Positions 1-58,743 of a DNA stretch of 58,743 nucleotides are shown here, one piece after another. The notes under the pieces were generated by a model, which had not been told where the DNA came from, did not search any database, and worked only from the letters and a program-made list of their open reading frames with translations. Within the stretch, counting starts at the first letter, position 1; every line of letters starts with the position of its first letter. Made by a program: the position numbers and the translations under genes. Source of the stretch: Dehalococcoidales bacterium (GTDB taxonomy: Bacteria; Chloroflexota; Dehalococcoidia; Dehalococcoidales; RBG-16-60-22); assembly GCA_050014355.1 (NCBI GenBank), contig JBEKDL010000001.1, forward strand, positions 1 to 58,743, written 5' to 3'.

Positions 1-285
1 GTCACCGACGGCGATTCAGCCCTGCATTTAATGGAAAAAATAAAACCTGATATGGTCATCCTCGATGAACTGAAGCCCGGTTATGATAATATCGAGGTGG
101 TCGACCATATACGGGAACACTCTGACGTGCCTATCATCATGCTGAACCAGGAGTACGGCATAGAGGCGCTGCGCCAGGCCTTATCCCACGGCGCCGATGA
201 CTACATTCGCAAGCCTTTCGGGCCGAAGTCACTCGTCGCCCGCGTGCGGGCCAAGCTAAGGCGCACCAGCTCAAAAAAGGGGTGA
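1..285 (+). CDS. Response-regulator receiver (CheY-like) domain protein, 5'-truncated by the window edge
   Basis: Frame 1 is open from nt 1 (VTDGDSALHL precedes the listed Met). It has the MVILD acceptor-Asp context and DDYIRKPF with the conserved Lys. The ORF ends right after the receiver fold with no output domain. Confidence 0.7.
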   Translation, partial: VTDGDSALHLMEKIKPDMVILDELKPGYDNIEVVDHIREHSDVPIIMLNQEYGIEALRQALSHGADDYIRKPFGPKSLVARVRAKLRRTSSKKG

Positions 286-293
286 TATTTCCA

Positions 294-340
294 GTTATTG
301 CGAGCCCCTCCCGTTCATCGTAACCTCGGCTAGGCAATCC
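294..340. repeat. Solo arm of the GTCATTGCGAG...GCAATC repeat family
   Basis: gttattgcgagc...ctaggcaatcc resembles the arms at 7539-7575 and 14749-14786. The core has one mismatch (GTTATTGCGAG) and the ATTGC/GCAAT internal palindrome is present. Confidence 0.4.
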
Positions 341-389
341 ATGACGCCCTCCCCCTCGCCATAACCGCCGTTATCTTCAGCCAAGACTC

Positions 390-418
390 TTGATTTCTTT
401 TATCACTTAATGTATAGT
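390..418 (+). promoter_or_regulatory. Sigma70-like promoter of the corrinoid operon
   Basis: TTGATT (390-395), a 17-nt spacer, then TATAGT (413-418), about 25 nt upstream of the riboswitch P1. Confidence 0.45.
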
Positions 419-440
419 GTTAGCACAACTGAATATTTTC

Positions 441-637
441 CGAGGGGCGCCCGAGCGCGAGCGAGGGCCCAACTGGAAAGCAATCCGGTGAAAACCCGGA
501 GCGGCCGCGCCGCTGTGACCCCGATAATATCGGGGAAGCCAGAACGCCAGCCCCTGAACTACCTACAGACTCCGCGGGGAGTGGTAGGACTTTTTATTGA
601 GTCATTACCCCTCGGCTGGAGCGAGGGGTTTATTTTT
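441..637 (+). promoter_or_regulatory. Cobalamin (B12) riboswitch with terminator expression platform
   Basis: Conserved core GGAAAgcaatCCGGTGAAAACCCGGaGCGGCCGCGCCGCTGTGA, then GGGGAAGCCAGAACGCCAGCCCCT (B12-box-like). AGGGGC (443-448) can pair with GCCCCT (550-555) as P1. It sits directly upstream of btuF. Confidence 0.8.
608..637 (+). terminator. Intrinsic terminator (riboswitch OFF structure)
   Basis: CCCCTCG-gctggag-CGAGGGG hairpin (608-628) followed by TTTATTTTT. Confidence 0.7.
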
Positions 638-655
638 ATAGGAGTCCTGACCGGA

Positions 656-1585
656 ATGCTGAAAAAAACGGGAACTATCTGCCTTGCCGTCATTTTCGCA
701 TTGAGCTTTATTATATCCTGCGTCACCGCGTCTCAAACCACGCCGCCGTCACCCGGCTCAATCACCGACCAGGCCGGGAGAGCGGTAACGCTTAAGGCTC
801 TCCCCCAGAGAATCGTCTCGCTTGCCCCGAGCAACACCGAAATCCTTTTTGCCCTGGGACTAGGGGATAAAATCGTGGGCGTGACCGATTACTGCAACTA
901 TCCCCCCGAGGCCAAAATAAAACCGAGTATCGGCGGCTTCAGCACGCCCAATATCGAGGAAGTGGTGGCGAAAAACCCGGACCTGGTGCTGGCGGCTAAC
1001 ATACACGAGGCGAAAATCGTCCCCCAGCTCGAGGCCAGGGGGCTGACCGTGCTTGTTCTCGACCCGAAGAACATCGACGATATTCTGGCTGCTATAGCCC
1101 TCGTCGGAAAAGTGACCGGAAAGGAAAATGAGGCCAGGACTTTGACTTCAGACATGGAAAAACGCATCAAGGCCGTGACTGATAAAACGGGCGGGCTGTC
1201 TGCGGCGCAAAAGCCCGCGACCTGTTTCGTCGTCTGGAACGACCCGCTGACGATAGCCGGCTCCGGCACTTTCCACGACGAACTGATAGCGAAAGCCGGC
1301 GGCACCAATATCGGCCACGCACTCACCGGGTATTCCAAAGATTTCAGCCTGGAAAACCTTGTAATAGCCAACCCCGGGGTCATTATCGCCGGCATCGGCA
1401 TGGGAACGGGTGAGGATAAACCCTTCCAGTTCATCCAGACCGAGCCCCGGCTGAAAGACACTGCCGCCCGGATTAATAACCATGTCTATGCCATCGACCA
1501 GGACATCGTGGGCAGGACCGGGCCGCGCATCGTAGATGCCCTGGAGCAGTTCGCCAAAGATATCCATCCGGAGCTGTTTAAGTAA
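656..1585 (+). CDS. btuF: Corrinoid ABC transporter substrate-binding lipoprotein (BtuF/FecB-type periplasmic binding protein)
   Basis: ATG at 656 follows AGGAG. The signal peptide has the lipobox LSFIISC, and RIVSLAPSNTEILFALGLGDKIVGVTDYCNYP is typical of the family. The listed 410 start would read through the riboswitch. Confidence 0.85.
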   Translation: MLKKTGTICLAVIFALSFIISCVTASQTTPPSPGSITDQAGRAVTLKALPQRIVSLAPSNTEILFALGLGDKIVGVTDYCNYPPEAKIKPSIGGFSTPNIEEVVAKNPDLVLAANIHEAKIVPQLEARGLTVLVLDPKNIDDILAAIALVGKVTGKENEARTLTSDMEKRIKAVTDKTGGLSAAQKPATCFVVWNDPLTIAGSGTFHDELIAKAGGTNIGHALTGYSKDFSLENLVIANPGVIIAGIGMGTGEDKPFQFIQTEPRLKDTAARINNHVYAIDQDIVGRTGPRIVDALEQFAKDIHPELFK

Positions 1586-1589
1586 AGAA

Positions 1590-2666
1590 ATGTCATCTAA
1601 TTCTACCGATAAAATAAAGGCCGTGACCTTTTTTTCGAGCCGGCGTACGCGCATCGTCAGCCTCATCGGGCTATCGGCGGGTCTTGTCGTCGCTATCGCC
1701 CTGGCCACGAGCGTCGGCAGCGTCCATATTCCGCTGTTGACTACCTTTCGTATTTTGCTGGATAAACTGCCCTTCGTCGATTTAAATCAGACGTGGCAAA
1801 GCGCCGTCGCGACCATTGTGCTGGATATCCGGCTGCCGCGCGTCATCCTGGCCGGGCTGGTCGGTGCCGCTCTGGCTACCGCCGGGGCGACCTACCAAGG
1901 GCTCTTTCGCAACCCCCTCGCCGACCCGTATCTTATCGGCGTGGCACAGGGCGCTTCCCTTGGCGCCGTCATCGGTTTCCTTCTGCCCGTTAGCTGGAAC
2001 ATCGCGGGATTCGGTCTCATTCCCCTGCTCGCCTTTATCGGGGCGCTCCTCGCCACCATAGCTGTTTACCTGCTGGCCAGGGTTGGCAAAACGCTCCCCG
2101 TGACCACGCTTATTCTGGCCGGCGTGGCATTGAGCGCCCTGCTCGGGTCGATCGTCTCTTACCTCATCATTTCCAGCGGGGACAAGATGCACAGCATCGT
2201 CTTCTGGCTGATGGGCAGCTTTTCCTTAAGCCAGTGGTCGGAGGTCGGTACGGTCCTGCCTTACGTGGCCCTGGGAACGGCCGTCATCATCATCTTCGCG
2301 CGGCTGCTTAATGTGATGCAGCTCGATGAAGAGCAGGCGCAGCAGCTCGGGGTGAACGTGGAAAGGTTCAAGCTTATTTTGCTCGCCGCCGCCACGCTGA
2401 TTACGGCTGCCAGCGTGTCTTTCGTGGGCACGATTGGCTTCGTCGGCATCATTATCCCCCACGCGGTGCGGTTGATGTGGGGGGCCGACCACCGTTTCCT
2501 GCTGCCGCTGGCGGTGCTGACCGGAGCCATTTTCATGATTCTCACCGACTTGCTGGCGCGGACGGTCCTGGCGCCCACGGAGATACCGATAGGGGTGATT
2601 ACCGCTATCTGCGGCGCCCCGTTCTTTTTGTACCTTTTAAGACGGCGGAAAAAGGCGATTTTCTAA
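1590..2666 (+). CDS. btuC: FecCD-family ABC permease (BtuC-like)
   Basis: About 9 hydrophobic helices and FecCD-type sequence (RLPRVILAGLVGAALA, GIIIPH). The ATG at 1590 lies just after the btuF stop, and the listed 1536 start overlaps btuF. Confidence 0.85.
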   Translation: MSSNSTDKIKAVTFFSSRRTRIVSLIGLSAGLVVAIALATSVGSVHIPLLTTFRILLDKLPFVDLNQTWQSAVATIVLDIRLPRVILAGLVGAALATAGATYQGLFRNPLADPYLIGVAQGASLGAVIGFLLPVSWNIAGFGLIPLLAFIGALLATIAVYLLARVGKTLPVTTLILAGVALSALLGSIVSYLIISSGDKMHSIVFWLMGSFSLSQWSEVGTVLPYVALGTAVIIIFARLLNVMQLDEEQAQQLGVNVERFKLILLAAATLITAASVSFVGTIGFVGIIIPHAVRLMWGADHRFLLPLAVLTGAIFMILTDLLARTVLAPTEIPIGVITAICGAPFFLYLLRRRKKAIF

Positions 2667-2667
2667 G

Positions 2668-3468
2668 ATGATTGAACTGGAAATGCGTCATGCCACCCTC
2701 GGCTACTATCACCAGCCGGTGCTGCGGGATGTTTCTCTGAAAGCGTCGCCCGGGGAAATAGTAGGGCTTATCGGCCCGAACGGCTCCGGTAAGTCCACCA
2801 TCATCAAGGCGCTCTGCCGCGTGATGCAGCCTGAATCCGGTAAAATAACCGTCAACGGGCGGGACATTTCGACCATACCTCGCCAGGAGCTCGCCTGCCA
2901 GGTGGGGGTGGTGCCCCAGCTGCCCCTGCTCCCCAGCTCCTTTACCGCTTTTGAAATCGTACTCATGGGGCGGAACCCGCACCTCGGCCTTTTGCAATCG
3001 GAAAGCCGCCGGGACCTGGCGATGGCCTGGCAGGCGATGGAAAAGACCGGGACCGAATCGCTGGCCAACCGCCACATCAACGAGCTTTCGGGCGGCGAAA
3101 TCCAGTGCGTTCTCATCGCCCGGGTGCTGGTGCAGGAGACCGAAGCGATACTTCTCGATGAACCCACCGCCAATTTGGATATCGGCCGGCAGGTGGAAAT
3201 CCTGGACCTCATTAAAAAGCTCTGCGCGGAAAACAACCTGACGGTGCTGGCCGCCATCCACGACCTGAACCTGGCCGCGCAGTACTGCGACCGCGTTATC
3301 CTGATTCACAAAGGGAAAGTCCATGCCGAGGGCAGTCCCCGCGAGGTCATTACCGAAAAGAACATGAAGCAGGTCTACGGCGCCGAGAACTGCGTCTATA
3401 CCCACCCCGTGAACGGCCTCCCCACCGTGCTGCTCGGCGCGCACCGGAATAAGGCTAACGGAAAATAG
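2668..3468 (+). CDS. btuD: ABC transporter ATP-binding protein (BtuD/FepC-like)
   Basis: Walker A GPNGSGKST, signature LSGGE and Walker B ILLDEPT. Confidence 0.85.
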   Translation: MIELEMRHATLGYYHQPVLRDVSLKASPGEIVGLIGPNGSGKSTIIKALCRVMQPESGKITVNGRDISTIPRQELACQVGVVPQLPLLPSSFTAFEIVLMGRNPHLGLLQSESRRDLAMAWQAMEKTGTESLANRHINELSGGEIQCVLIARVLVQETEAILLDEPTANLDIGRQVEILDLIKKLCAENNLTVLAAIHDLNLAAQYCDRVILIHKGKVHAEGSPREVITEKNMKQVYGAENCVYTHPVNGLPTVLLGAHRNKANGK

Positions 3469-3469
3469 C

Positions 3470-4399
3470 ATGGAGATAATAGCGGTACTGGCCCTGGCGG
3501 TAATCGTCGACCTGGCGCTGGGCGACCCGCCGGATGCGGCTCACCCGGTGGCCTGGATGGGTCAAGTCATCGCCTTCCTGGAGAAGGGCGGACTGAAACT
3601 TAAACCGGCCGGGCAATTTATTTATGGCATGGTCATGACTTTATTCGTCATGGCGCTTTTCGTGGTCCCCACCTTTTTTATTATTCATTACGCCTGGCGC
3701 TTTAACGTTATCCTGGGAGTGGTAGTGGCGGCGCTGCTTTTTAAAAGCACTTTCACCATCACAGGACTGCGGCGCGCGGCGCTGAAGATCAAAAAGCTGT
3801 TGGAAAGTGAAAAACTCGACGAGACACGCTTCGAGCTGCGGGCGCTGGTCAGCCGCGATACATCGGAGCTACCCGGGCCGCTGCTGGCCTCGGCGGCGGT
3901 GGAATCGGTGGCGGAAGGCACCTGCGACAGTGTCGTGGCGCCCATGTTCTATTTCCTGTTCCTCGGCGTGCCGGGGGCCATCGGCTACCGCGTGGTAAAT
4001 ACCCTGGACGCCATGATAGGCTACCACGGGAAGTATGAATACCTGGGAAAATTCGCCGCGCGGCTGGACGATATCCTGAACTATATACCGGCGCGGCTGG
4101 CGGCGCTGGTGCTGGTGCTCGCCGCCACATTTCAAAAAAGCGGATGGGACTCCTGGCAAACAGCTCGCGAGGAGCACCGGCGCACCGAAAGTCCTAACGC
4201 CGGCTGGACGATAGCCGCCATGGCCGGCGCCCTGGGCGCACGACTGGAAAAGGTGGGACACTACATTTTTAACGAAAGCGGCGCGGCGCCATCAACAGCC
4301 ACTATCGAAAGCGCGGCTAAAATATTCACGCTGGCGGCGTTCATCTGGGTATTACTCTGCCTGCTGGGGGAGGTGATTCACTTTGCCGTTACAGCCTAA
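3470..4399 (+). CDS. cbiB: Adenosylcobinamide-phosphate synthase (CbiB, Salmonella nomenclature)
   Basis: N-terminal GDPPDAAHPVAWMG motif, a membrane protein of about 310 aa, and cob operon context. Confidence 0.9.
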   Translation: MEIIAVLALAVIVDLALGDPPDAAHPVAWMGQVIAFLEKGGLKLKPAGQFIYGMVMTLFVMALFVVPTFFIIHYAWRFNVILGVVVAALLFKSTFTITGLRRAALKIKKLLESEKLDETRFELRALVSRDTSELPGPLLASAAVESVAEGTCDSVVAPMFYFLFLGVPGAIGYRVVNTLDAMIGYHGKYEYLGKFAARLDDILNYIPARLAALVLVLAATFQKSGWDSWQTAREEHRRTESPNAGWTIAAMAGALGARLEKVGHYIFNESGAAPSTATIESAAKIFTLAAFIWVLLCLLGEVIHFAVTA

Positions 4400-5498
4400 A
4401 AAATACATCGCCGGACTTAAAGCCTGCGCGCACGGCGGCACGAACTACGCTGAATTTAAAGAGCTGGGGATAAAACCGGAGGACGTCCTCGACTTCAGCG
4501 TTTCGACCAACCCTTTTATGCCGCCGCCGGGCATCAGAGAAATGATGCAGAACATCCCCATCGAAAGATACCCCGATTCGCAGTCGACAGAATTGACCGA
4601 GCGCCTGGCTGAAAGGCTTAAGATTTCTTCTGAAAATATCCTGGTCGGCAGCGGCACCACCGAGCTAATACGCCTTATCGCCCAGGCTTACTTCAGGCAA
4701 CGCGATAATGTTCTCATTTTAGAGCCAACCTACGGCGAATACGAAGTCGCCTGCCGTATTTCCGGCGCCCGCGCGCTAAAGCACCGTGCTTTAGAAGAGG
4801 ACAGCTTTGCCCCGAAAATGGATGAGGTCAGCGAAATCATCTGTCAACGCCGTCCCAGAGCGGTCTTTATCTGTAATCCGAATAATCCCACCGGGAAATA
4901 CCTCCCGCGCGCTGAAATCGAGAAAATATTAAAGGCCTGCCGGGACGCCCTGCTCGTGCTCGATGAGGCATATGTCACTTTCGTAGAAAACACCTGGAAC
5001 CCGCTCGATTTGATAGAGCGTTTTAATCTGATAGTGCTACGCTCGATGACAAAGGACTACGGCCTGCCCGGCCTGCGCCTGGGCTACGCGGCGGCCAGCC
5101 GGGACATCATCGCAACGCTACGGGCCGTCATGCCGCCGTGGAGCGTCAACGTCATCGCGCAGGAGTCGGGCAAAGCCGTCCTGGGGCAGGACAACTATCT
5201 GCAAGAGACCCTGGTCAAGGTGCGGGAGGCGAAAAGATATTTAACCGGCCAGCTAACGTGGCTGGGTTTCAGCGTCGTGCCTTCGGACGCGCATTACTTC
5301 CTGGTAAAGGTCGGCGACGCTAAAGCGTGCCGCCGCACGCTGTTGAAACAGGGCGTCATGGTGCGCGATTGTACGTCCTTCGGCCTGCCGGAGTACTTAC
5401 GCGTTTCACCGCGCACTTTACCCGAATGCGAAAAGTTGGTAGCAACGATGAAAAGAGAAATCGAAAAACCTGGATTCCAGAAGGAGAGGAACCGGTGA
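4383..5498 (+). CDS. cobD: L-threonine-O-3-phosphate decarboxylase (CobD; class I/II aminotransferase fold)
   Basis: N-terminal HGG motif, NPNNPTG, and SMTKDYGLPGLRLGY carrying the PLP lysine. TTG start overlapping the cbiB 3' end. It sits next to cbiB. Confidence 0.8.
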   Translation: MPLQPKKYIAGLKACAHGGTNYAEFKELGIKPEDVLDFSVSTNPFMPPPGIREMMQNIPIERYPDSQSTELTERLAERLKISSENILVGSGTTELIRLIAQAYFRQRDNVLILEPTYGEYEVACRISGARALKHRALEEDSFAPKMDEVSEIICQRRPRAVFICNPNNPTGKYLPRAEIEKILKACRDALLVLDEAYVTFVENTWNPLDLIERFNLIVLRSMTKDYGLPGLRLGYAAASRDIIATLRAVMPPWSVNVIAQESGKAVLGQDNYLQETLVKVREAKRYLTGQLTWLGFSVVPSDAHYFLVKVGDAKACRRTLLKQGVMVRDCTSFGLPEYLRVSPRTLPECEKLVATMKREIEKPGFQKERNR

Positions 5499-5701
5499 AA
5501 AATAGTGAATATATGATTTACATTTCAACAAGACCCGGCTCAACGTGGACCTACTGCAAAGGAAAGGACAGCTGGACACAAACCACGCCAGCGGGTAAAG
5601 TCAGAAACCTTAGCGCCGAGCAGCTACTTTCGCACATTTTGCCGCCGCTGGCCAACGACCAGCCCGGCGTTGAGGTTAAAGTCAAGAGAATTGAGCCTTA
5701 G
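5495..5701 (+). CDS. Small hypothetical protein embedded in the cob operon
   Basis: GTG at 5495 overlaps the cobD stop (GTGA) and lies 5-7 nt after AAGGAGAGGA. An alternative ATG is at 5513. No family recognised. Confidence 0.35.
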   Translation: MKNSEYMIYISTRPGSTWTYCKGKDSWTQTTPAGKVRNLSAEQLLSHILPPLANDQPGVEVKVKRIEP

Positions 5702-5731
5702 GAAAGGTGCCACGAAGGGAAAGGAAATAAA

Positions 5732-6796
5732 ATGAAGATAATAGAAAAGACCATAGCCTCGATAAGGCCGCTGGATAAAGCGGCTATGGCCGAAGCTAAA
5801 GCGCGGCAGGACACGCTGACGAAGCCTGCCGGCAGCCTCGGCAGGCTGGAGGAGCTCTCCATTCAGATTGCCGGTATCCAGGGCAAGGCCCGGCCTGCTA
5901 TCGAGAAGAAAACCATGATTACCATGGCCGGCGACCACGGCGTCGTGGCGGAAAAGGTGGGGAACTGGCCGCAGGAGGTCACCGCCCAGATGGTGGAAAA
6001 TTTCCTGCGGGGCGGGGCCGGCATCAACGTGCTGGCGCGCCAGGCAGGAGTTAGAATTGTCTTCGCGGATATGGGTGTGGCTGGCGACCTCAAGCCGCAT
6101 CCGCAGCTTATGGTCAAAAAAATCAGCCGCGGCACCGCGAATATCTGCCGAGGCCCGGCCATGACGGAAGCACAGGCAAGACAAGCCTTAGAAGCTGGAA
6201 TTGAAATCATCAACAGTGAAGCTAAAAAGGGCCTGGACATCGTCGGCACCGGCGACATGGGCATCGGTAACACGACCGCCAGCAGCGCTATCTTCGCCGC
6301 GATGACCGGCCTCCCTCCGGAAAAAGTCACCGGGCGCGGCACCGGCCTGACCGATGAACAGCTTGTCCATAAGATAGATTGCATCAAGCGGGCGCTGGAG
6401 TGCAACCAGCCCGATAAAGCCGACCCCGTTTCCGTGCTGGCTAAAGTCGGCGGCTTCGAAATCGGCGGACTGGCCGGCGTGATGCTGGGAGCGGCGGCGC
6501 AGCGAATTCCGGTCGTCATCGATGGCTTTATCTCCGGAGCGGCGGCACTTATCGCTGTGGGGCTGGCGCCGCAAATTAAAAATTACCTCATCGCCGGGCA
6601 CATCTCGGCGGAAGCGGGACACGCCACTATGTTAAAATATCTGGGTCTGAAACCCCTGCTAAACCTGGAAATGCGCCTGGGCGAGGGCACCGGCGCGGCG
6701 CTGGGCATTTTTATTGCCGAGGCCGCCGTCCGGACACTTAATGAAATGGCCACTTTCGCCGAGGCCGGTGTTTCAGAAGAAGAGAGCAAGAATTGA
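5732..6796 (+). CDS. cobT: Nicotinate-nucleotide--dimethylbenzimidazole phosphoribosyltransferase
   Basis: GSLGRLEEL and GDMGIGNTT signature blocks; length about 354 aa. Confidence 0.9.
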   Translation: MKIIEKTIASIRPLDKAAMAEAKARQDTLTKPAGSLGRLEELSIQIAGIQGKARPAIEKKTMITMAGDHGVVAEKVGNWPQEVTAQMVENFLRGGAGINVLARQAGVRIVFADMGVAGDLKPHPQLMVKKISRGTANICRGPAMTEAQARQALEAGIEIINSEAKKGLDIVGTGDMGIGNTTASSAIFAAMTGLPPEKVTGRGTGLTDEQLVHKIDCIKRALECNQPDKADPVSVLAKVGGFEIGGLAGVMLGAAAQRIPVVIDGFISGAAALIAVGLAPQIKNYLIAGHISAEAGHATMLKYLGLKPLLNLEMRLGEGTGAALGIFIAEAAVRTLNEMATFAEAGVSEEESKN

Positions 6797-7557
6797 GTTT
6801 TCTGGCCGCTTTGCAGTTTTTAACGAGCATACCCGTTAAAATCAAGCGCGAACTGACGCCGCAACAGGTAGGGCGCGCCACCGCCTGGTTCCCGGTGGTG
6901 GGTCTAATTATCGGGGGGATGCTGGCCCTGTTCAACTGGCTGCTGGACTTCATCCTGCCGCAATCGGTCACCAACGCGCTGCTCATCGTGGCGCTGGTTT
7001 TAATCACCGGGGCGATGCACCTGGACGGCTTCGCCGATACGTGTGACGGACTAGCCGGCTATAAAACAGTCGAGGAGCGCTGGAAGGTTATGCGCGACAG
7101 CCGCACCGGCGCTTTCGGGGTGGTAGGGGTTGTCCTGCTGCTATTAACCAAGTATGTTTCGCTAAACAACATACCGGCTGACGTGATGTTACCAGCGCTA
7201 CTCTTCATGCCGGTGGTCAGCCGCTGGGCGATGGTCTACGCCGTTTTCGCTTTCCCCTACGCCCGCCCCGAAGGACTGGGCACCGCTTACAAACAGGCGA
7301 CGCGCTGGCCGCAGTTTACGATTGCTTCCGTTTTCACGTTAACGATAGCCGCCGCCCTCTATCCGCTGTTTTCCGTGGCCGGATTTGTTACGTTCGGGGG
7401 TATATTTTTCGTTATTTCCTTGCTTGCCCTGTATTTTAAAAACAAGTTCGCCGGACTGACGGGCGATACCTACGGCGCCATCAACGAGTCGGCAGAGGTA
7501 ATGGCGCTGATACTGATTATAATTATTTACAGTAATACGTCATTGCGAGGAGCATAA
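6793..7557 (+). CDS. cobS: Adenosylcobinamide-GDP ribazoletransferase (cobalamin 5'-phosphate synthase)
   Basis: HLDGFADTCDG motif in a polytopic membrane protein. TTG start overlaps the cobT stop (TTGA). The last codons (SLRGA) and the stop lie inside the repeat element at 7539. Confidence 0.9.
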   Translation: MSFLAALQFLTSIPVKIKRELTPQQVGRATAWFPVVGLIIGGMLALFNWLLDFILPQSVTNALLIVALVLITGAMHLDGFADTCDGLAGYKTVEERWKVMRDSRTGAFGVVGVVLLLLTKYVSLNNIPADVMLPALLFMPVVSRWAMVYAVFAFPYARPEGLGTAYKQATRWPQFTIASVFTLTIAAALYPLFSVAGFVTFGGIFFVISLLALYFKNKFAGLTGDTYGAINESAEVMALILIIIIYSNTSLRGA

Positions 7558-7661
7558 GCGACGTGGCAATCTCTATCATCGAAATAAATCCATGTTAGAG
7601 ATTGCCGCGCCTCCCGATTCGCCAGGGAACAAAGAGGCTCATCGGGATGGCTCGCAATGAC
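7539..7661. mobile_element. MITE-like palindromic element (gene-less relative of the GIY-YIG element at 14749-15149)
   Basis: The left arm gtcattgcgaggagcataagcgacgtggcaatctct and the right arm agagattgccgcg...ggctcgcaatgac are inverted. The terminal GTCATTGCGAG core matches the repeats flanking the GIY-YIG gene. Confidence 0.55.
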
Positions 7662-9195
7662 AGATGATAAAATGCCTATGAAAAAAGCTAAAACCCTGAT
7701 GATACAGGGCACCGCCTCTTCGGTGGGGAAGAGCGTAATCGTCACCGCGCTCTGCCGTATTTTCAAGCAGGACGGCTACCGCGTGGCGCCGTTCAAGGCG
7801 CAGAACATGGCGCTTAACTCTTACGTAACGGCGGAAGGCGGGGAAATCGGGCGGGCGCAGGTTGTCCAGGCGGAGGCGGCGGGCGTAGCGCCCACGGTGG
7901 ACATGAATCCGGTACTGCTCAAGCCCACCACGGACACCGGCTGCCAGGTCATCGTGCTGGGTAAAGTGGCGCGCACCATTTCCGCCCGGGACTACTATCA
8001 ATACACCCCTGCCCTGCTGGCCACTATCACGGAAGCGCTAGAGCGGCTCCGCGCCGCCTACGACATCGTCGTCATCGAAGGCGCGGGCAGCCCGGCGGAG
8101 ATAAACCTCAAGGAGCGGGAAATCGTCAACATGCGGGTAGCCAAAGCGTCCGGTTCGCCTGTGCTGCTGGTGGGGGATATTGACCGGGGCGGGGTGTTCG
8201 CGTCGCTCGTCGGCACGCTGGAACTGCTGGACGAGGACGAAAGACGTCACGTTAAAGGTCTAGTCATCAACAAGTTCCGCGGCGACGTCTCTCTTCTCAA
8301 ACCCGCCATCGATTTCCTGGAAAAGCGCACGGGTCTGCCCATGCTGGGCGTCATTCCCTATTTTGGCGATATCCGCATCGCCCAGGAAGATTCCGTCTAC
8401 CTGGAGGAAAAGGAAAACACCGCGCCCACCGGCGGCCTCGATATCGCCCTGATACGCCTGCCTCACATTTCCAACTACGATGATTTCGACCCCCTGGAAG
8501 AGGACGGCTGCACGGTCCGCTACGTGACGCAGCGTTTCGAGCTGGCCAGTCCCCACCTCATTATCCTCCCTGGCACCAAGAGCACCATCGCTGATCTGAC
8601 CTACCTGCGGCGCTCCGGGCTGGCCGCCGCTATCCTCGAAAAAGCGAAAGCTGGCACGCCAGTGGTCGGCATCTGCGGCGGCTACCAGATGCTCGGGCAA
8701 AAAATCCTCGACCCGCTTAAGGTGGAATCGAATGAGACGGAAGTCGCCGGCCTGGGCCTGCTCGATGCCGTCACCGAGTTCATCCCGGAGAAGTCCACCA
8801 GCCAGGTCAGGGCGCAGGTTGTTTCAGACCCGGGGCTGCTGGCGGGGGCTAAAGGTCTGGAAATCGCCGGATACGAAATACACATGGGGCAGACCAGCGT
8901 TAATGATAAAAAGTGCGCTTTCCGTATTATCGAGACGCCGCAGGGCGCCACCGATTATTCCGACGGTCTTTTAAACGAAAAAGGGGACATTCTCGGCACG
9001 TATATGCACGGACTTTTCTACAACGATGATTTCCGAAAAGTGTTCCTTAACAACCTGCGGCGCCACAGTGGACTGCCCGAAAGCGCGAGCGGCATCACGA
9101 CGGATAAAGACCAGCAGTACGATAAACTAGCAGACCTGGTACGCGGAAGCCTGGACTTGCCGCAAATCTACCGGATAATGGAGGCTGGTATTTGA
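7657..9195 (+). CDS. cobQ: Cobyric acid synthase (CobQ/CbiP)
   Basis: LMIQGTASSVGKS P-loop-like N-terminus and a C-terminal GATase block GICGGYQMLG. The true start may be ATG 7672 or 7678, because ATG 7657 lies inside the repeat arm. Confidence 0.9.
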   Translation: MTDDKMPMKKAKTLMIQGTASSVGKSVIVTALCRIFKQDGYRVAPFKAQNMALNSYVTAEGGEIGRAQVVQAEAAGVAPTVDMNPVLLKPTTDTGCQVIVLGKVARTISARDYYQYTPALLATITEALERLRAAYDIVVIEGAGSPAEINLKEREIVNMRVAKASGSPVLLVGDIDRGGVFASLVGTLELLDEDERRHVKGLVINKFRGDVSLLKPAIDFLEKRTGLPMLGVIPYFGDIRIAQEDSVYLEEKENTAPTGGLDIALIRLPHISNYDDFDPLEEDGCTVRYVTQRFELASPHLIILPGTKSTIADLTYLRRSGLAAAILEKAKAGTPVVGICGGYQMLGQKILDPLKVESNETEVAGLGLLDAVTEFIPEKSTSQVRAQVVSDPGLLAGAKGLEIAGYEIHMGQTSVNDKKCAFRIIETPQGATDYSDGLLNEKGDILGTYMHGLFYNDDFRKVFLNNLRRHSGLPESASGITTDKDQQYDKLADLVRGSLDLPQIYRIMEAGI

Positions 9196-9752
9196 AGACT
9201 ATTCTTATCCTCGGCGGGGCGCGCAGCGGCAAGAGCCGGCTGGCCGTGGAAATGGCGCAGAAGCGGGGCGGTGAAGTCCTCTTCGTGGCAACCGCCGAAG
9301 CCCGCGACGATGAGATGAAGCGCCGCGTCAAAGCGCACCGTCAGACACGGCCTCCAGAATGGAAGACACTGGAAGCCACGCTGCATATCGGCCGGCAGAT
9401 AAAACAAAATATCGGCCGGGCGCGGACAGTGCTAATCGATTGTATCACCCTGCTGGTGAATAACATCTTCGAGAAGTACGGCGAAAACGCCGGACCCTCG
9501 AAGCTGGAAAGGGCGGTCGAGGCAGAGATTAAAGCGCTGCTGGACTGCGCCGCTCAATCCGATGCCCTTTTTATCATCGTCAGCAACGAGGTGGGGCTGG
9601 GCATTATCCCCGCCGATGGCGTCAGTCGTCTTTACCGCGATTTGCTCGGCCGGGCCAACCAGATGCTCGCCGCCCGGGCCGACGAGGTCTATCTGCTGGT
9701 GGCCGGCCTGCCGGTGGCCCTAAAAAAGTCCAATCCCGACATTGACAGCTAA
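9192..9752 (+). CDS. cobU: Adenosylcobinamide kinase / adenosylcobinamide-phosphate guanylyltransferase
   Basis: ILGGARSGKS P-loop, about 186 aa. TTG start overlaps the cobQ stop (TTGA) and lies 7 nt after GGAGG. Confidence 0.9.
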   Translation: MKTILILGGARSGKSRLAVEMAQKRGGEVLFVATAEARDDEMKRRVKAHRQTRPPEWKTLEATLHIGRQIKQNIGRARTVLIDCITLLVNNIFEKYGENAGPSKLERAVEAEIKALLDCAAQSDALFIIVSNEVGLGIIPADGVSRLYRDLLGRANQMLAARADEVYLLVAGLPVALKKSNPDIDS

Positions 9753-9770
9753 ATACAGTTAGTGTATCAT
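9742..9770 (+). promoter_or_regulatory. Candidate sigma70 promoter for the GYD gene
   Basis: TTGACA (9742-9747), a 17-nt spacer, then TATCAT (9765-9770). Confidence 0.4.
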
Positions 9771-9830
9771 AGGCTCATTATTGTATTCATGAGTCGAAAA
9801 CCACGACTCTAACTAAAAGGGGTGACCGAT

Positions 9831-10136
9831 ATGCCGTATTATGTAATGATGACTAAACTGACCGATGCCGGCCGGAAAACCGTCATGCGCAATCCCTCCA
9901 GAATCTGGGAAGTGAACAAAGAGGTCGAGGACATGGGGGCGAAAATAATTTCCCAGTACTCCCTTCTCGGCGAGTGGGATTTCATCAACATCCTGGAAGC
10001 CCCGAGCAACACTGTCATCGCCAGGGTATCGGCGGCACTCGGTTCCCGCGGCACCCTGGAACCTCTGACGATGTCCGCCATCACCATCGAAGACCTGGTC
10101 AAAGAAATCCAGATGGCCAAAGCCCTCAATAAATAA
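9831..10136 (+). CDS. GYD domain-containing protein
   Basis: MPYYVMM..KLTDAG...GEWDFINILEAP pattern is typical of the GYD family. ATG 9831 lies 8 nt after AAAGGGG. Confidence 0.7.
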   Translation: MPYYVMMTKLTDAGRKTVMRNPSRIWEVNKEVEDMGAKIISQYSLLGEWDFINILEAPSNTVIARVSAALGSRGTLEPLTMSAITIEDLVKEIQMAKALNK

Positions 10137-10188
10137 CCACCTGGGCGCTATCAATACCAGCGTAATTGATAACGTACTTCCTCCAGAA

Positions 10189-10228
10189 ATCGGGCTCTGT
10201 TTCCAACCGGAGCCCGATGTTGTTTTTT
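10189..10228 (+). terminator. Intrinsic terminator
   Basis: ATCGGGCTC...GAGCCCGAT 9-bp stem followed by TTGTTTTTT. Confidence 0.6.
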
Positions 10229-10286
10229 ATCACACCTTTCAACTCGATTGTTTTATAATAGTACCTGAAGAGCGTGAGAAAAGACC

Positions 10287-11042
10287 GTGACAGCCAAGCT
10301 AAAACCCCTTAAATGGTATCAAGAATTAGCCGATAAAAAAGCTCGGTTAAGCGCTGGCGCTTTCCTCATGGAAGGGGAAAAGGCCATCCGCCAGGTGCTG
10401 GCCAATCACCCGGAAGCTATCATAGAGATAATTTCCGAAGGTGAACCCCCGCTCGATTTCCGTAAATATCCCACGCGCGAGGTCAGCAAAAGCCAGTTCG
10501 ACTATATCAGCACCACACGTACGCCGCAGGGTCTCGCCGCGGTGCTGAAAATGCCGGCGGACATCTATTCCGCCCGCCTTCCTGCCGAGGCCGGCGGTAA
10601 AATCCTCCTGCTGGAGGATATCCAGGACCCCGGCAACGCGGGCACGCTTATCCGCACCGCCGCCGCTTTCGACTTTTCCGGCGTGATTTTATCGGATAAA
10701 TGCGCCGACCCTTTTTCTCCCAAAGTGGTGCAGTCGACCGCCGGCGCGGTAATGTCGGTATGGCTTAGAGCCGCTGCGCAGTATCTGGAGCTCTCGAACT
10801 CATTGCGCGCCAGAGGTTACAAGCTTATCGCCGCGGAACTGAACGGCCGGGACAGCCCGGATGTTTTACACCTTAACCGTTTTATCCTGGCGCTGGGTAA
10901 CGAAGGCGCTGGCCTTTCCCCTGGCCTGCTGAAAATCGCCGACTACCGCGTGGGCATACCAATAGCGCGGGAAAAAGCGGAGTCGCTCAACGCGGCCGTG
11001 TGCGGGGCGATAATGATGTATTTGAGCGGCGGGAGAAGATAA
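10287..11042 (+). CDS. SpoU/TrmH-family RNA 2'-O-methyltransferase (RlmB-like)
   Basis: LLLEDIQDPGNAGTLIRTA, LALGNEGAGLS and SLNAAVCGAIMMY, the three SPOUT motifs. GTG start. Confidence 0.8.
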   Translation: MTAKLKPLKWYQELADKKARLSAGAFLMEGEKAIRQVLANHPEAIIEIISEGEPPLDFRKYPTREVSKSQFDYISTTRTPQGLAAVLKMPADIYSARLPAEAGGKILLLEDIQDPGNAGTLIRTAAAFDFSGVILSDKCADPFSPKVVQSTAGAVMSVWLRAAAQYLELSNSLRARGYKLIAAELNGRDSPDVLHLNRFILALGNEGAGLSPGLLKIADYRVGIPIAREKAESLNAAVCGAIMMYLSGGRR

Positions 11043-11076
11043 TGCTTTTTTCGCTTCTTAAAAAACATTCCGATAA

Positions 11077-11106
11077 TTGACATTTTCCCCTGAAACGATG
11101 TAATTT
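11077..11106 (+). promoter_or_regulatory. Candidate sigma70 promoter
   Basis: TTGACA (11077-11082), an 18-nt spacer, then TAATTT. Confidence 0.3.
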
Positions 11107-11145
11107 CATGGGGAAACTATTCGCTTGCCACCCGGAGGGGCTTTC

Positions 11146-11613
11146 ATGGCGCAAGAAATATTTGAAAATTCTCCATTTGATAACAAGCATTATCATCATG
11201 TCGGCGTTATCGTTAAGAATATTGAAAAAACGATTGCCTATCTTACATCGCTGGGCATTGGGCCGTTCGGCATGCCGGGCGGGGAGAAATGGGTAGAGGT
11301 GTCTTTCAAGGGCGAACTGCGCGGCAGGCCCGCGGCATGGAAGGTAAAAATCAGCAACGCCAGACTCGGCAGCGGGGAGCTCGAATTGCTCCAACCCAGC
11401 GGTGGAAAATCGTTGCTGCAGGAGTTCCTGGATACTCACGGCGAGGGCCTGCACCACATCGGCTACATCACCGATGACCTGGATAGAGATATAAAAACAC
11501 TTGCCAGACAGGGCGTCAAGGTCCTGACCAGCGCTGTCGCAGGAGGCGGAGGTTTCGCTTACTTCGAGACCGGCGGCGCCGGCGGAATCATTACCGAGCT
11601 AAGGCAGCTATAA
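11146..11613 (+). CDS. VOC-family protein (glyoxalase / methylmalonyl-CoA epimerase-like)
   Basis: HHVGVIVKNIEK and GEGLHHIGY metal-ligand blocks plus the terminal E in ITELRQ. ATG 11146 lies 5-6 nt after GGAGGGG. Confidence 0.7.
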   Translation: MAQEIFENSPFDNKHYHHVGVIVKNIEKTIAYLTSLGIGPFGMPGGEKWVEVSFKGELRGRPAAWKVKISNARLGSGELELLQPSGGKSLLQEFLDTHGEGLHHIGYITDDLDRDIKTLARQGVKVLTSAVAGGGGFAYFETGGAGGIITELRQL

Positions 11614-11630
11614 AACGAGGAGAAAAGATT

Positions 11631-12650
11631 ATGAAAGCAGCCATTTTAAGAGGCATCGGGCTGAAAAACTTACACGTTGAGGACGTCCCGGAACCGCAGG
11701 CGCGGCCGGACGAGGTCAAGGTGAAAATCGCTTACTGTGGCTTATGCGGCACCGACCCCGAAAACGTCGAGGGGCGCTTCGGCCTGATACCCCCGGAGGC
11801 GTACGAGAAGCCACAGATGCTGGGACATGAGGCTTCGGGCACTATCGTCGCGGTGGGCAGCAATATCAAAAGCTATAAGGTCGGGCAAAGGGTTGCCTGC
11901 GATTTCAAAGGCGCCTGCGGAAAATGCTATTACTGCCGTAACCAGATGGAGCACTTCTGCCAGGACCAGGCGCGCGCTTCCGGCTCTTTCGCGGAGTACG
12001 CCGTCTACCCGGAAAGCGCTATCTATGCGCTGCCGGATAACATCAGCCTGGAGGCCGGTTGTTTCCTCGAGCCGGTATCTGTCGCCGTCCATGCTATCGA
12101 CATCGCCGGCGTCCGCCCGAGCAGTACCGTCGCCATATCCGGCGCCGGTCCCATCGGCCTGCTCTGCTTACAGGTGGCGCTCAAGGCCGGGGCGGCACGG
12201 GTCATGGTGTCCGAGCCGGTGGCCGGTAAGCGCGATGTGGCTAAAAAGCTGGGCTCGGATGTCACCGCCGACCCCTACAAGGAAAACCTGGAAGAACTCG
12301 GCAATAAGCTGACGGAGGGGCGCGGGTTCGATACCGTCATCGAGGCCAGCAGTGACCTCGCGGCGGCTAAGCTGGCGATTAACCTCGCGGGCAAATGCGG
12401 CACGGTAGTCTGGGCAGCCGTCTACCCCGTCGAGGCGGAAATCGGCGTGCCACCCTTTACCATGTACGCGAAAGAGCTGTCTATCCGCTCCGTTTTCGTA
12501 TCGCCCTACTGTTTCCCCAGGGCGCTGACTCTCTTGCCTAAACTCGACATCAAGACGCTAATCACGAACATAATTCCGCTAAGAGACATTAAGAAAGCCT
12601 TCGAGCTGCACGAGACCAGGAAGCCGATAAAGATTCTGATTCAGCCATAA
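11631..12650 (+). CDS. Zinc-dependent medium-chain alcohol/polyol dehydrogenase
   Basis: CGLCGTD, GHEASGTIVAVG, structural-zinc Cys cluster CGKCYYC, and GAGPIGL Rossmann motif. Confidence 0.85.
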   Translation: MKAAILRGIGLKNLHVEDVPEPQARPDEVKVKIAYCGLCGTDPENVEGRFGLIPPEAYEKPQMLGHEASGTIVAVGSNIKSYKVGQRVACDFKGACGKCYYCRNQMEHFCQDQARASGSFAEYAVYPESAIYALPDNISLEAGCFLEPVSVAVHAIDIAGVRPSSTVAISGAGPIGLLCLQVALKAGAARVMVSEPVAGKRDVAKKLGSDVTADPYKENLEELGNKLTEGRGFDTVIEASSDLAAAKLAINLAGKCGTVVWAAVYPVEAEIGVPPFTMYAKELSIRSVFVSPYCFPRALTLLPKLDIKTLITNIIPLRDIKKAFELHETRKPIKILIQP

Positions 12651-12669
12651 AAATAAAGCGAGGCCGACC

Positions 12670-12876
12670 ATGACGGAACAGATACACTGTAAGAAATGCC
12701 ACATGCTGCTGTACTTCGGCGAAGAAATAAAGCGCCGGCTCTACATGCGGGCGATACCTTCGGAGGCAACGGTGCTGGGCTTCTACGAAAACAAATGCCC
12801 CCGCTGCGGCGCCAAGCTGACGCTCAAGACGGTAGAAATCAAGACAGAGGGGCGGAAAAAACATGTCGCACGATGA
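12670..12876 (+). CDS. Small zinc-ribbon protein (hypothetical)
   Basis: CKKC...CPRC pairs in a 68-aa basic protein. Overlaps the transketolase start by 14 nt. A GCGAGG-type RBS is upstream. Confidence 0.45.
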   Translation: MTEQIHCKKCHMLLYFGEEIKRRLYMRAIPSEATVLGFYENKCPRCGAKLTLKTVEIKTEGRKKHVAR

Positions 12877-13768
12877 AAAGCTCATCAAGGCGCTGGAAAA
12901 GAAGGCTGACGAGATACGTAAAAACTGTTTCACTATTTTTGAATCGACGCAGATGGGCCACAGCGGCGGCACTATGTCGCTCATCGAAATCATCACCAGC
13001 CTGTATTTCCATCACATCAAGTTCGACCCGAAACAATGCGACTGGCCGGATCGCGACCGCGTGGTGCTCTCCAAGGCCCACTGCTGCGAGGCTATTTACG
13101 CCGCCCTTGTCGAGTTGGGCGTTTATACTAAAGAAACTTTGAAGACTTACTACTGCTACGGCTCGCCGTTCCAGGGGCACGCGGACAGGTGGTGCACGCC
13201 GGGCATCGATTACTCCGGGGGTTCGCTGGGGCAGGGGCTCTCTTTCGCCGCGGGCATGGCCTACGCTGAAAAACTGAAGTCGGCGGTCAAGGACATCAAC
13301 TTCGGCCAGGGCGGATTTTTACAGAGGTATATCGTGAGGCTGGACCCGCTTTACCGCTGCTACGCTATCCTGGGCGACGGCGAATGCCAGGAAGGCATGG
13401 TCTGGGAGGCCGCCATGTTCGCCGCCAAGTACAAGCTGGACAATCTCATCGCTATTGTGGACTATAATAAGTTCTCGCTGGACGGCCCGACCAACGAGGT
13501 GATGAACCTGGAGCCTTTGATAGATAAATGGAAAGCCTTCGGGTGGTGGGTGACGGAAATCGACGGCCACGACATCCGCCAGATAGTCGACACGCTTGAC
13601 CTGACCACCCATCTTTACGGCGATTACCGTCCCAAGTGCATTATCGCCCATACCGTTAAAGGCCACGGCATACCGGCCTGGGAGACCGAGCACATTCACC
13701 TGGGCCGCGGCGACGTGATTATGAGGGGCGTTAAGGAAGGGAGGAAAAAATATGCCGACCTTCAATAA
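12863..13768 (+). CDS. Transketolase, N-terminal (TPP pyrophosphate-binding) subunit
   Basis: GHSGGTMS and GDGECQEGMVWEA, the TPP-binding motif of split transketolases. Confidence 0.9.
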   Translation: MSHDEKLIKALEKKADEIRKNCFTIFESTQMGHSGGTMSLIEIITSLYFHHIKFDPKQCDWPDRDRVVLSKAHCCEAIYAALVELGVYTKETLKTYYCYGSPFQGHADRWCTPGIDYSGGSLGQGLSFAAGMAYAEKLKSAVKDINFGQGGFLQRYIVRLDPLYRCYAILGDGECQEGMVWEAAMFAAKYKLDNLIAIVDYNKFSLDGPTNEVMNLEPLIDKWKAFGWWVTEIDGHDIRQIVDTLDLTTHLYGDYRPKCIIAHTVKGHGIPAWETEHIHLGRGDVIMRGVKEGRKKYADLQ

Positions 13769-14747
13769 ATACGTGAAAATAGAAAACAAGCCGGTGACAG
13801 TGGCGGCAGGACTGGAGAAAGCAATTACCGCCGCGGCGGCGAAGAACGAGCGTATCATCGCGGTGCTGGAGGATATGGGGTTCCCGGGCATGCTCTGGTT
13901 CAAGAAAAACGCGCCCGACCGCATGATGGAGTGCGGCATCGCCGAGCAGAACGCCGCCGTGGCATCGGCCGGACTGGCCGCGGAAGGTTTTATTCCCATA
14001 ATCAACAGCTTCCTTTTCGCTAACGTCGGCCGGGCTTACAACCAGATTAGGCAGAGTATACTGGTCGACCGTTTTAACGTGAAATTCATCGGACGCGAAG
14101 GCGCCTGGGGCGAGACCGGCATCTCGCATAACACTGTAGAAGGCATCGGCAGCGCGCGTGTGCTGCCCAACCTGGTCATTTTAAACCCTGCTGACGACGT
14201 CGAAGCGGAGAAAGCCGCCGAGGCAATGTTACAGTACATCGGCCCGGTATTGTTAAGGCAGGAGTCCAGCCCGTCGCCGATGAGGATATTCGCGCCTAAT
14301 GTCCCCTTCGATATCGGCAAGGCTTTTTCGTTGCACGACGGCAAGGACGCCACCATCATCGCCACCGGCTATATGCTGACCGAAGCAATAAGGGCGCTGG
14401 ATATACTGGAAAAGGCTGGCCTGGACGTGGGCCTGCTGGACATGTGCACGCTTAAACCGCTGGACGATGAAGCGATAATCAAAGCGGCGCGGCAGACCGG
14501 CGCTATCGTGACGGCGGAAAACGGCAGCGTCATCGGGGGGCTGGGAGACGGCGTGGCGGCGGTTCTTTCTGAAAACCTCCCCACCCCACTTATAAAAGTA
14601 GGGGTCGAGGACGAGTTCAGCCAGTCAGGCAAAATTACCGGCGATATCGATGAGCTTAAAACGCACTTCGGCCTCCGTGCCGAGGACATTGCGGTTTCTA
14701 TTAAAGAGTGCGTTGCTAAGAAAAAGAAGCTGAAGAAAAAGCAATAA
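13752..14747 (+). CDS. Transketolase, C-terminal (pyrimidine-binding) subunit
   Basis: ECGIAEQNAA block, about 330 aa. Overlaps the N-terminal subunit gene by 17 nt. Confidence 0.9.
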   Translation: MPTFNKYVKIENKPVTVAAGLEKAITAAAAKNERIIAVLEDMGFPGMLWFKKNAPDRMMECGIAEQNAAVASAGLAAEGFIPIINSFLFANVGRAYNQIRQSILVDRFNVKFIGREGAWGETGISHNTVEGIGSARVLPNLVILNPADDVEAEKAAEAMLQYIGPVLLRQESSPSPMRIFAPNVPFDIGKAFSLHDGKDATIIATGYMLTEAIRALDILEKAGLDVGLLDMCTLKPLDDEAIIKAARQTGAIVTAENGSVIGGLGDGVAAVLSENLPTPLIKVGVEDEFSQSGKITGDIDELKTHFGLRAEDIAVSIKECVAKKKKLKKKQ

Positions 14748-14748
14748 T

Positions 14749-15149
14749 TGTCATTGCGAAGGTATATCCCGAAGCAATCCGTTTCTTTATAGCTTATCTA
14801 TTGTATCTGATCGTACAGGTCTGACCATTGAGGATTGAACGATTCTACAAGTTTGTTCTTTCTTGCCCTGGAACTGCCTTTCAGGCGCTTTTCTCTTAAG
14901 ATAGCTTCCTCCGGGTCATCATAAACCTCGTAATACACTAGTTTATTTATATCGTATTTCGCAGTGAATCCTTTGACCAGTTTGTTTTTATGTTCAAAAA
15001 CCCTTCTTTTTAAATCGCTGGTTACTCCGATGTATAAAGCAACATTGGTGCGGTTAACCATAAAATATATGCAGTATTGCTTATTGAATTTCATGATTAC
15101 TCAATTTAAATGAAGAGAACGGATTGCTTCGCTACGCTCGCAATGACAT
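14749..15149. mobile_element. GIY-YIG nuclease gene bracketed by ~35-bp inverted repeats (putative selfish/mobile cassette)
   Basis: The left end is tgtcattgcgaaggtatatcccgaagcaatccgtttc. The reverse complement of the right end is tgtcattgcgagcgtagcgaagcaatccgttc. The nuclease ORF fills the interior. Confidence 0.6.
14798..15094 (-). CDS. GIY-YIG nuclease superfamily protein (UPF0213-like)
   Basis: CIYFMVNRTNVALYIGVTSDLKRRVFEHK (GIY...YIG...R..EH) and REKRLKG. 98 aa. Confidence 0.85.
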   Translation of the reverse strand: MKFNKQYCIYFMVNRTNVALYIGVTSDLKRRVFEHKNKLVKGFTAKYDINKLVYYEVYDDPEEAILREKRLKGSSRARKNKLVESFNPQWSDLYDQIQ

Positions 15150-15166
15150 ATTCTTTCGGGCGCTTT

Positions 15167-16144
15167 CTACCCCTTTATCGGCTTCAGCCCTGCTTCCAGG
15201 CGGGCATCGTTAATGTGCAGCAAAACCGCCTTCTCCAGCGGCATACAGGAAAAGCCGAAATCATCTTGAGCGCGCTTCCCGCTTACCAGCCACGGCAGGC
15301 CGGCCTCGCCTTCAGGGTCGATTATCTGCTCTTTCCCGAAGGTGATTTTAGCGTCCGGGATATATTTTTTTACCACTCTCGCCATGTCCCGGGGACTGGT
15401 GGCCAGGCCGCCCACGTTATAGACCGGGTGGGGGGATGAAGGGGCTTTTATCAGCATTCTCGTGAATTCCGCCAGGTCGTCCGCGGAGACCAGCGAGCAG
15501 AGACCGTGGCCGTCTCCTTTCATCGAAAAAGGCCTTCCAACGGCGCATAGCGATGGCATGTCCGACCAGTATTGGGCCGGCGAACGTCCGCCATGCCCGT
15601 AGCCGATGGTCGGCCTTAGCCCTGTAAAGCTCATGCCGAACTGCCGGGAATAATCAGCGGCCATTATCTCGGCATACTTTTTAGACACCGCATAGGAATG
15701 GGTGGGGTTGGTCTGATTGTCCTCGGTCACCTCTCGCAGGCCGTACATCGCCTGCGGACCGTAAACCGTCTCCGAGCTGGCATAAATAACTCGCCCGGCG
15801 CCCATTATTTTCGCCGCCTCGAAAGCGTTGCTCATACCCAGAATATTCACCTTCGTGACCAGCCGCGGGTCAACAGGCACGTCTTGAGCGACCATGATAA
15901 AAGCCCAGTTGATGACCCGGTCTATGGCATGCTGCTTCATCGCGTTCAGAATATCTTCGATTTGTGATACGTCGCCGCGAACAAATTCGAACCTGCTTCT
16001 GTATTTAGAGATGGACTTCTGGAACCATTCCACCGGTGGGGCCAGGTCCATGGATACCACACCGGATATTTCTTTATCCCGCAACAGGTAAAGACATGTC
16101 TTGCGCCCGAAAAGCCCGCTGCCCCCCAGGACCAGCACTTTCAT
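15167..16144 (-). CDS. NAD-dependent epimerase/dehydratase (extended SDR)
   Basis: MKVLVLGGSGLFG Rossmann motif and YAVSKKYAE (YxxxK). ATG at 16144 is preceded by GGAGGGAGAG. The listed 16273 start adds an unsupported 43-aa extension. Confidence 0.8.
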   Translation of the reverse strand: MKVLVLGGSGLFGRKTCLYLLRDKEISGVVSMDLAPPVEWFQKSISKYRSRFEFVRGDVSQIEDILNAMKQHAIDRVINWAFIMVAQDVPVDPRLVTKVNILGMSNAFEAAKIMGAGRVIYASSETVYGPQAMYGLREVTEDNQTNPTHSYAVSKKYAEIMAADYSRQFGMSFTGLRPTIGYGHGGRSPAQYWSDMPSLCAVGRPFSMKGDGHGLCSLVSADDLAEFTRMLIKAPSSPHPVYNVGGLATSPRDMARVVKKYIPDAKITFGKEQIIDPEGEAGLPWLVSGKRAQDDFGFSCMPLEKAVLLHINDARLEAGLKPIKG

Positions 16145-16269
16145 TCTCTCCCTCCTGCCCGATTCTCTCCCAGACAATATATAGTTATCCCTTGCCCGTG
16201 TCAATTTGATGCAACTGGGGTGAAAGCGCACGCGATAAAAGAAAAGGCTTGCCGATTCAACCGGGGAAA

Positions 16270-16947
16270 TCAATTGGCGTAAAAATGCTCGTGGGAATAA
16301 AGCGCCCTGGAATTTACCAGGCAGCCGGGTGGGGATTTTATTTTTACTTTTATCAGGGGTTTTATTTGAGGCGCCGCTGTAATTTGAGGGATTTTGTTCT
16401 CCAGCTCGTCCCTGGCCTGTAACACGAGAACTGTCCGTTTTTCGAGTTCCTTGACTGCTCTCTCTACACGGGAGACTTCCCCCACGGCCCTTTCTTTTTC
16501 GAGGGTCTGTGACAGCCGATGTAATATCCGGTTTTGTTCCGCGGTGCTGGTCCTAAGCGCCTGCGATGCTTCCGAGAGCCCCACGATAGCCCGGTTATGG
16601 CTGGCCATGTGGCCGGCGTATTCCTGCATCGCACTGGCAAAGCTATCCAGGGCTTTTTCCGTGCGTTCTATCCGTGCCGAGAGGTCCAGGTTGCCGCGCT
16701 GACTTTCCTCGATGATAGGAGCAGTAAACTCGCGGTAATTCCGCTTCAGCCTGCCTGTGACATACCTTGAGTAGAGGAGTACCGCCAGCAGGATAATTAC
16801 AATAGCTAAAAGAACGGCGCCTGCCGGGCTATATAAAAAGTCCTGGGCGCGCCCGAAAAAAGTTGCCCGGTAATCAAGGCCCCGGATGTTTTGAAATTTT
16901 ACCGGGAAGGGGCTGATTATAAATAGCGTTAACAATACCTGTTTCAT
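16270..16947 (-). CDS. Hypothetical membrane-anchored coiled-coil protein
   Basis: One clear TM helix (AVLLAIVIILLAVLLY) followed by a long helical, charged region. ATG 16947 follows GAGGTG. No family recognised. Confidence 0.5.
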   Translation of the reverse strand: MKQVLLTLFIISPFPVKFQNIRGLDYRATFFGRAQDFLYSPAGAVLLAIVIILLAVLLYSRYVTGRLKRNYREFTAPIIEESQRGNLDLSARIERTEKALDSFASAMQEYAGHMASHNRAIVGLSEASQALRTSTAEQNRILHRLSQTLEKERAVGEVSRVERAVKELEKRTVLVLQARDELENKIPQITAAPQIKPLIKVKIKSPPGCLVNSRALYSHEHFYAN

Positions 16948-17070
16948 AACACCTCTAATAAGCCCCGCGGTCCTTATTACACGCAAAAAACAGCACGGAG
17001 AGTTCAAGCTTAATTTCTTGAAACAGCTCCGGCGTTAATTAAACTGTTTTAAAATAGTTTTGATAGTAAA

Positions 17071-17092
17071 GGGGGGCGTACCGACGCCCCCC
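17071..17092 (-). terminator. GC-rich hairpin, probable terminator of the small Cys-rich gene
   Basis: GGGGGGCG-taccga-CGCCCCCC. On the minus strand it is followed by TTTACTATCAAAACTATTTT. Confidence 0.45.
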
Positions 17093-17107
17093 AAACGTGA
17101 GAACCCA

Positions 17108-17305
17108 CTATTTCGCCTTGACTCTGGCTTTTTTCTCCTTCATGGGTTCGCCACAACAAAGGATTTCGTGCGCTTCGATGCAGCCGCATTCTTCATCGAC
17201 TATCAGCGATAGCCCGCATACATCACACATGTAGCTATCACCTTTGGCGGCAACTTTCTTCCGTGGCGCGGCCTTCTTTACCGTGGTACTTTTCTTTTCA
17301 GCCAT
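17108..17305 (-). CDS. Desulforedoxin-like Cys4 metal-binding protein with a Lys-rich N-terminal tail
   Basis: YMCDVCG...LCCGEPMKEK matches the CxxC...CC(G)xPM desulforedoxin pattern. ATG 17305 lies directly after AAAGGAGG. Confidence 0.55.
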   Translation of the reverse strand: MAEKKSTTVKKAAPRKKVAAKGDSYMCDVCGLSLIVDEECGCIEAHEILCCGEPMKEKKARVKAK

Positions 17306-17440
17306 ATGACCTCCTTTTATTTCTTGGCCTGACAACCGCATCTTATCACCACGGTTATTGAAAAATTATAAATAAATCCGCGTAAAAGTTACAAATTTAT
17401 TGCGTTTTTTTAAGGTCTATTTCAACCGTATTGAAAGAAA

Positions 17441-17523
17441 GTTGGAATTTGGTTAGAACTATGTTAGAATTTGTTGGAATTTTGGTATTAGTATGGTTAG
17501 AATAAGTTAGAAAACGTTAAGAA
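17441..17523. repeat. Array of eight helically phased GTT(A/G)GAA heptamers in a divergent intergenic region
   Basis: Copies start at 17441, 17452, 17463, 17473, 17485 (degenerate), 17496, 17506 and 17516, giving a spacing of 10-12 bp. Confidence 0.7.
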
Positions 17524-17569
17524 TAGAGTACTTTTAATTCACAGATTTAATTTCCGGCGGCAGTGGAAT

Positions 17570-18337
17570 ATGAATAATAATAAAAAATTCAGTTTTAAAA
17601 TACGCAGAAAGATATTAGTCTTCTGTGCCGTGACAGCTTTAGCTCTTACCCTATGGCCCGTGCACCTTTCTAAAACCGACGCCGCGGTGCTGGCAAGCGT
17701 CTCTCCGCTGGCTGTAACAGTGCGGAATCTCTGGGGAGCGCCAAAAGGTGAGGCCGTTGATGCAACACTCTATCGCTCGGACAGCGCGCTGGGCTGGAAC
17801 TGGAGCCGGTTAAATCCACTGAAACAACGAGGCTTGACTTACGTCCAGCCGATATATCCCAGCGCCAGAATCGTTTTAAAAACGCCGGCAGCCGTGGGCG
17901 CCATTCAGTCTTTCAACCTCTTTGCCGAATATGACTACAAGCAGAAACCGACAGGCTCTTATAACCTGGCTTTCGATGTTTTCTTGCGGGAAAAGGGGAC
18001 AGCCACGGACAACCGGAAATCAGAAATAATGGTCTGGCTGGACTGGACTTTGCCGCAACCAGCCTCATCATATAAAGGTGTTGTTTCCGATGGCAGCAAC
18101 ACGTTTGACGACTATTCGTGGACGAAGAGCAACGGCTTTGATTATCACTCGTTTCTTGTAAAACCCAAATCGTCATCCACGGCCCGGGCGATTAACCTGA
18201 AAGCTTTAATCGAACGGATTAAACCGGATAAGGACTGGTACATCTCGGAGGTGGAGCTGGGTACAGAGGTATGGAACGGCGCGGGCGCTGTTGAGCTTAC
18301 AAGCTTTTACCTGGAATTGAACGGGGAAACACTTTAG
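17570..18337 (+). CDS. Secreted glycoside hydrolase family 12-like protein (endo-beta-glucanase fold)
   Basis: Signal peptide present. RNLWGA, NLAFDVF, SEIMVWL and VELGTEVWNG align with the GH12 blocks NNLWG / NVAYDLF / YELMIWL / FGTEPFTG, including both catalytic Glu positions. Confidence 0.65.
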   Translation: MNNNKKFSFKIRRKILVFCAVTALALTLWPVHLSKTDAAVLASVSPLAVTVRNLWGAPKGEAVDATLYRSDSALGWNWSRLNPLKQRGLTYVQPIYPSARIVLKTPAAVGAIQSFNLFAEYDYKQKPTGSYNLAFDVFLREKGTATDNRKSEIMVWLDWTLPQPASSYKGVVSDGSNTFDDYSWTKSNGFDYHSFLVKPKSSSTARAINLKALIERIKPDKDWYISEVELGTEVWNGAGAVELTSFYLELNGETL

Positions 18338-18356
18338 GAAACCTGGTATAAAAAGA

Positions 18357-18393
18357 ATTCCCCCCTTCCGGAAAATGCATCGGAGGGGGGAAT
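18357..18393. terminator. Bidirectional terminator between convergent genes
   Basis: ATTCCCCCCTTCCG...CGGAGGGGGGAAT, about a 13-bp stem with one bulge. It is flanked by an A-run on the left and a T-rich run on the right. Confidence 0.6.
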
Positions 18394-18421
18394 ATTGTTT
18401 AAGATGGCCTGATAGTATATC

Positions 18422-18877
18422 CTATGTCGTTGCCCAGGCAGTCCTGGCAAGGACCTTGTTCTTTTGTTCGCCAGACTTGTTCACGAGCCAGGAGCTGGAC
18501 TGTATTTTGCCCCCGCCCACGCCGTAGACAATCTTGCAGCCGATTCTCTGACAGATTTCTTTTTCGGTTGGCGGCATATTGCCCTCGGTGCGGTCGCCGC
18601 CCTTGGCGAAAATGTCCGGACTGTAACGTTCGAGAGATTGAGTGCTGGACAGGTCCGGGTCGATGTTTGGCAATACCATATCCACGCCGCTTATTCTCAT
18701 CAGGATTTCTTTTCTCTCATGGTAAGGCATGAAGACATAGCCCTTTTTCATTATCAACTGGTCGTCCCGCGTCAATATGATCATCACGCTATCGCCGAGT
18801 TCCCTGGCCTCCTGGATGCTGCGCAGGTGGCCGACGTGTATGGGGTCGAAACCGCCGCTTACCGCTACGATAATCAT
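18422..18877 (-). CDS. Cytidylyltransferase-family nucleotidyltransferase (TagD/RfaE-domain-II/RibL-like)
   Basis: VSGGFDPIHVGH (HxGH motif), about 150 aa. Overlaps the upstream GT2 gene by 4 nt. Confidence 0.75.
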   Translation of the reverse strand: MIIVAVSGGFDPIHVGHLRSIQEARELGDSVMIILTRDDQLIMKKGYVFMPYHERKEILMRISGVDMVLPNIDPDLSSTQSLERYSPDIFAKGGDRTEGNMPPTEKEICQRIGCKIVYGVGGGKIQSSSWLVNKSGEQKNKVLARTAWATT

Positions 18878-20121
18878 GAGCCGACTCCAGTTAATTGTTT
18901 GTTTTCCTTCTCCACCGACGCGTCACCACCCCCGCTTTTATCAGTCACTTCAAAGACCTTTGGGGGGTTGATAAACGATAAGATTGTTGGCACTGTACAG
19001 ATAAACTCGATGACAGGGGATAATACGAACAGGCCAGCATGATACCCTATTTTTTTGATCCAGCTGCTCGGCGTATATTTCAGCTGCCAGTAAAGGCCAA
19101 GCTGATAACGGGCAAGCCATAGTACTCCGGCCAATGATACTCCTCCCAGGGAAAGGAAACCCACCGTTGTTGGTATGAGTTCTTTAGGGAATATGTGGTT
19201 GAGTGCGCCTATCGGGATAAACATAGTTAAGATGAATCCTAGGAACCAGGCGGTATAACTGTATAAGCGGTACCATAGGTCGTTAAAGCGGATATGTTTC
19301 AGCATTAAGATGCCACCCCAGTACCAGCGTTTCCTTTGCTTGATAGCAGCACCGGCGGTCTTAGGTGGTTTCTCCAGAGTTAAGCCGCCATGCCAGCCGA
19401 ACACCTTGCCACACCGCTTGGAGACTTCATAGGCGAACCGGGTGTCCTCGCTATATTTGACATTTTCGAAATCCCAGCCGATTTTATGTTCTACGTCAGT
19501 GCGTATCAACATATTTGAGCCGTTCATCCAGTAAACACCAGAGGTCTCCAGCTGGCGCTTTACCCAGAAATAGGTCCAGCATCGCTGTGCCTCAACGAAG
19601 AATGTCAGCAGGTTACCATCGTAAGGGAAGACCGTCGGGCCATCAGCCACCGGGTTACCGTTCTTTTTGATGTACTTGAGGATGCTGGGCACTGTTTGCG
19701 CCGTAATTTGAGCGTCTTCATCAAGGTGAAGTGTCCAGACATCGGGTGAGTTCGGCGTAAACTCCAGCGCATAGTTAAGCGCTCTTGCCTTGAACTTGGA
19801 ATGACAAACATAATCTTCAGGTACGATGAGGTGTTCGGCCCCTTCAAGTTCCCCGTCTTTATCCGCGAGGACTTTTATCTCATAATTCGTGAACCCACAT
19901 TTATAGCATGAAGCGATGATAGACTGCACTGATCCGTTCAGCAGGCCGGTAATCTTCCTGGCAGTGATGAGAAATATTATTCTGGGGTGAGGATTGTCCG
20001 GCATCAGGTAATGTTTGGGGATATACGTCTTCCATCCTCTGATGAGATAGTACCAGGAGAGCACCACTGCCGGTGCGATGATTATCCAAATAATTTCATA
20101 AGCTGTCAAATGTAGATGCAT
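18874..20121 (-). CDS. Membrane-integrated family-2 glycosyltransferase (processive-type QxxRW motif)
   Basis: N-terminal TM helix, LDEDAQ (DxD), IKQRKRWYWG (Q-x-x-R-W) and several C-terminal TM helices. Confidence 0.8.
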   Translation of the reverse strand: MHLHLTAYEIIWIIIAPAVVLSWYYLIRGWKTYIPKHYLMPDNPHPRIIFLITARKITGLLNGSVQSIIASCYKCGFTNYEIKVLADKDGELEGAEHLIVPEDYVCHSKFKARALNYALEFTPNSPDVWTLHLDEDAQITAQTVPSILKYIKKNGNPVADGPTVFPYDGNLLTFFVEAQRCWTYFWVKRQLETSGVYWMNGSNMLIRTDVEHKIGWDFENVKYSEDTRFAYEVSKRCGKVFGWHGGLTLEKPPKTAGAAIKQRKRWYWGGILMLKHIRFNDLWYRLYSYTAWFLGFILTMFIPIGALNHIFPKELIPTTVGFLSLGGVSLAGVLWLARYQLGLYWQLKYTPSSWIKKIGYHAGLFVLSPVIEFICTVPTILSFINPPKVFEVTDKSGGGDASVEKENKQLTGVGS

Positions 20122-20149
20122 TTTTTCCTCCTTATTTTTCTAGTTTATC

Positions 20150-20941
20150 TTAAGCTTTCAGAGACTTTTGAGATTGTTCCGGCCGGTGAGCGTTTATCAC
20201 TTCAAGCTCGGTGTTGACTTCTTTTATGGTCTCGAATAGCTTGACAATTAATCCCTTGGAGCGGCACAGGTCCAGGAGCTGGTTGAGGTCCTTGGGCAGG
20301 CATTTGCCGCCGAAAGGCTTACCGAAAAAGGCGGTCCCGTATTCGCTGACCCGCTTATCGTTTTTAACGATGTCGGCAATCTCCTTTGTGTCCAGATTCA
20401 GGACTTTACATATTTTATCTACCTCATTCCAGAATGTAATCAGAGTAACTAAATAGTTATTCAGCACGAGCTTGGCCATTTCGCTGGTGTTCGCTTTGGT
20501 GCGGATAATTTCCGCGCCCAGCGGTTTATAGAGCTCGGCCATAGCGTCGCCGTGCTCTTTACAGCACTCCCCGATAACCACGAACTTCTGGTTCAAAGCG
20601 TCCTCGACGGCCGTTTTCTCGCGGAGAAATTCCGGATTGTGACAGATGTGGACACCGTGTTTCTGCATGGCCGCCTGGGTTGTGCCCGGTGGTACGGTGC
20701 TCTTGATAACGTAGGGATTGTGTACCTTGCTGGTTACCAGATTCTCGATGACATCCGGAACGACCTTTTCAGGGGGGCAGATAAAAGTTAAATCGGCGTT
20801 CTTCACGGGTTTATCCGTTATAGGTATGTCCGTGAAATTCCCCGGTTTGACATCGCAGCCGGTGACCTTGTGCCCCAGCTTCTGCATCACCTTAGCCTGG
20901 GCTTTACCTACCACTCCCATACCTATAATCTGTATGTGCAT
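20150..20941 (-). CDS. UDP-glucose/GDP-mannose dehydrogenase-family protein, short form lacking the C-terminal domain
   Basis: IIGMGVVG Rossmann motif, NPEFLREKTA, and FGGKCLPKD with the catalytic Cys. Only 263 aa. ATG 20941 follows GAGGT. Confidence 0.7.
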   Translation of the reverse strand: MHIQIIGMGVVGKAQAKVMQKLGHKVTGCDVKPGNFTDIPITDKPVKNADLTFICPPEKVVPDVIENLVTSKVHNPYVIKSTVPPGTTQAAMQKHGVHICHNPEFLREKTAVEDALNQKFVVIGECCKEHGDAMAELYKPLGAEIIRTKANTSEMAKLVLNNYLVTLITFWNEVDKICKVLNLDTKEIADIVKNDKRVSEYGTAFFGKPFGGKCLPKDLNQLLDLCRSKGLIVKLFETIKEVNTELEVINAHRPEQSQKSLKA

Positions 20942-21418
20942 TTTTACCTCTCCTTGCTCTAGATTTGGAAGTTTCAAATTTCTTTCATTTATCTTTCGTG
21001 GATTTTTCATACCTTTTGATAATAATTTGCCCGGTAAAGAGCGTCAAGGGGGTAAACCTAACTTATCCTCCCAACTTAGTACTTTATTCCTATTACTTTT
21101 ACGGCCCGGGGATAGTACTAAAACAGTACTAAATGGTTAGCGATATGGCCGGGTCAGGTCAGGTTCCATGTAAATATTTAAGCGTCAGGCCGGTTATTTT
21201 TTGGTATAAAAACGGTTTGAGAAAGGTATGAAATGAAAGTTCTATGAAAAAACTATGCAAGAAGACAAAATATATTTGTTTCTATGGAACATGGTCTCCG
21301 GGCGCGATGAGGGCAGGCAGCTATGTCAGGTGATGACCAGCCAAGGAATTTAAAGGTACTGTTTGTATTTGGTTGCTAGTTGACATCTTTATTGAATAAT
21401 ATTATTAGGAGCGTTAAT

Positions 21419-21586
21419 ATGACAACAGGCACAAAAAAGGACAAATTTTACTTACAAGATTTAGCTGACCTATTTTTGAAAGAAGACCTTGAATTTATTA
21501 CTAAAGTTAAAACCCCTTCTGCTCTAATTGCGCCTGAATTCGTTGATTGTTCTGGGAAATCGTTGCCAATAAAGCCTGAGCACTAG
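21419..21586 (+). CDS. Possible small ORF (55 aa), or merely an antisense transcript
   Basis: AGGAG lies 7 nt before ATG 21419 and TTGACA is at 21380. However, a plausible -10 overlaps the RBS, and the ORF overlaps the convergent gene by 80 nt. Confidence 0.25.
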   Translation: MTTGTKKDKFYLQDLADLFLKEDLEFITKVKTPSALIAPEFVDCSGKSLPIKPEH

Positions 21587-21758
21587 CTAAAAGCCTTCTT
21601 TCTGCATTCGCTTGAACAAAAGCCTCTCTTTCGGAATAACCTCCTTTCATCAATGTCTTTACTTCATTGCTTTGGGATTTCTGTAACCCATCATGGATAG
21701 ATTTAAACTGCTCTTCGAAATAATCAATTAGCCCTTTTTTGGTTAACCCGATTGCCAT
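21507..21758 (-). CDS. Hypothetical helical protein (83 aa)
   Basis: Strong AAGGAG RBS 11 nt upstream of the ATG, with an extended -10 promoter upstream. No family recognised. Confidence 0.5.
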   Translation of the reverse strand: MAIGLTKKGLIDYFEEQFKSIHDGLQKSQSNEVKTLMKGGYSEREAFVQANAERRLLASAQALLATISQNNQRIQAQLEQKGF

Positions 21759-21787
21759 TAGTCACACTCCTTTCCAATTCTGGCAAG

Positions 21788-21816
21788 ATTATAGCACTCT
21801 AGTTGACATATTGAAA
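21788..21816 (-). promoter_or_regulatory. Extended -10 promoter for the 83-aa gene
   Basis: The minus strand reads TTTCAA, a 17-nt spacer, then TGcTATAAT. Confidence 0.5.
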
Positions 21817-21948
21817 TTGTAAAGTCGAAATCTCAAAAACAACCAAAACCAAAGAGAACCAATTTAAAGCTTGCTTGCCTGCCGATAGTCAATATGTCAT
21901 AATGAGTTTAAGTTTTTAGGTAAATCAAACCCACTAGACAATGAGAAA

Positions 21949-24489
21949 ATGAGCTTGAGCAAATCAAAAGTAACCATACTCATCGGGGCCTTAATAGTCC
22001 TCTTCATGGCGCTGTCCCTCGTATTTCGCGTGGCTCTCCCTTATGACTCCGTGTTCACGGGCGGATGGGTCAAGTTCACCAGCAACGACGCTTACTTTCA
22101 TATGCGGCTGGTAGATAACTTGGTACATAATTTTCCTCATCTCACTCACTTTGACCCTTACTTTATCTATCCCGGAGGGGGGACTACCAGCGGGGTGCAT
22201 TTCTTTGACTATCTGCTGGCCATCATTATCTGGATTATCGGGCTGGGTTCACCCACACAGCACACCATAGATGTAGTGGGGGCTTATTTCCCGGCGGTTC
22301 TGGCAGCGCTGACGGTTATCCCCGTTTTCTTCATCGGTAAAGCGCTGTTCAATCGCTGGGTGGGGGTGATGGCAGCTTTTCTGACGGCACTACTGCCCGG
22401 CGAATTTTTAGGGCGCTCGATTCTCGCCTTTACCGACAACCATGTCGCCGAGACTTTTTTCAGCACGCTAGCCGTTCTCTTTTTTATTCTGGCGGTGAAG
22501 CCCGCGGGAGACGGACCGCCGATAACCCTGGAAAACTTGCTTCAACGCGACTGGAAAACCGTTAAAAAAACCCTGTTGTATAGCGCACTGGCCGGTCTTT
22601 TCCTAGGGATTTACCTTAGCACCTGGATGGGAGCGCTGCTCTTCGTTTTCATTATCAGCGTCTTCTTTGTCCTTCAGTTTATCATTAACCATTTCAGGCA
22701 TAAACCCAACGACCATCTGGGCATTATCGGTTTTGTCACTTTCCTGATAGCCGATATCATCTTCCTGCCGCAGTCCCCGGACCGGAATTTCACCCTGGTG
22801 ATGGTTGCCGCACTGTTTATCCCTCCTGTCCTTGCCGTCATATCGCGATTGATGTCAAACTGGAAAGTGAATACTATCTATTACCCGTTGTCCCTCATCG
22901 CGGTCGGCGGTGTGTTACTCGGCGTAATGCGCGGTATCGACTCTTCCGCAATAACCACGATGTGGCATAATTTCCTTTACATCTTTGCGCCGGGAGGGGG
23001 GTCTTCCGCCGCCACCACGATGGAGATGCAGCCTTTCCTTTCACCGCAGGGTAGCTTTACTACCATCGTTGCCTGGGGCAATTTTACGACTAGCTTCTTC
23101 ATGATCTCACCAAATTTACCAATTGCTAAGCTTTGGTGGTTTCCCGGTTTTGCTATACCTCCGATTGCGATTGCGATATGGCTTTGGACTAAACAACGTA
23201 TCAATAAATACCATACACTAATCCTGTTTTCATTTGGAATAATGTTGATAGCCGCTGTAGTTTTTTGGTTCATCACTCCGGCGGGTTGGAAGTTTAAATT
23301 CCCAGGCTTTGGAATTATTTCATTACTTATACTAATCGTGTTGTCCATCAAACAGCGCGGCCAAAAGGAAATACAGGTCTTCTTCGTCATCTGGACATTA
23401 ATCATACTCATCGCCACGCTGGTGCAGCGCCGCTTCGCTTATTACCTCGTGGTGAATATGGCGGTGCTCTCCGCCTATATTTCCTGGGAGATAATCTGGT
23501 ATGCTGGGCTGCGGAGACTAACCGAAAAGGCGGATAAAGACGCCGCAGCTGAAAAAGCGGAGACCAAAGCTAAAGCCAAGAAGAAACGCCGGCAAAGCCA
23601 GGGCGTATCCGTCCATTACGTCTATACCGTAGTGGCCATAATCGTGGTGTTTTTCTGCGTTGACTTTTTTAATATTTCCCAAGCGAATAATGTAGCCTCA
23701 ACTGCACCTTATGCTCCCACGGACGGCTGGGAGCAGGCCCTGACCTGGATGAAGACCAATACCCCGGAACCCCTGGGCGACCCGGGTGCCTATTATAAGC
23801 TGTTTAATACCGAATATAAATATCCGGCTTCAGCCTACGGCGTGACGGCCTGGTGGGACTATGGCTACTGGATTTCGCGGATAGCCGAGCGCCTCCCCTC
23901 GACAAATCCCTCTCAAGCTTCCGACCCTATCAAAAAGGTCGCCACTCTCTTTTTGTCCCAGAATACGACTTCGGCCGATAAAATAATGGCCGACCTCGGC
24001 TCGTCCTATATTATCGCGGACAATTCCCTGATTGCTGCCAAGATATGGGCCGTAGTCGATTGGGCCAGTCAGAGCCAAGATAAATATTTCGGAACCTACT
24101 TTGTACCTAAAAACGGCTCTTACCAGTCAGTCCAGCTTTACAACCCTGATTTCTATCGCACGCTCATCGTCAGGCTATATAGCTTCGACGGCAAAGCGGT
24201 GCCCGATGGAAAACCCGTGGTCGTTACTTATACCACGCAAACGAGAAACGGGACTGTTTATAAGCTGGTGACCGCCGCCGACCAGTACCCCACCTATCAA
24301 GCGGCGCTTAACTATATAGCCAGTCAGAAGTCGGGAAATTACGATATCGTCGGCACCAACCCGTTCATCAGTCCCGTGCCGCTGGACGCTATTCAGGACT
24401 TTAACATAGTTTACAGTTCTCCGTATACCGACTCGTTTTCCGGGAACGTCACCCTGCCGGATATCAAGGTGTTCGAACACGTTAAATAA
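21949..24489 (+). CDS. Oligosaccharyltransferase of the STT3/AglB/PglB family
   Basis: The N-terminal region is polytopic, with NDAYFHMR and AFTDNHVAE acidic loop motifs. The diagnostic WWDYGYWI lies at nt 23851-23874, followed by IIADNSLIAAKIW and a soluble C-terminal domain of about 200 aa. Confidence 0.85.
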   Translation: MSLSKSKVTILIGALIVLFMALSLVFRVALPYDSVFTGGWVKFTSNDAYFHMRLVDNLVHNFPHLTHFDPYFIYPGGGTTSGVHFFDYLLAIIIWIIGLGSPTQHTIDVVGAYFPAVLAALTVIPVFFIGKALFNRWVGVMAAFLTALLPGEFLGRSILAFTDNHVAETFFSTLAVLFFILAVKPAGDGPPITLENLLQRDWKTVKKTLLYSALAGLFLGIYLSTWMGALLFVFIISVFFVLQFIINHFRHKPNDHLGIIGFVTFLIADIIFLPQSPDRNFTLVMVAALFIPPVLAVISRLMSNWKVNTIYYPLSLIAVGGVLLGVMRGIDSSAITTMWHNFLYIFAPGGGSSAATTMEMQPFLSPQGSFTTIVAWGNFTTSFFMISPNLPIAKLWWFPGFAIPPIAIAIWLWTKQRINKYHTLILFSFGIMLIAAVVFWFITPAGWKFKFPGFGIISLLILIVLSIKQRGQKEIQVFFVIWTLIILIATLVQRRFAYYLVVNMAVLSAYISWEIIWYAGLRRLTEKADKDAAAEKAETKAKAKKKRRQSQGVSVHYVYTVVAIIVVFFCVDFFNISQANNVASTAPYAPTDGWEQALTWMKTNTPEPLGDPGAYYKLFNTEYKYPASAYGVTAWWDYGYWISRIAERLPSTNPSQASDPIKKVATLFLSQNTTSADKIMADLGSSYIIADNSLIAAKIWAVVDWASQSQDKYFGTYFVPKNGSYQSVQLYNPDFYRTLIVRLYSFDGKAVPDGKPVVVTYTTQTRNGTVYKLVTAADQYPTYQAALNYIASQKSGNYDIVGTNPFISPVPLDAIQDFNIVYSSPYTDSFSGNVTLPDIKVFEHVK

Positions 24490-24517
24490 TTGAACCACTT
24501 GAAAAACGGTTGTCAGG

Positions 24518-25762
24518 ATGAGGATGAATATCCTGTTTGTCCACGAAGTAGACTGGCTGAACAAAGTCGTATTTGATATTCATTCCCTCGCTGATGGGCT
24601 TTCACTGCGCGGCCACCATGTGTTCGCCATAGATTATGAGGACACCTGGAAACAAAAGAACCTCTTTGATTTAGGCAGTCTGAAAACGAGCCAGTTTGAT
24701 GGTATCGCCCGTTCGCTCCCCGGGGCATCTGTGACCTTGATACGCCCGGGGTTTATTAAAATTCCCGCCTTGAGCCGCTTATCAGCTGCTTTTACACACT
24801 ACAAGGAAATCCATAAGACTATCAGGGAAAAGAACATCGAAGTTATTATCCTCTACTCGGTGCCCACCAACGGTCTGCAGACGGTTAGTCTGGCCAGGAA
24901 ATTTAAAATACCGGTGATATTCAGGTCCATCGATATACTTAATATGATGGTGCGCTACCCCGCCCTGCGCCGGATAACTAAATTTCTGGAGAAAAAGGTC
25001 TATTCCAGCGTGGACCTGGTCCTGCCCAATACACCCCAATATCTTAAATATGTCTCCGGCATGGGTGTCCCTGAATCCAGAATCAGACTGCTCCCTTTCC
25101 CGGTAGATACCAGCTTATTCCGTCCCTCGGTCGACTCTTCCGAGGTCCGCCGGAAATGGGACCTCGAAGGAGAAGAGCAGATAATCGTCTTTATCGGCAC
25201 GCTGTTCGAGTTCAGCGGATTGGATGAGTTTCTGTGCCGCTTCCCGGGCGTGCTGAAGGAAGTACCGCAGGCCAGGCTGCTGATTGTCGGAGACGGCCCT
25301 CAACGCTCCAAACTGGAGAGAATCATTGCCGAAATGGGCTTGAAAAACCGGGTAATAATCACCGGCTTTCAGCCTTACCGGACCATGCCGGAGTATATCA
25401 ACCTGGCGGCGGTATGTATTAACACTTTTCGCGTCACCGGCGCCATTATGGATACTTTCCCGTCTAAGATAGTACAGTACGCCGCCTGCGGCAAGGCCAC
25501 GGTAGCCACCCCCTTGCGCGGTATCACTTCCCTGCTGCCCGGCGAATCTCACGGAGTGGTCTATGCCGCAGATGCGGCCGGCATCGTCGGCGAAGTGATT
25601 TCACTTTTAAAGTCAGCCGAAAGGCGCCAGCAGATTGGGCAAAACGGTCTAAACTATGTCAGGGACAATTTCAACTACGAAAAGATTTCCGGGGAGCTGG
25701 AAACAATCCTTGAGGAGGCGATTAGAGAAAAACATCATGAAACAACTTCCCGCCGAAATTAA
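24518..25762 (+). CDS. GT4-family (GT-B) glycosyltransferase
   Basis: N-terminal sugar-transferase domain and a C-terminal block VFIGTL...LLIVGDGP...FPSKIVQYAACGKATVA (EX7E-like region). Confidence 0.8.
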   Translation: MRMNILFVHEVDWLNKVVFDIHSLADGLSLRGHHVFAIDYEDTWKQKNLFDLGSLKTSQFDGIARSLPGASVTLIRPGFIKIPALSRLSAAFTHYKEIHKTIREKNIEVIILYSVPTNGLQTVSLARKFKIPVIFRSIDILNMMVRYPALRRITKFLEKKVYSSVDLVLPNTPQYLKYVSGMGVPESRIRLLPFPVDTSLFRPSVDSSEVRRKWDLEGEEQIIVFIGTLFEFSGLDEFLCRFPGVLKEVPQARLLIVGDGPQRSKLERIIAEMGLKNRVIITGFQPYRTMPEYINLAAVCINTFRVTGAIMDTFPSKIVQYAACGKATVATPLRGITSLLPGESHGVVYAADAAGIVGEVISLLKSAERRQQIGQNGLNYVRDNFNYEKISGELETILEEAIREKHHETTSRRN

Positions 25763-26693
25763 AGGCAAGAAAGTCCTCGTTACCGGCGGCGCTGGTTTTA
25801 TCGGTTCGCATATCGTGGATAGCCTGTCGCCGGAAAACCAAGTGGTTGTCCTGGATAACCTGTTCACCGGTTCGCCCGCCAACCTGGCCGGGAGCAAAGA
25901 CAGGATTAAATTTATCAATGGAGACGTGCGTGACAAACAGTTGGTCAAAGATATCATCGCAGATGGGATTGAGTTCGTCTTTCACCTGGCGGCCCACGCA
26001 AACGTAATCAGGTCGATTGCCGACCCCTACACGGACATGGACATCAATATCCGTGGCACGCTCAATGTTCTGGAAGCCTGCCGTTCCTCCAGAGTAAAGC
26101 GGCTGGTCTATGTCAGCTCGGCGGCGGTCTACGGCGAAGCCAAACACCTCCCCATCGATGAAGAACATCCCCTTAATCCGGAGTCGCCTTACGCCGTCAG
26201 CAAGATGACCGCGGAAAAATACTGCCTCGTATATCATAAGGTGTTCGGTGTTCCCGCTGCCGTGGTCAGGTGCTTCAATATCTACGGCCCGCGGCAGAAC
26301 ACCGGCGCATACGCCAACGCCATTTCCATTTTTCTCGCTAAAGTCAAAAAAGACGAGCCCATCACTATCTACGGTGACGGCGAGCAGACACGGGACTTCG
26401 TCTTCATCGGCGACGCGGTTGCCGGCATTCTCTTGGCCGCCACCCGTCCGGCCTCGGTGGGCGGGGTCTTTAATATCGCCAACGGCGCGGCCACCAGTAT
26501 CAACCGGCTGGTTGAAATCATCCATAAAACCACGGGGCGGCAAGTCCAGGTCATCCATGCTGCCGCCAAGGCCGGGGAAATCAGGCACAGCTTCGCCAGT
26601 ATTGACAGGGCGGTGAAAGCGCTCGGCTACCGCCCTGGCACCGACCTTGAAAACGGCATTGCAGCGACATGGAGGGGATTAAATAAGGGTTGA
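25737..26693 (+). CDS. NAD-dependent nucleotide-sugar epimerase/dehydratase (extended SDR)
   Basis: VLVTGGAGFIGSH and YAVSKMTAE (YxxxK). ATG 25737 overlaps the end of the preceding GT4 gene. Confidence 0.85.
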   Translation: MKQLPAEIKGKKVLVTGGAGFIGSHIVDSLSPENQVVVLDNLFTGSPANLAGSKDRIKFINGDVRDKQLVKDIIADGIEFVFHLAAHANVIRSIADPYTDMDINIRGTLNVLEACRSSRVKRLVYVSSAAVYGEAKHLPIDEEHPLNPESPYAVSKMTAEKYCLVYHKVFGVPAAVVRCFNIYGPRQNTGAYANAISIFLAKVKKDEPITIYGDGEQTRDFVFIGDAVAGILLAATRPASVGGVFNIANGAATSINRLVEIIHKTTGRQVQVIHAAAKAGEIRHSFASIDRAVKALGYRPGTDLENGIAATWRGLNKG

Positions 26694-26755
26694 AGAGATA
26701 TGAGAATGTGAAGCGAAAATGTACTGTATTTGCTTATTCTTTTTCGCCTAGCCCA

Positions 26756-27886
26756 CTATTGATTGCCACGCTGTAATAAAACCGCTTGATACACCTCATT
26801 CATCTGTTCGGCTATTTTAGCCCAGCTATACTGCTGCGCCAGGTTTTTTCTCTGGTCTCGGAATAGTTCTTTTTTATCGTCTTTTATTATATTAAGCATG
26901 GCCTCGGCCAGTTTTTCCTCGTCATAAGGAACACTCACGCCATATTCATTGCGGACAATATCCTTCAACCCGCATCTATCGGTAACGACGACCGGCGTGC
27001 CGCAGGCCAGCGCTTCCAATACCGTTATCCCGAATATTTCATATTGTGAAGGCAGCACATATACGTCGGCGTCGGTATATAGTCTCAATTTATCCAAGCC
27101 GTAAACCGCCCCGGTGTAAAGTGTCCTGCCGGCAATACCCAGCTTTTCCGTCAAGGCCGTAAACTTATTCTTGTACCCATCGTCATATCCGGCAATGACG
27201 AGAGTAATTTGCGGCTCGCCCAGCCGGGCAAAAGCTCTGGCCAGCAGTTCAAGGCCTTTTATCTCGTGTATCCTGCCCAGGTAGAGCACGATTTTTTGGT
27301 CAGGCTTGATATTAAACTGTTTTCTGAATTCGCCTCTCGGCGGCAGGTTTCTGAACTCCTCCTGGTCAATGCCGTTGGGCACGGTGACTATTTTTTCCCG
27401 GATGCTGCCCATGTCCTGGTATTGTTTCACCTCTGTGTCCGACACGGCAATTAGCCTGTCGGCGCGGCGCATGATGTTTTTGTTCCACGCTATATCAGTC
27501 ATCTGCTTAAACACCTTCTTGGGCCGTGCAATAAGCATCGAGCCGTGGGCCTGCATCACGTAAGGAATGTCAGCCCTGCGGGCAAGCCAAGAAACGCACA
27601 CGTTGAGGAATGTCCTGAAGTTGTGCAGATGAATTATGTCATAGTCCTTAACATCAGCCGTTAACAGACCGGGTGTGATTCTATAACCATAGATGTTGAC
27701 CAGAGTCTTAAACTTGACCAGTTCTACCCCTTCAGGCGGTCCCTGGTCTTTAGCATCCCAGTCGCTGGCATAGATAGTAACGCTGTTTCCCTGTTTGGCC
27801 TGCTCCCTCGCCAGATGAAACGGTACTTTGGCCGAGCCCCCGGCTCTTGCCTGTGAAATGAGGTCTATAACGTGCAGAATTTTCAA
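26756..27886 (-). CDS. GT4-family glycosyltransferase
   Basis: MKILHVID..., GRIHEIKG, and LPSQYEIFGITVLEALACGTPVVVTD (EX7E motif). TTG start. Confidence 0.8.
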   Translation of the reverse strand: MKILHVIDLISQARAGGSAKVPFHLAREQAKQGNSVTIYASDWDAKDQGPPEGVELVKFKTLVNIYGYRITPGLLTADVKDYDIIHLHNFRTFLNVCVSWLARRADIPYVMQAHGSMLIARPKKVFKQMTDIAWNKNIMRRADRLIAVSDTEVKQYQDMGSIREKIVTVPNGIDQEEFRNLPPRGEFRKQFNIKPDQKIVLYLGRIHEIKGLELLARAFARLGEPQITLVIAGYDDGYKNKFTALTEKLGIAGRTLYTGAVYGLDKLRLYTDADVYVLPSQYEIFGITVLEALACGTPVVVTDRCGLKDIVRNEYGVSVPYDEEKLAEAMLNIIKDDKKELFRDQRKNLAQQYSWAKIAEQMNEVYQAVLLQRGNQ

Positions 27887-28030
27887 CTCTATTTCCTGTT
27901 AGTCACAGCTAAATGACATCGCACCTGATTACACGCCAGCACAACCATAGACAGTTCATTAAGCATCTTGCAGTCATTATATCCAGTTTCGTAGTTTGAG
28001 ACAATATTGACCTAAGGCGGAACCTGCGGA

Positions 28031-28059
28031 TTGATTAGGGGCTATTAATATTGTAAGAT
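28031..28059 (+). promoter_or_regulatory. Candidate promoter for the 28097-31583 sugar-nucleotide operon
   Basis: TTGATT, a 17-nt spacer, then TAAGAT. Confidence 0.35.
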
Positions 28060-28096
28060 ATAAGCGAGTTTTGAAGCACAGCACGGAGAATAGCAG

Positions 28097-29044
28097 ATGA
28101 AGGTTCTTGTTGTCGGAGGTGCCGGCTATGTCGGCGGTGCTATCACCGATTTGCTGATGGAAAGCGAGTATCAGGCCCGCGTCTATGATGCGCTGCTATA
28201 TGAAGAATGCTACCGCAAGCCCGTAGACTTTGTATATGGAGACGTACGCGACCTCGATAGATTGCAGCCGCAGCTGGACTGGGCTGATGTCACGGTGTGG
28301 CTGGCCGCCCTGGTCGGCGACCCGGCCTGCGCCCTTAATCCGGATGTAAGCATAGCCATCAACCAGGAATCGGTCAAGTGGCTGGCCGGGCACTTTGACG
28401 GCCGTATTGTATTCCTATCTACCTGCTCGGTATACGGTGCCAGGGACGGAGTCCTGGACGAATCATCACCGACCAACCCGCTCTCCGTTTACGCCGCCAC
28501 CAAACTCGAAGCGGAACGCAGCCTGGCAGATAAAAATGCAATTATCTTCCGTCTCGGCACGCTATTCGGCGTCGGCGACGTTTTTTCCCGTATCCGCCTC
28601 GACCTGGTGGTCAATACCCTGGCCGTCAGAGCGCATAACCTTGGCAAAATCTCCGTTTTTGGCGGCGACCAGTTCCGTCCCCTCTTACACGTGCGCGATG
28701 CGGCCCAGACTGTCGTCGATAACCTGGCCACCGCGCATACTGGAATTTTCAACCTGCATAAGCAAAATGTACGTATTATCGACCTGGCTTACCAGGTACG
28801 TAACCACTACCCGGACCTCATCATCGAGCATGTCAACCGGACTTTCGAGGACACGCGCAACTACCGAGTCAGCAGCGATAAGGCTAAAAAAGTGCTGGGG
28901 TTCAATCCAACGCGCTCCATTGATGAAGGCATAGAGGAAATTAAGTTTCTCCTTGACTGCGGGCGGTTGAAGGACACCGATAACCCGCGCTATACCAATC
29001 AGAAGTTCCTCTCGATGTTTAACACTCACCTCCTGGGTTATTAA
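28097..29044 (+). CDS. NAD-dependent epimerase/dehydratase (extended SDR)
   Basis: VLVVGGAGYVGG Rossmann motif and YAATKLEAE (YxxxK). Confidence 0.8.
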   Translation: MKVLVVGGAGYVGGAITDLLMESEYQARVYDALLYEECYRKPVDFVYGDVRDLDRLQPQLDWADVTVWLAALVGDPACALNPDVSIAINQESVKWLAGHFDGRIVFLSTCSVYGARDGVLDESSPTNPLSVYAATKLEAERSLADKNAIIFRLGTLFGVGDVFSRIRLDLVVNTLAVRAHNLGKISVFGGDQFRPLLHVRDAAQTVVDNLATAHTGIFNLHKQNVRIIDLAYQVRNHYPDLIIEHVNRTFEDTRNYRVSSDKAKKVLGFNPTRSIDEGIEEIKFLLDCGRLKDTDNPRYTNQKFLSMFNTHLLGY

Positions 29045-29045
29045 A

Positions 29046-29510
29046 ATGGCAGTGCAGGATAAAAAAGAAAAGGATAGCATCCGGTTGATAGAAGGCGGGC
29101 TGGCGGTCGATGACCGCGGCGCGGTAGGCTTCGTTAACGACTTCGATTTCAACGGCGTGAAACGTTTTTATATGGTGACTAACCACCGGGCCGGTTTTGT
29201 GCGCGCCTGGCACGCGCACCGCCGTGAAGCGAAATACATCACCGTCCTCCGGGGTTCTGCCGTCGTCGGCGCGGTTAAAATAGATAACTGGGAAAACCCC
29301 TCCCGTAACAGCACGGTAAGCCGCTATGTGCTTACCGCCCAAAAACCATCCGTCCTCTACATTCCGGCGGGACATGCCAACGGCCTCATGTCGCTTACCG
29401 ATGACACTATCATCGTTGTTTTCTCTACCGCCACCGTCGAGGAATCACGCAATGACGATTTCCGCTATGATGCCCGCTACTGGGACATCTGGCAGGTTAT
29501 CGAGCGATAA
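29046..29510 (+). CDS. RmlC-like cupin (sugar 3,5-epimerase / ketoisomerase-related)
   Basis: DDRGAV...VRAWHAHRREAKYITVLRGS...LYIPAGHANG is typical of small cupin sugar epimerase/isomerase proteins. Confidence 0.6.
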   Translation: MAVQDKKEKDSIRLIEGGLAVDDRGAVGFVNDFDFNGVKRFYMVTNHRAGFVRAWHAHRREAKYITVLRGSAVVGAVKIDNWENPSRNSTVSRYVLTAQKPSVLYIPAGHANGLMSLTDDTIIVVFSTATVEESRNDDFRYDARYWDIWQVIER

Positions 29511-29532
29511 ACCTATACCAGCGTAGAAAGAA

Positions 29533-30456
29533 ATGACCAGGAAAGTGATTGTCCTCGGCAGTTCGGGCATGCTGGGGTCGATGGTCGTTGACGACCTCTC
29601 CCGGGACCCCGAAATTAAACTCGCGGCTACGGTGCGTACCGCCGCGCTGAAAGCGAAATGCGCCCGTAAAATCCCCAACGTCAGCTGGCTCATTTTTGAC
29701 GCCAATGCACCCGACGCAGAGAAGGCTTTAAAAGTCATCGATGGATACGACTGGGTGATAAACGCCATCGGTATCACCAAACCGCTGGTCCATGATGACA
29801 ACGCCTTCGAGGTGGAGATGGCGATTAAAATAAACTCACTGCTGCCCCACCAGCTCGCCCGCCAAGCCGAGTCGAGCGGAGCCAGGGTGATACAAATTGC
29901 CTCCGACTGCGTTTTTTCCGGGAAAAAAGGGAAATACGTGGAGAGTGGCGAGTTCGACCCGCTCGATGTCTACGGCAAGACCAAGAGCCTGGGCGAAGTA
30001 CCGTCCCCCGGCGTTTATCACCTCCGCTGCTCCATCATTGGCCCGGAGCCGAAAGAGCACAAGTTCCTCCTCGACTGGTTCCTGGGCCAACCGAAGAACG
30101 CCAGGGTAAACGGTTTCATAAATCACCGCTGGAACGGGATTGCCACGCTGCATTTTTCCCGGCTGTGCCATGGTATCATCGCCAGTGATTTAAAGTTGAC
30201 GCATGTCCAGCATATCGTTCCCACCGGAGAAGTCACCAAATGCGAGTTGCTTGAGCAATTTGCCAGATATTTTCATCGTGAAGATGTTACCATTACCCCC
30301 GTTAAGACCCCGGTGGTGGTTGACCGGACTCTCAAGACGACTGATGAAGCATTGAATCTCGCCATATGGTCTGCGGCCGGCTATCGCCAGCCACCATCCG
30401 TGCCGGAGATGGTCGCCGAGCTGGCCAGCTTCGACTACCGGCTGAACGGGTTGTAA
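29533..30456 (+). CDS. RmlD-like NAD(P)H-dependent 4-keto-sugar reductase (SDR)
   Basis: VIVLGSSGMLGS Rossmann motif and YGKTKSLGE (YxxxK). Length and order resemble dTDP-4-dehydrorhamnose reductase-type proteins. Confidence 0.65.
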   Translation: MTRKVIVLGSSGMLGSMVVDDLSRDPEIKLAATVRTAALKAKCARKIPNVSWLIFDANAPDAEKALKVIDGYDWVINAIGITKPLVHDDNAFEVEMAIKINSLLPHQLARQAESSGARVIQIASDCVFSGKKGKYVESGEFDPLDVYGKTKSLGEVPSPGVYHLRCSIIGPEPKEHKFLLDWFLGQPKNARVNGFINHRWNGIATLHFSRLCHGIIASDLKLTHVQHIVPTGEVTKCELLEQFARYFHREDVTITPVKTPVVVDRTLKTTDEALNLAIWSAAGYRQPPSVPEMVAELASFDYRLNGL

Positions 30457-30482
30457 AAAATACCACCAGAAGAGGTGCGTCC

Positions 30483-31583
30483 GTGAAAGTAATGACTATC
30501 CTGGGCACTCGCCCGGAAATTATCCGCCTTAGCCTTATTATTCCCAAGCTGGACAAATACTGTGACCACGTTTTAGTCCATACCGGGCAAAACTACGACT
30601 TCAAACTCGATAAAATCTTTTTCCGGCAGCTGGGCGTGCGCGAGCCCGATTATTATCTGGGTGCCAAAGGCACTTTCGGCGAGCAAATCGGGACGATACT
30701 GGCCGGGAGCGAAAAAATAATGGCGACCGAAAAACCGGACCGTTTCCTGGTGCTGGGCGATACGAATAGCAGCCTGGCCGCGATTATGGCCAAGCGGCTC
30801 GCGATTCCCGTCTATCATATGGAGGCCGGCAACCGCTGCTATGACGACCGGGTGCCCGAAGAGGTCAACCGGCGCATTATCGACCATTCGAGCGACATCC
30901 TCCTGCCTTACACCGAACGCAGCCGCGCTAACCTGCTGCGGGAGGGCATCCCCGGCGAGCGCATCTACGTCACGGGCAACCCGATATTTGAAGTTATCCA
31001 GCACTACAAAAAACAGATTGGCCGGTCGAAAATATTGGCCGAACTCGGTCTGGAAGCCGGGAGGTATTTCCTGGTAACGATGCACCGGGCGGAGAATGTC
31101 GACCGTGAAAGCAGGCTAAAAGACCTGCTCGTAAGCCTGGACAGGATTAACAAGCAGTACAAGGTGCCGGTTATCTGCAGCCTGCACCCCAGGACGAAAA
31201 ATCGGAAAGAGCAATTCGGCATCAAAGTGCTTAATAAAAATATCCGCCTGCTGGAGCCATTCGGCTTTTTCGACTTCATTGCGCTGGAAAAAAGTGCGCT
31301 CTGCGTGCTTACGGATAGCGGAACAGTTCAGGAAGAGACCTGCATCCTGGGTGTGCCGGCGATTACCATCAGGGATGTGACCGAAAGACCCGAGACCATC
31401 GAAAGCGGCAGCAATATGCTCACCAGTGTCATTCCTGACCTGATTTTAAATTCGATAAAAGTCGTGCTGAACGATAAAAGTAGCTGGAAACCCCCGGTTG
31501 AATACCTGGATACCAACGTTTCGTCGAAAGTAATCAGGATTGTCTTGGGATACCGGTCCAGCCGGCAGTTAGAAAGCGCCTGA
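30483..31583 (+). CDS. wecB: UDP-N-acetylglucosamine 2-epimerase family (non-hydrolysing; FnlC/Cap5G-like paralogue)
   Basis: ILGTRPEIIRL, HTGQNYD, GDTNS, HMEAGNRCYDDRVPEE and VTGNPI. GTG 30483 lies 7 nt after AGAGGTG; an alternative ATG is at 30492. Confidence 0.85.
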   Translation: MKVMTILGTRPEIIRLSLIIPKLDKYCDHVLVHTGQNYDFKLDKIFFRQLGVREPDYYLGAKGTFGEQIGTILAGSEKIMATEKPDRFLVLGDTNSSLAAIMAKRLAIPVYHMEAGNRCYDDRVPEEVNRRIIDHSSDILLPYTERSRANLLREGIPGERIYVTGNPIFEVIQHYKKQIGRSKILAELGLEAGRYFLVTMHRAENVDRESRLKDLLVSLDRINKQYKVPVICSLHPRTKNRKEQFGIKVLNKNIRLLEPFGFFDFIALEKSALCVLTDSGTVQEETCILGVPAITIRDVTERPETIESGSNMLTSVIPDLILNSIKVVLNDKSSWKPPVEYLDTNVSSKVIRIVLGYRSSRQLESA

Positions 31584-31707
31584 TATTGAATGCAGCCGGC
31601 CACTGCCGGAGACCTGAAAGAAGAAGTCTTCCGTACCCGGGAATACGTGTTTGTGCAAACCTGACCTTTTAGCAGATGACGCTTGGACTAACTGGCAGGT
31701 AGTATGT

Positions 31708-32643
31708 TTAAGAAGTTGATGACTCGCCGTCAAGTTCAAACAACGGATATGAGCGCTTTCTGATTTCAGCACAAATAAAGGTCTCAATGTTTGTTACGCC
31801 ATCAATTCTAGCAATTTTCTCTACAATAAACTTGTACAACATTTCAGGATTTTGTAAATGAACACCAGCCAGAATTTCAAAACCGCTCATTAAAGTCATA
31901 ATCAGGTGTACTTCAGGATAAACCCCAAGTTCAGCACAGATAGCATTGACTTTATTCAAATCAGCCCGGAGAACAATATAAGCATTAGCCAGATAACCCA
32001 GTTTAGTAGGATTACGGATTGCCGAAATTTTTATGATGTCTTCTTTTTTTAAACGGGCTACTCTTCGAGACACAGTAGCCAGGCTGATTTCCAGTTTACG
32101 GGCCAACTCCGCGTAGTTTGCGCGCCCGTTCCTTTCCAATTCTTCAATGATAGTTTGGTCAATTTCATCAATCGAGGCAGATTTATTGATGCTTGAGCCG
32201 TATTTGAATAAAGGATTATATAATTTTTTGTTTTCTATGATAGGAAAGGCATCTATTTTATTTATTCCCTCAATCTTGGGGAGTTCTCGAGTAATATAGT
32301 CCTGTAACATTTCCCAAGTGGGGAAATCTGCCAGAAGGATAACATCGAACCTGCCAAACGTACTGACTACAAGGCTGATATTATGGTTATTAACGAATTG
32401 GGCACATACCTGGTCCACTTTGGTGAGATCAACATCTAGAGTGATTAAAGCATGGGCGTTATACGCTAGCTTAAATGGATTAAGCACCGCTCTGATTGAG
32501 ATTACGTCTTCCTTAATCATTTTTTCGATTCTTTTCGTAACCGTGGCTACGTTAATCCCGAGGTCTTTAGCTAAACCAGTATAGCTATAACGTCCATCGC
32601 TTTTAAGTGCGGCTATTATCTGGCGGTTGATATTATCAATCAT
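31708..32643 (-). CDS. Fused tandem Lrp/AsnC-family transcriptional regulator (two HTH and two RAM modules)
   Basis: Two successive copies of the pattern [I..L..(D/N)GR.(S/N)Y..LA..L.(I)..ATV..R(I/V)..(M/L)..(E)D(V/I)I], each followed by an effector-type domain. Confidence 0.8.
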   Translation of the reverse strand: MIDNINRQIIAALKSDGRYSYTGLAKDLGINVATVTKRIEKMIKEDVISIRAVLNPFKLAYNAHALITLDVDLTKVDQVCAQFVNNHNISLVVSTFGRFDVILLADFPTWEMLQDYITRELPKIEGINKIDAFPIIENKKLYNPLFKYGSSINKSASIDEIDQTIIEELERNGRANYAELARKLEISLATVSRRVARLKKEDIIKISAIRNPTKLGYLANAYIVLRADLNKVNAICAELGVYPEVHLIMTLMSGFEILAGVHLQNPEMLYKFIVEKIARIDGVTNIETFICAEIRKRSYPLFELDGESSTS

Positions 32644-32650
32644 TTGTTAT

Positions 32651-32679
32651 ATTATACAATCAATGTATAATACTGTCAA
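32651..32679 (-). promoter_or_regulatory. Consensus sigma70 promoter giving a leaderless AsnC-regulator mRNA
   Basis: The minus strand reads TTGACA (32679-32674), a 17-nt spacer, then TATAAT (32656-32651). Only 7 nt (ATAACAA) separate it from the ATG at 32643, and there is no SD. Confidence 0.6.
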
Positions 32680-32699
32680 AATTATTTAGGAATAGTATG

Positions 32700-32727
32700 T
32701 TGAAATACCGTAATTATGTGGTATAAT
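32700..32727 (+). promoter_or_regulatory. Extended -10 promoter of the URO-D/molybdoenzyme operon
   Basis: TTGAAA, a 16-nt spacer, then TGgTATAAT (TATAAT at 32722-32727). Confidence 0.55.
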
Positions 32728-32730
32728 GCA

Positions 32731-32770
32731 ATATATTATTATATATTATGAATATTATTAATATATTATT
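32731..32770. repeat. Four tandem ~10-bp ATATATTATT repeats (candidate operator)
   Basis: atatattatt / atatattatg / aatattatta / atatattatt lie immediately downstream of the -10 and upstream of the RBS at 32787. Confidence 0.7.
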
Positions 32771-32794
32771 GCATATCATGCGATAAATAGGAAA

Positions 32795-34036
32795 ATGAAT
32801 AAAACCTCCGGAGAACTTTACAACGAGAGACTTAAAAGAATCGAGGACGCTATCCGGTTAAAAAAACCGGACAGTGTCCCTATCCTAGTGGAATTTGGTT
32901 ATTTTATCGCCAGATATTCCGGCGTCACCTATCGGGATATTATATACGACCGCGCTAAATGTGTCACAGCTTATCAAAAAACCGTCACAGAGTTAGAGCC
33001 CGATGTTTTCCATTGCATTCCTTTTGACTCCGGGGTCGCCATGGAAACGATAGATACGAGAATCGTGAAATGGCCGGGGCGCGGGTTAGCCCCCAACCAG
33101 AGCCATCAATACGTGGAAGGTGAATACATGATGGCCGATGAATATGATTCCTTCCTGGAAAACCCGACCGATTTTATCTTGAGGACTTATCTACCCCGCA
33201 CCTGCGGAGCTCTGGGCTCGTTCAGGGAATTTCCCGGCCAGCTTAACTTATTGAGTATTGCCAGGGGAAGGATGACCCCGCTTTTCGCCGAGCCTGAATT
33301 CATCACTGCCTTTCAAGCGATTTATCAAGCTTCACAGGCGGCGGCGGAATGGAATGCCGCCTGGAAACGCTTTATTAAAGATATTGAAGATAAGGGTTAT
33401 CCGGCGATTACTCTCGTCGGTGGGCAAGCGCCTTTTGACTTTTTTTCCGACCATCTAAGGGGTATGAAAGGGATAATGCTGGACATGTACCGCCAGCCGG
33501 ATAAACTCCTGGCTGCCATGGACAGAGTTTTACCTATTCTGATACGAAAAATTAAGACCCTCACCAGAGTTAGTGGCAATAATCTGGTATTCATGGGACC
33601 CCATCGGGGGTCGGAAGGTTTTATGTCGTTAAAACAATTTGAGAAATTCTATTGGCCCGGTTTAAAAGCGACTATCTTGGCCGTGATTGAAAGCGGGTTC
33701 ACTCCTTATGTCCTCTGGGAGGGGGACTATACCTCGCGCTTGAAGTATCTTCTTGAACTGCCCGCCGGGAAAATACTCTGCCGCTTTGACCGGACAGACA
33801 TATTTAAGGCCAGCCAGGTGTTAGGCGGACATCACTGCATCGCCGGTGGTATGTCGCCTTCACTTTTACAGGTAGGCAGTGTGCAACAAGTTAAAGACCA
33901 TTGTAAAAGACTGATTGAAACCATCGGCAGGGACGGCGGCTATGTCATGGGGCATAGTGTCGTGCTGGATGAAGCCAGGATAGAAAATGTCAGGGCCATG
34001 GTTGACGCTACCAGGGAGTATGGCGTTTACCGATAG
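32795..34036 (+). CDS. Uroporphyrinogen decarboxylase (URO-D)-family protein (MtaA/CmuA/O-demethylase MT-like or decarboxylase)
   Basis: About 410 aa with URO-D-like organisation (…LRGMKGIMLDMYRQPDKL…, …PYVLWEGDY…, …GGYVMGHSVVLDE…). The substrate is not inferable. Confidence 0.65.
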   Translation: MNKTSGELYNERLKRIEDAIRLKKPDSVPILVEFGYFIARYSGVTYRDIIYDRAKCVTAYQKTVTELEPDVFHCIPFDSGVAMETIDTRIVKWPGRGLAPNQSHQYVEGEYMMADEYDSFLENPTDFILRTYLPRTCGALGSFREFPGQLNLLSIARGRMTPLFAEPEFITAFQAIYQASQAAAEWNAAWKRFIKDIEDKGYPAITLVGGQAPFDFFSDHLRGMKGIMLDMYRQPDKLLAAMDRVLPILIRKIKTLTRVSGNNLVFMGPHRGSEGFMSLKQFEKFYWPGLKATILAVIESGFTPYVLWEGDYTSRLKYLLELPAGKILCRFDRTDIFKASQVLGGHHCIAGGMSPSLLQVGSVQQVKDHCKRLIETIGRDGGYVMGHSVVLDEARIENVRAMVDATREYGVYR

Positions 34037-34093
34037 GAAAAACCTTTATCAATCGAAAAGTTTCAGCTTAGATTTTAATAAGGAGGGAACCAG

Positions 34094-36694
34094 GTGCCAA
34101 AGGATAAAGAGAAAAAAGTAGTTGAACCGGCGTTTGAACCGGAGCGAACAGTTACGAAAACGCTCAACCTCGGAGGACGTCAGGGCCTTCCCATGAGGGT
34201 CGATGTTAAAAACGGCAGAATTATCAGAATCAGACCGCTCCATTTTGATGAAAAGTACTCCCTGGAACATATCCAGCCCTGGAAAATAAAAGCCAGAGGC
34301 AAAGTATACGAATCGCACATGAAATCCCTACCTTACGCTATTCAAACAGGCTACAAAAGGAGGGTTTACTCGCCGAACCGGATTCTCTATCCGCTTAAAA
34401 GAGTCGACTTTGACCCCAACGGCGAAAGGAATCCCCAGAACCGCGGTATCAGCAAGTTCAAGAGAATCTCCTGGGACGAGGCTACCGATATCATCGCCAG
34501 CGAGATAAAGAGAATCCATAAAGAGTACGGACCTTTTGCTATACTCTGCCAGGGAGATGAGATAGGCCACGGGGAATCGAAGAACGTGCATCGCACCCAC
34601 GGCTGCCAGAAGTGGCTCCTGGGCAAAATGGGCGGCTATACCGACCAGGTCAGGAACGCGGATAGCGCCGAAGGCTTCTACTGGGGGGCCAAGCACGTGT
34701 GGGGAGATATGCAGGAAGGCCAGCAGCTACCTCAAACCAACTGTTTGAAGGATATCTCCGAGCACACCGAGATGATTTTACACTGGGGCACCGATTTTGA
34801 GACTACTCCCCGGGAAAAGGACCCTTCCCTGTTCTCTCTATGGTACAAAGAGCTGGGTATCAAACGTGTTTTTATAACCCCGGATTTGAATTATGCGGCG
34901 GCGGTGCATGGCGACAAATGGATACCGGTTATCCCCAACACGGACGCAGCTTTACTGCTGGCCATAGCCTACGACTGGATTACCGAAGGCACCTACGATA
35001 AAGAGTACGTCGCCACCCATACCTTCGGGTTTGATAAGTTTTGTGAATATGTGCTGGGCAAAGAAGACGGCATACCCAAGACGCCGGCCTGGTCTTCCCC
35101 GATATGCGGCGTTAACGAGTGGACCATCCATGCCCTGGCCCAGCAATGGGGCACCAGGCTAACTTCTATCGTTCAATTCGGGGGAGGGGGGATGATTCGC
35201 GGGCCATTTTCCAGTGAACCCGCCCGGCTCGAAATTCTATGCATGGCGATGCAGGGCATTGGCAAACCCGGAGTCCAGGAATGCTGGCCCACCGCCGGTA
35301 TACCGCTGCCGATGGTATCTCCGGATTGCAGCAGCGCGGCGCCGTTCCGCCGCCTGCCGTGGATGAAACAGCTTATCAGCAAGGTTTTCATTCATAAAGC
35401 CATTCTTGAACCGCCTATCTCTCACTGGGGCAAGAGCCGCTTTTTCCTGCCGGTCGAAGACCAGTTCATCAAATATACCTATCCGATACCCAAAGAAGAG
35501 GGCGGTACCAGACTCCACATGCTATGGACCGACCATCCCAGCTGGATAGGCAACTGGAACGGCGGCAACCTGATGATTAAAGCCTGGAGAGACCCCAGCA
35601 TAGAGTTCATCGTGGCGCAACATCCCTGGCTGGAAAATGACTGCCTCTACGCCGATATTATTCTGCCCATCAATACCATCATGGAAGAGGAAGACATCAT
35701 GTCCACCGGACTAAGTGGAGGGGCCTACGCCACTGTCTTCCATTCGGAAAAAGCCATCGAACCTTTAGGCGAATCTAAGTCCGATTACGAAGCGGTAGGA
35801 GAGGTGGCCAAAAAGCTGGGCATGTGGGAGCAGTACTCCGGAGGCAAGACCATTGAGGAAAAAGTGAAGCACGGCTATGAGAACTCCGGTGTTGCCGAGA
35901 TGATAAGCTGGGAAGAATTAAACGAAAAGGGCTATTTTGTCGTTCCACCGCGACCGGACTGGGAAAAAGCCCCGGCCGGCATGTACGAATTTTACAAGGA
36001 CCCCGAAGGCCATCCCGTGCATACGAAATCCGGCAAGATAGAGTTCTATTCACAATGGCTGGCCGAGCACTTCCCGGATGACAGGGAAAGGCCTCCGGTG
36101 CCCCACTGGGTGCCGGGAGGTCCCGGCTGGTCTTTAGATGAGTCCCTCCTGGGGGAGAGAGCGAAGAAATATCCTCTTCTGGTAATTTCGAACCATCCCC
36201 GGTGGAGAAATCACGTCCAGTGCGATGATGAGTCCTGGATACGTGAAATCCCGACCTGTAAGATGAGAGGCCCGGATGGGTATTTGTATGAACCTGCCTG
36301 GATTCATCCCATGGAGGCGGCTAAAAGAGGCATCAAACACGGTGATATTATCAAAATGTTCAATGACCGCGGCACCGTCCTGGGTGCCGCCTATGTCACG
36401 GAAAGGGTCATCCCGAGAGCTGTGATGCAGGACCATGGCGCCCGGACTGACGAAATCATCTCTCCCGGTGTAGACAGAGGCGGAAATCACAACCTCATTT
36501 GCCCGGACCATATCTCTTCTGAACACTGTACCGCCATGGCTACCAACAATTTCCTGGTGGAAATCGAAAAGCTGGACCCCCGGGAAATGGAAGAGTGGCG
36601 GGAGAAATACCCCGCGCCATTCAAACGGGATTATGAACCATCGACTGGCCTTTGTTTCACCAGCTGGGTTGAGGTCGAAGGAGGTAATAAATAA
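34094..36694 (+). CDS. Molybdopterin oxidoreductase, pyrogallol hydroxytransferase (AthL)-like large subunit
   Basis: 866 aa with no twin-arginine signal and no N-terminal FeS Cys motif. The blocks YPLKRVDFDPNGERNPQNRG, RISWDEATDII, DGIPKTPAW, RGGNHNLICPD and the C-terminal LVEIEKLD match my recollection of Pelobacter AthL. Confidence 0.8.
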   Translation: MPKDKEKKVVEPAFEPERTVTKTLNLGGRQGLPMRVDVKNGRIIRIRPLHFDEKYSLEHIQPWKIKARGKVYESHMKSLPYAIQTGYKRRVYSPNRILYPLKRVDFDPNGERNPQNRGISKFKRISWDEATDIIASEIKRIHKEYGPFAILCQGDEIGHGESKNVHRTHGCQKWLLGKMGGYTDQVRNADSAEGFYWGAKHVWGDMQEGQQLPQTNCLKDISEHTEMILHWGTDFETTPREKDPSLFSLWYKELGIKRVFITPDLNYAAAVHGDKWIPVIPNTDAALLLAIAYDWITEGTYDKEYVATHTFGFDKFCEYVLGKEDGIPKTPAWSSPICGVNEWTIHALAQQWGTRLTSIVQFGGGGMIRGPFSSEPARLEILCMAMQGIGKPGVQECWPTAGIPLPMVSPDCSSAAPFRRLPWMKQLISKVFIHKAILEPPISHWGKSRFFLPVEDQFIKYTYPIPKEEGGTRLHMLWTDHPSWIGNWNGGNLMIKAWRDPSIEFIVAQHPWLENDCLYADIILPINTIMEEEDIMSTGLSGGAYATVFHSEKAIEPLGESKSDYEAVGEVAKKLGMWEQYSGGKTIEEKVKHGYENSGVAEMISWEELNEKGYFVVPPRPDWEKAPAGMYEFYKDPEGHPVHTKSGKIEFYSQWLAEHFPDDRERPPVPHWVPGGPGWSLDESLLGERAKKYPLLVISNHPRWRNHVQCDDESWIREIPTCKMRGPDGYLYEPAWIHPMEAAKRGIKHGDIIKMFNDRGTVLGAAYVTERVIPRAVMQDHGARTDEIISPGVDRGGNHNLICPDHISSEHCTAMATNNFLVEIEKLDPREMEEWREKYPAPFKRDYEPSTGLCFTSWVEVEGGNK

Positions 36695-37498
36695 ATGAAA
36701 GCCTTTGTGCTGGACCTTGCGAGATGCGTCGGATGTTATAACTGCCAGGTAGCCTGCAAAGACGAGCATTGCGGCAACGACTGGACGCCGTATGCCAGAC
36801 CCCAGCCGGACACCGGCCAGTTCTGGCTGAAAGTAAACTACGAGGAGAAAGGGACTATTCCTAAAGTCCGCGTGGCATACCAGCCTGTCCTCTGTAATCA
36901 TTGCGCCGCCGCTCCTTGCATGGCGGCCTGCCCGGTCGAAGGCGCGCTGTACCGGAGAGACGACGGATTGGTGATTATCGACCCAAAGAAGTGCACCGGC
37001 TGCAAAAATTGCGTGCTGGCCTGCCCTTACGGTGCTATTTATTATAACGATGACCTGCACCTGGCCCAGAAATGCACCGGCTGCGCCCATTTATTAGATA
37101 AAGGCTGGAAGGAGCCCCGGTGCGCTGATTCCTGCCCGACGCAAGCTCTAAGGCTTATTGATGAATCCGAGCTCGATAAAATCAAGGGTAAACTGGAAGT
37201 AGCGCATCCCGAGTACAGTACGAAGCCGCGGGTATACTATCTCAACGTGCCCAAGAAATTTGTCGCCGGTACGGTATATGATATCCTGACAAAAAGGATT
37301 ATCATGGGGGCCAATTGCACCCTCACCGGCGAGGGTGCCACTTTTACTGCTACGACTGATGGATTCGGCGATTTCTGGTTTGAAAATCTCAAGGCAGGCA
37401 CTTATTCATTAAAAATAGAGGCCAAAAGTTTCCATACTAAAACGATAGATAAAATCAACACGGAAAAAGATGTGAATCTGGGTGATATACCACTTTAA
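36695..37498 (+). CDS. 4Fe-4S ferredoxin-type beta subunit with a C-terminal carboxypeptidase-regulatory-like domain (BthL-like)
   Basis: Cys groups CVGCYNCQVACKDEHC, CNHCAAAPCMAACP, CTGCKNCVLACP and CTGC...CADSCP. The C-terminal beta-sandwich reads GTVYD...TTDGFGDFWFENLKAGTYSLKIEA. Confidence 0.85.
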   Translation: MKAFVLDLARCVGCYNCQVACKDEHCGNDWTPYARPQPDTGQFWLKVNYEEKGTIPKVRVAYQPVLCNHCAAAPCMAACPVEGALYRRDDGLVIIDPKKCTGCKNCVLACPYGAIYYNDDLHLAQKCTGCAHLLDKGWKEPRCADSCPTQALRLIDESELDKIKGKLEVAHPEYSTKPRVYYLNVPKKFVAGTVYDILTKRIIMGANCTLTGEGATFTATTDGFGDFWFENLKAGTYSLKIEAKSFHTKTIDKINTEKDVNLGDIPL

Positions 37499-37575
37499 AC
37501 AATATATTGTATAATCTTGAGCATGAACATCGTTTTAAAAGTTGAGTTAAGCCGGAATCTATAAGGAGATTGAAT

Positions 37576-37878
37576 ATGGCTGAACCTATCGTATCAGCAG
37601 ATGGAAAATTGCAGATAATGCGCCACAGTATCGTTTATCCTCCTATGGGGCCCAAATCAGTCCAGGGCGCCGTAAAAAACCTTGGTCCGGCTAATGTTAA
37701 TGCTGAAATAAAAGTTGAATTCTACGACGAGTCCGGCAATTCGCTGGGCCAATGTTCCGGGACCTTTAAAGATATAGCCCCGGGTGAAGTCAGGTTATTC
37801 GACGTGTGGGCGGAGAGGCTGCCCAACATGTATGAGATTGAAAGCCATAAAATAGTTTCGGTACGCGCCGTCGCTTAG
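37576..37878 (+). CDS. Small hypothetical protein, FxLYD-domain-like
   Basis: G.VKNLG...V.VEFYDESGN.LG....F.DI.PGE...F pattern. ATG 37576 lies 7 nt after AAGGAG. Confidence 0.45.
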   Translation: MAEPIVSADGKLQIMRHSIVYPPMGPKSVQGAVKNLGPANVNAEIKVEFYDESGNSLGQCSGTFKDIAPGEVRLFDVWAERLPNMYEIESHKIVSVRAVA

Positions 37879-37916
37879 TGAAACACGCCCCGCAACGCAA
37901 ATACCGATATTTTCTT

Positions 37917-38321
37917 TTAATCCGTCTTCTTCATGTATTCAGCGGTAAAATACATATTGTTGAACAGTAAAGGCTTACCCACCCTGTTAAAATATAATGG
38001 ACAATGCATCACTCCGCCGGGAACATAAACGACAGTAGTCTGGTTGATGATGTGCTTTTCGCCTCCCACGTAAAGCTCTATTTCGGCATCGAAGTCGAAG
38101 ACGTCACTTAAATTACCCCCGATGAAAGCCAGGATTTGGGCGTAATCATGCTTATGGCCCTCCGGAACCATCTTGAAAGGCTTAAAAATCGGCACCCAGC
38201 CTATGCCGAAGTCCCCTAACTTGCCTTTATCAACTAAGATGCTGGTCCCTTTAATTTCCGGACGGGACGGCCCCGTAATACCCTGCGCTTTCGAATAAAA
38301 GTACTTATCGTATTTACCCAT
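37917..38321 (-). CDS. Cupin-fold hypothetical protein
   Basis: EGHKHDYAQILAF...VVYVPGGVMHCP (His-containing cupin motifs). ATG 38321 follows AGAGGGGG. The listed 38369 start lacks an RBS. Confidence 0.5.
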   Translation of the reverse strand: MGKYDKYFYSKAQGITGPSRPEIKGTSILVDKGKLGDFGIGWVPIFKPFKMVPEGHKHDYAQILAFIGGNLSDVFDFDAEIELYVGGEKHIINQTTVVYVPGGVMHCPLYFNRVGKPLLFNNMYFTAEYMKKTD

Positions 38322-38429
38322 TCTTTGATACCCCCTCTTTAAATTGTTAATTTCGACGATCGTTGCCATATTCTATCATCATGTTAAACATCAAAGCAAA
38401 ATAATTATCCAGTAAGATATCATATATGT

Positions 38430-38457
38430 TTGACAAACATTTAAAAAGTGGTATGAT
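38430..38457 (+). promoter_or_regulatory. Promoter of the substrate-binding protein gene
   Basis: TTGACA, a 16-nt spacer, then TGgTATGAT (extended -10). Confidence 0.5.
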
Positions 38458-38518
38458 AATAAACAACGATATTCCCGGTACGCTAAGAATATCAAAAATA
38501 TAAGAAGGAGGCCCCCTG

Positions 38519-40135
38519 GTGAAAAAGAAAAAACCAATCCTCAAGTTTGTCTACCTGGCAGTGGCGTTGAGCATCGTTTTGTTGTTGCTAATTCCCGGTT
38601 GTGGTACAAAGACCACTTCCACGACCGCGGCCGCAACAACGACATCTGTATCCAAACCGACCACCACCACAGCCACCACACTGACGCCGCAAAACGGCGG
38701 CACGTTGGTCATCTCATTAAGCGCTGACGTGAACATGATTGGCGAGCCATCGGGAACTCAAAAAGGGACCAAGCTGATGCAGAAACCTGCCATCGAGTAC
38801 CTCGCAATCTTTGATAATAACGGCAACATCGTCCCCTGGCTGGCCGATAGCTGGAAAACCGACCCCGTGGCTAACACGCTCACCATCACGATTAAAAAAG
38901 GCATCACCTTCCATGATGGCACCACCTTCGATGCTGCAGCCGTGAAGTGGAACCTCGACCACGAAATAGCGATGAAAAAACAGGAGATGCAGAGCGTCGC
39001 CTCCATCGATGTGGTTGATACCTCTACCGTCCGCGTCAATCTCAAGCAGTGGGACAGCTCAATCGTCTACGACGTATGCTGGTCATCCGGCGGCATGATT
39101 TCCCCCACCGCCGCACAAGCGCATGACGCGGCCTGGATCCAAGCGAACCCGGTAGGCACCGGCCCTTTCCAGTTCGTGAGCTGGCAGCATGACGTATCCA
39201 TCATCTTCAAGAAATTCGACGGCTACTGGCAGAAAGGCAAACCCTATCTCGACGGCATCAAGTTTGTCTTTATTCCGGACGATACGACGAGACAGTCTTC
39301 CTTCCAGGCCGGAGAAACGAACGTTATCTTCGCCGTGACGCCTCAAATGGCCCAGACGCTGGAGCAGGGAAACAAATACGTCGAAACCGCCGTTAAAAAT
39401 GGCAACGGCACAACGCAATGGATGATAGTCCCCGACGGCGGCCACGCGACCTCTAAATTTGCCGACGCCAGGGTCCGCAACGCCATCGAGTACGCCATCG
39501 ATAAAAAGAAGCTTGCCGATAGCTTCTTCTACGGCCACGCGGTAGTCACCGACGAGTGGGGCCCGCCCGGTAACTTCGCTTACGACCCCAATATGGCCAG
39601 CCATCCTTATAACCCCGCCAAGGCCAAAGAGCTGCTGGCGGCCGCGGGCTATCCCAACGGGTTCAGCACCTACATTATGTGCAACCCGGTCCATGTGACG
39701 GTGCTCCAGGCGGTTAAAGACATGCTTTCCGCCGTGAACATCAACCTTGATATCAAGGTCTACGACGTTGCCGGACTATTTGCGCCCATCATGAAGGGCT
39801 GGGACGACGGCCTGCTCCTCATGAGCGTGCAGCCTGACGGCGACGTTCTCTCGAGGCTGGGCTGGGTGCAGACGGGCGCCCCTCTGATGCCCTGTATCCT
39901 CTTTACTGCCCAGACCGACCAGATGATTAAGGACGCCAAGGCCGCGCCGGACGACAAGACCAAGCAGGCGCTTACCTGGAAAGTGCAGGACAGGGTCTTT
40001 GGCGAGCAGTCGGTCATGATTCCGCTGTGGGTAATCGATGATATTACTTTCAGGTCACCGAAGGTCCATAATGACGGCCTGGACATGATTGAGGGCGGAC
40101 AGTGGACTCCTCAAGACGCCTGGATGGAACATTAA
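38519..40135 (+). CDS. ABC transporter substrate-binding lipoprotein, family 5 (peptide/nickel/opine, DppA/OppA-like)
   Basis: Lipobox LLIPGCG, a Thr-rich linker, and family-5 SBP length and blocks (…FHDGT.FDA.AV..N…). GTG start after AAGGAGG. Confidence 0.85.
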   Translation: MKKKKPILKFVYLAVALSIVLLLLIPGCGTKTTSTTAAATTTSVSKPTTTTATTLTPQNGGTLVISLSADVNMIGEPSGTQKGTKLMQKPAIEYLAIFDNNGNIVPWLADSWKTDPVANTLTITIKKGITFHDGTTFDAAAVKWNLDHEIAMKKQEMQSVASIDVVDTSTVRVNLKQWDSSIVYDVCWSSGGMISPTAAQAHDAAWIQANPVGTGPFQFVSWQHDVSIIFKKFDGYWQKGKPYLDGIKFVFIPDDTTRQSSFQAGETNVIFAVTPQMAQTLEQGNKYVETAVKNGNGTTQWMIVPDGGHATSKFADARVRNAIEYAIDKKKLADSFFYGHAVVTDEWGPPGNFAYDPNMASHPYNPAKAKELLAAAGYPNGFSTYIMCNPVHVTVLQAVKDMLSAVNINLDIKVYDVAGLFAPIMKGWDDGLLLMSVQPDGDVLSRLGWVQTGAPLMPCILFTAQTDQMIKDAKAAPDDKTKQALTWKVQDRVFGEQSVMIPLWVIDDITFRSPKVHNDGLDMIEGGQWTPQDAWMEH

Positions 40136-40150
40136 TCCGGAATCGGGAAA

Positions 40151-40191
40151 AAGGGGGTGGGCCGGCCTCCCGGCTCACCCCTTCTCCTTTT
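40151..40191 (+). terminator. Intrinsic terminator after the SBP gene
   Basis: AAGGGGGTGGGCCGG-cctc-CCGGCTCACCCCTT imperfect stem, then CTCCTTTT. Confidence 0.55.
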
Positions 40192-40242
40192 GCGGGTCAA
40201 TAGCTCAAAATTGAATTTAGTGCATATTGCTTTAAAACATAG

Positions 40243-40271
40243 TTGACATGCGCGTTGACTTTATCTATTAT
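40243..40271 (+). promoter_or_regulatory. Consensus-like promoter for the permease genes
   Basis: TTGACA (40243-40248), a 17-nt spacer, then TATTAT (40266-40271). Confidence 0.55.
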
Positions 40272-40325
40272 CAAATCAATCTTATTCTTTCAAGAAAAAT
40301 CCACGAGAAATAAAGACGGAGTAAT

Positions 40326-41267
40326 TTGGCAAGCTACATCGTCCGGAGACTGTTGCTGGGTATTATCGTTCTTTTCCTGGTCACCATCATTATCTTTCTT
40401 CTCATACAGATCATACCCGGCGACCCCGCGATAACGATGCTCGGCCCCCAGGCCAGCAAAGAGCAGCTGGAGGACATGAGAAAGCAGCTCTGGCTGGACC
40501 GTTCCCTGCCTGTCCAGTACGAGCACTGGCTTTCGGGCGCTCTTCACTTTAGATTCGGTACATCGATATACCACGAGAACATCGCAACGGCGATTATTAC
40601 CCGGCTGCCCATCACCCTGTACTATTCCCTAATTGCCCTGGTCTTAGGGAGCTTACTCGGTATTACGGCCGGCATTATATGCGCGGTGAAGCGGGGCAGT
40701 TTTTTAGATTCGCTGATTACTTTTTTTGCCAATTTCGGTATTTCGGTGCCAGTTTTCTGGCTGGGCGCTTTGGGCATCTATTATTTCGGGCTAAAGCTGA
40801 CCTGGCTACCAATCCAGGGCTACACATCGCCCTTCGATAATTTCTGGCTAAGCATCAAGCACGCTATCATGCCCATCATCTGCCTGGCTATTCCTGCCGT
40901 CGCCGCCTTAGCGCGCCAGACCCGTTCCAGCATGCTCGAGGTATTGCGCCGCGACTACATCCGCACCGCCAGGTCTAAAGGCCTCCTGGAAAAGATTGTC
41001 ATAACCAAACACGCCTTAAAGAATGCCCTTATACCGGTAGTGACCCTGCTCGGCTTGCAGCTGGGTTTTCTCTTCGGCGGTTCGGTGCTGGTGGAAAGGG
41101 TGTTCAATATTCCCGGCATGGGCAGGTTCCTTGTCCAGGGCGCCACAAACAAAGATGTGCCCGTCGTCCAGGCCTGCACGCTGGTTATCGCCCTGGCGGT
41201 GGTGCTGGTAAACCTCGCGGTTGACATATCCTACGGCTGGTTTGACCCCAGAATACACTATGACTAG
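40326..41267 (+). CDS. ABC permease (DppB/OppB-like, BPD_transp_1)
   Basis: YIVRRLL N-terminus and EAA-type loop RRDYIRTARSKGL. TTG start after GACGGAG. Confidence 0.85.
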   Translation: MASYIVRRLLLGIIVLFLVTIIIFLLIQIIPGDPAITMLGPQASKEQLEDMRKQLWLDRSLPVQYEHWLSGALHFRFGTSIYHENIATAIITRLPITLYYSLIALVLGSLLGITAGIICAVKRGSFLDSLITFFANFGISVPVFWLGALGIYYFGLKLTWLPIQGYTSPFDNFWLSIKHAIMPIICLAIPAVAALARQTRSSMLEVLRRDYIRTARSKGLLEKIVITKHALKNALIPVVTLLGLQLGFLFGGSVLVERVFNIPGMGRFLVQGATNKDVPVVQACTLVIALAVVLVNLAVDISYGWFDPRIHYD

Positions 41268-41281
41268 GGAGCTGATAAGTC

Positions 41282-42184
41282 ATGCAGACTGAACCCGCAG
41301 CTAATGTCATTATCGAAACGGCCGCGCCGGCGCGCCAGGCCAGCGAAGCCCGGCGCATCTTCAGGGTAATGTTCAGCCGGTGGATTGTGGCGGTAGGGGC
41401 GTTCATTATCATCGCGATAATCCTGGTGGTTATTTTCGCCCCGCTGGTAGCTCCCTACAATCCCAATAAGCAGGCGCTGGAGATAAGGCTGCAGCAGCCA
41501 ACGCGCGAACACGTCCTGGGGACCGACGAGCTCGGCCGGGATGTGCTAAGCCGCGTCATCTTCGGCACGCGTATCTCGCTGATGGTGGGCTTGCTGGTCA
41601 TCAGCATCGCCAGCTTAATCGGCATGTCACTCGGCATCCTGGCCGGATATTTCGGTCGCTGGACGAACAACGTCATCATGAGAATAACGGACGCGATGAT
41701 GTCGCTTCCGCCTCTGGTGCTGGCCCTGGCCATCGCCACGGCTATCGGAGGCGGTCTGAAGGGCGTGATTTTATCGCTGGGCATAGCGATGGTGCCGGGA
41801 TATTGCCGGTTGATGTGCGGGCAGGTGCTTTCGATTAAAGAAGACGACTACATCACCGGGGCGCGCTCTCTCGGGGCGAGAGATTCGCGGGTGATGCTCC
41901 GCCATATCCTCCCTAACGCGTTTCCGCCCCTGCTGGTGCTATTGACTCTCACAATAGGCTCGGCGATTTTGTCCGAGGCCGGCTTAAGTTTCCTGGGTAT
42001 TGGCGTCGAGCCGGGGACAGCGACCTGGGGCTCTATGGTGAGCGACGGGTATAAGTACCTTTTCACCAACCCGCTGCTTTCTTTTGCGCCGGGTATTGCC
42101 ATCACACTCACGGTTCTCTCATTCAACATGGTAGGAGATGGCTTGAGAGACGCTTTGGACCCCAGATTAAGAGGCACACTTTAA
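41282..42184 (+). CDS. ABC permease (DppC/OppC-like)
   Basis: LGTDELGRDVLSRVIFG and EDDYITGARSLGA blocks typical of OppC/DppC. Confidence 0.85.
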   Translation: MQTEPAANVIIETAAPARQASEARRIFRVMFSRWIVAVGAFIIIAIILVVIFAPLVAPYNPNKQALEIRLQQPTREHVLGTDELGRDVLSRVIFGTRISLMVGLLVISIASLIGMSLGILAGYFGRWTNNVIMRITDAMMSLPPLVLALAIATAIGGGLKGVILSLGIAMVPGYCRLMCGQVLSIKEDDYITGARSLGARDSRVMLRHILPNAFPPLLVLLTLTIGSAILSEAGLSFLGIGVEPGTATWGSMVSDGYKYLFTNPLLSFAPGIAITLTVLSFNMVGDGLRDALDPRLRGTL

Positions 42185-42273
42185 AATCACACAGACTACG
42201 GAGACTTGAAAATTGGTGGCAACTATGCCAGAATGGACAAAGCCATTTTTAAAAAAACGGGTAATAATAGTTT

Positions 42274-42807
42274 ATGAAAATACGCCAGAAGCAGAGCCGC
42301 CATATAAACCAGAATCCGCCCGCGGAAAATAACAACTTTAATCCTAATAATGACTATGATATATGGGTACTGCTGGACCAGGCACACTTCGCGGTAACCA
42401 GGTCGCGTTTGCTGGAACTCGCACAGTTTAATCTAACCAAGGAACAGACCCAGGTTTTATATGTACTGACAATGTGGGGTGGCTCGGCAACCATGAACCA
42501 GATAGCCTCTTTCACCATGCGTCAACGACATTCGGTATCCACTCTGGTCAATAGAATGGAAAAGGTCGGACTGGTAAAAAAGGTGAAAGTGCCAAAGGAA
42601 AAGGTTTTTAAAGTCATCATGACGAAAAAGGGGAAGGACAGATTCGAAAGAGTGACGCGAGAGTCAATCGAAATGGTATTTTCTTCCCTGTCAGCCGCGG
42701 ATAAACGAAAGTTCGTTTTATATTTAAATCAATTGCAGAAAAAAGCTCGCAGCTTGCTCGGTTTAGACTATAAACCGCCTTTTTTAAAACGAACGGCTAC
42801 TGATTAA
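42274..42807 (+). CDS. MarR-family transcriptional regulator
   Basis: Winged-HTH region LTKEQTQVLYVL....ATMNQIASFTMRQRHSVSTLVNRMEKVGLVKK, with an unusual N-terminal extension of about 30 aa. Confidence 0.75.
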   Translation: MKIRQKQSRHINQNPPAENNNFNPNNDYDIWVLLDQAHFAVTRSRLLELAQFNLTKEQTQVLYVLTMWGGSATMNQIASFTMRQRHSVSTLVNRMEKVGLVKKVKVPKEKVFKVIMTKKGKDRFERVTRESIEMVFSSLSAADKRKFVLYLNQLQKKARSLLGLDYKPPFLKRTATD

Positions 42808-43066
42808 CGTCAGGCCGTTTTCCTCGTTTCCTCTTCCTTAAGGAAAGACCCTCTTCTCGGTATATTCTCTCATATCATTTATGGACTAGCAGCCCTAATG
42901 ATATTCTATTTTACAATGACACTCCAAATAAGATAAACTTGGTAAGAACATATGTCCCGCCAGAGATGTAATATTAAGGTAAGTCCTTATCCGGAGATAT
43001 TGAATTTATTGCATCATCCAGTTACTCCCCTGGAATGAACAGGAAATATCGCTAACCTGAAAACAG

Positions 43067-44146
43067 ATGAAGATTGCATTGATACTGGGCACCCGCCCTG
43101 AAATAATCAAGATGTCGCCGGTGATACGGGAACTGGAAAAAAGCCGAATTGACTATTTTATCCTGCATACCGGCCAGCATTATTCCCCTAACCTTGACAA
43201 TATCTTCTTCCAACAGCTTAATCTTCCGCAGCCTAAATACAACCTCGGTGTAGGCTCGGGTTCTCATGCGGAAGAGACGGGCAGGATGCTCATCGGCATG
43301 GAAACGGTGCTTAAAGACGAGAAGCCGACCGATGGGCTCGTGGAAGGGGACACCAACAGCGTGCTGGCCGGAGCGCTGGCCGCAGTCAAGTCCGGTATCA
43401 GGGTGGGGCACATCGAGGCGGGACTTAGAAGTTATGACCGCCGCATGCCCGAGGAAATCAACCGCATCCTTGTCGACCACTGCGCCGACTTGTTGTTCGC
43501 CCCGACGGAAAAAGCCCGGCAAATCCTGCTTGGCGAGGGCATTCCCGGGGGGAAAATTTCCGTCACCGGTAACACCATCGTGGACGCCCTCTACCAGAAC
43601 TCCGAGATTTCCCGAAAAAAGAGCGATATCCTTAAAAAGCTAAACCTCACCCCTAGTAAGTATTTCCTGCTGACACTGCACCGGCAGGAGAACGTGGATG
43701 ACCGCACCAGATTCACATCTATCATCTCGGGACTGGAAAGTCTGTCTAAAGAATACAAAATGCCGGTTATTTATCCTATCCACCCCCGTTCTCGGAAGAT
43801 GATAGAGCGCTTCGGGCTGCGGGCCGAGCGCCTTACGATGATAGAACCGGTAGACTTTCTCGGTTTTTTACAGCTTGAAGAAAATGCGAAGCTCATTCTG
43901 ACGGATTCCGGCGGCGTGCAGGAAGAAAGTTGTATCCTGCGCGTACCCTGTGTCACCTTGAGAGATAATACCGAAAGGCCAGAGACGGTGGATGTTGGCG
44001 CCAACCTTCTGGCAGGCGCCAGCCCTGATAAAATCAGAGAGTGCGCCGGAATCATGCTGGCTAAAAAACCCGCCTGGAATAATCCCTTCGGTGATGGCAG
44101 GGCTGCTGGTCGCATTATCGATATTTTACAAGGGAAAGAGGTCTAA
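43067..44146 (+). CDS. wecB: UDP-N-acetylglucosamine 2-epimerase (non-hydrolysing)
   Basis: ILGTRPEIIKM, HTGQHYS, GDTNS, HIEAGLRSYDRRMPEE, VTGNTIVDA and DSGGVQEE. Confidence 0.9.
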   Translation: MKIALILGTRPEIIKMSPVIRELEKSRIDYFILHTGQHYSPNLDNIFFQQLNLPQPKYNLGVGSGSHAEETGRMLIGMETVLKDEKPTDGLVEGDTNSVLAGALAAVKSGIRVGHIEAGLRSYDRRMPEEINRILVDHCADLLFAPTEKARQILLGEGIPGGKISVTGNTIVDALYQNSEISRKKSDILKKLNLTPSKYFLLTLHRQENVDDRTRFTSIISGLESLSKEYKMPVIYPIHPRSRKMIERFGLRAERLTMIEPVDFLGFLQLEENAKLILTDSGGVQEESCILRVPCVTLRDNTERPETVDVGANLLAGASPDKIRECAGIMLAKKPAWNNPFGDGRAAGRIIDILQGKEV

Positions 44147-44155
44147 AACAGGAAA

Positions 44156-45358
44156 ATGACCAAGAAAGTTGTCGTCATCGGCACGGGGTATGTCGGTCTC
44201 CCGCTGGCAATCATGCTGGCCCGTTCCGGCTATCAGGTGATGGGCGTGGATGTCCAGGACAGCGTGGTCAATTCCATCAACAAGGGAGCCCTTCTCCCGG
44301 CCGAGGACGAGGTCAGGCAGGTATTCGAAGAGCCGGAAGTCAGAAAAAACCTACGCGCCAGTAAAACCCCCGCCCCGGCCGATGTGTTCATTATCTGCGT
44401 GCCCACCCCCCTCGACGCGAAAAAACAGGCCGCCGACCTTTCGCTGGTCAGACAGGGCGCGGAATCTATCGTTCCCTGCCTGCAGGCCGGGAACCTGGTG
44501 ATACTGGAAAGCACCGTCCCGCCCGGTACTTGCCGAAACGTTTTAACTCCTATTATCGAAAAGACGGGGCTAAAAGCAGGAAAGGATATATTTCTGGCTC
44601 ATTGCCCGGAACGCATCCTCCCCGGCGCGGTGCTTAAGGAAATCGTCGAGAATGACAGGGTCATCGGCGGAGTGAACCGGGAATCCACCCGAATGGCCAA
44701 AGAAATCTACGCTTCTTTTGTCAAAGGCAATCTCTATGAAACCGACATTATCACGGCAGAACTCGTCAAGCTCATGGAAAATACCTTCAGAGACGTCAAC
44801 ATCGCCCTGGCCAATGAGTTTGCCGCCGTCGCCGCCGGGCTGGGCATCGACATTCTCCCCGCCATCGAACTGGCGAACAAACACCCGAGGGTCAACATTT
44901 TAAAACCGGGTATCGGCGTAGGGGGGCATTGTATTCCCATCGTACCATGGTTCATCAAGCAGGTAGACCCGGTCAACTCACGGCTTATCACCGCTGCGCG
45001 CAAGGTCAATGACGAGGTGCCGGGCAAGATGGCGGCAGAGATTAAAAAAGCCGTTAAAGATATCCAAAAACCGCGTATTGTGGCGCTCGGAATCACATAC
45101 AAGCCGGACACTTACGATACCCGGAACAGCCCGGCGCAGGAAATAATCGATTTGCTGAAGGTTGACGGTTATCAGGTCAGCGTTTATGACCCGGTGGTGA
45201 ACGGCCGTCAATACGAATCGATAGAGTCGATTGTTAAAGGCGCCGATTGCCTCGTGGTGCTGGTGGAGCATAAAGCCGTCCGGGAAGAGATTGTCGCCAA
45301 AGAAACCAGGATAAAGAAGGCCATGCGCCATCCCTTAATCATCAGGTTTTATCAATAA
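44156..45358 (+). CDS. wecC: UDP-N-acetyl-D-mannosamine dehydrogenase (UDP-glucose/GDP-mannose dehydrogenase family)
   Basis: VVIGTGYVGLPLA, CPERILPG and GVGGHCIP (catalytic Cys). It has the full-length C-terminal domain and lies directly after wecB. Confidence 0.85.
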   Translation: MTKKVVVIGTGYVGLPLAIMLARSGYQVMGVDVQDSVVNSINKGALLPAEDEVRQVFEEPEVRKNLRASKTPAPADVFIICVPTPLDAKKQAADLSLVRQGAESIVPCLQAGNLVILESTVPPGTCRNVLTPIIEKTGLKAGKDIFLAHCPERILPGAVLKEIVENDRVIGGVNRESTRMAKEIYASFVKGNLYETDIITAELVKLMENTFRDVNIALANEFAAVAAGLGIDILPAIELANKHPRVNILKPGIGVGGHCIPIVPWFIKQVDPVNSRLITAARKVNDEVPGKMAAEIKKAVKDIQKPRIVALGITYKPDTYDTRNSPAQEIIDLLKVDGYQVSVYDPVVNGRQYESIESIVKGADCLVVLVEHKAVREEIVAKETRIKKAMRHPLIIRFYQ

Positions 45359-45503
45359 TTTGGAAAAAATAGTTTAAGGCATCGCTGGTCGTTGCTGACC
45401 GTGGTAAAATAGGGCATGAAATCGTACTTGTTAAACGCCAAGCGCATTTGTTTTGAGAGAGTAGAATGGCACTTATTGCCCAAGACCCGTCACGGGAGCG
45501 CAA

Positions 45504-46691
45504 TTGAACGTCTTACATCTCACCAACTATTTTTTTCCCGAATATAGCGGCACCACGACCAGACTTTACAACATTATCTGCCGCCTGCCTTTCGATGTTC
45601 ATGTTCTGACCGCAGACAGGACAGTGCCGGGGAAGACAATTCCGCTCAAGCAGGAGCAGTTTGGCAATGTGACGGTTAACCGCCTGCCGCTGGCCTTCGG
45701 CTCACCGGGGCAAAGCAATTCAGCCTGGGAGGCGATAAATACAATTCGCCGGGATAAAAAATTACTGGCTGGAACTGCCGAAAAACAGCCATTTGATATT
45801 CTGCACGCCCATAATTCCGTCGTCTTCGGGCAAGCCGCCGCTCAAGTAGCCGGAAAAACCGGCCGTCCTTTTGTTTTCGAGTATCACGGCCTGGCCCACG
45901 AATCTGTAAGTGGATTTCTCAAGAGCGTTAAGGCCTATTATATTCAGCGCACCGATAGAAACGTCATGCGGAAATGCGCTCATATTGTCACGCTGACCGA
46001 CCGCCTGAAGGAGTGGATAATACGCCATTACCGGATTCCCGATTCCCGCATCACCGTAGTGCCCAACGGCGCCGATGTTACACGATTTGCTCCCCAAAAA
46101 GAATACTCGGACAAGGCGGCGGAGCTGAAAAAGAGACTGGGTATCGACGGCAAGGTGGTCATGTATGCCGGCGTGATGGACTGGATTAACGGCGTGAATG
46201 ATTTAGCGGCGGTTGCCCCACAAATAATTAGGGAAAATCCGGAGGTATATTTCATCTTCCTCGGCGGACCGGCGGGTAACCGGAGCCTATCAGACCTAGA
46301 AAGTAAATTTCAGAAAAACGTGACGCTAATACCCGGTGTGCCTTACGATGATATGCCGGTTTATTATGATATGTGCGATGTCTTCGTTGTCCCGCGCCCA
46401 TCCACGGTATCGACGGAGACGATAGTCCCTTTGAAATTGGTCGAGGTCATGGCCATGGGCAAACCTGTGGTGGCCAGCGATGTCGGGGGGCTGGCTGAAG
46501 TAATAAAGAATGGTGAAAATGGATACCTCTTTAAAAAAGAAAATGCGGAAAGCCTGAAAAAAACTCTGCTCGACGCGCTGGCGGCGGATAATACCCGCCT
46601 CGGTCTCAACGCCAGACAGACGATTGTGGCAAAATATACCTGGGATAAATCAGCGGAAATTCTGTTAAACGTCTATAAAAAGTTAGCCTGA
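45504..46691 (+). CDS. GT4-family glycosyltransferase
   Basis: VLHLTNYFFPEYSGT and VVPRPS...VPLKLVEVMAMGKPVVASDVGG (EX7E). TTG start after GGGAG. Confidence 0.8.
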   Translation: MNVLHLTNYFFPEYSGTTTRLYNIICRLPFDVHVLTADRTVPGKTIPLKQEQFGNVTVNRLPLAFGSPGQSNSAWEAINTIRRDKKLLAGTAEKQPFDILHAHNSVVFGQAAAQVAGKTGRPFVFEYHGLAHESVSGFLKSVKAYYIQRTDRNVMRKCAHIVTLTDRLKEWIIRHYRIPDSRITVVPNGADVTRFAPQKEYSDKAAELKKRLGIDGKVVMYAGVMDWINGVNDLAAVAPQIIRENPEVYFIFLGGPAGNRSLSDLESKFQKNVTLIPGVPYDDMPVYYDMCDVFVVPRPSTVSTETIVPLKLVEVMAMGKPVVASDVGGLAEVIKNGENGYLFKKENAESLKKTLLDALAADNTRLGLNARQTIVAKYTWDKSAEILLNVYKKLA

Positions 46692-46709
46692 AAAGGATGG
46701 TTGACGCCC

Positions 46710-48641
46710 TTGTGCGGAATATGCGGCATTTTTAAATACGCAGCAGCGTACCCGGAAGTGTCTGAAGAAATACTTGTGAAAATGCGCGACACGATGGTGC
46801 ACCGCGGACCCGATGACGCCGGCGTCTATATTTCGCCGGACAGGACGCTGGGCCTGGGGCATCGACGTTTAAGCATCATCGACCTGTCTTCCTGCGGCAA
46901 GCAGCCTATGTCTAATGAAAACGGTACGGTCTGGATTGTCTTTAACGGCGAGATTTACAACCATGAAAAGCTGCGGCCGTGGCTAGAGGCCAGAGGGCAC
47001 GTCTATCGTTCCCGCACCGATACCGAGACAATCCTGCACCTCTATGAAGAAAAGGGCCTCGATTGTGTTCATGACATCGAAGGCATGTTTGCCTTCGCCA
47101 TCTGGGACAGCCGGAAAAGGCAGCTTTTTTTAGCCAGAGATAGGATAGGTAAAAAGCCTTTATATTACTCGTGCCAAAACGGGGCTTTTATTTTCGCGTC
47201 AGAAATTAAGGCCATTTTAGAGTACCCCGGGCTGGTAAGAGATATAGATACCACCGCCCTCTATCACTATCTGACTTTTTTCGTCACGCCATCGCCTTAC
47301 ACCCTTTTTAAAGGAATAAACAAGCTTCCCCCTGGTTTTTACATGGTCTGCGACCAGCGTGGCAATATCTCTTACGAGCGGTACTGGGACGCCATCGTGC
47401 CAGCCCCGCGGGAAAAACAGCCGGAAGAATACTACACCGGGGGGATAAGGAACCTTCTGACCGAGTCCATTAAGAAAAGAATGATGTCTGACGTACCCTT
47501 CGGGGTGTTTTTAAGCGGCGGCATCGACTCGAGCACGAACGTTGCCCTCATGTCCCGCCTGATGGATCGGCCGGTGGAGACTTTTTCCGTGGGGTTTAAA
47601 GACCAACCCGCCTTCGACGAGTTCAAATACGCCCGGCAGATAGCACAGGAGTTCAAGACCAACCACCACGAAATCATCATCGACGATAAAGACCTCATGG
47701 ACTATGTCCCGAAATTGATATTTAACCAGGATGAGCCTGTGGCCGATTGGGTCTGCGTGCCGCTCTATTTTGTTTCTAAACTGGCGCGGGATAATGGGGT
47801 CATCGTCATCCAGATAGGCGAAGGCAGCGATGAGATATTCTTCGGCTATGAAGGATATAAGTACACCTTGGATTTATATCATAAATACTGGAAACCGTAC
47901 ATGATGGTGCCGGGTTTTGTAAGGAAAGCGGTCAACAGTGTATCCACATCTTTTCCTCATGCCCCGGTAATACGAAGCATTGCCGTGAGAGAAATATTGA
48001 GACGTGCCGCCAGGGATAAGGAACTGTTCTGGGGCGGTGCCATCGCTTTTACCGAGACCCAAAAAGAAGCCCTAATAGATACCACCGCCGGCTGGGAAAA
48101 CATGGATTCTGCCAGTATCGTAAAAGAACTCCTTTCCAGAATCTACGCTGAAAAACCCGGCGCGGACTTCCTGGAAAGAATGGTCTACCTGGAGCTAAAG
48201 CACCGCCTGCCGGAGCTTCTCCTGATGCGCGTGGATAAAATAACTATGTCCACCTCCGTGGAAGGGAGGGCGCCTTATCTCGACCATAAGCTGGTGGAAT
48301 TCGCCATGGGCATACCGAGCGCGTTGAAAATAAAAAACGGCCAGACGAAATACATCTTGAAAAAGGCGGTGGAAGGCATCATCCCGGATAATATTATCTA
48401 CCGCAAGAAACAGGGGTTCGGCGCGCCGGTCAAGGAATGGTTCGGCGGGGAGCTTGGAAGATATATCACGGACGGTATTTTAAATTCAAAGATAAGGGAA
48501 CGCCGTTTTTTCAACTACGAGTATTTGACCGATTTGCTGGCGAAACAGCGCCGCGGAGAAGCTGAAAACAGTGTGCCACTCTGGATTCTGTTCAACTTGA
48601 GCAAGTGGTATGATTACTGGATAGCGGGAGAGAGGATATAA
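46710..48641 (+). CDS. Asparagine synthase (glutamine-hydrolysing)-family amidotransferase
   Basis: A TTG at 46710 puts the Ntn nucleophile Cys at position 2 (M-CGICGIF). FLSGGIDSS is the PP-loop. The listed 46701 start is too close to the RBS and would bury the Cys. Confidence 0.85.
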   Translation: MCGICGIFKYAAAYPEVSEEILVKMRDTMVHRGPDDAGVYISPDRTLGLGHRRLSIIDLSSCGKQPMSNENGTVWIVFNGEIYNHEKLRPWLEARGHVYRSRTDTETILHLYEEKGLDCVHDIEGMFAFAIWDSRKRQLFLARDRIGKKPLYYSCQNGAFIFASEIKAILEYPGLVRDIDTTALYHYLTFFVTPSPYTLFKGINKLPPGFYMVCDQRGNISYERYWDAIVPAPREKQPEEYYTGGIRNLLTESIKKRMMSDVPFGVFLSGGIDSSTNVALMSRLMDRPVETFSVGFKDQPAFDEFKYARQIAQEFKTNHHEIIIDDKDLMDYVPKLIFNQDEPVADWVCVPLYFVSKLARDNGVIVIQIGEGSDEIFFGYEGYKYTLDLYHKYWKPYMMVPGFVRKAVNSVSTSFPHAPVIRSIAVREILRRAARDKELFWGGAIAFTETQKEALIDTTAGWENMDSASIVKELLSRIYAEKPGADFLERMVYLELKHRLPELLLMRVDKITMSTSVEGRAPYLDHKLVEFAMGIPSALKIKNGQTKYILKKAVEGIIPDNIIYRKKQGFGAPVKEWFGGELGRYITDGILNSKIRERRFFNYEYLTDLLAKQRRGEAENSVPLWILFNLSKWYDYWIAGERI

Positions 48642-48645
48642 GAGT

Positions 48646-49425
48646 ATGGAAAAAGAAAAGCTGGAAGCCATTAAACAATGGACGAATGACCCCTGCGGCG
48701 CGGTATATGCCGAGACTTATAAAGAAGGCTCAAAGGAGTTTTTTGAAGCCGCCTTGAAAAACAGATACGAGGCGCATGCACCCTGGTTGAAAAAAATGAT
48801 TGATGAGTTAGATGTGGAAGGTAAGACGGTGCTGGAAGTGGGTTGTGGTATGGGTGCCGATCTACTTAGTCTTGCTAGAAATGGGGCCAAGGTCATCGGT
48901 CTTGATTTAACCCCCAGGCATATTGAACTGGCCAAGAAACTTTTTGATACATTCGGTTTTCCAGCTGATTTTATTATCGGGGATGCGGAATGTATGTCAC
49001 TGCCTTCAGAGTCAGTAGATGTAGTTTACAGTTTTGGAGTACTGCATCATACACCAAATATAGAAAAAGCCATATCTGAAATCCACCGGGTTTTAAAACC
49101 TGGTGGACTGGCAATTGTTGGTCTTTACCATAAAAACTCATGGCATTATTGGGTTAATTTGGTCTTTCTTCAGGGAATATTTCAACGTAAACTCTTTAAA
49201 ATGTCTATCGCTGAGCTTCTTTCCTCAAGTGTAGAATTTTCGCGGAGCGGTGCTAAGCCACTGGTAAAAGTCTATACTTCATCCCAATGCAAACGTTTAT
49301 TTACTAAATTCACGGCAGTAAAAATAAAAAAATATCAATGGGCAAAAGAACAGATTTATTTCCCCTGGATATTCTCACGTATAACAAAATACCTGCCTGC
49401 TTTCCTTCCCTCACTTTTAGGCTAG
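48646..49425 (+). CDS. Class I SAM-dependent methyltransferase (paralogue A)
   Basis: VLEVGCGMGADL motif I, DVVYSFGVLHHTPN and EIHRVLKPGG. Confidence 0.8.
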   Translation: MEKEKLEAIKQWTNDPCGAVYAETYKEGSKEFFEAALKNRYEAHAPWLKKMIDELDVEGKTVLEVGCGMGADLLSLARNGAKVIGLDLTPRHIELAKKLFDTFGFPADFIIGDAECMSLPSESVDVVYSFGVLHHTPNIEKAISEIHRVLKPGGLAIVGLYHKNSWHYWVNLVFLQGIFQRKLFKMSIAELLSSSVEFSRSGAKPLVKVYTSSQCKRLFTKFTAVKIKKYQWAKEQIYFPWIFSRITKYLPAFLPSLLG

Positions 49426-49475
49426 TATATTATGGTCTTTGCGAGGAAGAGTAGATAGCTATCTAACTTAAGTAA

Positions 49476-50786
49476 ATGAAGAATATTCCATCATTTAAAG
49501 TTATAAACAAGCTGCTGGCAATAGGACTGGTCAGGCGTGTCAGGGCCTCATTATTCATTCAGCGCGTATCCCTGACGCTGATAACTCGTATATTGATTCT
49601 GATAATCGGTTTCGTCTTGGGCGTCATCACCGCGCGTTACCTGGGGCCGGAGGGGAGGGGCATATATGCGGTTACAGCCTCCATCGTGGCCATGGGGACG
49701 CAGTTCGGTAACCTGGGATTGCACGCTGCCAACACATATTTTATCGCCAGGGACCGTAACCGGCTCGGGACGATAACCGGCAATACGCTCTGGGTGAGTC
49801 TCATCGGCGGGACTATTATCGCTCTTATCGCCACGGGTATTCTTTATTTCCGACCGGAGCTTGCGTCGGGCGTTTCTATTAAGTATGTGATAATCGGTGT
49901 CGTGGGTATCCCTTTCACCCTGTTGGTTCTGCTCGGCCAGAACATCCTGCTGGGTATACAGAGAATCAAGGTCCTGAACGTCTTTGAGTTCATCCAGGCT
50001 ATCATCAATGTCCTGGTCGTCGTTATCTTGCTGGTTCTTTTAAAAGAAGGCGTTCTTTCATTGATAGCGTTCACAACAATCATGACGTTTTTATACGGCG
50101 CTTTGGTTTTTTGGTATTTGTGGCGCATTGAAAAGAACGGGCTCGGGTTCACCCCTTCTCTGTTAAAGCAAATGGCGCGCTACGGATTCAAGGCTTACCT
50201 GGCGGCGTTGTTCAGTTTTCTCGTCATACGTCTCAATATGTTGATGGTCAACTCCATGCTCGGTACAGAGCAGGCCGGGATTTATTCCATCGCTACGAAT
50301 GCCGGGGATATCTTATTAATGATACCAGCGTCCATCGGCATGATACTGTTTCCCCATGTTTCCGCGATGAGCGAGGGCGGATGGGTTCACAGTAAAAGAG
50401 TAGCCAGGGCAACCGCGATTGTAATGGGGGCGGCCTGCATTTTTGTAGCGATAATAGCCAGGCCTTTTATCACGTTCTTCTATGGACAGGCGTTTTCCAG
50501 AGCGGCTGACGCTCTTCTGTGGCTGTTGCCAGGGGTTTTCTTTTTAAGTATAGAAACTATTATCGTCATGTATTTGGTTGCCACCGGACTTCCCAAGTTT
50601 GTGCCTTTATCCTGGGTTATAGCGTTGATATTTAATGTTACTGTAAACATGTTTTTAATTCCCCGATTGGGAATTAATGGAGCTGCAATAGTTTCTTCAA
50701 TGACATATACTTTTGTGTTTATATTAATACTTGTTCGTTTCATAAAATCGGCAAAAAATACTCGGGAAAAGGCAAGATTTTGGTAA
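49476..50786 (+). CDS. Polysaccharide/oligosaccharide flippase (MOP superfamily, Wzx-like)
   Basis: 436 aa with about 12-14 hydrophobic helices, and the typical N-terminal ...RILILIIGFVLGVITARYLGPEGRG of polysaccharide biosynthesis proteins. Confidence 0.75.
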   Translation: MKNIPSFKVINKLLAIGLVRRVRASLFIQRVSLTLITRILILIIGFVLGVITARYLGPEGRGIYAVTASIVAMGTQFGNLGLHAANTYFIARDRNRLGTITGNTLWVSLIGGTIIALIATGILYFRPELASGVSIKYVIIGVVGIPFTLLVLLGQNILLGIQRIKVLNVFEFIQAIINVLVVVILLVLLKEGVLSLIAFTTIMTFLYGALVFWYLWRIEKNGLGFTPSLLKQMARYGFKAYLAALFSFLVIRLNMLMVNSMLGTEQAGIYSIATNAGDILLMIPASIGMILFPHVSAMSEGGWVHSKRVARATAIVMGAACIFVAIIARPFITFFYGQAFSRAADALLWLLPGVFFLSIETIIVMYLVATGLPKFVPLSWVIALIFNVTVNMFLIPRLGINGAAIVSSMTYTFVFILILVRFIKSAKNTREKARFW

Positions 50787-50861
50787 AATGATTTTAATTA
50801 AGTTACCACTTCTGCGGTGGTTGAGTTTTTATGTATAATATTATTGACTTGGAGAAATACG

Positions 50862-52328
50862 ATGCGGATTTGTCTTATTAACCCGTTATATGGTGCTAAT
50901 TCTTCGATAAGTTATAGTCCTCCGTTAGGGTTGGCTTACATTGCCAGTTCCCTGGAGAAGAACGGGCATCAAATTAAAATCATCGACCGGGTATCACTCA
51001 AATATAAGGATGGAGAAATTGGTCTTGGAGAACTCGATAAAAAAACCGAAAAAGAAATATTAAATTTCGAGCCGAATCTTATCGGCATCGGAGCGATGAC
51101 AATACAGATTTATGACACTCAGCGAGTGGCAAGGTTGATTCGAAGCATTCCTGGAGGGAAGAATTATCCTCTGATTGCCGGGGGTTTTCACCCTACAGCG
51201 GAGCCTGAGTTGACGTTAAAAGAATGCCCGGAAATAGATGCGGTTTGCCAGGATGAAGGGGAGTTGACGATGCTTAAACTGGCGTCCGGAGAAAGCTATG
51301 AAAACGTTGATGGGATGACATTTAAAAAAAACAACCAGGTGCTTTCTACCGGAGAGAAATGTCCGATAGCGGACCTAGATAATCTTCCTGTTCCGGCGCG
51401 GCACCTTTTGGATATGGAATTTTATACCCGCTTGAATGAGATAGTGATTCCTAATGTACCGGCCAGAGTGACAACGCTTATTACTTCCAGAGGATGTCCG
51501 TTTAGCTGCAGGTTCTGCGCCAATAAGCTTATTTACAAAACCGTACGATTCCATTCCGTAAAATATACTATAGACGAAATTTACTCCATATTGGAGAATT
51601 ATAAAGTTGAGGCTTTATATTTTGTAGATACAGAATTTCTAGCTAACCGTAAGAGGATTGAGTTACTATGTCATGAGTTGATTGACAGGAAATTGAATAA
51701 AAAGTTCAGGTGGGCTTGTAGTGCCCGGGTGGACTCGGTAAATGATAAGATATTGAAGCTTATGAAAAAAGCCGGGTGTTTTTTCATAAACTATGGTTTT
51801 GAATCAGGGTCCCAGAGAATGCTTGATTCGATGAACAAAAAAACAACCGTAGAACAAAATTCAGGGGCAGCCATGCTCACCAATAAAGCTCACATTTTGG
51901 TTAATTCTGCCTTTATTACAAACCTGCCGGGAGAAAATGAAGACGATTTAATAGCCACGATGCAATTTATCAAGAATACAAAAATATATTGTACCGGGCT
52001 AAATAACCTGTTGCCTTTGCCCGGGAGTCCTTATTATACCGAGCTTTTTAAAAATGGGGTTTTAACCTATTCTGATAAGTTATGGGAAGAAATTGGAGCG
52101 CTGCAATCTCTGGACTCGATCAAGATTTTCTCTGACATGCCGAAAGATAGATTTATCAAGCTATCCAGAGCGATAAACGAAATGATTGCCAGGAACAATA
52201 CTAAAAATTATATCCGTGCTAATTGGTTTAGATATCCATATCGTTCCGCGAAAAGGCTTTTGGAGCTTATTGTATTAGATTTATATCATATATCGGGGCG
52301 TATCCTTCCATGGAAGAAAAAGCAATGA
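50862..52328 (+). CDS. Cobalamin-binding (class B) radical SAM enzyme
   Basis: N-terminal B12-binding-type domain (RICLINP...PPLGLAYIASSLEKNGHQIKIID) followed by RGCPFSCRFC (CxxxCxxC). ATG 50862 follows GGAG. Confidence 0.85.
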   Translation: MRICLINPLYGANSSISYSPPLGLAYIASSLEKNGHQIKIIDRVSLKYKDGEIGLGELDKKTEKEILNFEPNLIGIGAMTIQIYDTQRVARLIRSIPGGKNYPLIAGGFHPTAEPELTLKECPEIDAVCQDEGELTMLKLASGESYENVDGMTFKKNNQVLSTGEKCPIADLDNLPVPARHLLDMEFYTRLNEIVIPNVPARVTTLITSRGCPFSCRFCANKLIYKTVRFHSVKYTIDEIYSILENYKVEALYFVDTEFLANRKRIELLCHELIDRKLNKKFRWACSARVDSVNDKILKLMKKAGCFFINYGFESGSQRMLDSMNKKTTVEQNSGAAMLTNKAHILVNSAFITNLPGENEDDLIATMQFIKNTKIYCTGLNNLLPLPGSPYYTELFKNGVLTYSDKLWEEIGALQSLDSIKIFSDMPKDRFIKLSRAINEMIARNNTKNYIRANWFRYPYRSAKRLLELIVLDLYHISGRILPWKKKQ

Positions 52329-53164
52329 AAGAAGGTGATCGGCTAATGGAGTCTAACGGGGAAAATAAGACGGCGTCAATTAAGCAACAATTCCGCGATT
52401 TCTATTCCTATGAAGATGCTACCCTGGGCAGGAAGTATGTGGCTACTCCGTTCGGTTCCGGAGAGTTCTTCGAACAAACAGAAAAATATCGGTATACCCT
52501 TTACCCATATTTACCGGAATTAATGGAGTTTGATAAACACAGGGGTGAAAAGGTTCTTGAAATAGGAGTTGGTGAAGGAGTCGACCATAACCAGTTTGCG
52601 AAAAACGGCGCAGAGCTATCCGGTATCGACCTGACCCCGAGACACATTGATATAACCAGGAGACGGCTGGAAAAACTCGGGCTAAAATCTAACCTTAACG
52701 TCGCTGATGCCGAGAATCTGCCTTTTGATGATGATACTTTTGATCTGGTATATAGCTGCGGCGTGTTGTTTCTTGTTCCGGATATCCAGCGCGCCATCAA
52801 AGAAATTTACAGGGTCTTGAAACCCGGCAGCAAAGTTATTGCGCTATTTTATAACAAAGACTCATTCCAATATTATCTTAAAATTTTACTGTGGCATGGT
52901 GTCGTTCAGGGTGAATTACAGTATCTTACCCCTGACAAATTAAAGAGCTGGTACGCAGGCGATGGATTCGGCTATCCGCCGTTACGGTATCTTAACAAAA
53001 GAGACCTGAAAAACCTGTTCGATAGTTTTCACGACCTTAGTTTTCATCTGACCACGCTGACACCGGACCAGATACCGGCATTATCCAACTATTTCTCTAA
53101 AAAAGCACTTGACTTGCTGTCTCGGTACTTCGGCTATTACATTACGCTCAAAGCTTTTAAATAA
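52310..53164 (+). CDS. Class I SAM-dependent methyltransferase (paralogue B)
   Basis: VLEIGVGEGVD, DLVYSCGVLFLVPD and EIYRVLKPGS. The alternative start ATG 52325 overlaps the radical SAM stop (ATGA). Confidence 0.8.
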   Translation: MEEKAMKEGDRLMESNGENKTASIKQQFRDFYSYEDATLGRKYVATPFGSGEFFEQTEKYRYTLYPYLPELMEFDKHRGEKVLEIGVGEGVDHNQFAKNGAELSGIDLTPRHIDITRRRLEKLGLKSNLNVADAENLPFDDDTFDLVYSCGVLFLVPDIQRAIKEIYRVLKPGSKVIALFYNKDSFQYYLKILLWHGVVQGELQYLTPDKLKSWYAGDGFGYPPLRYLNKRDLKNLFDSFHDLSFHLTTLTPDQIPALSNYFSKKALDLLSRYFGYYITLKAFK

Positions 53165-53184
53165 AAAAGAGGAAAGAACATCAC

Positions 53185-53700
53185 ATGAACAAGCCAAAAA
53201 ATTTGCTATTAGACGGGTTCAATAGTGAAGTGTTCGAATTGAAGCCGCAGAAGATTCTCTTTATCTATGACAAAGAAAAGAGCTATGAAAAATATTCCGG
53301 CTTTATTGACAAAATGAAAGAAAAATTTCCGGGATGGACCTTTACCCTGTATGACACTTCAACCATCAAGAATAATAAATTAAAGGAAAAGTACGCCCTC
53401 GTTATTCCTGTTGAGCCTTATGACATAGATGGGACGGTCCGGCCTGCCTTAGAGCGGTTAGCCTTAAGGACCGATATGCGATTTTATTTGATATATGAAG
53501 ACACCTACGGTTATATAAGGTTGGCTGGAAAATGGGACTTATTTTATCGCCTTTACATCAAAAAAATTATCGTGTATTTGTATTTATTATTCGGTTTTAT
53601 TTTTATCATAGTCCCTTGCCATATATTCTATATCGTGACGGTTCTTATAAATTACCTTCAGGGCTTCTTTCTTAAAGGTAAAATGGGTTCGCAACGATAG
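53185..53700 (+). CDS. Hypothetical protein with a C-terminal membrane anchor
   Basis: AGAGGA RBS, Lys/Tyr-rich N-terminal domain and a hydrophobic C-terminus (IIVYLYLLFGFIFIIVPCHIFYIVTVLI). No family recognised. Confidence 0.45.
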   Translation: MNKPKNLLLDGFNSEVFELKPQKILFIYDKEKSYEKYSGFIDKMKEKFPGWTFTLYDTSTIKNNKLKEKYALVIPVEPYDIDGTVRPALERLALRTDMRFYLIYEDTYGYIRLAGKWDLFYRLYIKKIIVYLYLLFGFIFIIVPCHIFYIVTVLINYLQGFFLKGKMGSQR

Positions 53701-53705
53701 ATACT

Positions 53706-54530
53706 ATGAACTTATTATTTTCGCAGGAGAGCGTATCCGGCTCCAAAAAATGGGGTCTTACTCCGTCTGAAATTCCAGAAAACATCTACGGCCATAAAAA
53801 GCGCCTGCTGTGGATAATGGAGAAGATAAATAAATACGCGTCTGATAGGCCGAAAAGCGATATTAAGGTCCTGGAAATAGGCTGTGGCACGGGTATTATG
53901 CTCAGTATCCCCCTGGCTTCACTTGGATATAATGTACTGGGAATCGATATAGATGAAAAAAGTGTAAATTTTGCTACCTCCGTGAACCCCTTTGAAAATG
54001 CGCAATTTCTATGCACTGATGCAGCCGAGCTTAAAGGCAATTATGACTTTATAATCCTGTCCGAGGTTTTGGAACATCTAGACGCGCCGGAATCATTACT
54101 GAAAATAAGTCATGGTTTATTAAGAGAGCAGGGCTTTTTGTTAATTTCCGTCCCCAACGGGTATGGCTGCTTTGAGTTTGAGCAATTCCTGTGGGAGAGG
54201 CTTAGGTTGGGTGAAGCGATAGAACGGCTCAAGATAATGTGGATTATAAGCATGCTTAAACAGAAACTTACAGGAAGAGAAGAATCCGCTCTTCTTTCTT
54301 CTTTTTCCACTTCGCCGCATGTTCAAAGGTTTACTTTGGGTAAGATTAAGCAAATGATAACAGCCGTCGGCTTTCGTATACTGGAAGTAGAAGGCAGCAC
54401 ACTTTTTGCCGGGAAATTCTCCAATCTACTTTTTACAGGCTTTAAACTCCCGGTAAAGATAAACAACGCCCTAGGGTCTTTTTTTAAATCAATAGCCAGT
54501 GGCTTCTATTTATGTTGCTGTAAAACATAA
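53706..54530 (+). CDS. Class I SAM-dependent methyltransferase (distinct lineage)
   Basis: VLEIGCGTGIML motif I, YDFIILSEVLEHL and LLISVPNG. Confidence 0.7.
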   Translation: MNLLFSQESVSGSKKWGLTPSEIPENIYGHKKRLLWIMEKINKYASDRPKSDIKVLEIGCGTGIMLSIPLASLGYNVLGIDIDEKSVNFATSVNPFENAQFLCTDAAELKGNYDFIILSEVLEHLDAPESLLKISHGLLREQGFLLISVPNGYGCFEFEQFLWERLRLGEAIERLKIMWIISMLKQKLTGREESALLSSFSTSPHVQRFTLGKIKQMITAVGFRILEVEGSTLFAGKFSNLLFTGFKLPVKINNALGSFFKSIASGFYLCCCKT

Positions 54531-54626
54531 ACCCCGAATAAACCAGTAAATAGCAGAATCAATCTTATATTTGCTCGGGTGTGAACATTATGACAGAATA
54601 TGGGCATAGAGAAGGAAAGGTAGTTG

Positions 54627-55406
54627 ATGTCTAAAGAGCTGCTCAAGGAAAGTGTCAGGGACTTCTGGGACAACGAGCCGTGTGGAACAGACCGTGCCAC
54701 GTTTGCCGAAGGCAGCCTAGAGTACTTCGAAGAAATTGAAAGCTACCGCTACCGCGTGGAGTCCTGCATTCATTCCTTCGCCCAGTTTACCAGGTGGCAC
54801 GGAAAAAAAATCCTTGAAGTGGGCTGCGGTTGCGGGACCGACCTTTTACAGTTTGCCCGGGCGGGCGCCGAGGTTTATGCTATCGACTTGAGTCCGCATT
54901 CGGCGGCGCTGGCTAAGCAGAGATTAAACCTCTATGGACTAAAAGGTGAAATTCAAGAAGCCGATGCCGAGCATCTCCCTTTCCCGGATGGCTACTTCGA
55001 CATGGTCTACTCCTGGGGTGTCCTGCACCATACGCCGGACACCGCGGCGGCTGTGAAGGAGATATACCGGGTCCTCAAGCCGGGCGGCCAAATAAGGGTG
55101 ATGGTGTACAACCGGCATTCCTGGATAGGCTTAAAGCTGTACTTGAGATGGGGCCTGCTGACCGGGAAAATATTTACACCGCTCTCCCGGATAACTGCCG
55201 AACATTTCGAGAGCCCCGGCACGAAAGCCTATACTCCCGGAGAGACGAGGAAACTTTTCTCCGTTTTTTCCGACCTTAAAATCCAGCCCATTTTGACTTA
55301 CTACGACTTTATTAAAGTGAAAGGGATATTTCCGCCGTCATGGCTGGTCAGGCTTTTGGGAGACCGGCGCGGTTGGTTCATGGCAATAAACGGGAAAAAG
55401 GTATAA
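54627..55406 (+). CDS. Class I SAM-dependent methyltransferase (paralogue C)
   Basis: ILEVGCGCGTDL, DMVYSWGVLHHTPD and EIYRVLKPGG. It can be lined up block by block with the paralogues at 48646 and 52310. Confidence 0.8.
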   Translation: MSKELLKESVRDFWDNEPCGTDRATFAEGSLEYFEEIESYRYRVESCIHSFAQFTRWHGKKILEVGCGCGTDLLQFARAGAEVYAIDLSPHSAALAKQRLNLYGLKGEIQEADAEHLPFPDGYFDMVYSWGVLHHTPDTAAAVKEIYRVLKPGGQIRVMVYNRHSWIGLKLYLRWGLLTGKIFTPLSRITAEHFESPGTKAYTPGETRKLFSVFSDLKIQPILTYYDFIKVKGIFPPSWLVRLLGDRRGWFMAINGKKV

Positions 55407-55543
55407 TACGGTCATCAATATAAATAAAGGGAGAAAATACAGACCTTAGTAAACAAATTATTTCTTTAAGTTATGTTTTATCACATTATCGAATCAACAC
55501 AGCATCTTGCGAGCTCGAATATGGTATACAATGCTCTTTTTCT

Positions 55544-57178
55544 ATGAGTACCAATATCTGTTTTTGCCTTGCATCCGATAAGGCCCTAGCTGAAGCGGTG
55601 CTACGGGATAAATTTCCTGGTATCTCTTTTAAAATACAATCTCCCTTGGAGTTGCGCCAGCAAAATGTATTTCGTTTCTTCCGTGGTTTCCGTTCTTATA
55701 AAATGGCCGTTTTTTTTACTTATGACCTTAGAGTGCAGCGCTCTCTTTTCCAATACTCATCAATCCTTACCTGGCTTTCCCGGAAAGGCGCCTATTTAGC
55801 TGATATGCAGGGAAAGATAGAAAAGGTTGGCTGGGGAGACCTGCTTTTTCGCTGTCTACCTGCGGTGATAATGCAGTTGTTTTCTCTCCCCTTTGAGATT
55901 ATCAGAATCAGAAAAAAACTACGGATTCTGGAAGAAAAGGAACCGAGCCCCCGCGCGTCCCTCCGAGAAAAACCAGGAGAAGCGATAAAACTGGCCTACC
56001 TGCGCACCGACCTTGTGTTCGGGACCAAGGCTGGTGGTTCGGTGGGGCATATCGCCGGGGTGGTCAATGGTTTTATTGAGAGGGGGTCTCAAGTCTTTAT
56101 CATCTCCACGGACAAACTGGAGCTTATTGATAAACAACAAACACCCCTTTATCCGGTGAAACCGAAAGCAAAGTACAACTTCCTTGCCGAGATACCGGAA
56201 ATGTATTACAATCGGGTCCTTTTCAAAACCGCCGGCTCCATCTTTAAAAAACAAAGTCCGAATCTAATTTATCAGAGATACAGCCTTAATAACTTTAGCG
56301 GGGTCGCTCTGGCCAGGGAGTTCCGGCTACCCTTCATCCTGGAATACAACGGCTCCGAGGTCTGGGTGGCCCGGAATTGGGGAAAACGCTTACGCTTTGA
56401 GAAGCTGGCCCTCCGGGTTGAGCTCCTGAACTTTCACGCTGCTGACCTGGTTACCGTGGTCTCTAATCCCTTAAAAGATGAACTTATCGAGAGAGGTATT
56501 CCGGCGGGTAAAATACTCGTTAATCCTAACGGAGTCGACCCGCAACGCTACCGGCCAGATATCGATGGCGGCCGGATAAGGCAGCAATACGGGCTTGAAG
56601 GTAAAACCATCGTCGGTTTCATCGGGACGTTCGGCAACTGGCATGGCGCCGAAGTGCTGGCCAAAGCGGCCGTGATACTTGTCCGCGAACTCAATTTACC
56701 GCCAGAGGTACATTTCCTTTTCATCGGTGATGGCGTGAAGCTGCCGGAAACAAAAAGAATTATCCGGGAAGGTAATATCGAAGAGCGGACGACGTTCACC
56801 GGCCTCGTCCCTCAGGAGCAGGGACCGGAATATCTGGCGGCCTGTGATATCCTCGTAGCGCCCCATGTGCCTAACCCGGACGGGTCTCCGTTCTTCGGTT
56901 CTCCGACAAAATTGTTCGAATATATGGCGATGGGTAAAGGTATCGTGGCCAGCGACCTCGACCAGATAGGTGAGGTTCTGGAGCACGGCAAGACAGCCTG
57001 GCTGGTAGAACCGGGTAACGCCGCTCAACTCGCTGACGGTATAACAAATTTGGTACAGGATGAAAAACTAAGGGGCTTACTGGGAAAAAACGCACGGGCG
57101 GAAGTGCTTGAGAAATATACGTGGCGGTCGCATGTGGCTAAAACGATAGCCAGACTCGGAGAGATATTGAAATCATGA
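55544..57178 (+). CDS. GT4-family glycosyltransferase with an unassigned N-terminal extension of ~150 aa
   Basis: GT-B core with GGSVGHIAGV and SPTKLFEYMAMGKGIVASD (EX7E). No SD precedes ATG 55544, so the start is uncertain. Confidence 0.7.
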   Translation: MSTNICFCLASDKALAEAVLRDKFPGISFKIQSPLELRQQNVFRFFRGFRSYKMAVFFTYDLRVQRSLFQYSSILTWLSRKGAYLADMQGKIEKVGWGDLLFRCLPAVIMQLFSLPFEIIRIRKKLRILEEKEPSPRASLREKPGEAIKLAYLRTDLVFGTKAGGSVGHIAGVVNGFIERGSQVFIISTDKLELIDKQQTPLYPVKPKAKYNFLAEIPEMYYNRVLFKTAGSIFKKQSPNLIYQRYSLNNFSGVALAREFRLPFILEYNGSEVWVARNWGKRLRFEKLALRVELLNFHAADLVTVVSNPLKDELIERGIPAGKILVNPNGVDPQRYRPDIDGGRIRQQYGLEGKTIVGFIGTFGNWHGAEVLAKAAVILVRELNLPPEVHFLFIGDGVKLPETKRIIREGNIEERTTFTGLVPQEQGPEYLAACDILVAPHVPNPDGSPFFGSPTKLFEYMAMGKGIVASDLDQIGEVLEHGKTAWLVEPGNAAQLADGITNLVQDEKLRGLLGKNARAEVLEKYTWRSHVAKTIARLGEILKS

Positions 57179-58743
57179 AGCCGGCAGGGAAAATAAGGCG
57201 GGGGCTGGTATTTTTACTGGGTCGTGATGATAGCGCCTACCCATGGCACGTCCGCCTGCGGATTGCGGCTCAAGCGCTGGCCGAGCTCCTATCATGGAGA
57301 AAAAGAGGCTTCCGCCTGGCCGAAATCGATGACGATGCCTTTTTAAAAAAGCTCTCCGGATTTGAGACACTCGGGGATTTTTATACCCATATACGCCGCC
57401 GCAACAGGCCGGTGTTTTTTGCTTTCACTAACCGGGAAGACGTCGAGCGGTGTATTGCCAGATATGAAAGTCTTTATCCTCTGGCCACAGAACAGACGCT
57501 ATCGGCCGCCGGGCAAGTCCTTGGTCATATATTCGACCTGTTAGGCAGCGGCCCTAAAAAGGTATCCGGAGGCGTTAGCCAAAGCGGCTACGAGCCTTTA
57601 GACTGGCACACGGATTTTAAATCAGGTTACACATGGGATAAAGATACTTTCTATCGGGACATTCGATACGGACACTTAGCCGGCGTCGATGTTAAAGTGC
57701 CGTGGGAGCTCTCCCGCTGCCAGCATTTCCCTATGCTGGGCAAAGCCTATTGGCTTACTGGTGATGAAAAGTACGCCGGTGAGTTCGTCAAAGAGGTGGA
57801 TGACTGGATAGCGAATAATCCGGCAACCTTTGGCGTCAACTGGGCCTGTACCATGGATGTCGCCATACGGGCAGTCAACTGGCTCTGGGGATTGTATTTC
57901 TTAAGGGAATCCCCGGCGGTCAGCGATGAGTTCCTGGGCAAGTTCCTGAAAAGCCTTTATCTGCACGGGCGCTTCATCATGGGGAACCTGGAAAAAGACC
58001 CGTCCGGAAGAAACAGCAATCATTACCTTTCCGACCTTGCCAGTCTGGTCTACCTCGGTGTTCTGCTGCCGGAAGTCAAAGATACTCAAAAATGGCGGGA
58101 ACTCGGTATTAGTGAGATGTTGATTGAAGCAAAAAGACAGGTTTACCCGGACGGCGTCGACTACGAAGGTTCCATCAGCTATCACCGGCTGGTGGCGGAA
58201 ATCTTCCTTTCCGTGACCCTGCTCTGCCAGGCGAACGGCATCAGCTTCCCGGACTGGTATTTGAAACGCCTGGAGCAGATGCTCGAATTTGTGAAAAATT
58301 ACACCCGGCCGGACGGTAAAGCGCCGCAAATCGGGGATAGTGACGACGGCAGGCTCCATATCCTGGCGGACTACAGCAGGTGGGACCGCGCCGACCACAG
58401 GTACCTGCTCGCCACCGGCGCAGTGTTGTTCAACCGCCCTGATTTTAAACAGGCGTCCGGGGGATTTCACGAGGAAGCCTTCTGGCTGCTGGGAGAGGAG
58501 GGACAGCGTAAATACGAGGCATTATCAGCGCCGGTACCCGCGGTAACATCCCAACCATTTGCCAGCGGGGGATTCTATATCATGCGCCAAGACACGCTAT
58601 ATCTCATTACTGATTGTGTGAACCGGGAAACCACAGCCCCTTCTGGTCACCGCCACAACAGCCGATTGAGTTTTGAACTTTTTGCCTATGATAAAAGCTT
58701 TATCATCGACCCCGGGACATATCTTTATACCCCCGAGCCAGCG
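57175..58743 (+). CDS. Heparinase II/III-like (alginate-lyase superfamily) protein, 3'-truncated by the window edge
   Basis: My own translation from ATG 57175 (ATGA overlap) stays open to nt 58743. Motifs seen are VNWACTMDVAIRAVNW, NHYLSDLASL, YPDGVDYEGSISYHRLV, RPDGKAPQIGDSDDG and GHRHNSRLSFEL. Confidence 0.8.
   Translation, partial: MKPAGKIRRGLVFLLGRDDSAYPWHVRLRIAAQALAELLSWRKRGFRLAEIDDDAFLKKLSGFETLGDFYTHIRRRNRPVFFAFTNREDVERCIARYESLYPLATEQTLSAAGQVLGHIFDLLGSGPKKVSGGVSQSGYEPLDWHTDFKSGYTWDKDTFYRDIRYGHLAGVDVKVPWELSRCQHFPMLGKAYWLTGDEKYAGEFVKEVDDWIANNPATFGVNWACTMDVAIRAVNWLWGLYFLRESPAVSDEFLGKFLKSLYLHGRFIMGNLEKDPSGRNSNHYLSDLASLVYLGVLLPEVKDTQKWRELGISEMLIEAKRQVYPDGVDYEGSISYHRLVAEIFLSVTLLCQANGISFPDWYLKRLEQMLEFVKNYTRPDGKAPQIGDSDDGRLHILADYSRWDRADHRYLLATGAVLFNRPDFKQASGGFHEEAFWLLGEEGQRKYEALSAPVPAVTSQPFASGGFYIMRQDTLYLITDCVNRETTAPSGHRHNSRLSFELFAYDKSFIIDPGTYLYTPEPA

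Follow-up and report, generated by a model that had tools for sequence, protein, structure and literature searches.

The window analysed here, a stretch of 58,743 nucleotides of Dehalococcoidales DNA, carries a gene that, on the evidence of sequence comparison and a predicted structure, is a genuine oligosaccharyltransferase (OST) of the STT3/AglB family (CAZy GT66), of archaeal type and resembling the "long" AglB-L of A. fulgidus (AfAglB-L). The protein belongs to this family, has intact catalytic and sequon-binding residues and the OST fold, is encoded in a bacterium, and keeps both its chromosomal position and a GT4 glycosyltransferase partner. The reading favoured here, with a probability of roughly three in four, is that it acts as a single-subunit archaeal-type N-oligosaccharyltransferase of a Dehalococcoidia-type chromosome, probably carrying out en-bloc N-glycosylation and probably of archaeal descent.

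Family, fold and motifs

The open reading frame begins at an ATG and continues uninterrupted for 846 codons; a JGI gene call on the same contig starts at M20 (giving 827 aa), while the longer start is favoured by the N-terminal consensus of 45 homologues. When the positions of the frame, of WWDYGYWI and of the other motifs quoted in a first-pass annotation of the window were recomputed, they agreed exactly (Table 1).

Searches with family models place the protein clearly. Pfam STT3 (PF02516) matches residues 24-336 with 90.6 bits (cutoff 24.5; E 2e-25), and an AglB_core-like Pfam model gives 68.2 bits (E 1e-18). NCBIfam TIGR04154 ([quoted passage not shown]), which models a euryarchaeal AglB subfamily, gives 552.8 bits (E 1.5e-165), so that the curated cutoff of 450 is exceeded even though the host is a Chloroflexota-type bacterium rather than the euryarchaeon of the model's description; control scores were 834.9 for AfAglB-L, 801.4 for Ferroglobus and 116-144 for AglBs from TACK and Asgard archaea. 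The top match by sequence in the PDB is AfAglB-L (phmmer E 3e-51), no PglB chain appearing among the phmmer PDB matches at E <= 1, and the PglB equivalog model NF050801 (ProtGlycPglB) likewise gives no match at E <= 1. The C-terminal domain PF18079, present in 120/120 Archaeoglobi relatives, was not detected by Pfam search.

The AF2 model (pLDDT 78.9, pTM 0.78) shows a multi-TM GT-C module followed by a mixed alpha/beta C-terminal domain. Foldseek ranks AfAglB-L first (E 1.7e-29, TM 0.65), followed by STT3 (about 2e-18 to 1e-13), PglB (2.5e-11 to 4e-10) and other GT-C enzymes, and every one of the first 19 matches is an AglB, STT3 or PglB. Both the Pfam search and the structural comparison thus lead to the STT3/AglB/PglB family that the first-pass annotation had proposed.

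Residue conservation was assessed over 45 homologues (47-78% identity), using alignment to AfAglB-L (3waj/5gmy) to relate positions. D47 falls at the position of D47 in AfAglB-L, a catalytic residue that binds metal, and is kept in 45/45 homologues. D163 and H165 correspond to D161/H163 of AfAglB-L, the D-x-H form of the second DXD motif; D163 and E168 are each found in 44/45 homologues, while H165 is found in 33/45 and replaced by Pro in 11/45, which counts against the N-OST reading. In external loop 5, which has low pLDDT as expected for a flexible loop, E359 aligns with E360 of AfAglB-L, and T357 and E359 are unchanged in all 45. WWDYG at 635-639 matches the WWDYG of AfAglB-L (550-554) at every alignment column (W635, W636, D637 and G639 in 45/45), and the pattern WWD[YFW]G occurs just once in a six-frame translation of the whole window. 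Finally, D691-x7-K698 is in register with D611-x7-K618, both residues being present in 45/45, so that the motif is of DK type, not MI. Taken more widely, the family comprises more than 1,000 homologues in which length and motifs are conserved.

Table 1 Positions of features in the window (nucleotides, with residue numbers for motifs of the OST).
Feature	Position	Strand	Evidence or comment
B12 uptake/salvage operon (BtuF/C/D-like, CbiB, CobD-like, CobT-like, CobS, CobQ, CobU)	410-9752	+	Pfam; host marker
Cobalamin riboswitch	428-569	+	Rfam RF00174, 43.5 bits (gathering score 31.5), E 1.1e-7; host-domain marker, outside the glycosylation system
Divergent upstream block, three genes	18422-21010	-	
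Cytidylyl/adenylyl-transferase-like gene	18422-18877	-	
Membrane GT2, about 4 TM	18874-20121	-	
Short NDP-sugar dehydrogenase-like gene	20150-21010	-	
AglB-type OST gene (N-terminal multi-helix membrane domain, C-terminal globular domain)	21949-24489	+	ORF, Pfam, TIGR04154, AfAglB-L top PDB match by sequence and fold
NDAYFHMR, acidic motif of first external loop	22084-22107 (aa 46-53)	+	Alignment to 3waj/5gmy
AFTDNHVAE, second acidic motif	22426-22452 (aa 160-168)	+	Alignment to AfAglB-L
TTME, TIXE-like motif in external loop 5	23014-23025 (aa 356-359)	+	Alignment to AfAglB-L (ALTIAE vs ATTME)
WWDYGYWI, WWDYG sequon-binding/catalytic motif	23851-23874 (aa 635-642)	+	Alignment to AfAglB-L
IIADNSLIAAKIW, DK-motif segment	24010-24048 (aa 688-700)	+	Alignment to AfAglB-L
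GT4 glycosyltransferase, conserved partner	24518-25762	+	Pfam Glycos_transf_1, Glyco_transf_4; 28 bp downstream of OST
NAD-dependent sugar 4,6-dehydratase/epimerase	25737-26693	+	Pfam Epimerase, GDP_Man_Dehyd
Second GT4 glycosyltransferase	26756-27886	-	
Sugar-modification block, four genes	28097-31583	+	Pfam
SDR epimerase	28097-29044	+	Pfam
Cupin/RmlC-like gene	29046-29510	+	Pfam
RmlD-like reductase	29533-30456	+	Pfam
WecB, non-hydrolysing UDP-GlcNAc 2-epimerase	30492-31583	+	TIGR00236 wecB, 279.5 bits (cutoff 210)
Second glycan-assembly cluster	43067-57178	+	Candidate source of lipid-linked glycan; putative link to OST
MOP-family flippase, second glycan cluster	49476-50786	+	

The host of the contig

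The first-pass annotation took the window to be bacterial, possibly of the Dehalococcoidia type, and the evidence supports this. The cobalamin riboswitch that it reported is found by Rfam above the gathering score, and is accompanied by the BtuFCD/CobSQU operon; archaea are not known to use CobU, having CobY instead. In ten further loci, homologues of this B12 operon (40-77% identity) are found no more than 10 kb upstream of the OST, and this synteny, seen in many independent Dehalococcoidia MAGs, supports a bacterial host. Among the best 80 species-representative genome matches to the OST, 59 are from Chloroflexota, 17 from other bacteria and only four from archaea, these last being TACK and Asgard lineages at a far greater distance (E 1e-11 to 1e-13). 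The Chloroflexota relatives include contigs of 1.56, 1.99 and 2.31 Mb, and a complete Phycisphaerales chromosome (3.6 Mb) also carries one; relatives in Phycisphaerales, Planctomycetaceae and Vicinamibacteria genomes likewise exceed the TIGR04154 cutoff.

Neighbouring genes

Immediately downstream of the OST lies a GT4 glycosyltransferase, orthologues of which (57-65% identity) adjoin the OST in six other loci and in two more besides (L082 and L083). This partner is therefore kept in at least eight other loci, which makes the arrangement a conserved one. In a count of neighbours, the GT4 occurs within 5 kb of the OST in 11 loci and adjacent to it (<300 bp) in six, while the most frequent neighbour family is the sugar dehydratase/epimerase, found in 22 loci. 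The representative of the latter in the window (the gene following the GT4) has NCBIfam matches to LegB, RmlB and GalE, all below cutoff.

The second glycan-assembly cluster comprises WecB, a UDP-ManNAc-dehydrogenase-like gene, a GT4, an AsnB-type amidotransferase, methyltransferases, a MOP flippase, a B12-radical SAM enzyme and another GT4; within it, at 50-54 kb, GC content drops to 0.40-0.42. In placing the OST amid glycosyltransferase, flippase and nucleotide-sugar genes, the first-pass annotation was right as regards the glycosyltransferases and nucleotide-sugar genes that flank it, but the sole flippase-like gene is 25 kb away, in this second cluster. No initiating phosphoglycosyl-transferase (PF00953, PF02397) was found by Pfam or NCBIfam in the window, which counts against the N-glycosylation reading. 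An unannotated 10-TM neighbour family, considered as a second OST, gave an hhalign probability of 9.7% and no PDB sequence match.

The sigma70 promoters that had also been reported find no statistical support, 11 sites being detected against 7.2 +/- 3.1 in shuffled sequences. One sigma-70 candidate near the OST reads TTGCCT-17-CATAAT (21875-21903), in a scan that overall was not above shuffled expectation.

Comparison with characterised systems

Of the characterised enzymes AfAglB-L (O29867; PDB 3WAJ, 3WAK, 5GMY, 7E9S) is the nearest, sharing the same set of motifs (D47, D-x-H, a TIXE-type Glu, WWDYG and the DK D-x7-K), an equal overall length and a C-terminal globular domain. However, identity in the structural alignment is only about 22%, the TIGR04154 scores differ (835 against 553 bits), and, unlike the Archaeoglobi AglBs, the present protein has a bacterial host, no detected PF18079 and a Lys/Ala-rich, cytoplasmic insert at about residues 527-553. 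Nor was the archaeosortase/PGF-CTERM partner of the TIGR04154 subfamily seen near the OST, either in the window or in 83 further loci; such a partnership is defined over entire genomes, and the window covers 58 kb of this one.

PglB of Campylobacter lari and C. jejuni (3RCE, 5OGL, 6GXC), the characterised bacterial N-OST, is likewise a single-subunit STT3-family enzyme with WWDYG, encoded among glycan-assembly genes, but it is much more distant (Foldseek TM 0.44-0.55, at the E-values given above) and has an MI motif where the present protein has DK. PglB requires an extended sequon, D/E-X-N-X-S/T. It represents a separate acquisition from archaea, at least two transfers having been inferred (Lombard 2016). 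The eukaryotic STT3 proteins (yeast and human; 8AGC, 6S7O, 6S7T) share the fold (target-normalised TM about 0.7), the Pfam STT3 domain and WWDYG, with an identity of only 13-15%; they work within a multi-subunit complex and are closer to TACK/Asgard AglB (Lombard 2016).

A further comparison is with the archaellum of Chloroflexota (Nat Microbiol 2025, PMC12488501), also an archaeal surface system found in Dehalococcoidia and Anaerolineae, and apparently derived from the same donors, the Methanotecta, a group that includes Archaeoglobi. It is a different machine; the glycosylation described in that paper is putatively O-linked, and AglB is not mentioned there. In archaea, archaellins are classic substrates of AglB (PMC12488501). 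The sole Chloroflexota archaellum to have been solved shows densities that are putatively O-linked, not N-linked, its source organism lying outside the Dehalococcoidia (PMC12488501).

Origin of the gene

In a neighbour-joining tree of OSTs, built without methanogen and haloarchaeal sequences, the bacterial and Archaeoglobi proteins separate from those of TACK/Asgard archaea in 100/100 bootstraps, and monophyly of the bacterial proteins is recovered in only 65/100. Lombard (2016) found bacterial sequences to fall inside the euryarchaeal AglB clade and inferred at least two transfers of archaeal OST to bacteria. Most likely, to judge from the sequences, the bacterial AglB clade goes back to a euryarchaeal aglB of Methanotecta type that was acquired in ancient times. 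Given that Dehalococcoidia and Anaerolineae received archaellum clusters from Methanotecta (PMC12488501), a shared archaeal origin is plausible.

A broader proposal can be put forward only tentatively, the odds being somewhat against it in its entirety. In this scheme aglB would have passed from Methanotecta-like Euryarchaeota into Dehalococcoidia, into Planctomycetota/Acidobacteriota lineages and into other phyla, possibly in the same wave as the archaellum, and would there support an archaeal-style general N-glycosylation of envelope proteins, with S-layer-like proteins, lipoproteins and archaellins as substrates and polyprenyl carriers of bacterial type. Such a system would be independent of PglB and found far more widely in bacteria; the J-domain fusions and the unannotated neighbours that resemble GT-C enzymes would then be accessories of particular lineages.

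Proposed function

By homology, the membrane domain would bind a polyprenyl-phosphate-linked glycan together with a divalent metal through D47, D163/H165 and E359, while the C-terminal domain would hold the +2 Ser/Thr of an Asn-X-Ser/Thr sequon using WWDYG (635-639) and the DK motif (D691/K698), and the glycan would be transferred en bloc to the Asn amide at the outer face of the cytoplasmic membrane. Assembly of the glycan may take place on the cytoplasmic face through the adjacent GT4 and GT2 enzymes, from precursors of UDP-ManNAc(A) type and 6-deoxy-hexose type that neighbouring genes could supply, after which it would be flipped by the MOP flippase, or in relatives by an ABC-2 transporter. 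The lipid carrier is presumed to be a bacterial polyprenol, archaeal dolichol being excluded unless the bacterium makes it. The acceptors would presumably belong to the envelope, with S-layer-like proteins, lipoproteins and surface filaments as examples; N-glycosylation of envelope proteins, as suggested in the first-pass annotation, is treated here as a working hypothesis.

Attempts to find likely acceptors gave little. Among predicted exported proteins of the window, N-X-S/T sequons number 1 (3.0 expected) in the SBP, 1 (2.1) in GH12 and 0 (1.9) in BtuF, and across the Chloroflexota loci the ratios of observed to expected were 0.83 for exported, 0.92 for cytoplasmic and 1.15 for membrane proteins, with no enrichment in the exported class; given a crude classifier and a small sample, these figures are uninformative either way. 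No substrate of PGF-CTERM/archaeosortase type lies near any OST among 1,286 ORFs (the 58-kb window plus 83 loci), and no archaellin-like gene or N-terminus was found in the same set. The sole hit of the sorting-signal scan was a PEP-CTERM protein adjoining the OST in an Acidobacteriales locus.

Alternative explanations

It might be asked whether the protein could be some other GT-C enzyme (ArnT, PMT, or an ALG-like lipid or O-mannosyl transferase) with a chance WWDYG, given that in all GT-C enzymes the N-terminal part is a multi-TM module whose first loop is acidic. The probability of this is negligible: no PMT/ArnT family of Pfam (PF02366, PF13231) or NCBIfam matches it, Foldseek gives 4.8e-3 for Pmt4, 1.5e-3 for AftA and 1.7e-2 for ALG12, with ArnT unlisted, against 1e-29 for AglB, and WWDYG, the DK motif and TIXE are all in register with AfAglB-L, so that Pfam, NCBIfam, Foldseek and motif alignment together rule out an ArnT/PMT identity. 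It is also very improbable that the contig is archaeal or mis-binned and the gene an ordinary archaeal AglB. The protein does pass a model made for Euryarchaeota, its best solved structure is archaeal, and the window yielded neither rRNA nor tRNA nor any ribosomal-protein marker, but the riboswitch on the same contig, the syntenic B12 operon, the bacterial relatives on Mb-scale contigs and chromosome, the remoteness of the TACK/Asgard matches and the low identity to Archaeoglobi AglB-L effectively refute an archaeal contig. Both of these readings had been named in the first-pass annotation as alternatives that would overturn it. Improbable too, if a little less so, is a decaying remnant of horizontal transfer (a pseudogene or an unexpressed gene). 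Local GC is 0.50, against 0.56-0.59 in the B12 operon, the 940-bp upstream spacer is AT-rich, and the promoter scan around the OST yielded nothing significant; against this stand the unbroken frame, the conservation of length and motifs in the many homologues, and the retention of position and GT4 partner across genomes.

More weight attaches to another reading, itself still unlikely, in which the protein is a true AglB homologue but has changed its role in bacteria, whether to hydrolysis of the lipid-linked oligosaccharide (LLO) to free glycans, to a non-protein acceptor or non-canonical site, or to one or two dedicated substrates. The lack of sequon enrichment in exported proteins and of PGF-CTERM/archaeosortase-type substrates would fit such a shift, as would the O-type densities of the solved archaellum (PMC12488501), the loss of PF18079 and the variability of H165. 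However, the sequon-binding residues (WWDYG, the DK-motif Lys and the TIXE Glu) do not vary among the 45 homologues, down to 47% identity; this would be hard to explain had the enzyme ceased to act on N-X-S/T peptides, and even an enzyme with few substrates would be carrying out N-glycosylation. En-bloc N-glycosylation by an archaeal-type OST continues to be the preferred reading.

Significance

To our knowledge, the experimental basis for en-bloc N-glycosylation in bacteria is limited to PglB, in Campylobacterota and in a few organisms of Desulfovibrio type. A search of the literature for work on OST, AglB or STT3 in Chloroflexi or Dehalococcoidia gave no relevant paper, and the sequence evidence points to an AglB gene that is widespread but unstudied in Dehalococcoidia-type bacteria, and to an uncharacterised bacterial N-glycosylation pathway. 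Novelty is tempered by the fact that homologues in Chloroflexota MAGs are already auto-annotated as AglB-type OST family members, and by the earlier placement of bacterial sequences in the AglB clade (Lombard 2016). As the enzyme class is well understood, the advance would lie in distribution, evolution and envelope biology rather than in mechanism. If active, such enzymes would offer glyco-engineers single-subunit OSTs native to bacterial membranes with archaeal-type sequon handling. Among the cultivated relatives of these bacteria are some that have S-layers and no peptidoglycan; if the OST is active, it would constitute a second major archaeal surface system in Chloroflexota beside the archaellum, and abundant, mostly uncultured subsurface bacteria would normally have N-glycosylated envelopes.

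Family assignment and fold

The first-pass annotation had read the gene as an STT3/AglB-family oligosaccharyltransferase (OST) resident in a bacterium, a reading to which we give a probability of roughly 0.95 and which profile, fold and host all bear out. In Pfam the protein matches PF02516 (STT3; 90.6 bits, residues 24-336) and PF22627 (AglB_core-like; 68.2 bits, residues 593-693), and its sole NCBIfam match is TIGR04154, 'oligosaccharyl transferase, archaeosortase A system-associated', at 552.8 bits (curated cutoff 450 bits); the PglB equivalog model is not matched. Scores against TIGR04154 are 835 bits for Archaeoglobus fulgidus AglB of the 'long' type (AfAglB-L), 801 bits for a Ferroglobus homologue and just 116-144 bits for the AglBs of Nitrososphaeria, Bathyarchaeia and Promethearchaeum, a spread that places the protein in the euryarchaeal AglB-L-type subfamily as opposed to AglB generally. 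AfAglB-L (3WAJ/5GMY) is also the best match among all PDB sequences (E about 3e-51), followed far more weakly by other AglB fragments and human STT3B, with no PglB chain at E <= 1.

An AlphaFold2 model built from a 45-sequence alignment (pLDDT 78.9, pTM 0.78) has low confidence in external loop 5 and in a Lys/Ala-rich cytoplasmic insert. That insert, EKADKDAAAEKAETKAKAKKKRRQSQG (aa 527-553, window 23527-23607), lies between the final two TM helices and is modelled, at low confidence, as a long helix; a basic stretch is kept at this position in the consensus of the bacterial clade, and the AfAglB-L version is shorter.

Weighing the alternatives

Two other identities had to be weighed: that the protein is an ArnT- or PMT-like transferase, or that the contig is archaeal and the gene an ordinary AglB. 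As regards the former, Pmt4 does appear in the Foldseek search against the PDB, but at E 4.8e-3, behind DPY19 (3e-7) and AftA (1.5e-3) and very far behind AfAglB-L, which ranks first (E 1.7e-29, TM 0.65) ahead of yeast and human STT3 (2e-18 to 1e-13) and PglB (2.5e-11 to 4e-10); ArnT is not among the matches, and no PMT or ArnT family is matched in Pfam, so that this identity is refuted.

The archaeal alternative could appeal to the affinities of the protein itself, but the four archaea among the best 80 relatives reach no better than E 1e-11 to 1e-13. It is ruled out by what surrounds the gene and by where its relatives occur. The cobalamin riboswitch claimed earlier is matched in Rfam at window 428-569, scoring 43.5 bits where the gathering score is 31.5, and downstream of it lie genes for a BtuF/BtuC/BtuD-like transporter, CbiB, CobS, CobQ and CobU, the last being a bacterial enzyme in place of which archaea use CobY. 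An Opp-type ABC transporter, a SpoU methylase, a split transketolase and a pyrogallol-hydroxytransferase-like Mo enzyme are similarly bacterial in flavour. In ten Dehalococcoidia loci the 10 kb upstream of the OST contain homologues of the window's B12 genes (40-77% identity); one of these loci, L069, has CobQ (77%), CobU (66%) and the SpoU methylase (66%) there. With each GTDB species represented by a single genome, a scan finds at least 494 genomes that encode an OST relative; the best 80 comprise 59 Chloroflexota (nearly all labelled Dehalococcoidia, Dehalococcoidales or Dehalococcoidaceae), 17 other bacteria, including Phycisphaerae, Planctomycetes, Vicinamibacteria, Bryobacterales and Acidobacteriales as well as MAGs labelled Myxococcales, Clostridiales, Chlorobiaceae and delta proteobacterium, and the four archaea. 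Mis-binning cannot explain this distribution, since several bacterial matches sit on contigs as long as 1.56, 1.99 and 2.31 Mb and one lies in a complete Phycisphaerales chromosome of 3.6 Mb. The Dehalococcoidia-type host proposed at the outset is thereby upheld.

Reading frame and catalytic residues

The 846-aa ORF and every motif quoted for it were recovered, each once, where they had been placed, and a six-frame translation of the whole window contains no second WWD[YFW]G. The window corresponds to contig Ga0427939_0000527 (74,450 bp) of JGI metagenome 3300038425, on which the JGI gene call starts 19 codons further in (827 aa); the N-terminal consensus of the 45 homologues favours the upstream ATG. 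No clear Shine-Dalgarno sequence precedes this ATG. The sole ORF in the upstream spacer (83 aa, minus strand, 21507-21758) has no family match, and the spacer holds a sigma-70-like candidate, TTGCCT-17-CATAAT with extended TG, at 21875-21903. The sigma70 promoters cited as a bacterial trait lack statistical support, promoter-like sites around the OST being no commoner than expected.

Residue correspondences were taken from a HMMER alignment to AfAglB-L, and conservation was counted over 45 homologues of 47-78% identity. In the AfAglB-L and PglB structures the acidic residues and the His serve metal binding and activation of the Asn amide, and WWDYG together with the DK Lys forms the Ser/Thr pocket. 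The DK/MI-like segment reported after WWDYG proves to be a DK motif with the D-x7-K spacing of AfAglB-L. That the peptide-binding residues are strictly conserved speaks for a substrate that is still an N-X-S/T peptide.

Features of the OST, its window and related loci (L, OST-bearing loci from relatives' genomes; P, closest OST homologues)
Feature	Position or locus	Strand	Remarks
OST gene, 846 aa	21949-24489	+	one uninterrupted ORF
NDAYFHMR	aa 46-53	+	position recomputed
AFTDNHVAE	aa 160-168	+	position recomputed
WWDYGYWI	aa 635-642, nt 23851-23874	+	position recomputed
IIADNSLIAAKIW (D691...K698 segment)	aa 688-700	+	position recomputed
D47	AfAglB-L D47		45/45
D163 / H165	AfAglB-L D161 / H163		44/45 / 33/45 (Pro in 11)
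TTME 356-359	AfAglB-L TIAE, last residue E360		T357 and E359 45/45
WWDYG 635-639	AfAglB-L 550-554		W635, W636, D637, G639 45/45; Y638 43/45
D691...K698	AfAglB-L DK motif D611...K618		both 45/45
OST upstream spacer, 940 bp	21011-21948		AT-rich, GC about 0.42 (base composition)
GT4 glycosyltransferase	starts 28 bp past OST stop	+	coordinates
NAD-dependent sugar epimerase/dehydratase	22 loci		OST neighbour (ORF clustering)
ABC ATPases	19 loci		OST neighbour (ORF clustering)
GT4	11 loci		<=5 kb of OST, adjacent in 6 (ORF clustering)
NDP-sugar dehydrogenase	9 loci		OST neighbour (ORF clustering)
UDP-GlcNAc 2-epimerase	8 loci		OST neighbour (ORF clustering)
Nucleotidyl-transferase	7 loci		OST neighbour (ORF clustering)
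GT2	6 loci		OST neighbour (ORF clustering)
DnaJ-OST fusions	P0023, P0028, P0031, P0033, P0034, P0044, P0046, P0047, P0057, P0062, P0070, P0086, P0097, P0104, P0106
DnaJ-OST fusion, example	L009 10001-12811
10-TM family	L003 2557-4023; L007 4570-6015; L009 12845-14299; L045 330-1820; L069 4710-6155
285-290 aa, 4-5 TM family	L004 12627-13484; L006 3608-4477; L015 12709-13581; L008 5805-6668

Gene neighbourhood and predicted glycan

Orthologues of the GT4 that follows the OST (57-65% identity) adjoin it in L007, L008, L010, L016, L038, L045 and L082/L083, and an ABC-2 transporter comes after the OST-GT4 pair in the 2.31 Mb relative; neighbour frequencies come from clustering all ORFs of the OST loci. 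Further downstream in the window are a 4,6-dehydratase-like SDR, a second GT4, an SDR/cupin/RmlD-like trio and WecB (279 bits, exceeding the cutoff), and a divergent block upstream encodes a short NDP-sugar dehydrogenase-like protein, a 4-TM GT2 and a cytidylyl-transferase-like protein. The gene had been described as embedded among glycosyltransferase, flippase and nucleotide-sugar genes, which holds except for the flippase: the window's only flippase-like protein, a MOP-family member (49476-50786), lies in a second glycan cluster at 43067-57178. This cluster also contains WecB (417 bits), a UDP-ManNAc-dehydrogenase-like enzyme, two GT4s, an AsnB-type amidotransferase, four SAM methyltransferases and a B12-binding radical SAM enzyme; between 50 and 54 kb its GC content is down to 0.40-0.42, compared with 0.56-0.59 where the window starts, suggesting a variable or horizontally acquired island. 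Going by the family names in the two clusters, the glycan would contain ManNAc or ManNAcA that may be amidated or methylated, as well as a 6-deoxy sugar. Pfam and NCBIfam show no WecA/MraY- or PglC-type initiating transferase in the window.

Several neighbours deserve separate mention. A family of 481-496 aa with about 10 TM helices neighbours the OST in five loci from Chloroflexota and is absent from the window; it has 'HIDDW' in its first loop and a soluble C-terminal domain but matches nothing in Pfam or among PDB sequences, and hhalign aligns it to the OST over the TM1-EL1-TM4 region at just 9.7% probability (E 0.0033). It could represent a GT-C enzyme not yet described. A 285-290 aa family with 4-5 TM helices and no Pfam match immediately follows the OST in three of four loci. 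Within the window, 34094-37498 encodes a molybdopterin oxidoreductase (866 aa, with a pyrogallol-hydroxytransferase-like N-terminal domain) and an adjoining 4Fe-4S subunit with a C-terminal CarboxypepD_reg-like domain; in front of the two lie a URO-D-like (methyltransferase-type) protein and a tandem Lrp/AsnC regulator.

Evolution and distribution

With AfAglB-L residues 16-642 as query (a sequence reconstructed from its alignment to the window protein), the best 120 matches are all Archaeoglobi-type proteins, every one carrying an extra domain, PF18079, which the bacterial proteins lack. A neighbour-joining tree (62 sequences, 742 columns, 100 bootstraps) splits bacteria plus Archaeoglobi from TACK/Asgard AglBs in 100/100 replicates and joins all bacterial sequences into one clade in 65/100; a clade of Chloroflexota alone appears in 33/100. 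Having no methanogens or haloarchaea, the tree cannot show nesting. TIGR04154 is passed by proteins from Phycisphaerales (548 bits), 'Chlorobiaceae' (530), Planctomycetaceae (518), Vicinamibacteria (495) and an unclassified bacterium (465), those of Bryobacterales, Myxococcales, Clostridiales and Acidobacteriales falling below the cutoff at 275-377 bits. In about 15 of the 120 closest homologues an N-terminal DnaJ domain (PF00226) is fused to the OST, the fusion proteins measuring 860-980 aa. We know of no precedent for a cytoplasmic J-domain on an oligosaccharyltransferase; it might couple the enzyme to DnaK-bound secretory substrates.

A literature search found nothing pairing Dehalococcoid* with oligosaccharyl*, nor AglB/STT3 with Chloroflexi in a relevant way, and Lombard 2016, in which bacterial sequences fall within the euryarchaeal clade of AglB, does not name Chloroflexi. 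Complete archaellum clusters have been transferred from Methanotecta to Dehalococcoidia and Anaerolineae (Nature Microbiology 2025, PMC12488501); the same paper states that archaeal archaella are N-glycosylated, describes putative O-glycosylation of the Litorilinea filament and nowhere mentions AglB. Since archaellum and OST apparently share a donor lineage, a link between them is plausible; no archaellin-like genes were found in the window or in 83 OST loci. An earlier single-cell study recalls an S-layer in D. mccartyi and terrestrial Chloroflexi strains without peptidoglycan genes.

Candidate acceptors and significance

Asn-linked glycosylation of exported proteins is the probable activity of the enzyme. 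Sequons are not enriched in exported proteins of the window or of the Chloroflexota loci (in the latter observed/expected 0.83, against 0.92 for cytoplasmic proteins), and no PGF-CTERM protein lies near any OST in the window or the OST loci; neither these results nor the promoter count contradict the model, as substrates may be few and encoded elsewhere. A family-5 solute-binding protein (38519-40135) starts like a lipoprotein (LLLIPGCG) and continues with a Thr/Ser/Ala-rich linker, TKTTSTTAAATTTSVS, of a kind often O-glycosylated in other organisms; it has one N-X-S/T sequon against 3.0 expected. In an Acidobacteriales MAG the 3' end of an AglB-like OST gene borders on the gene of a PEP-CTERM (exosortase-sorted) protein (L076 11944-12738, minus strand). 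The window's GT4s and AsnB-like amidotransferase have PEP-CTERM/XrtA-system families as their best NCBIfam matches, below cutoff. This PEP-CTERM association could be a bacterial counterpart of the archaeosortase association.

As judged from its sequence, the protein is an intact archaeal-type (AglB-L-like) N-oligosaccharyltransferase of a Dehalococcoidia-type bacterium and a member of a large bacterial clade: the type of enzyme is known, the host lineage unexpected. The mechanism is that of the textbooks, and relatives already carry the automatic label 'oligosaccharyl transferase, archaeosortase A system-associated [Dehalococcoidales bacterium / Chloroflexota bacterium]' in public pipelines. 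What is at stake is bacterial N-glycosylation beyond PglB and the presence of archaeal surface systems in Chloroflexota, both of them directly testable.
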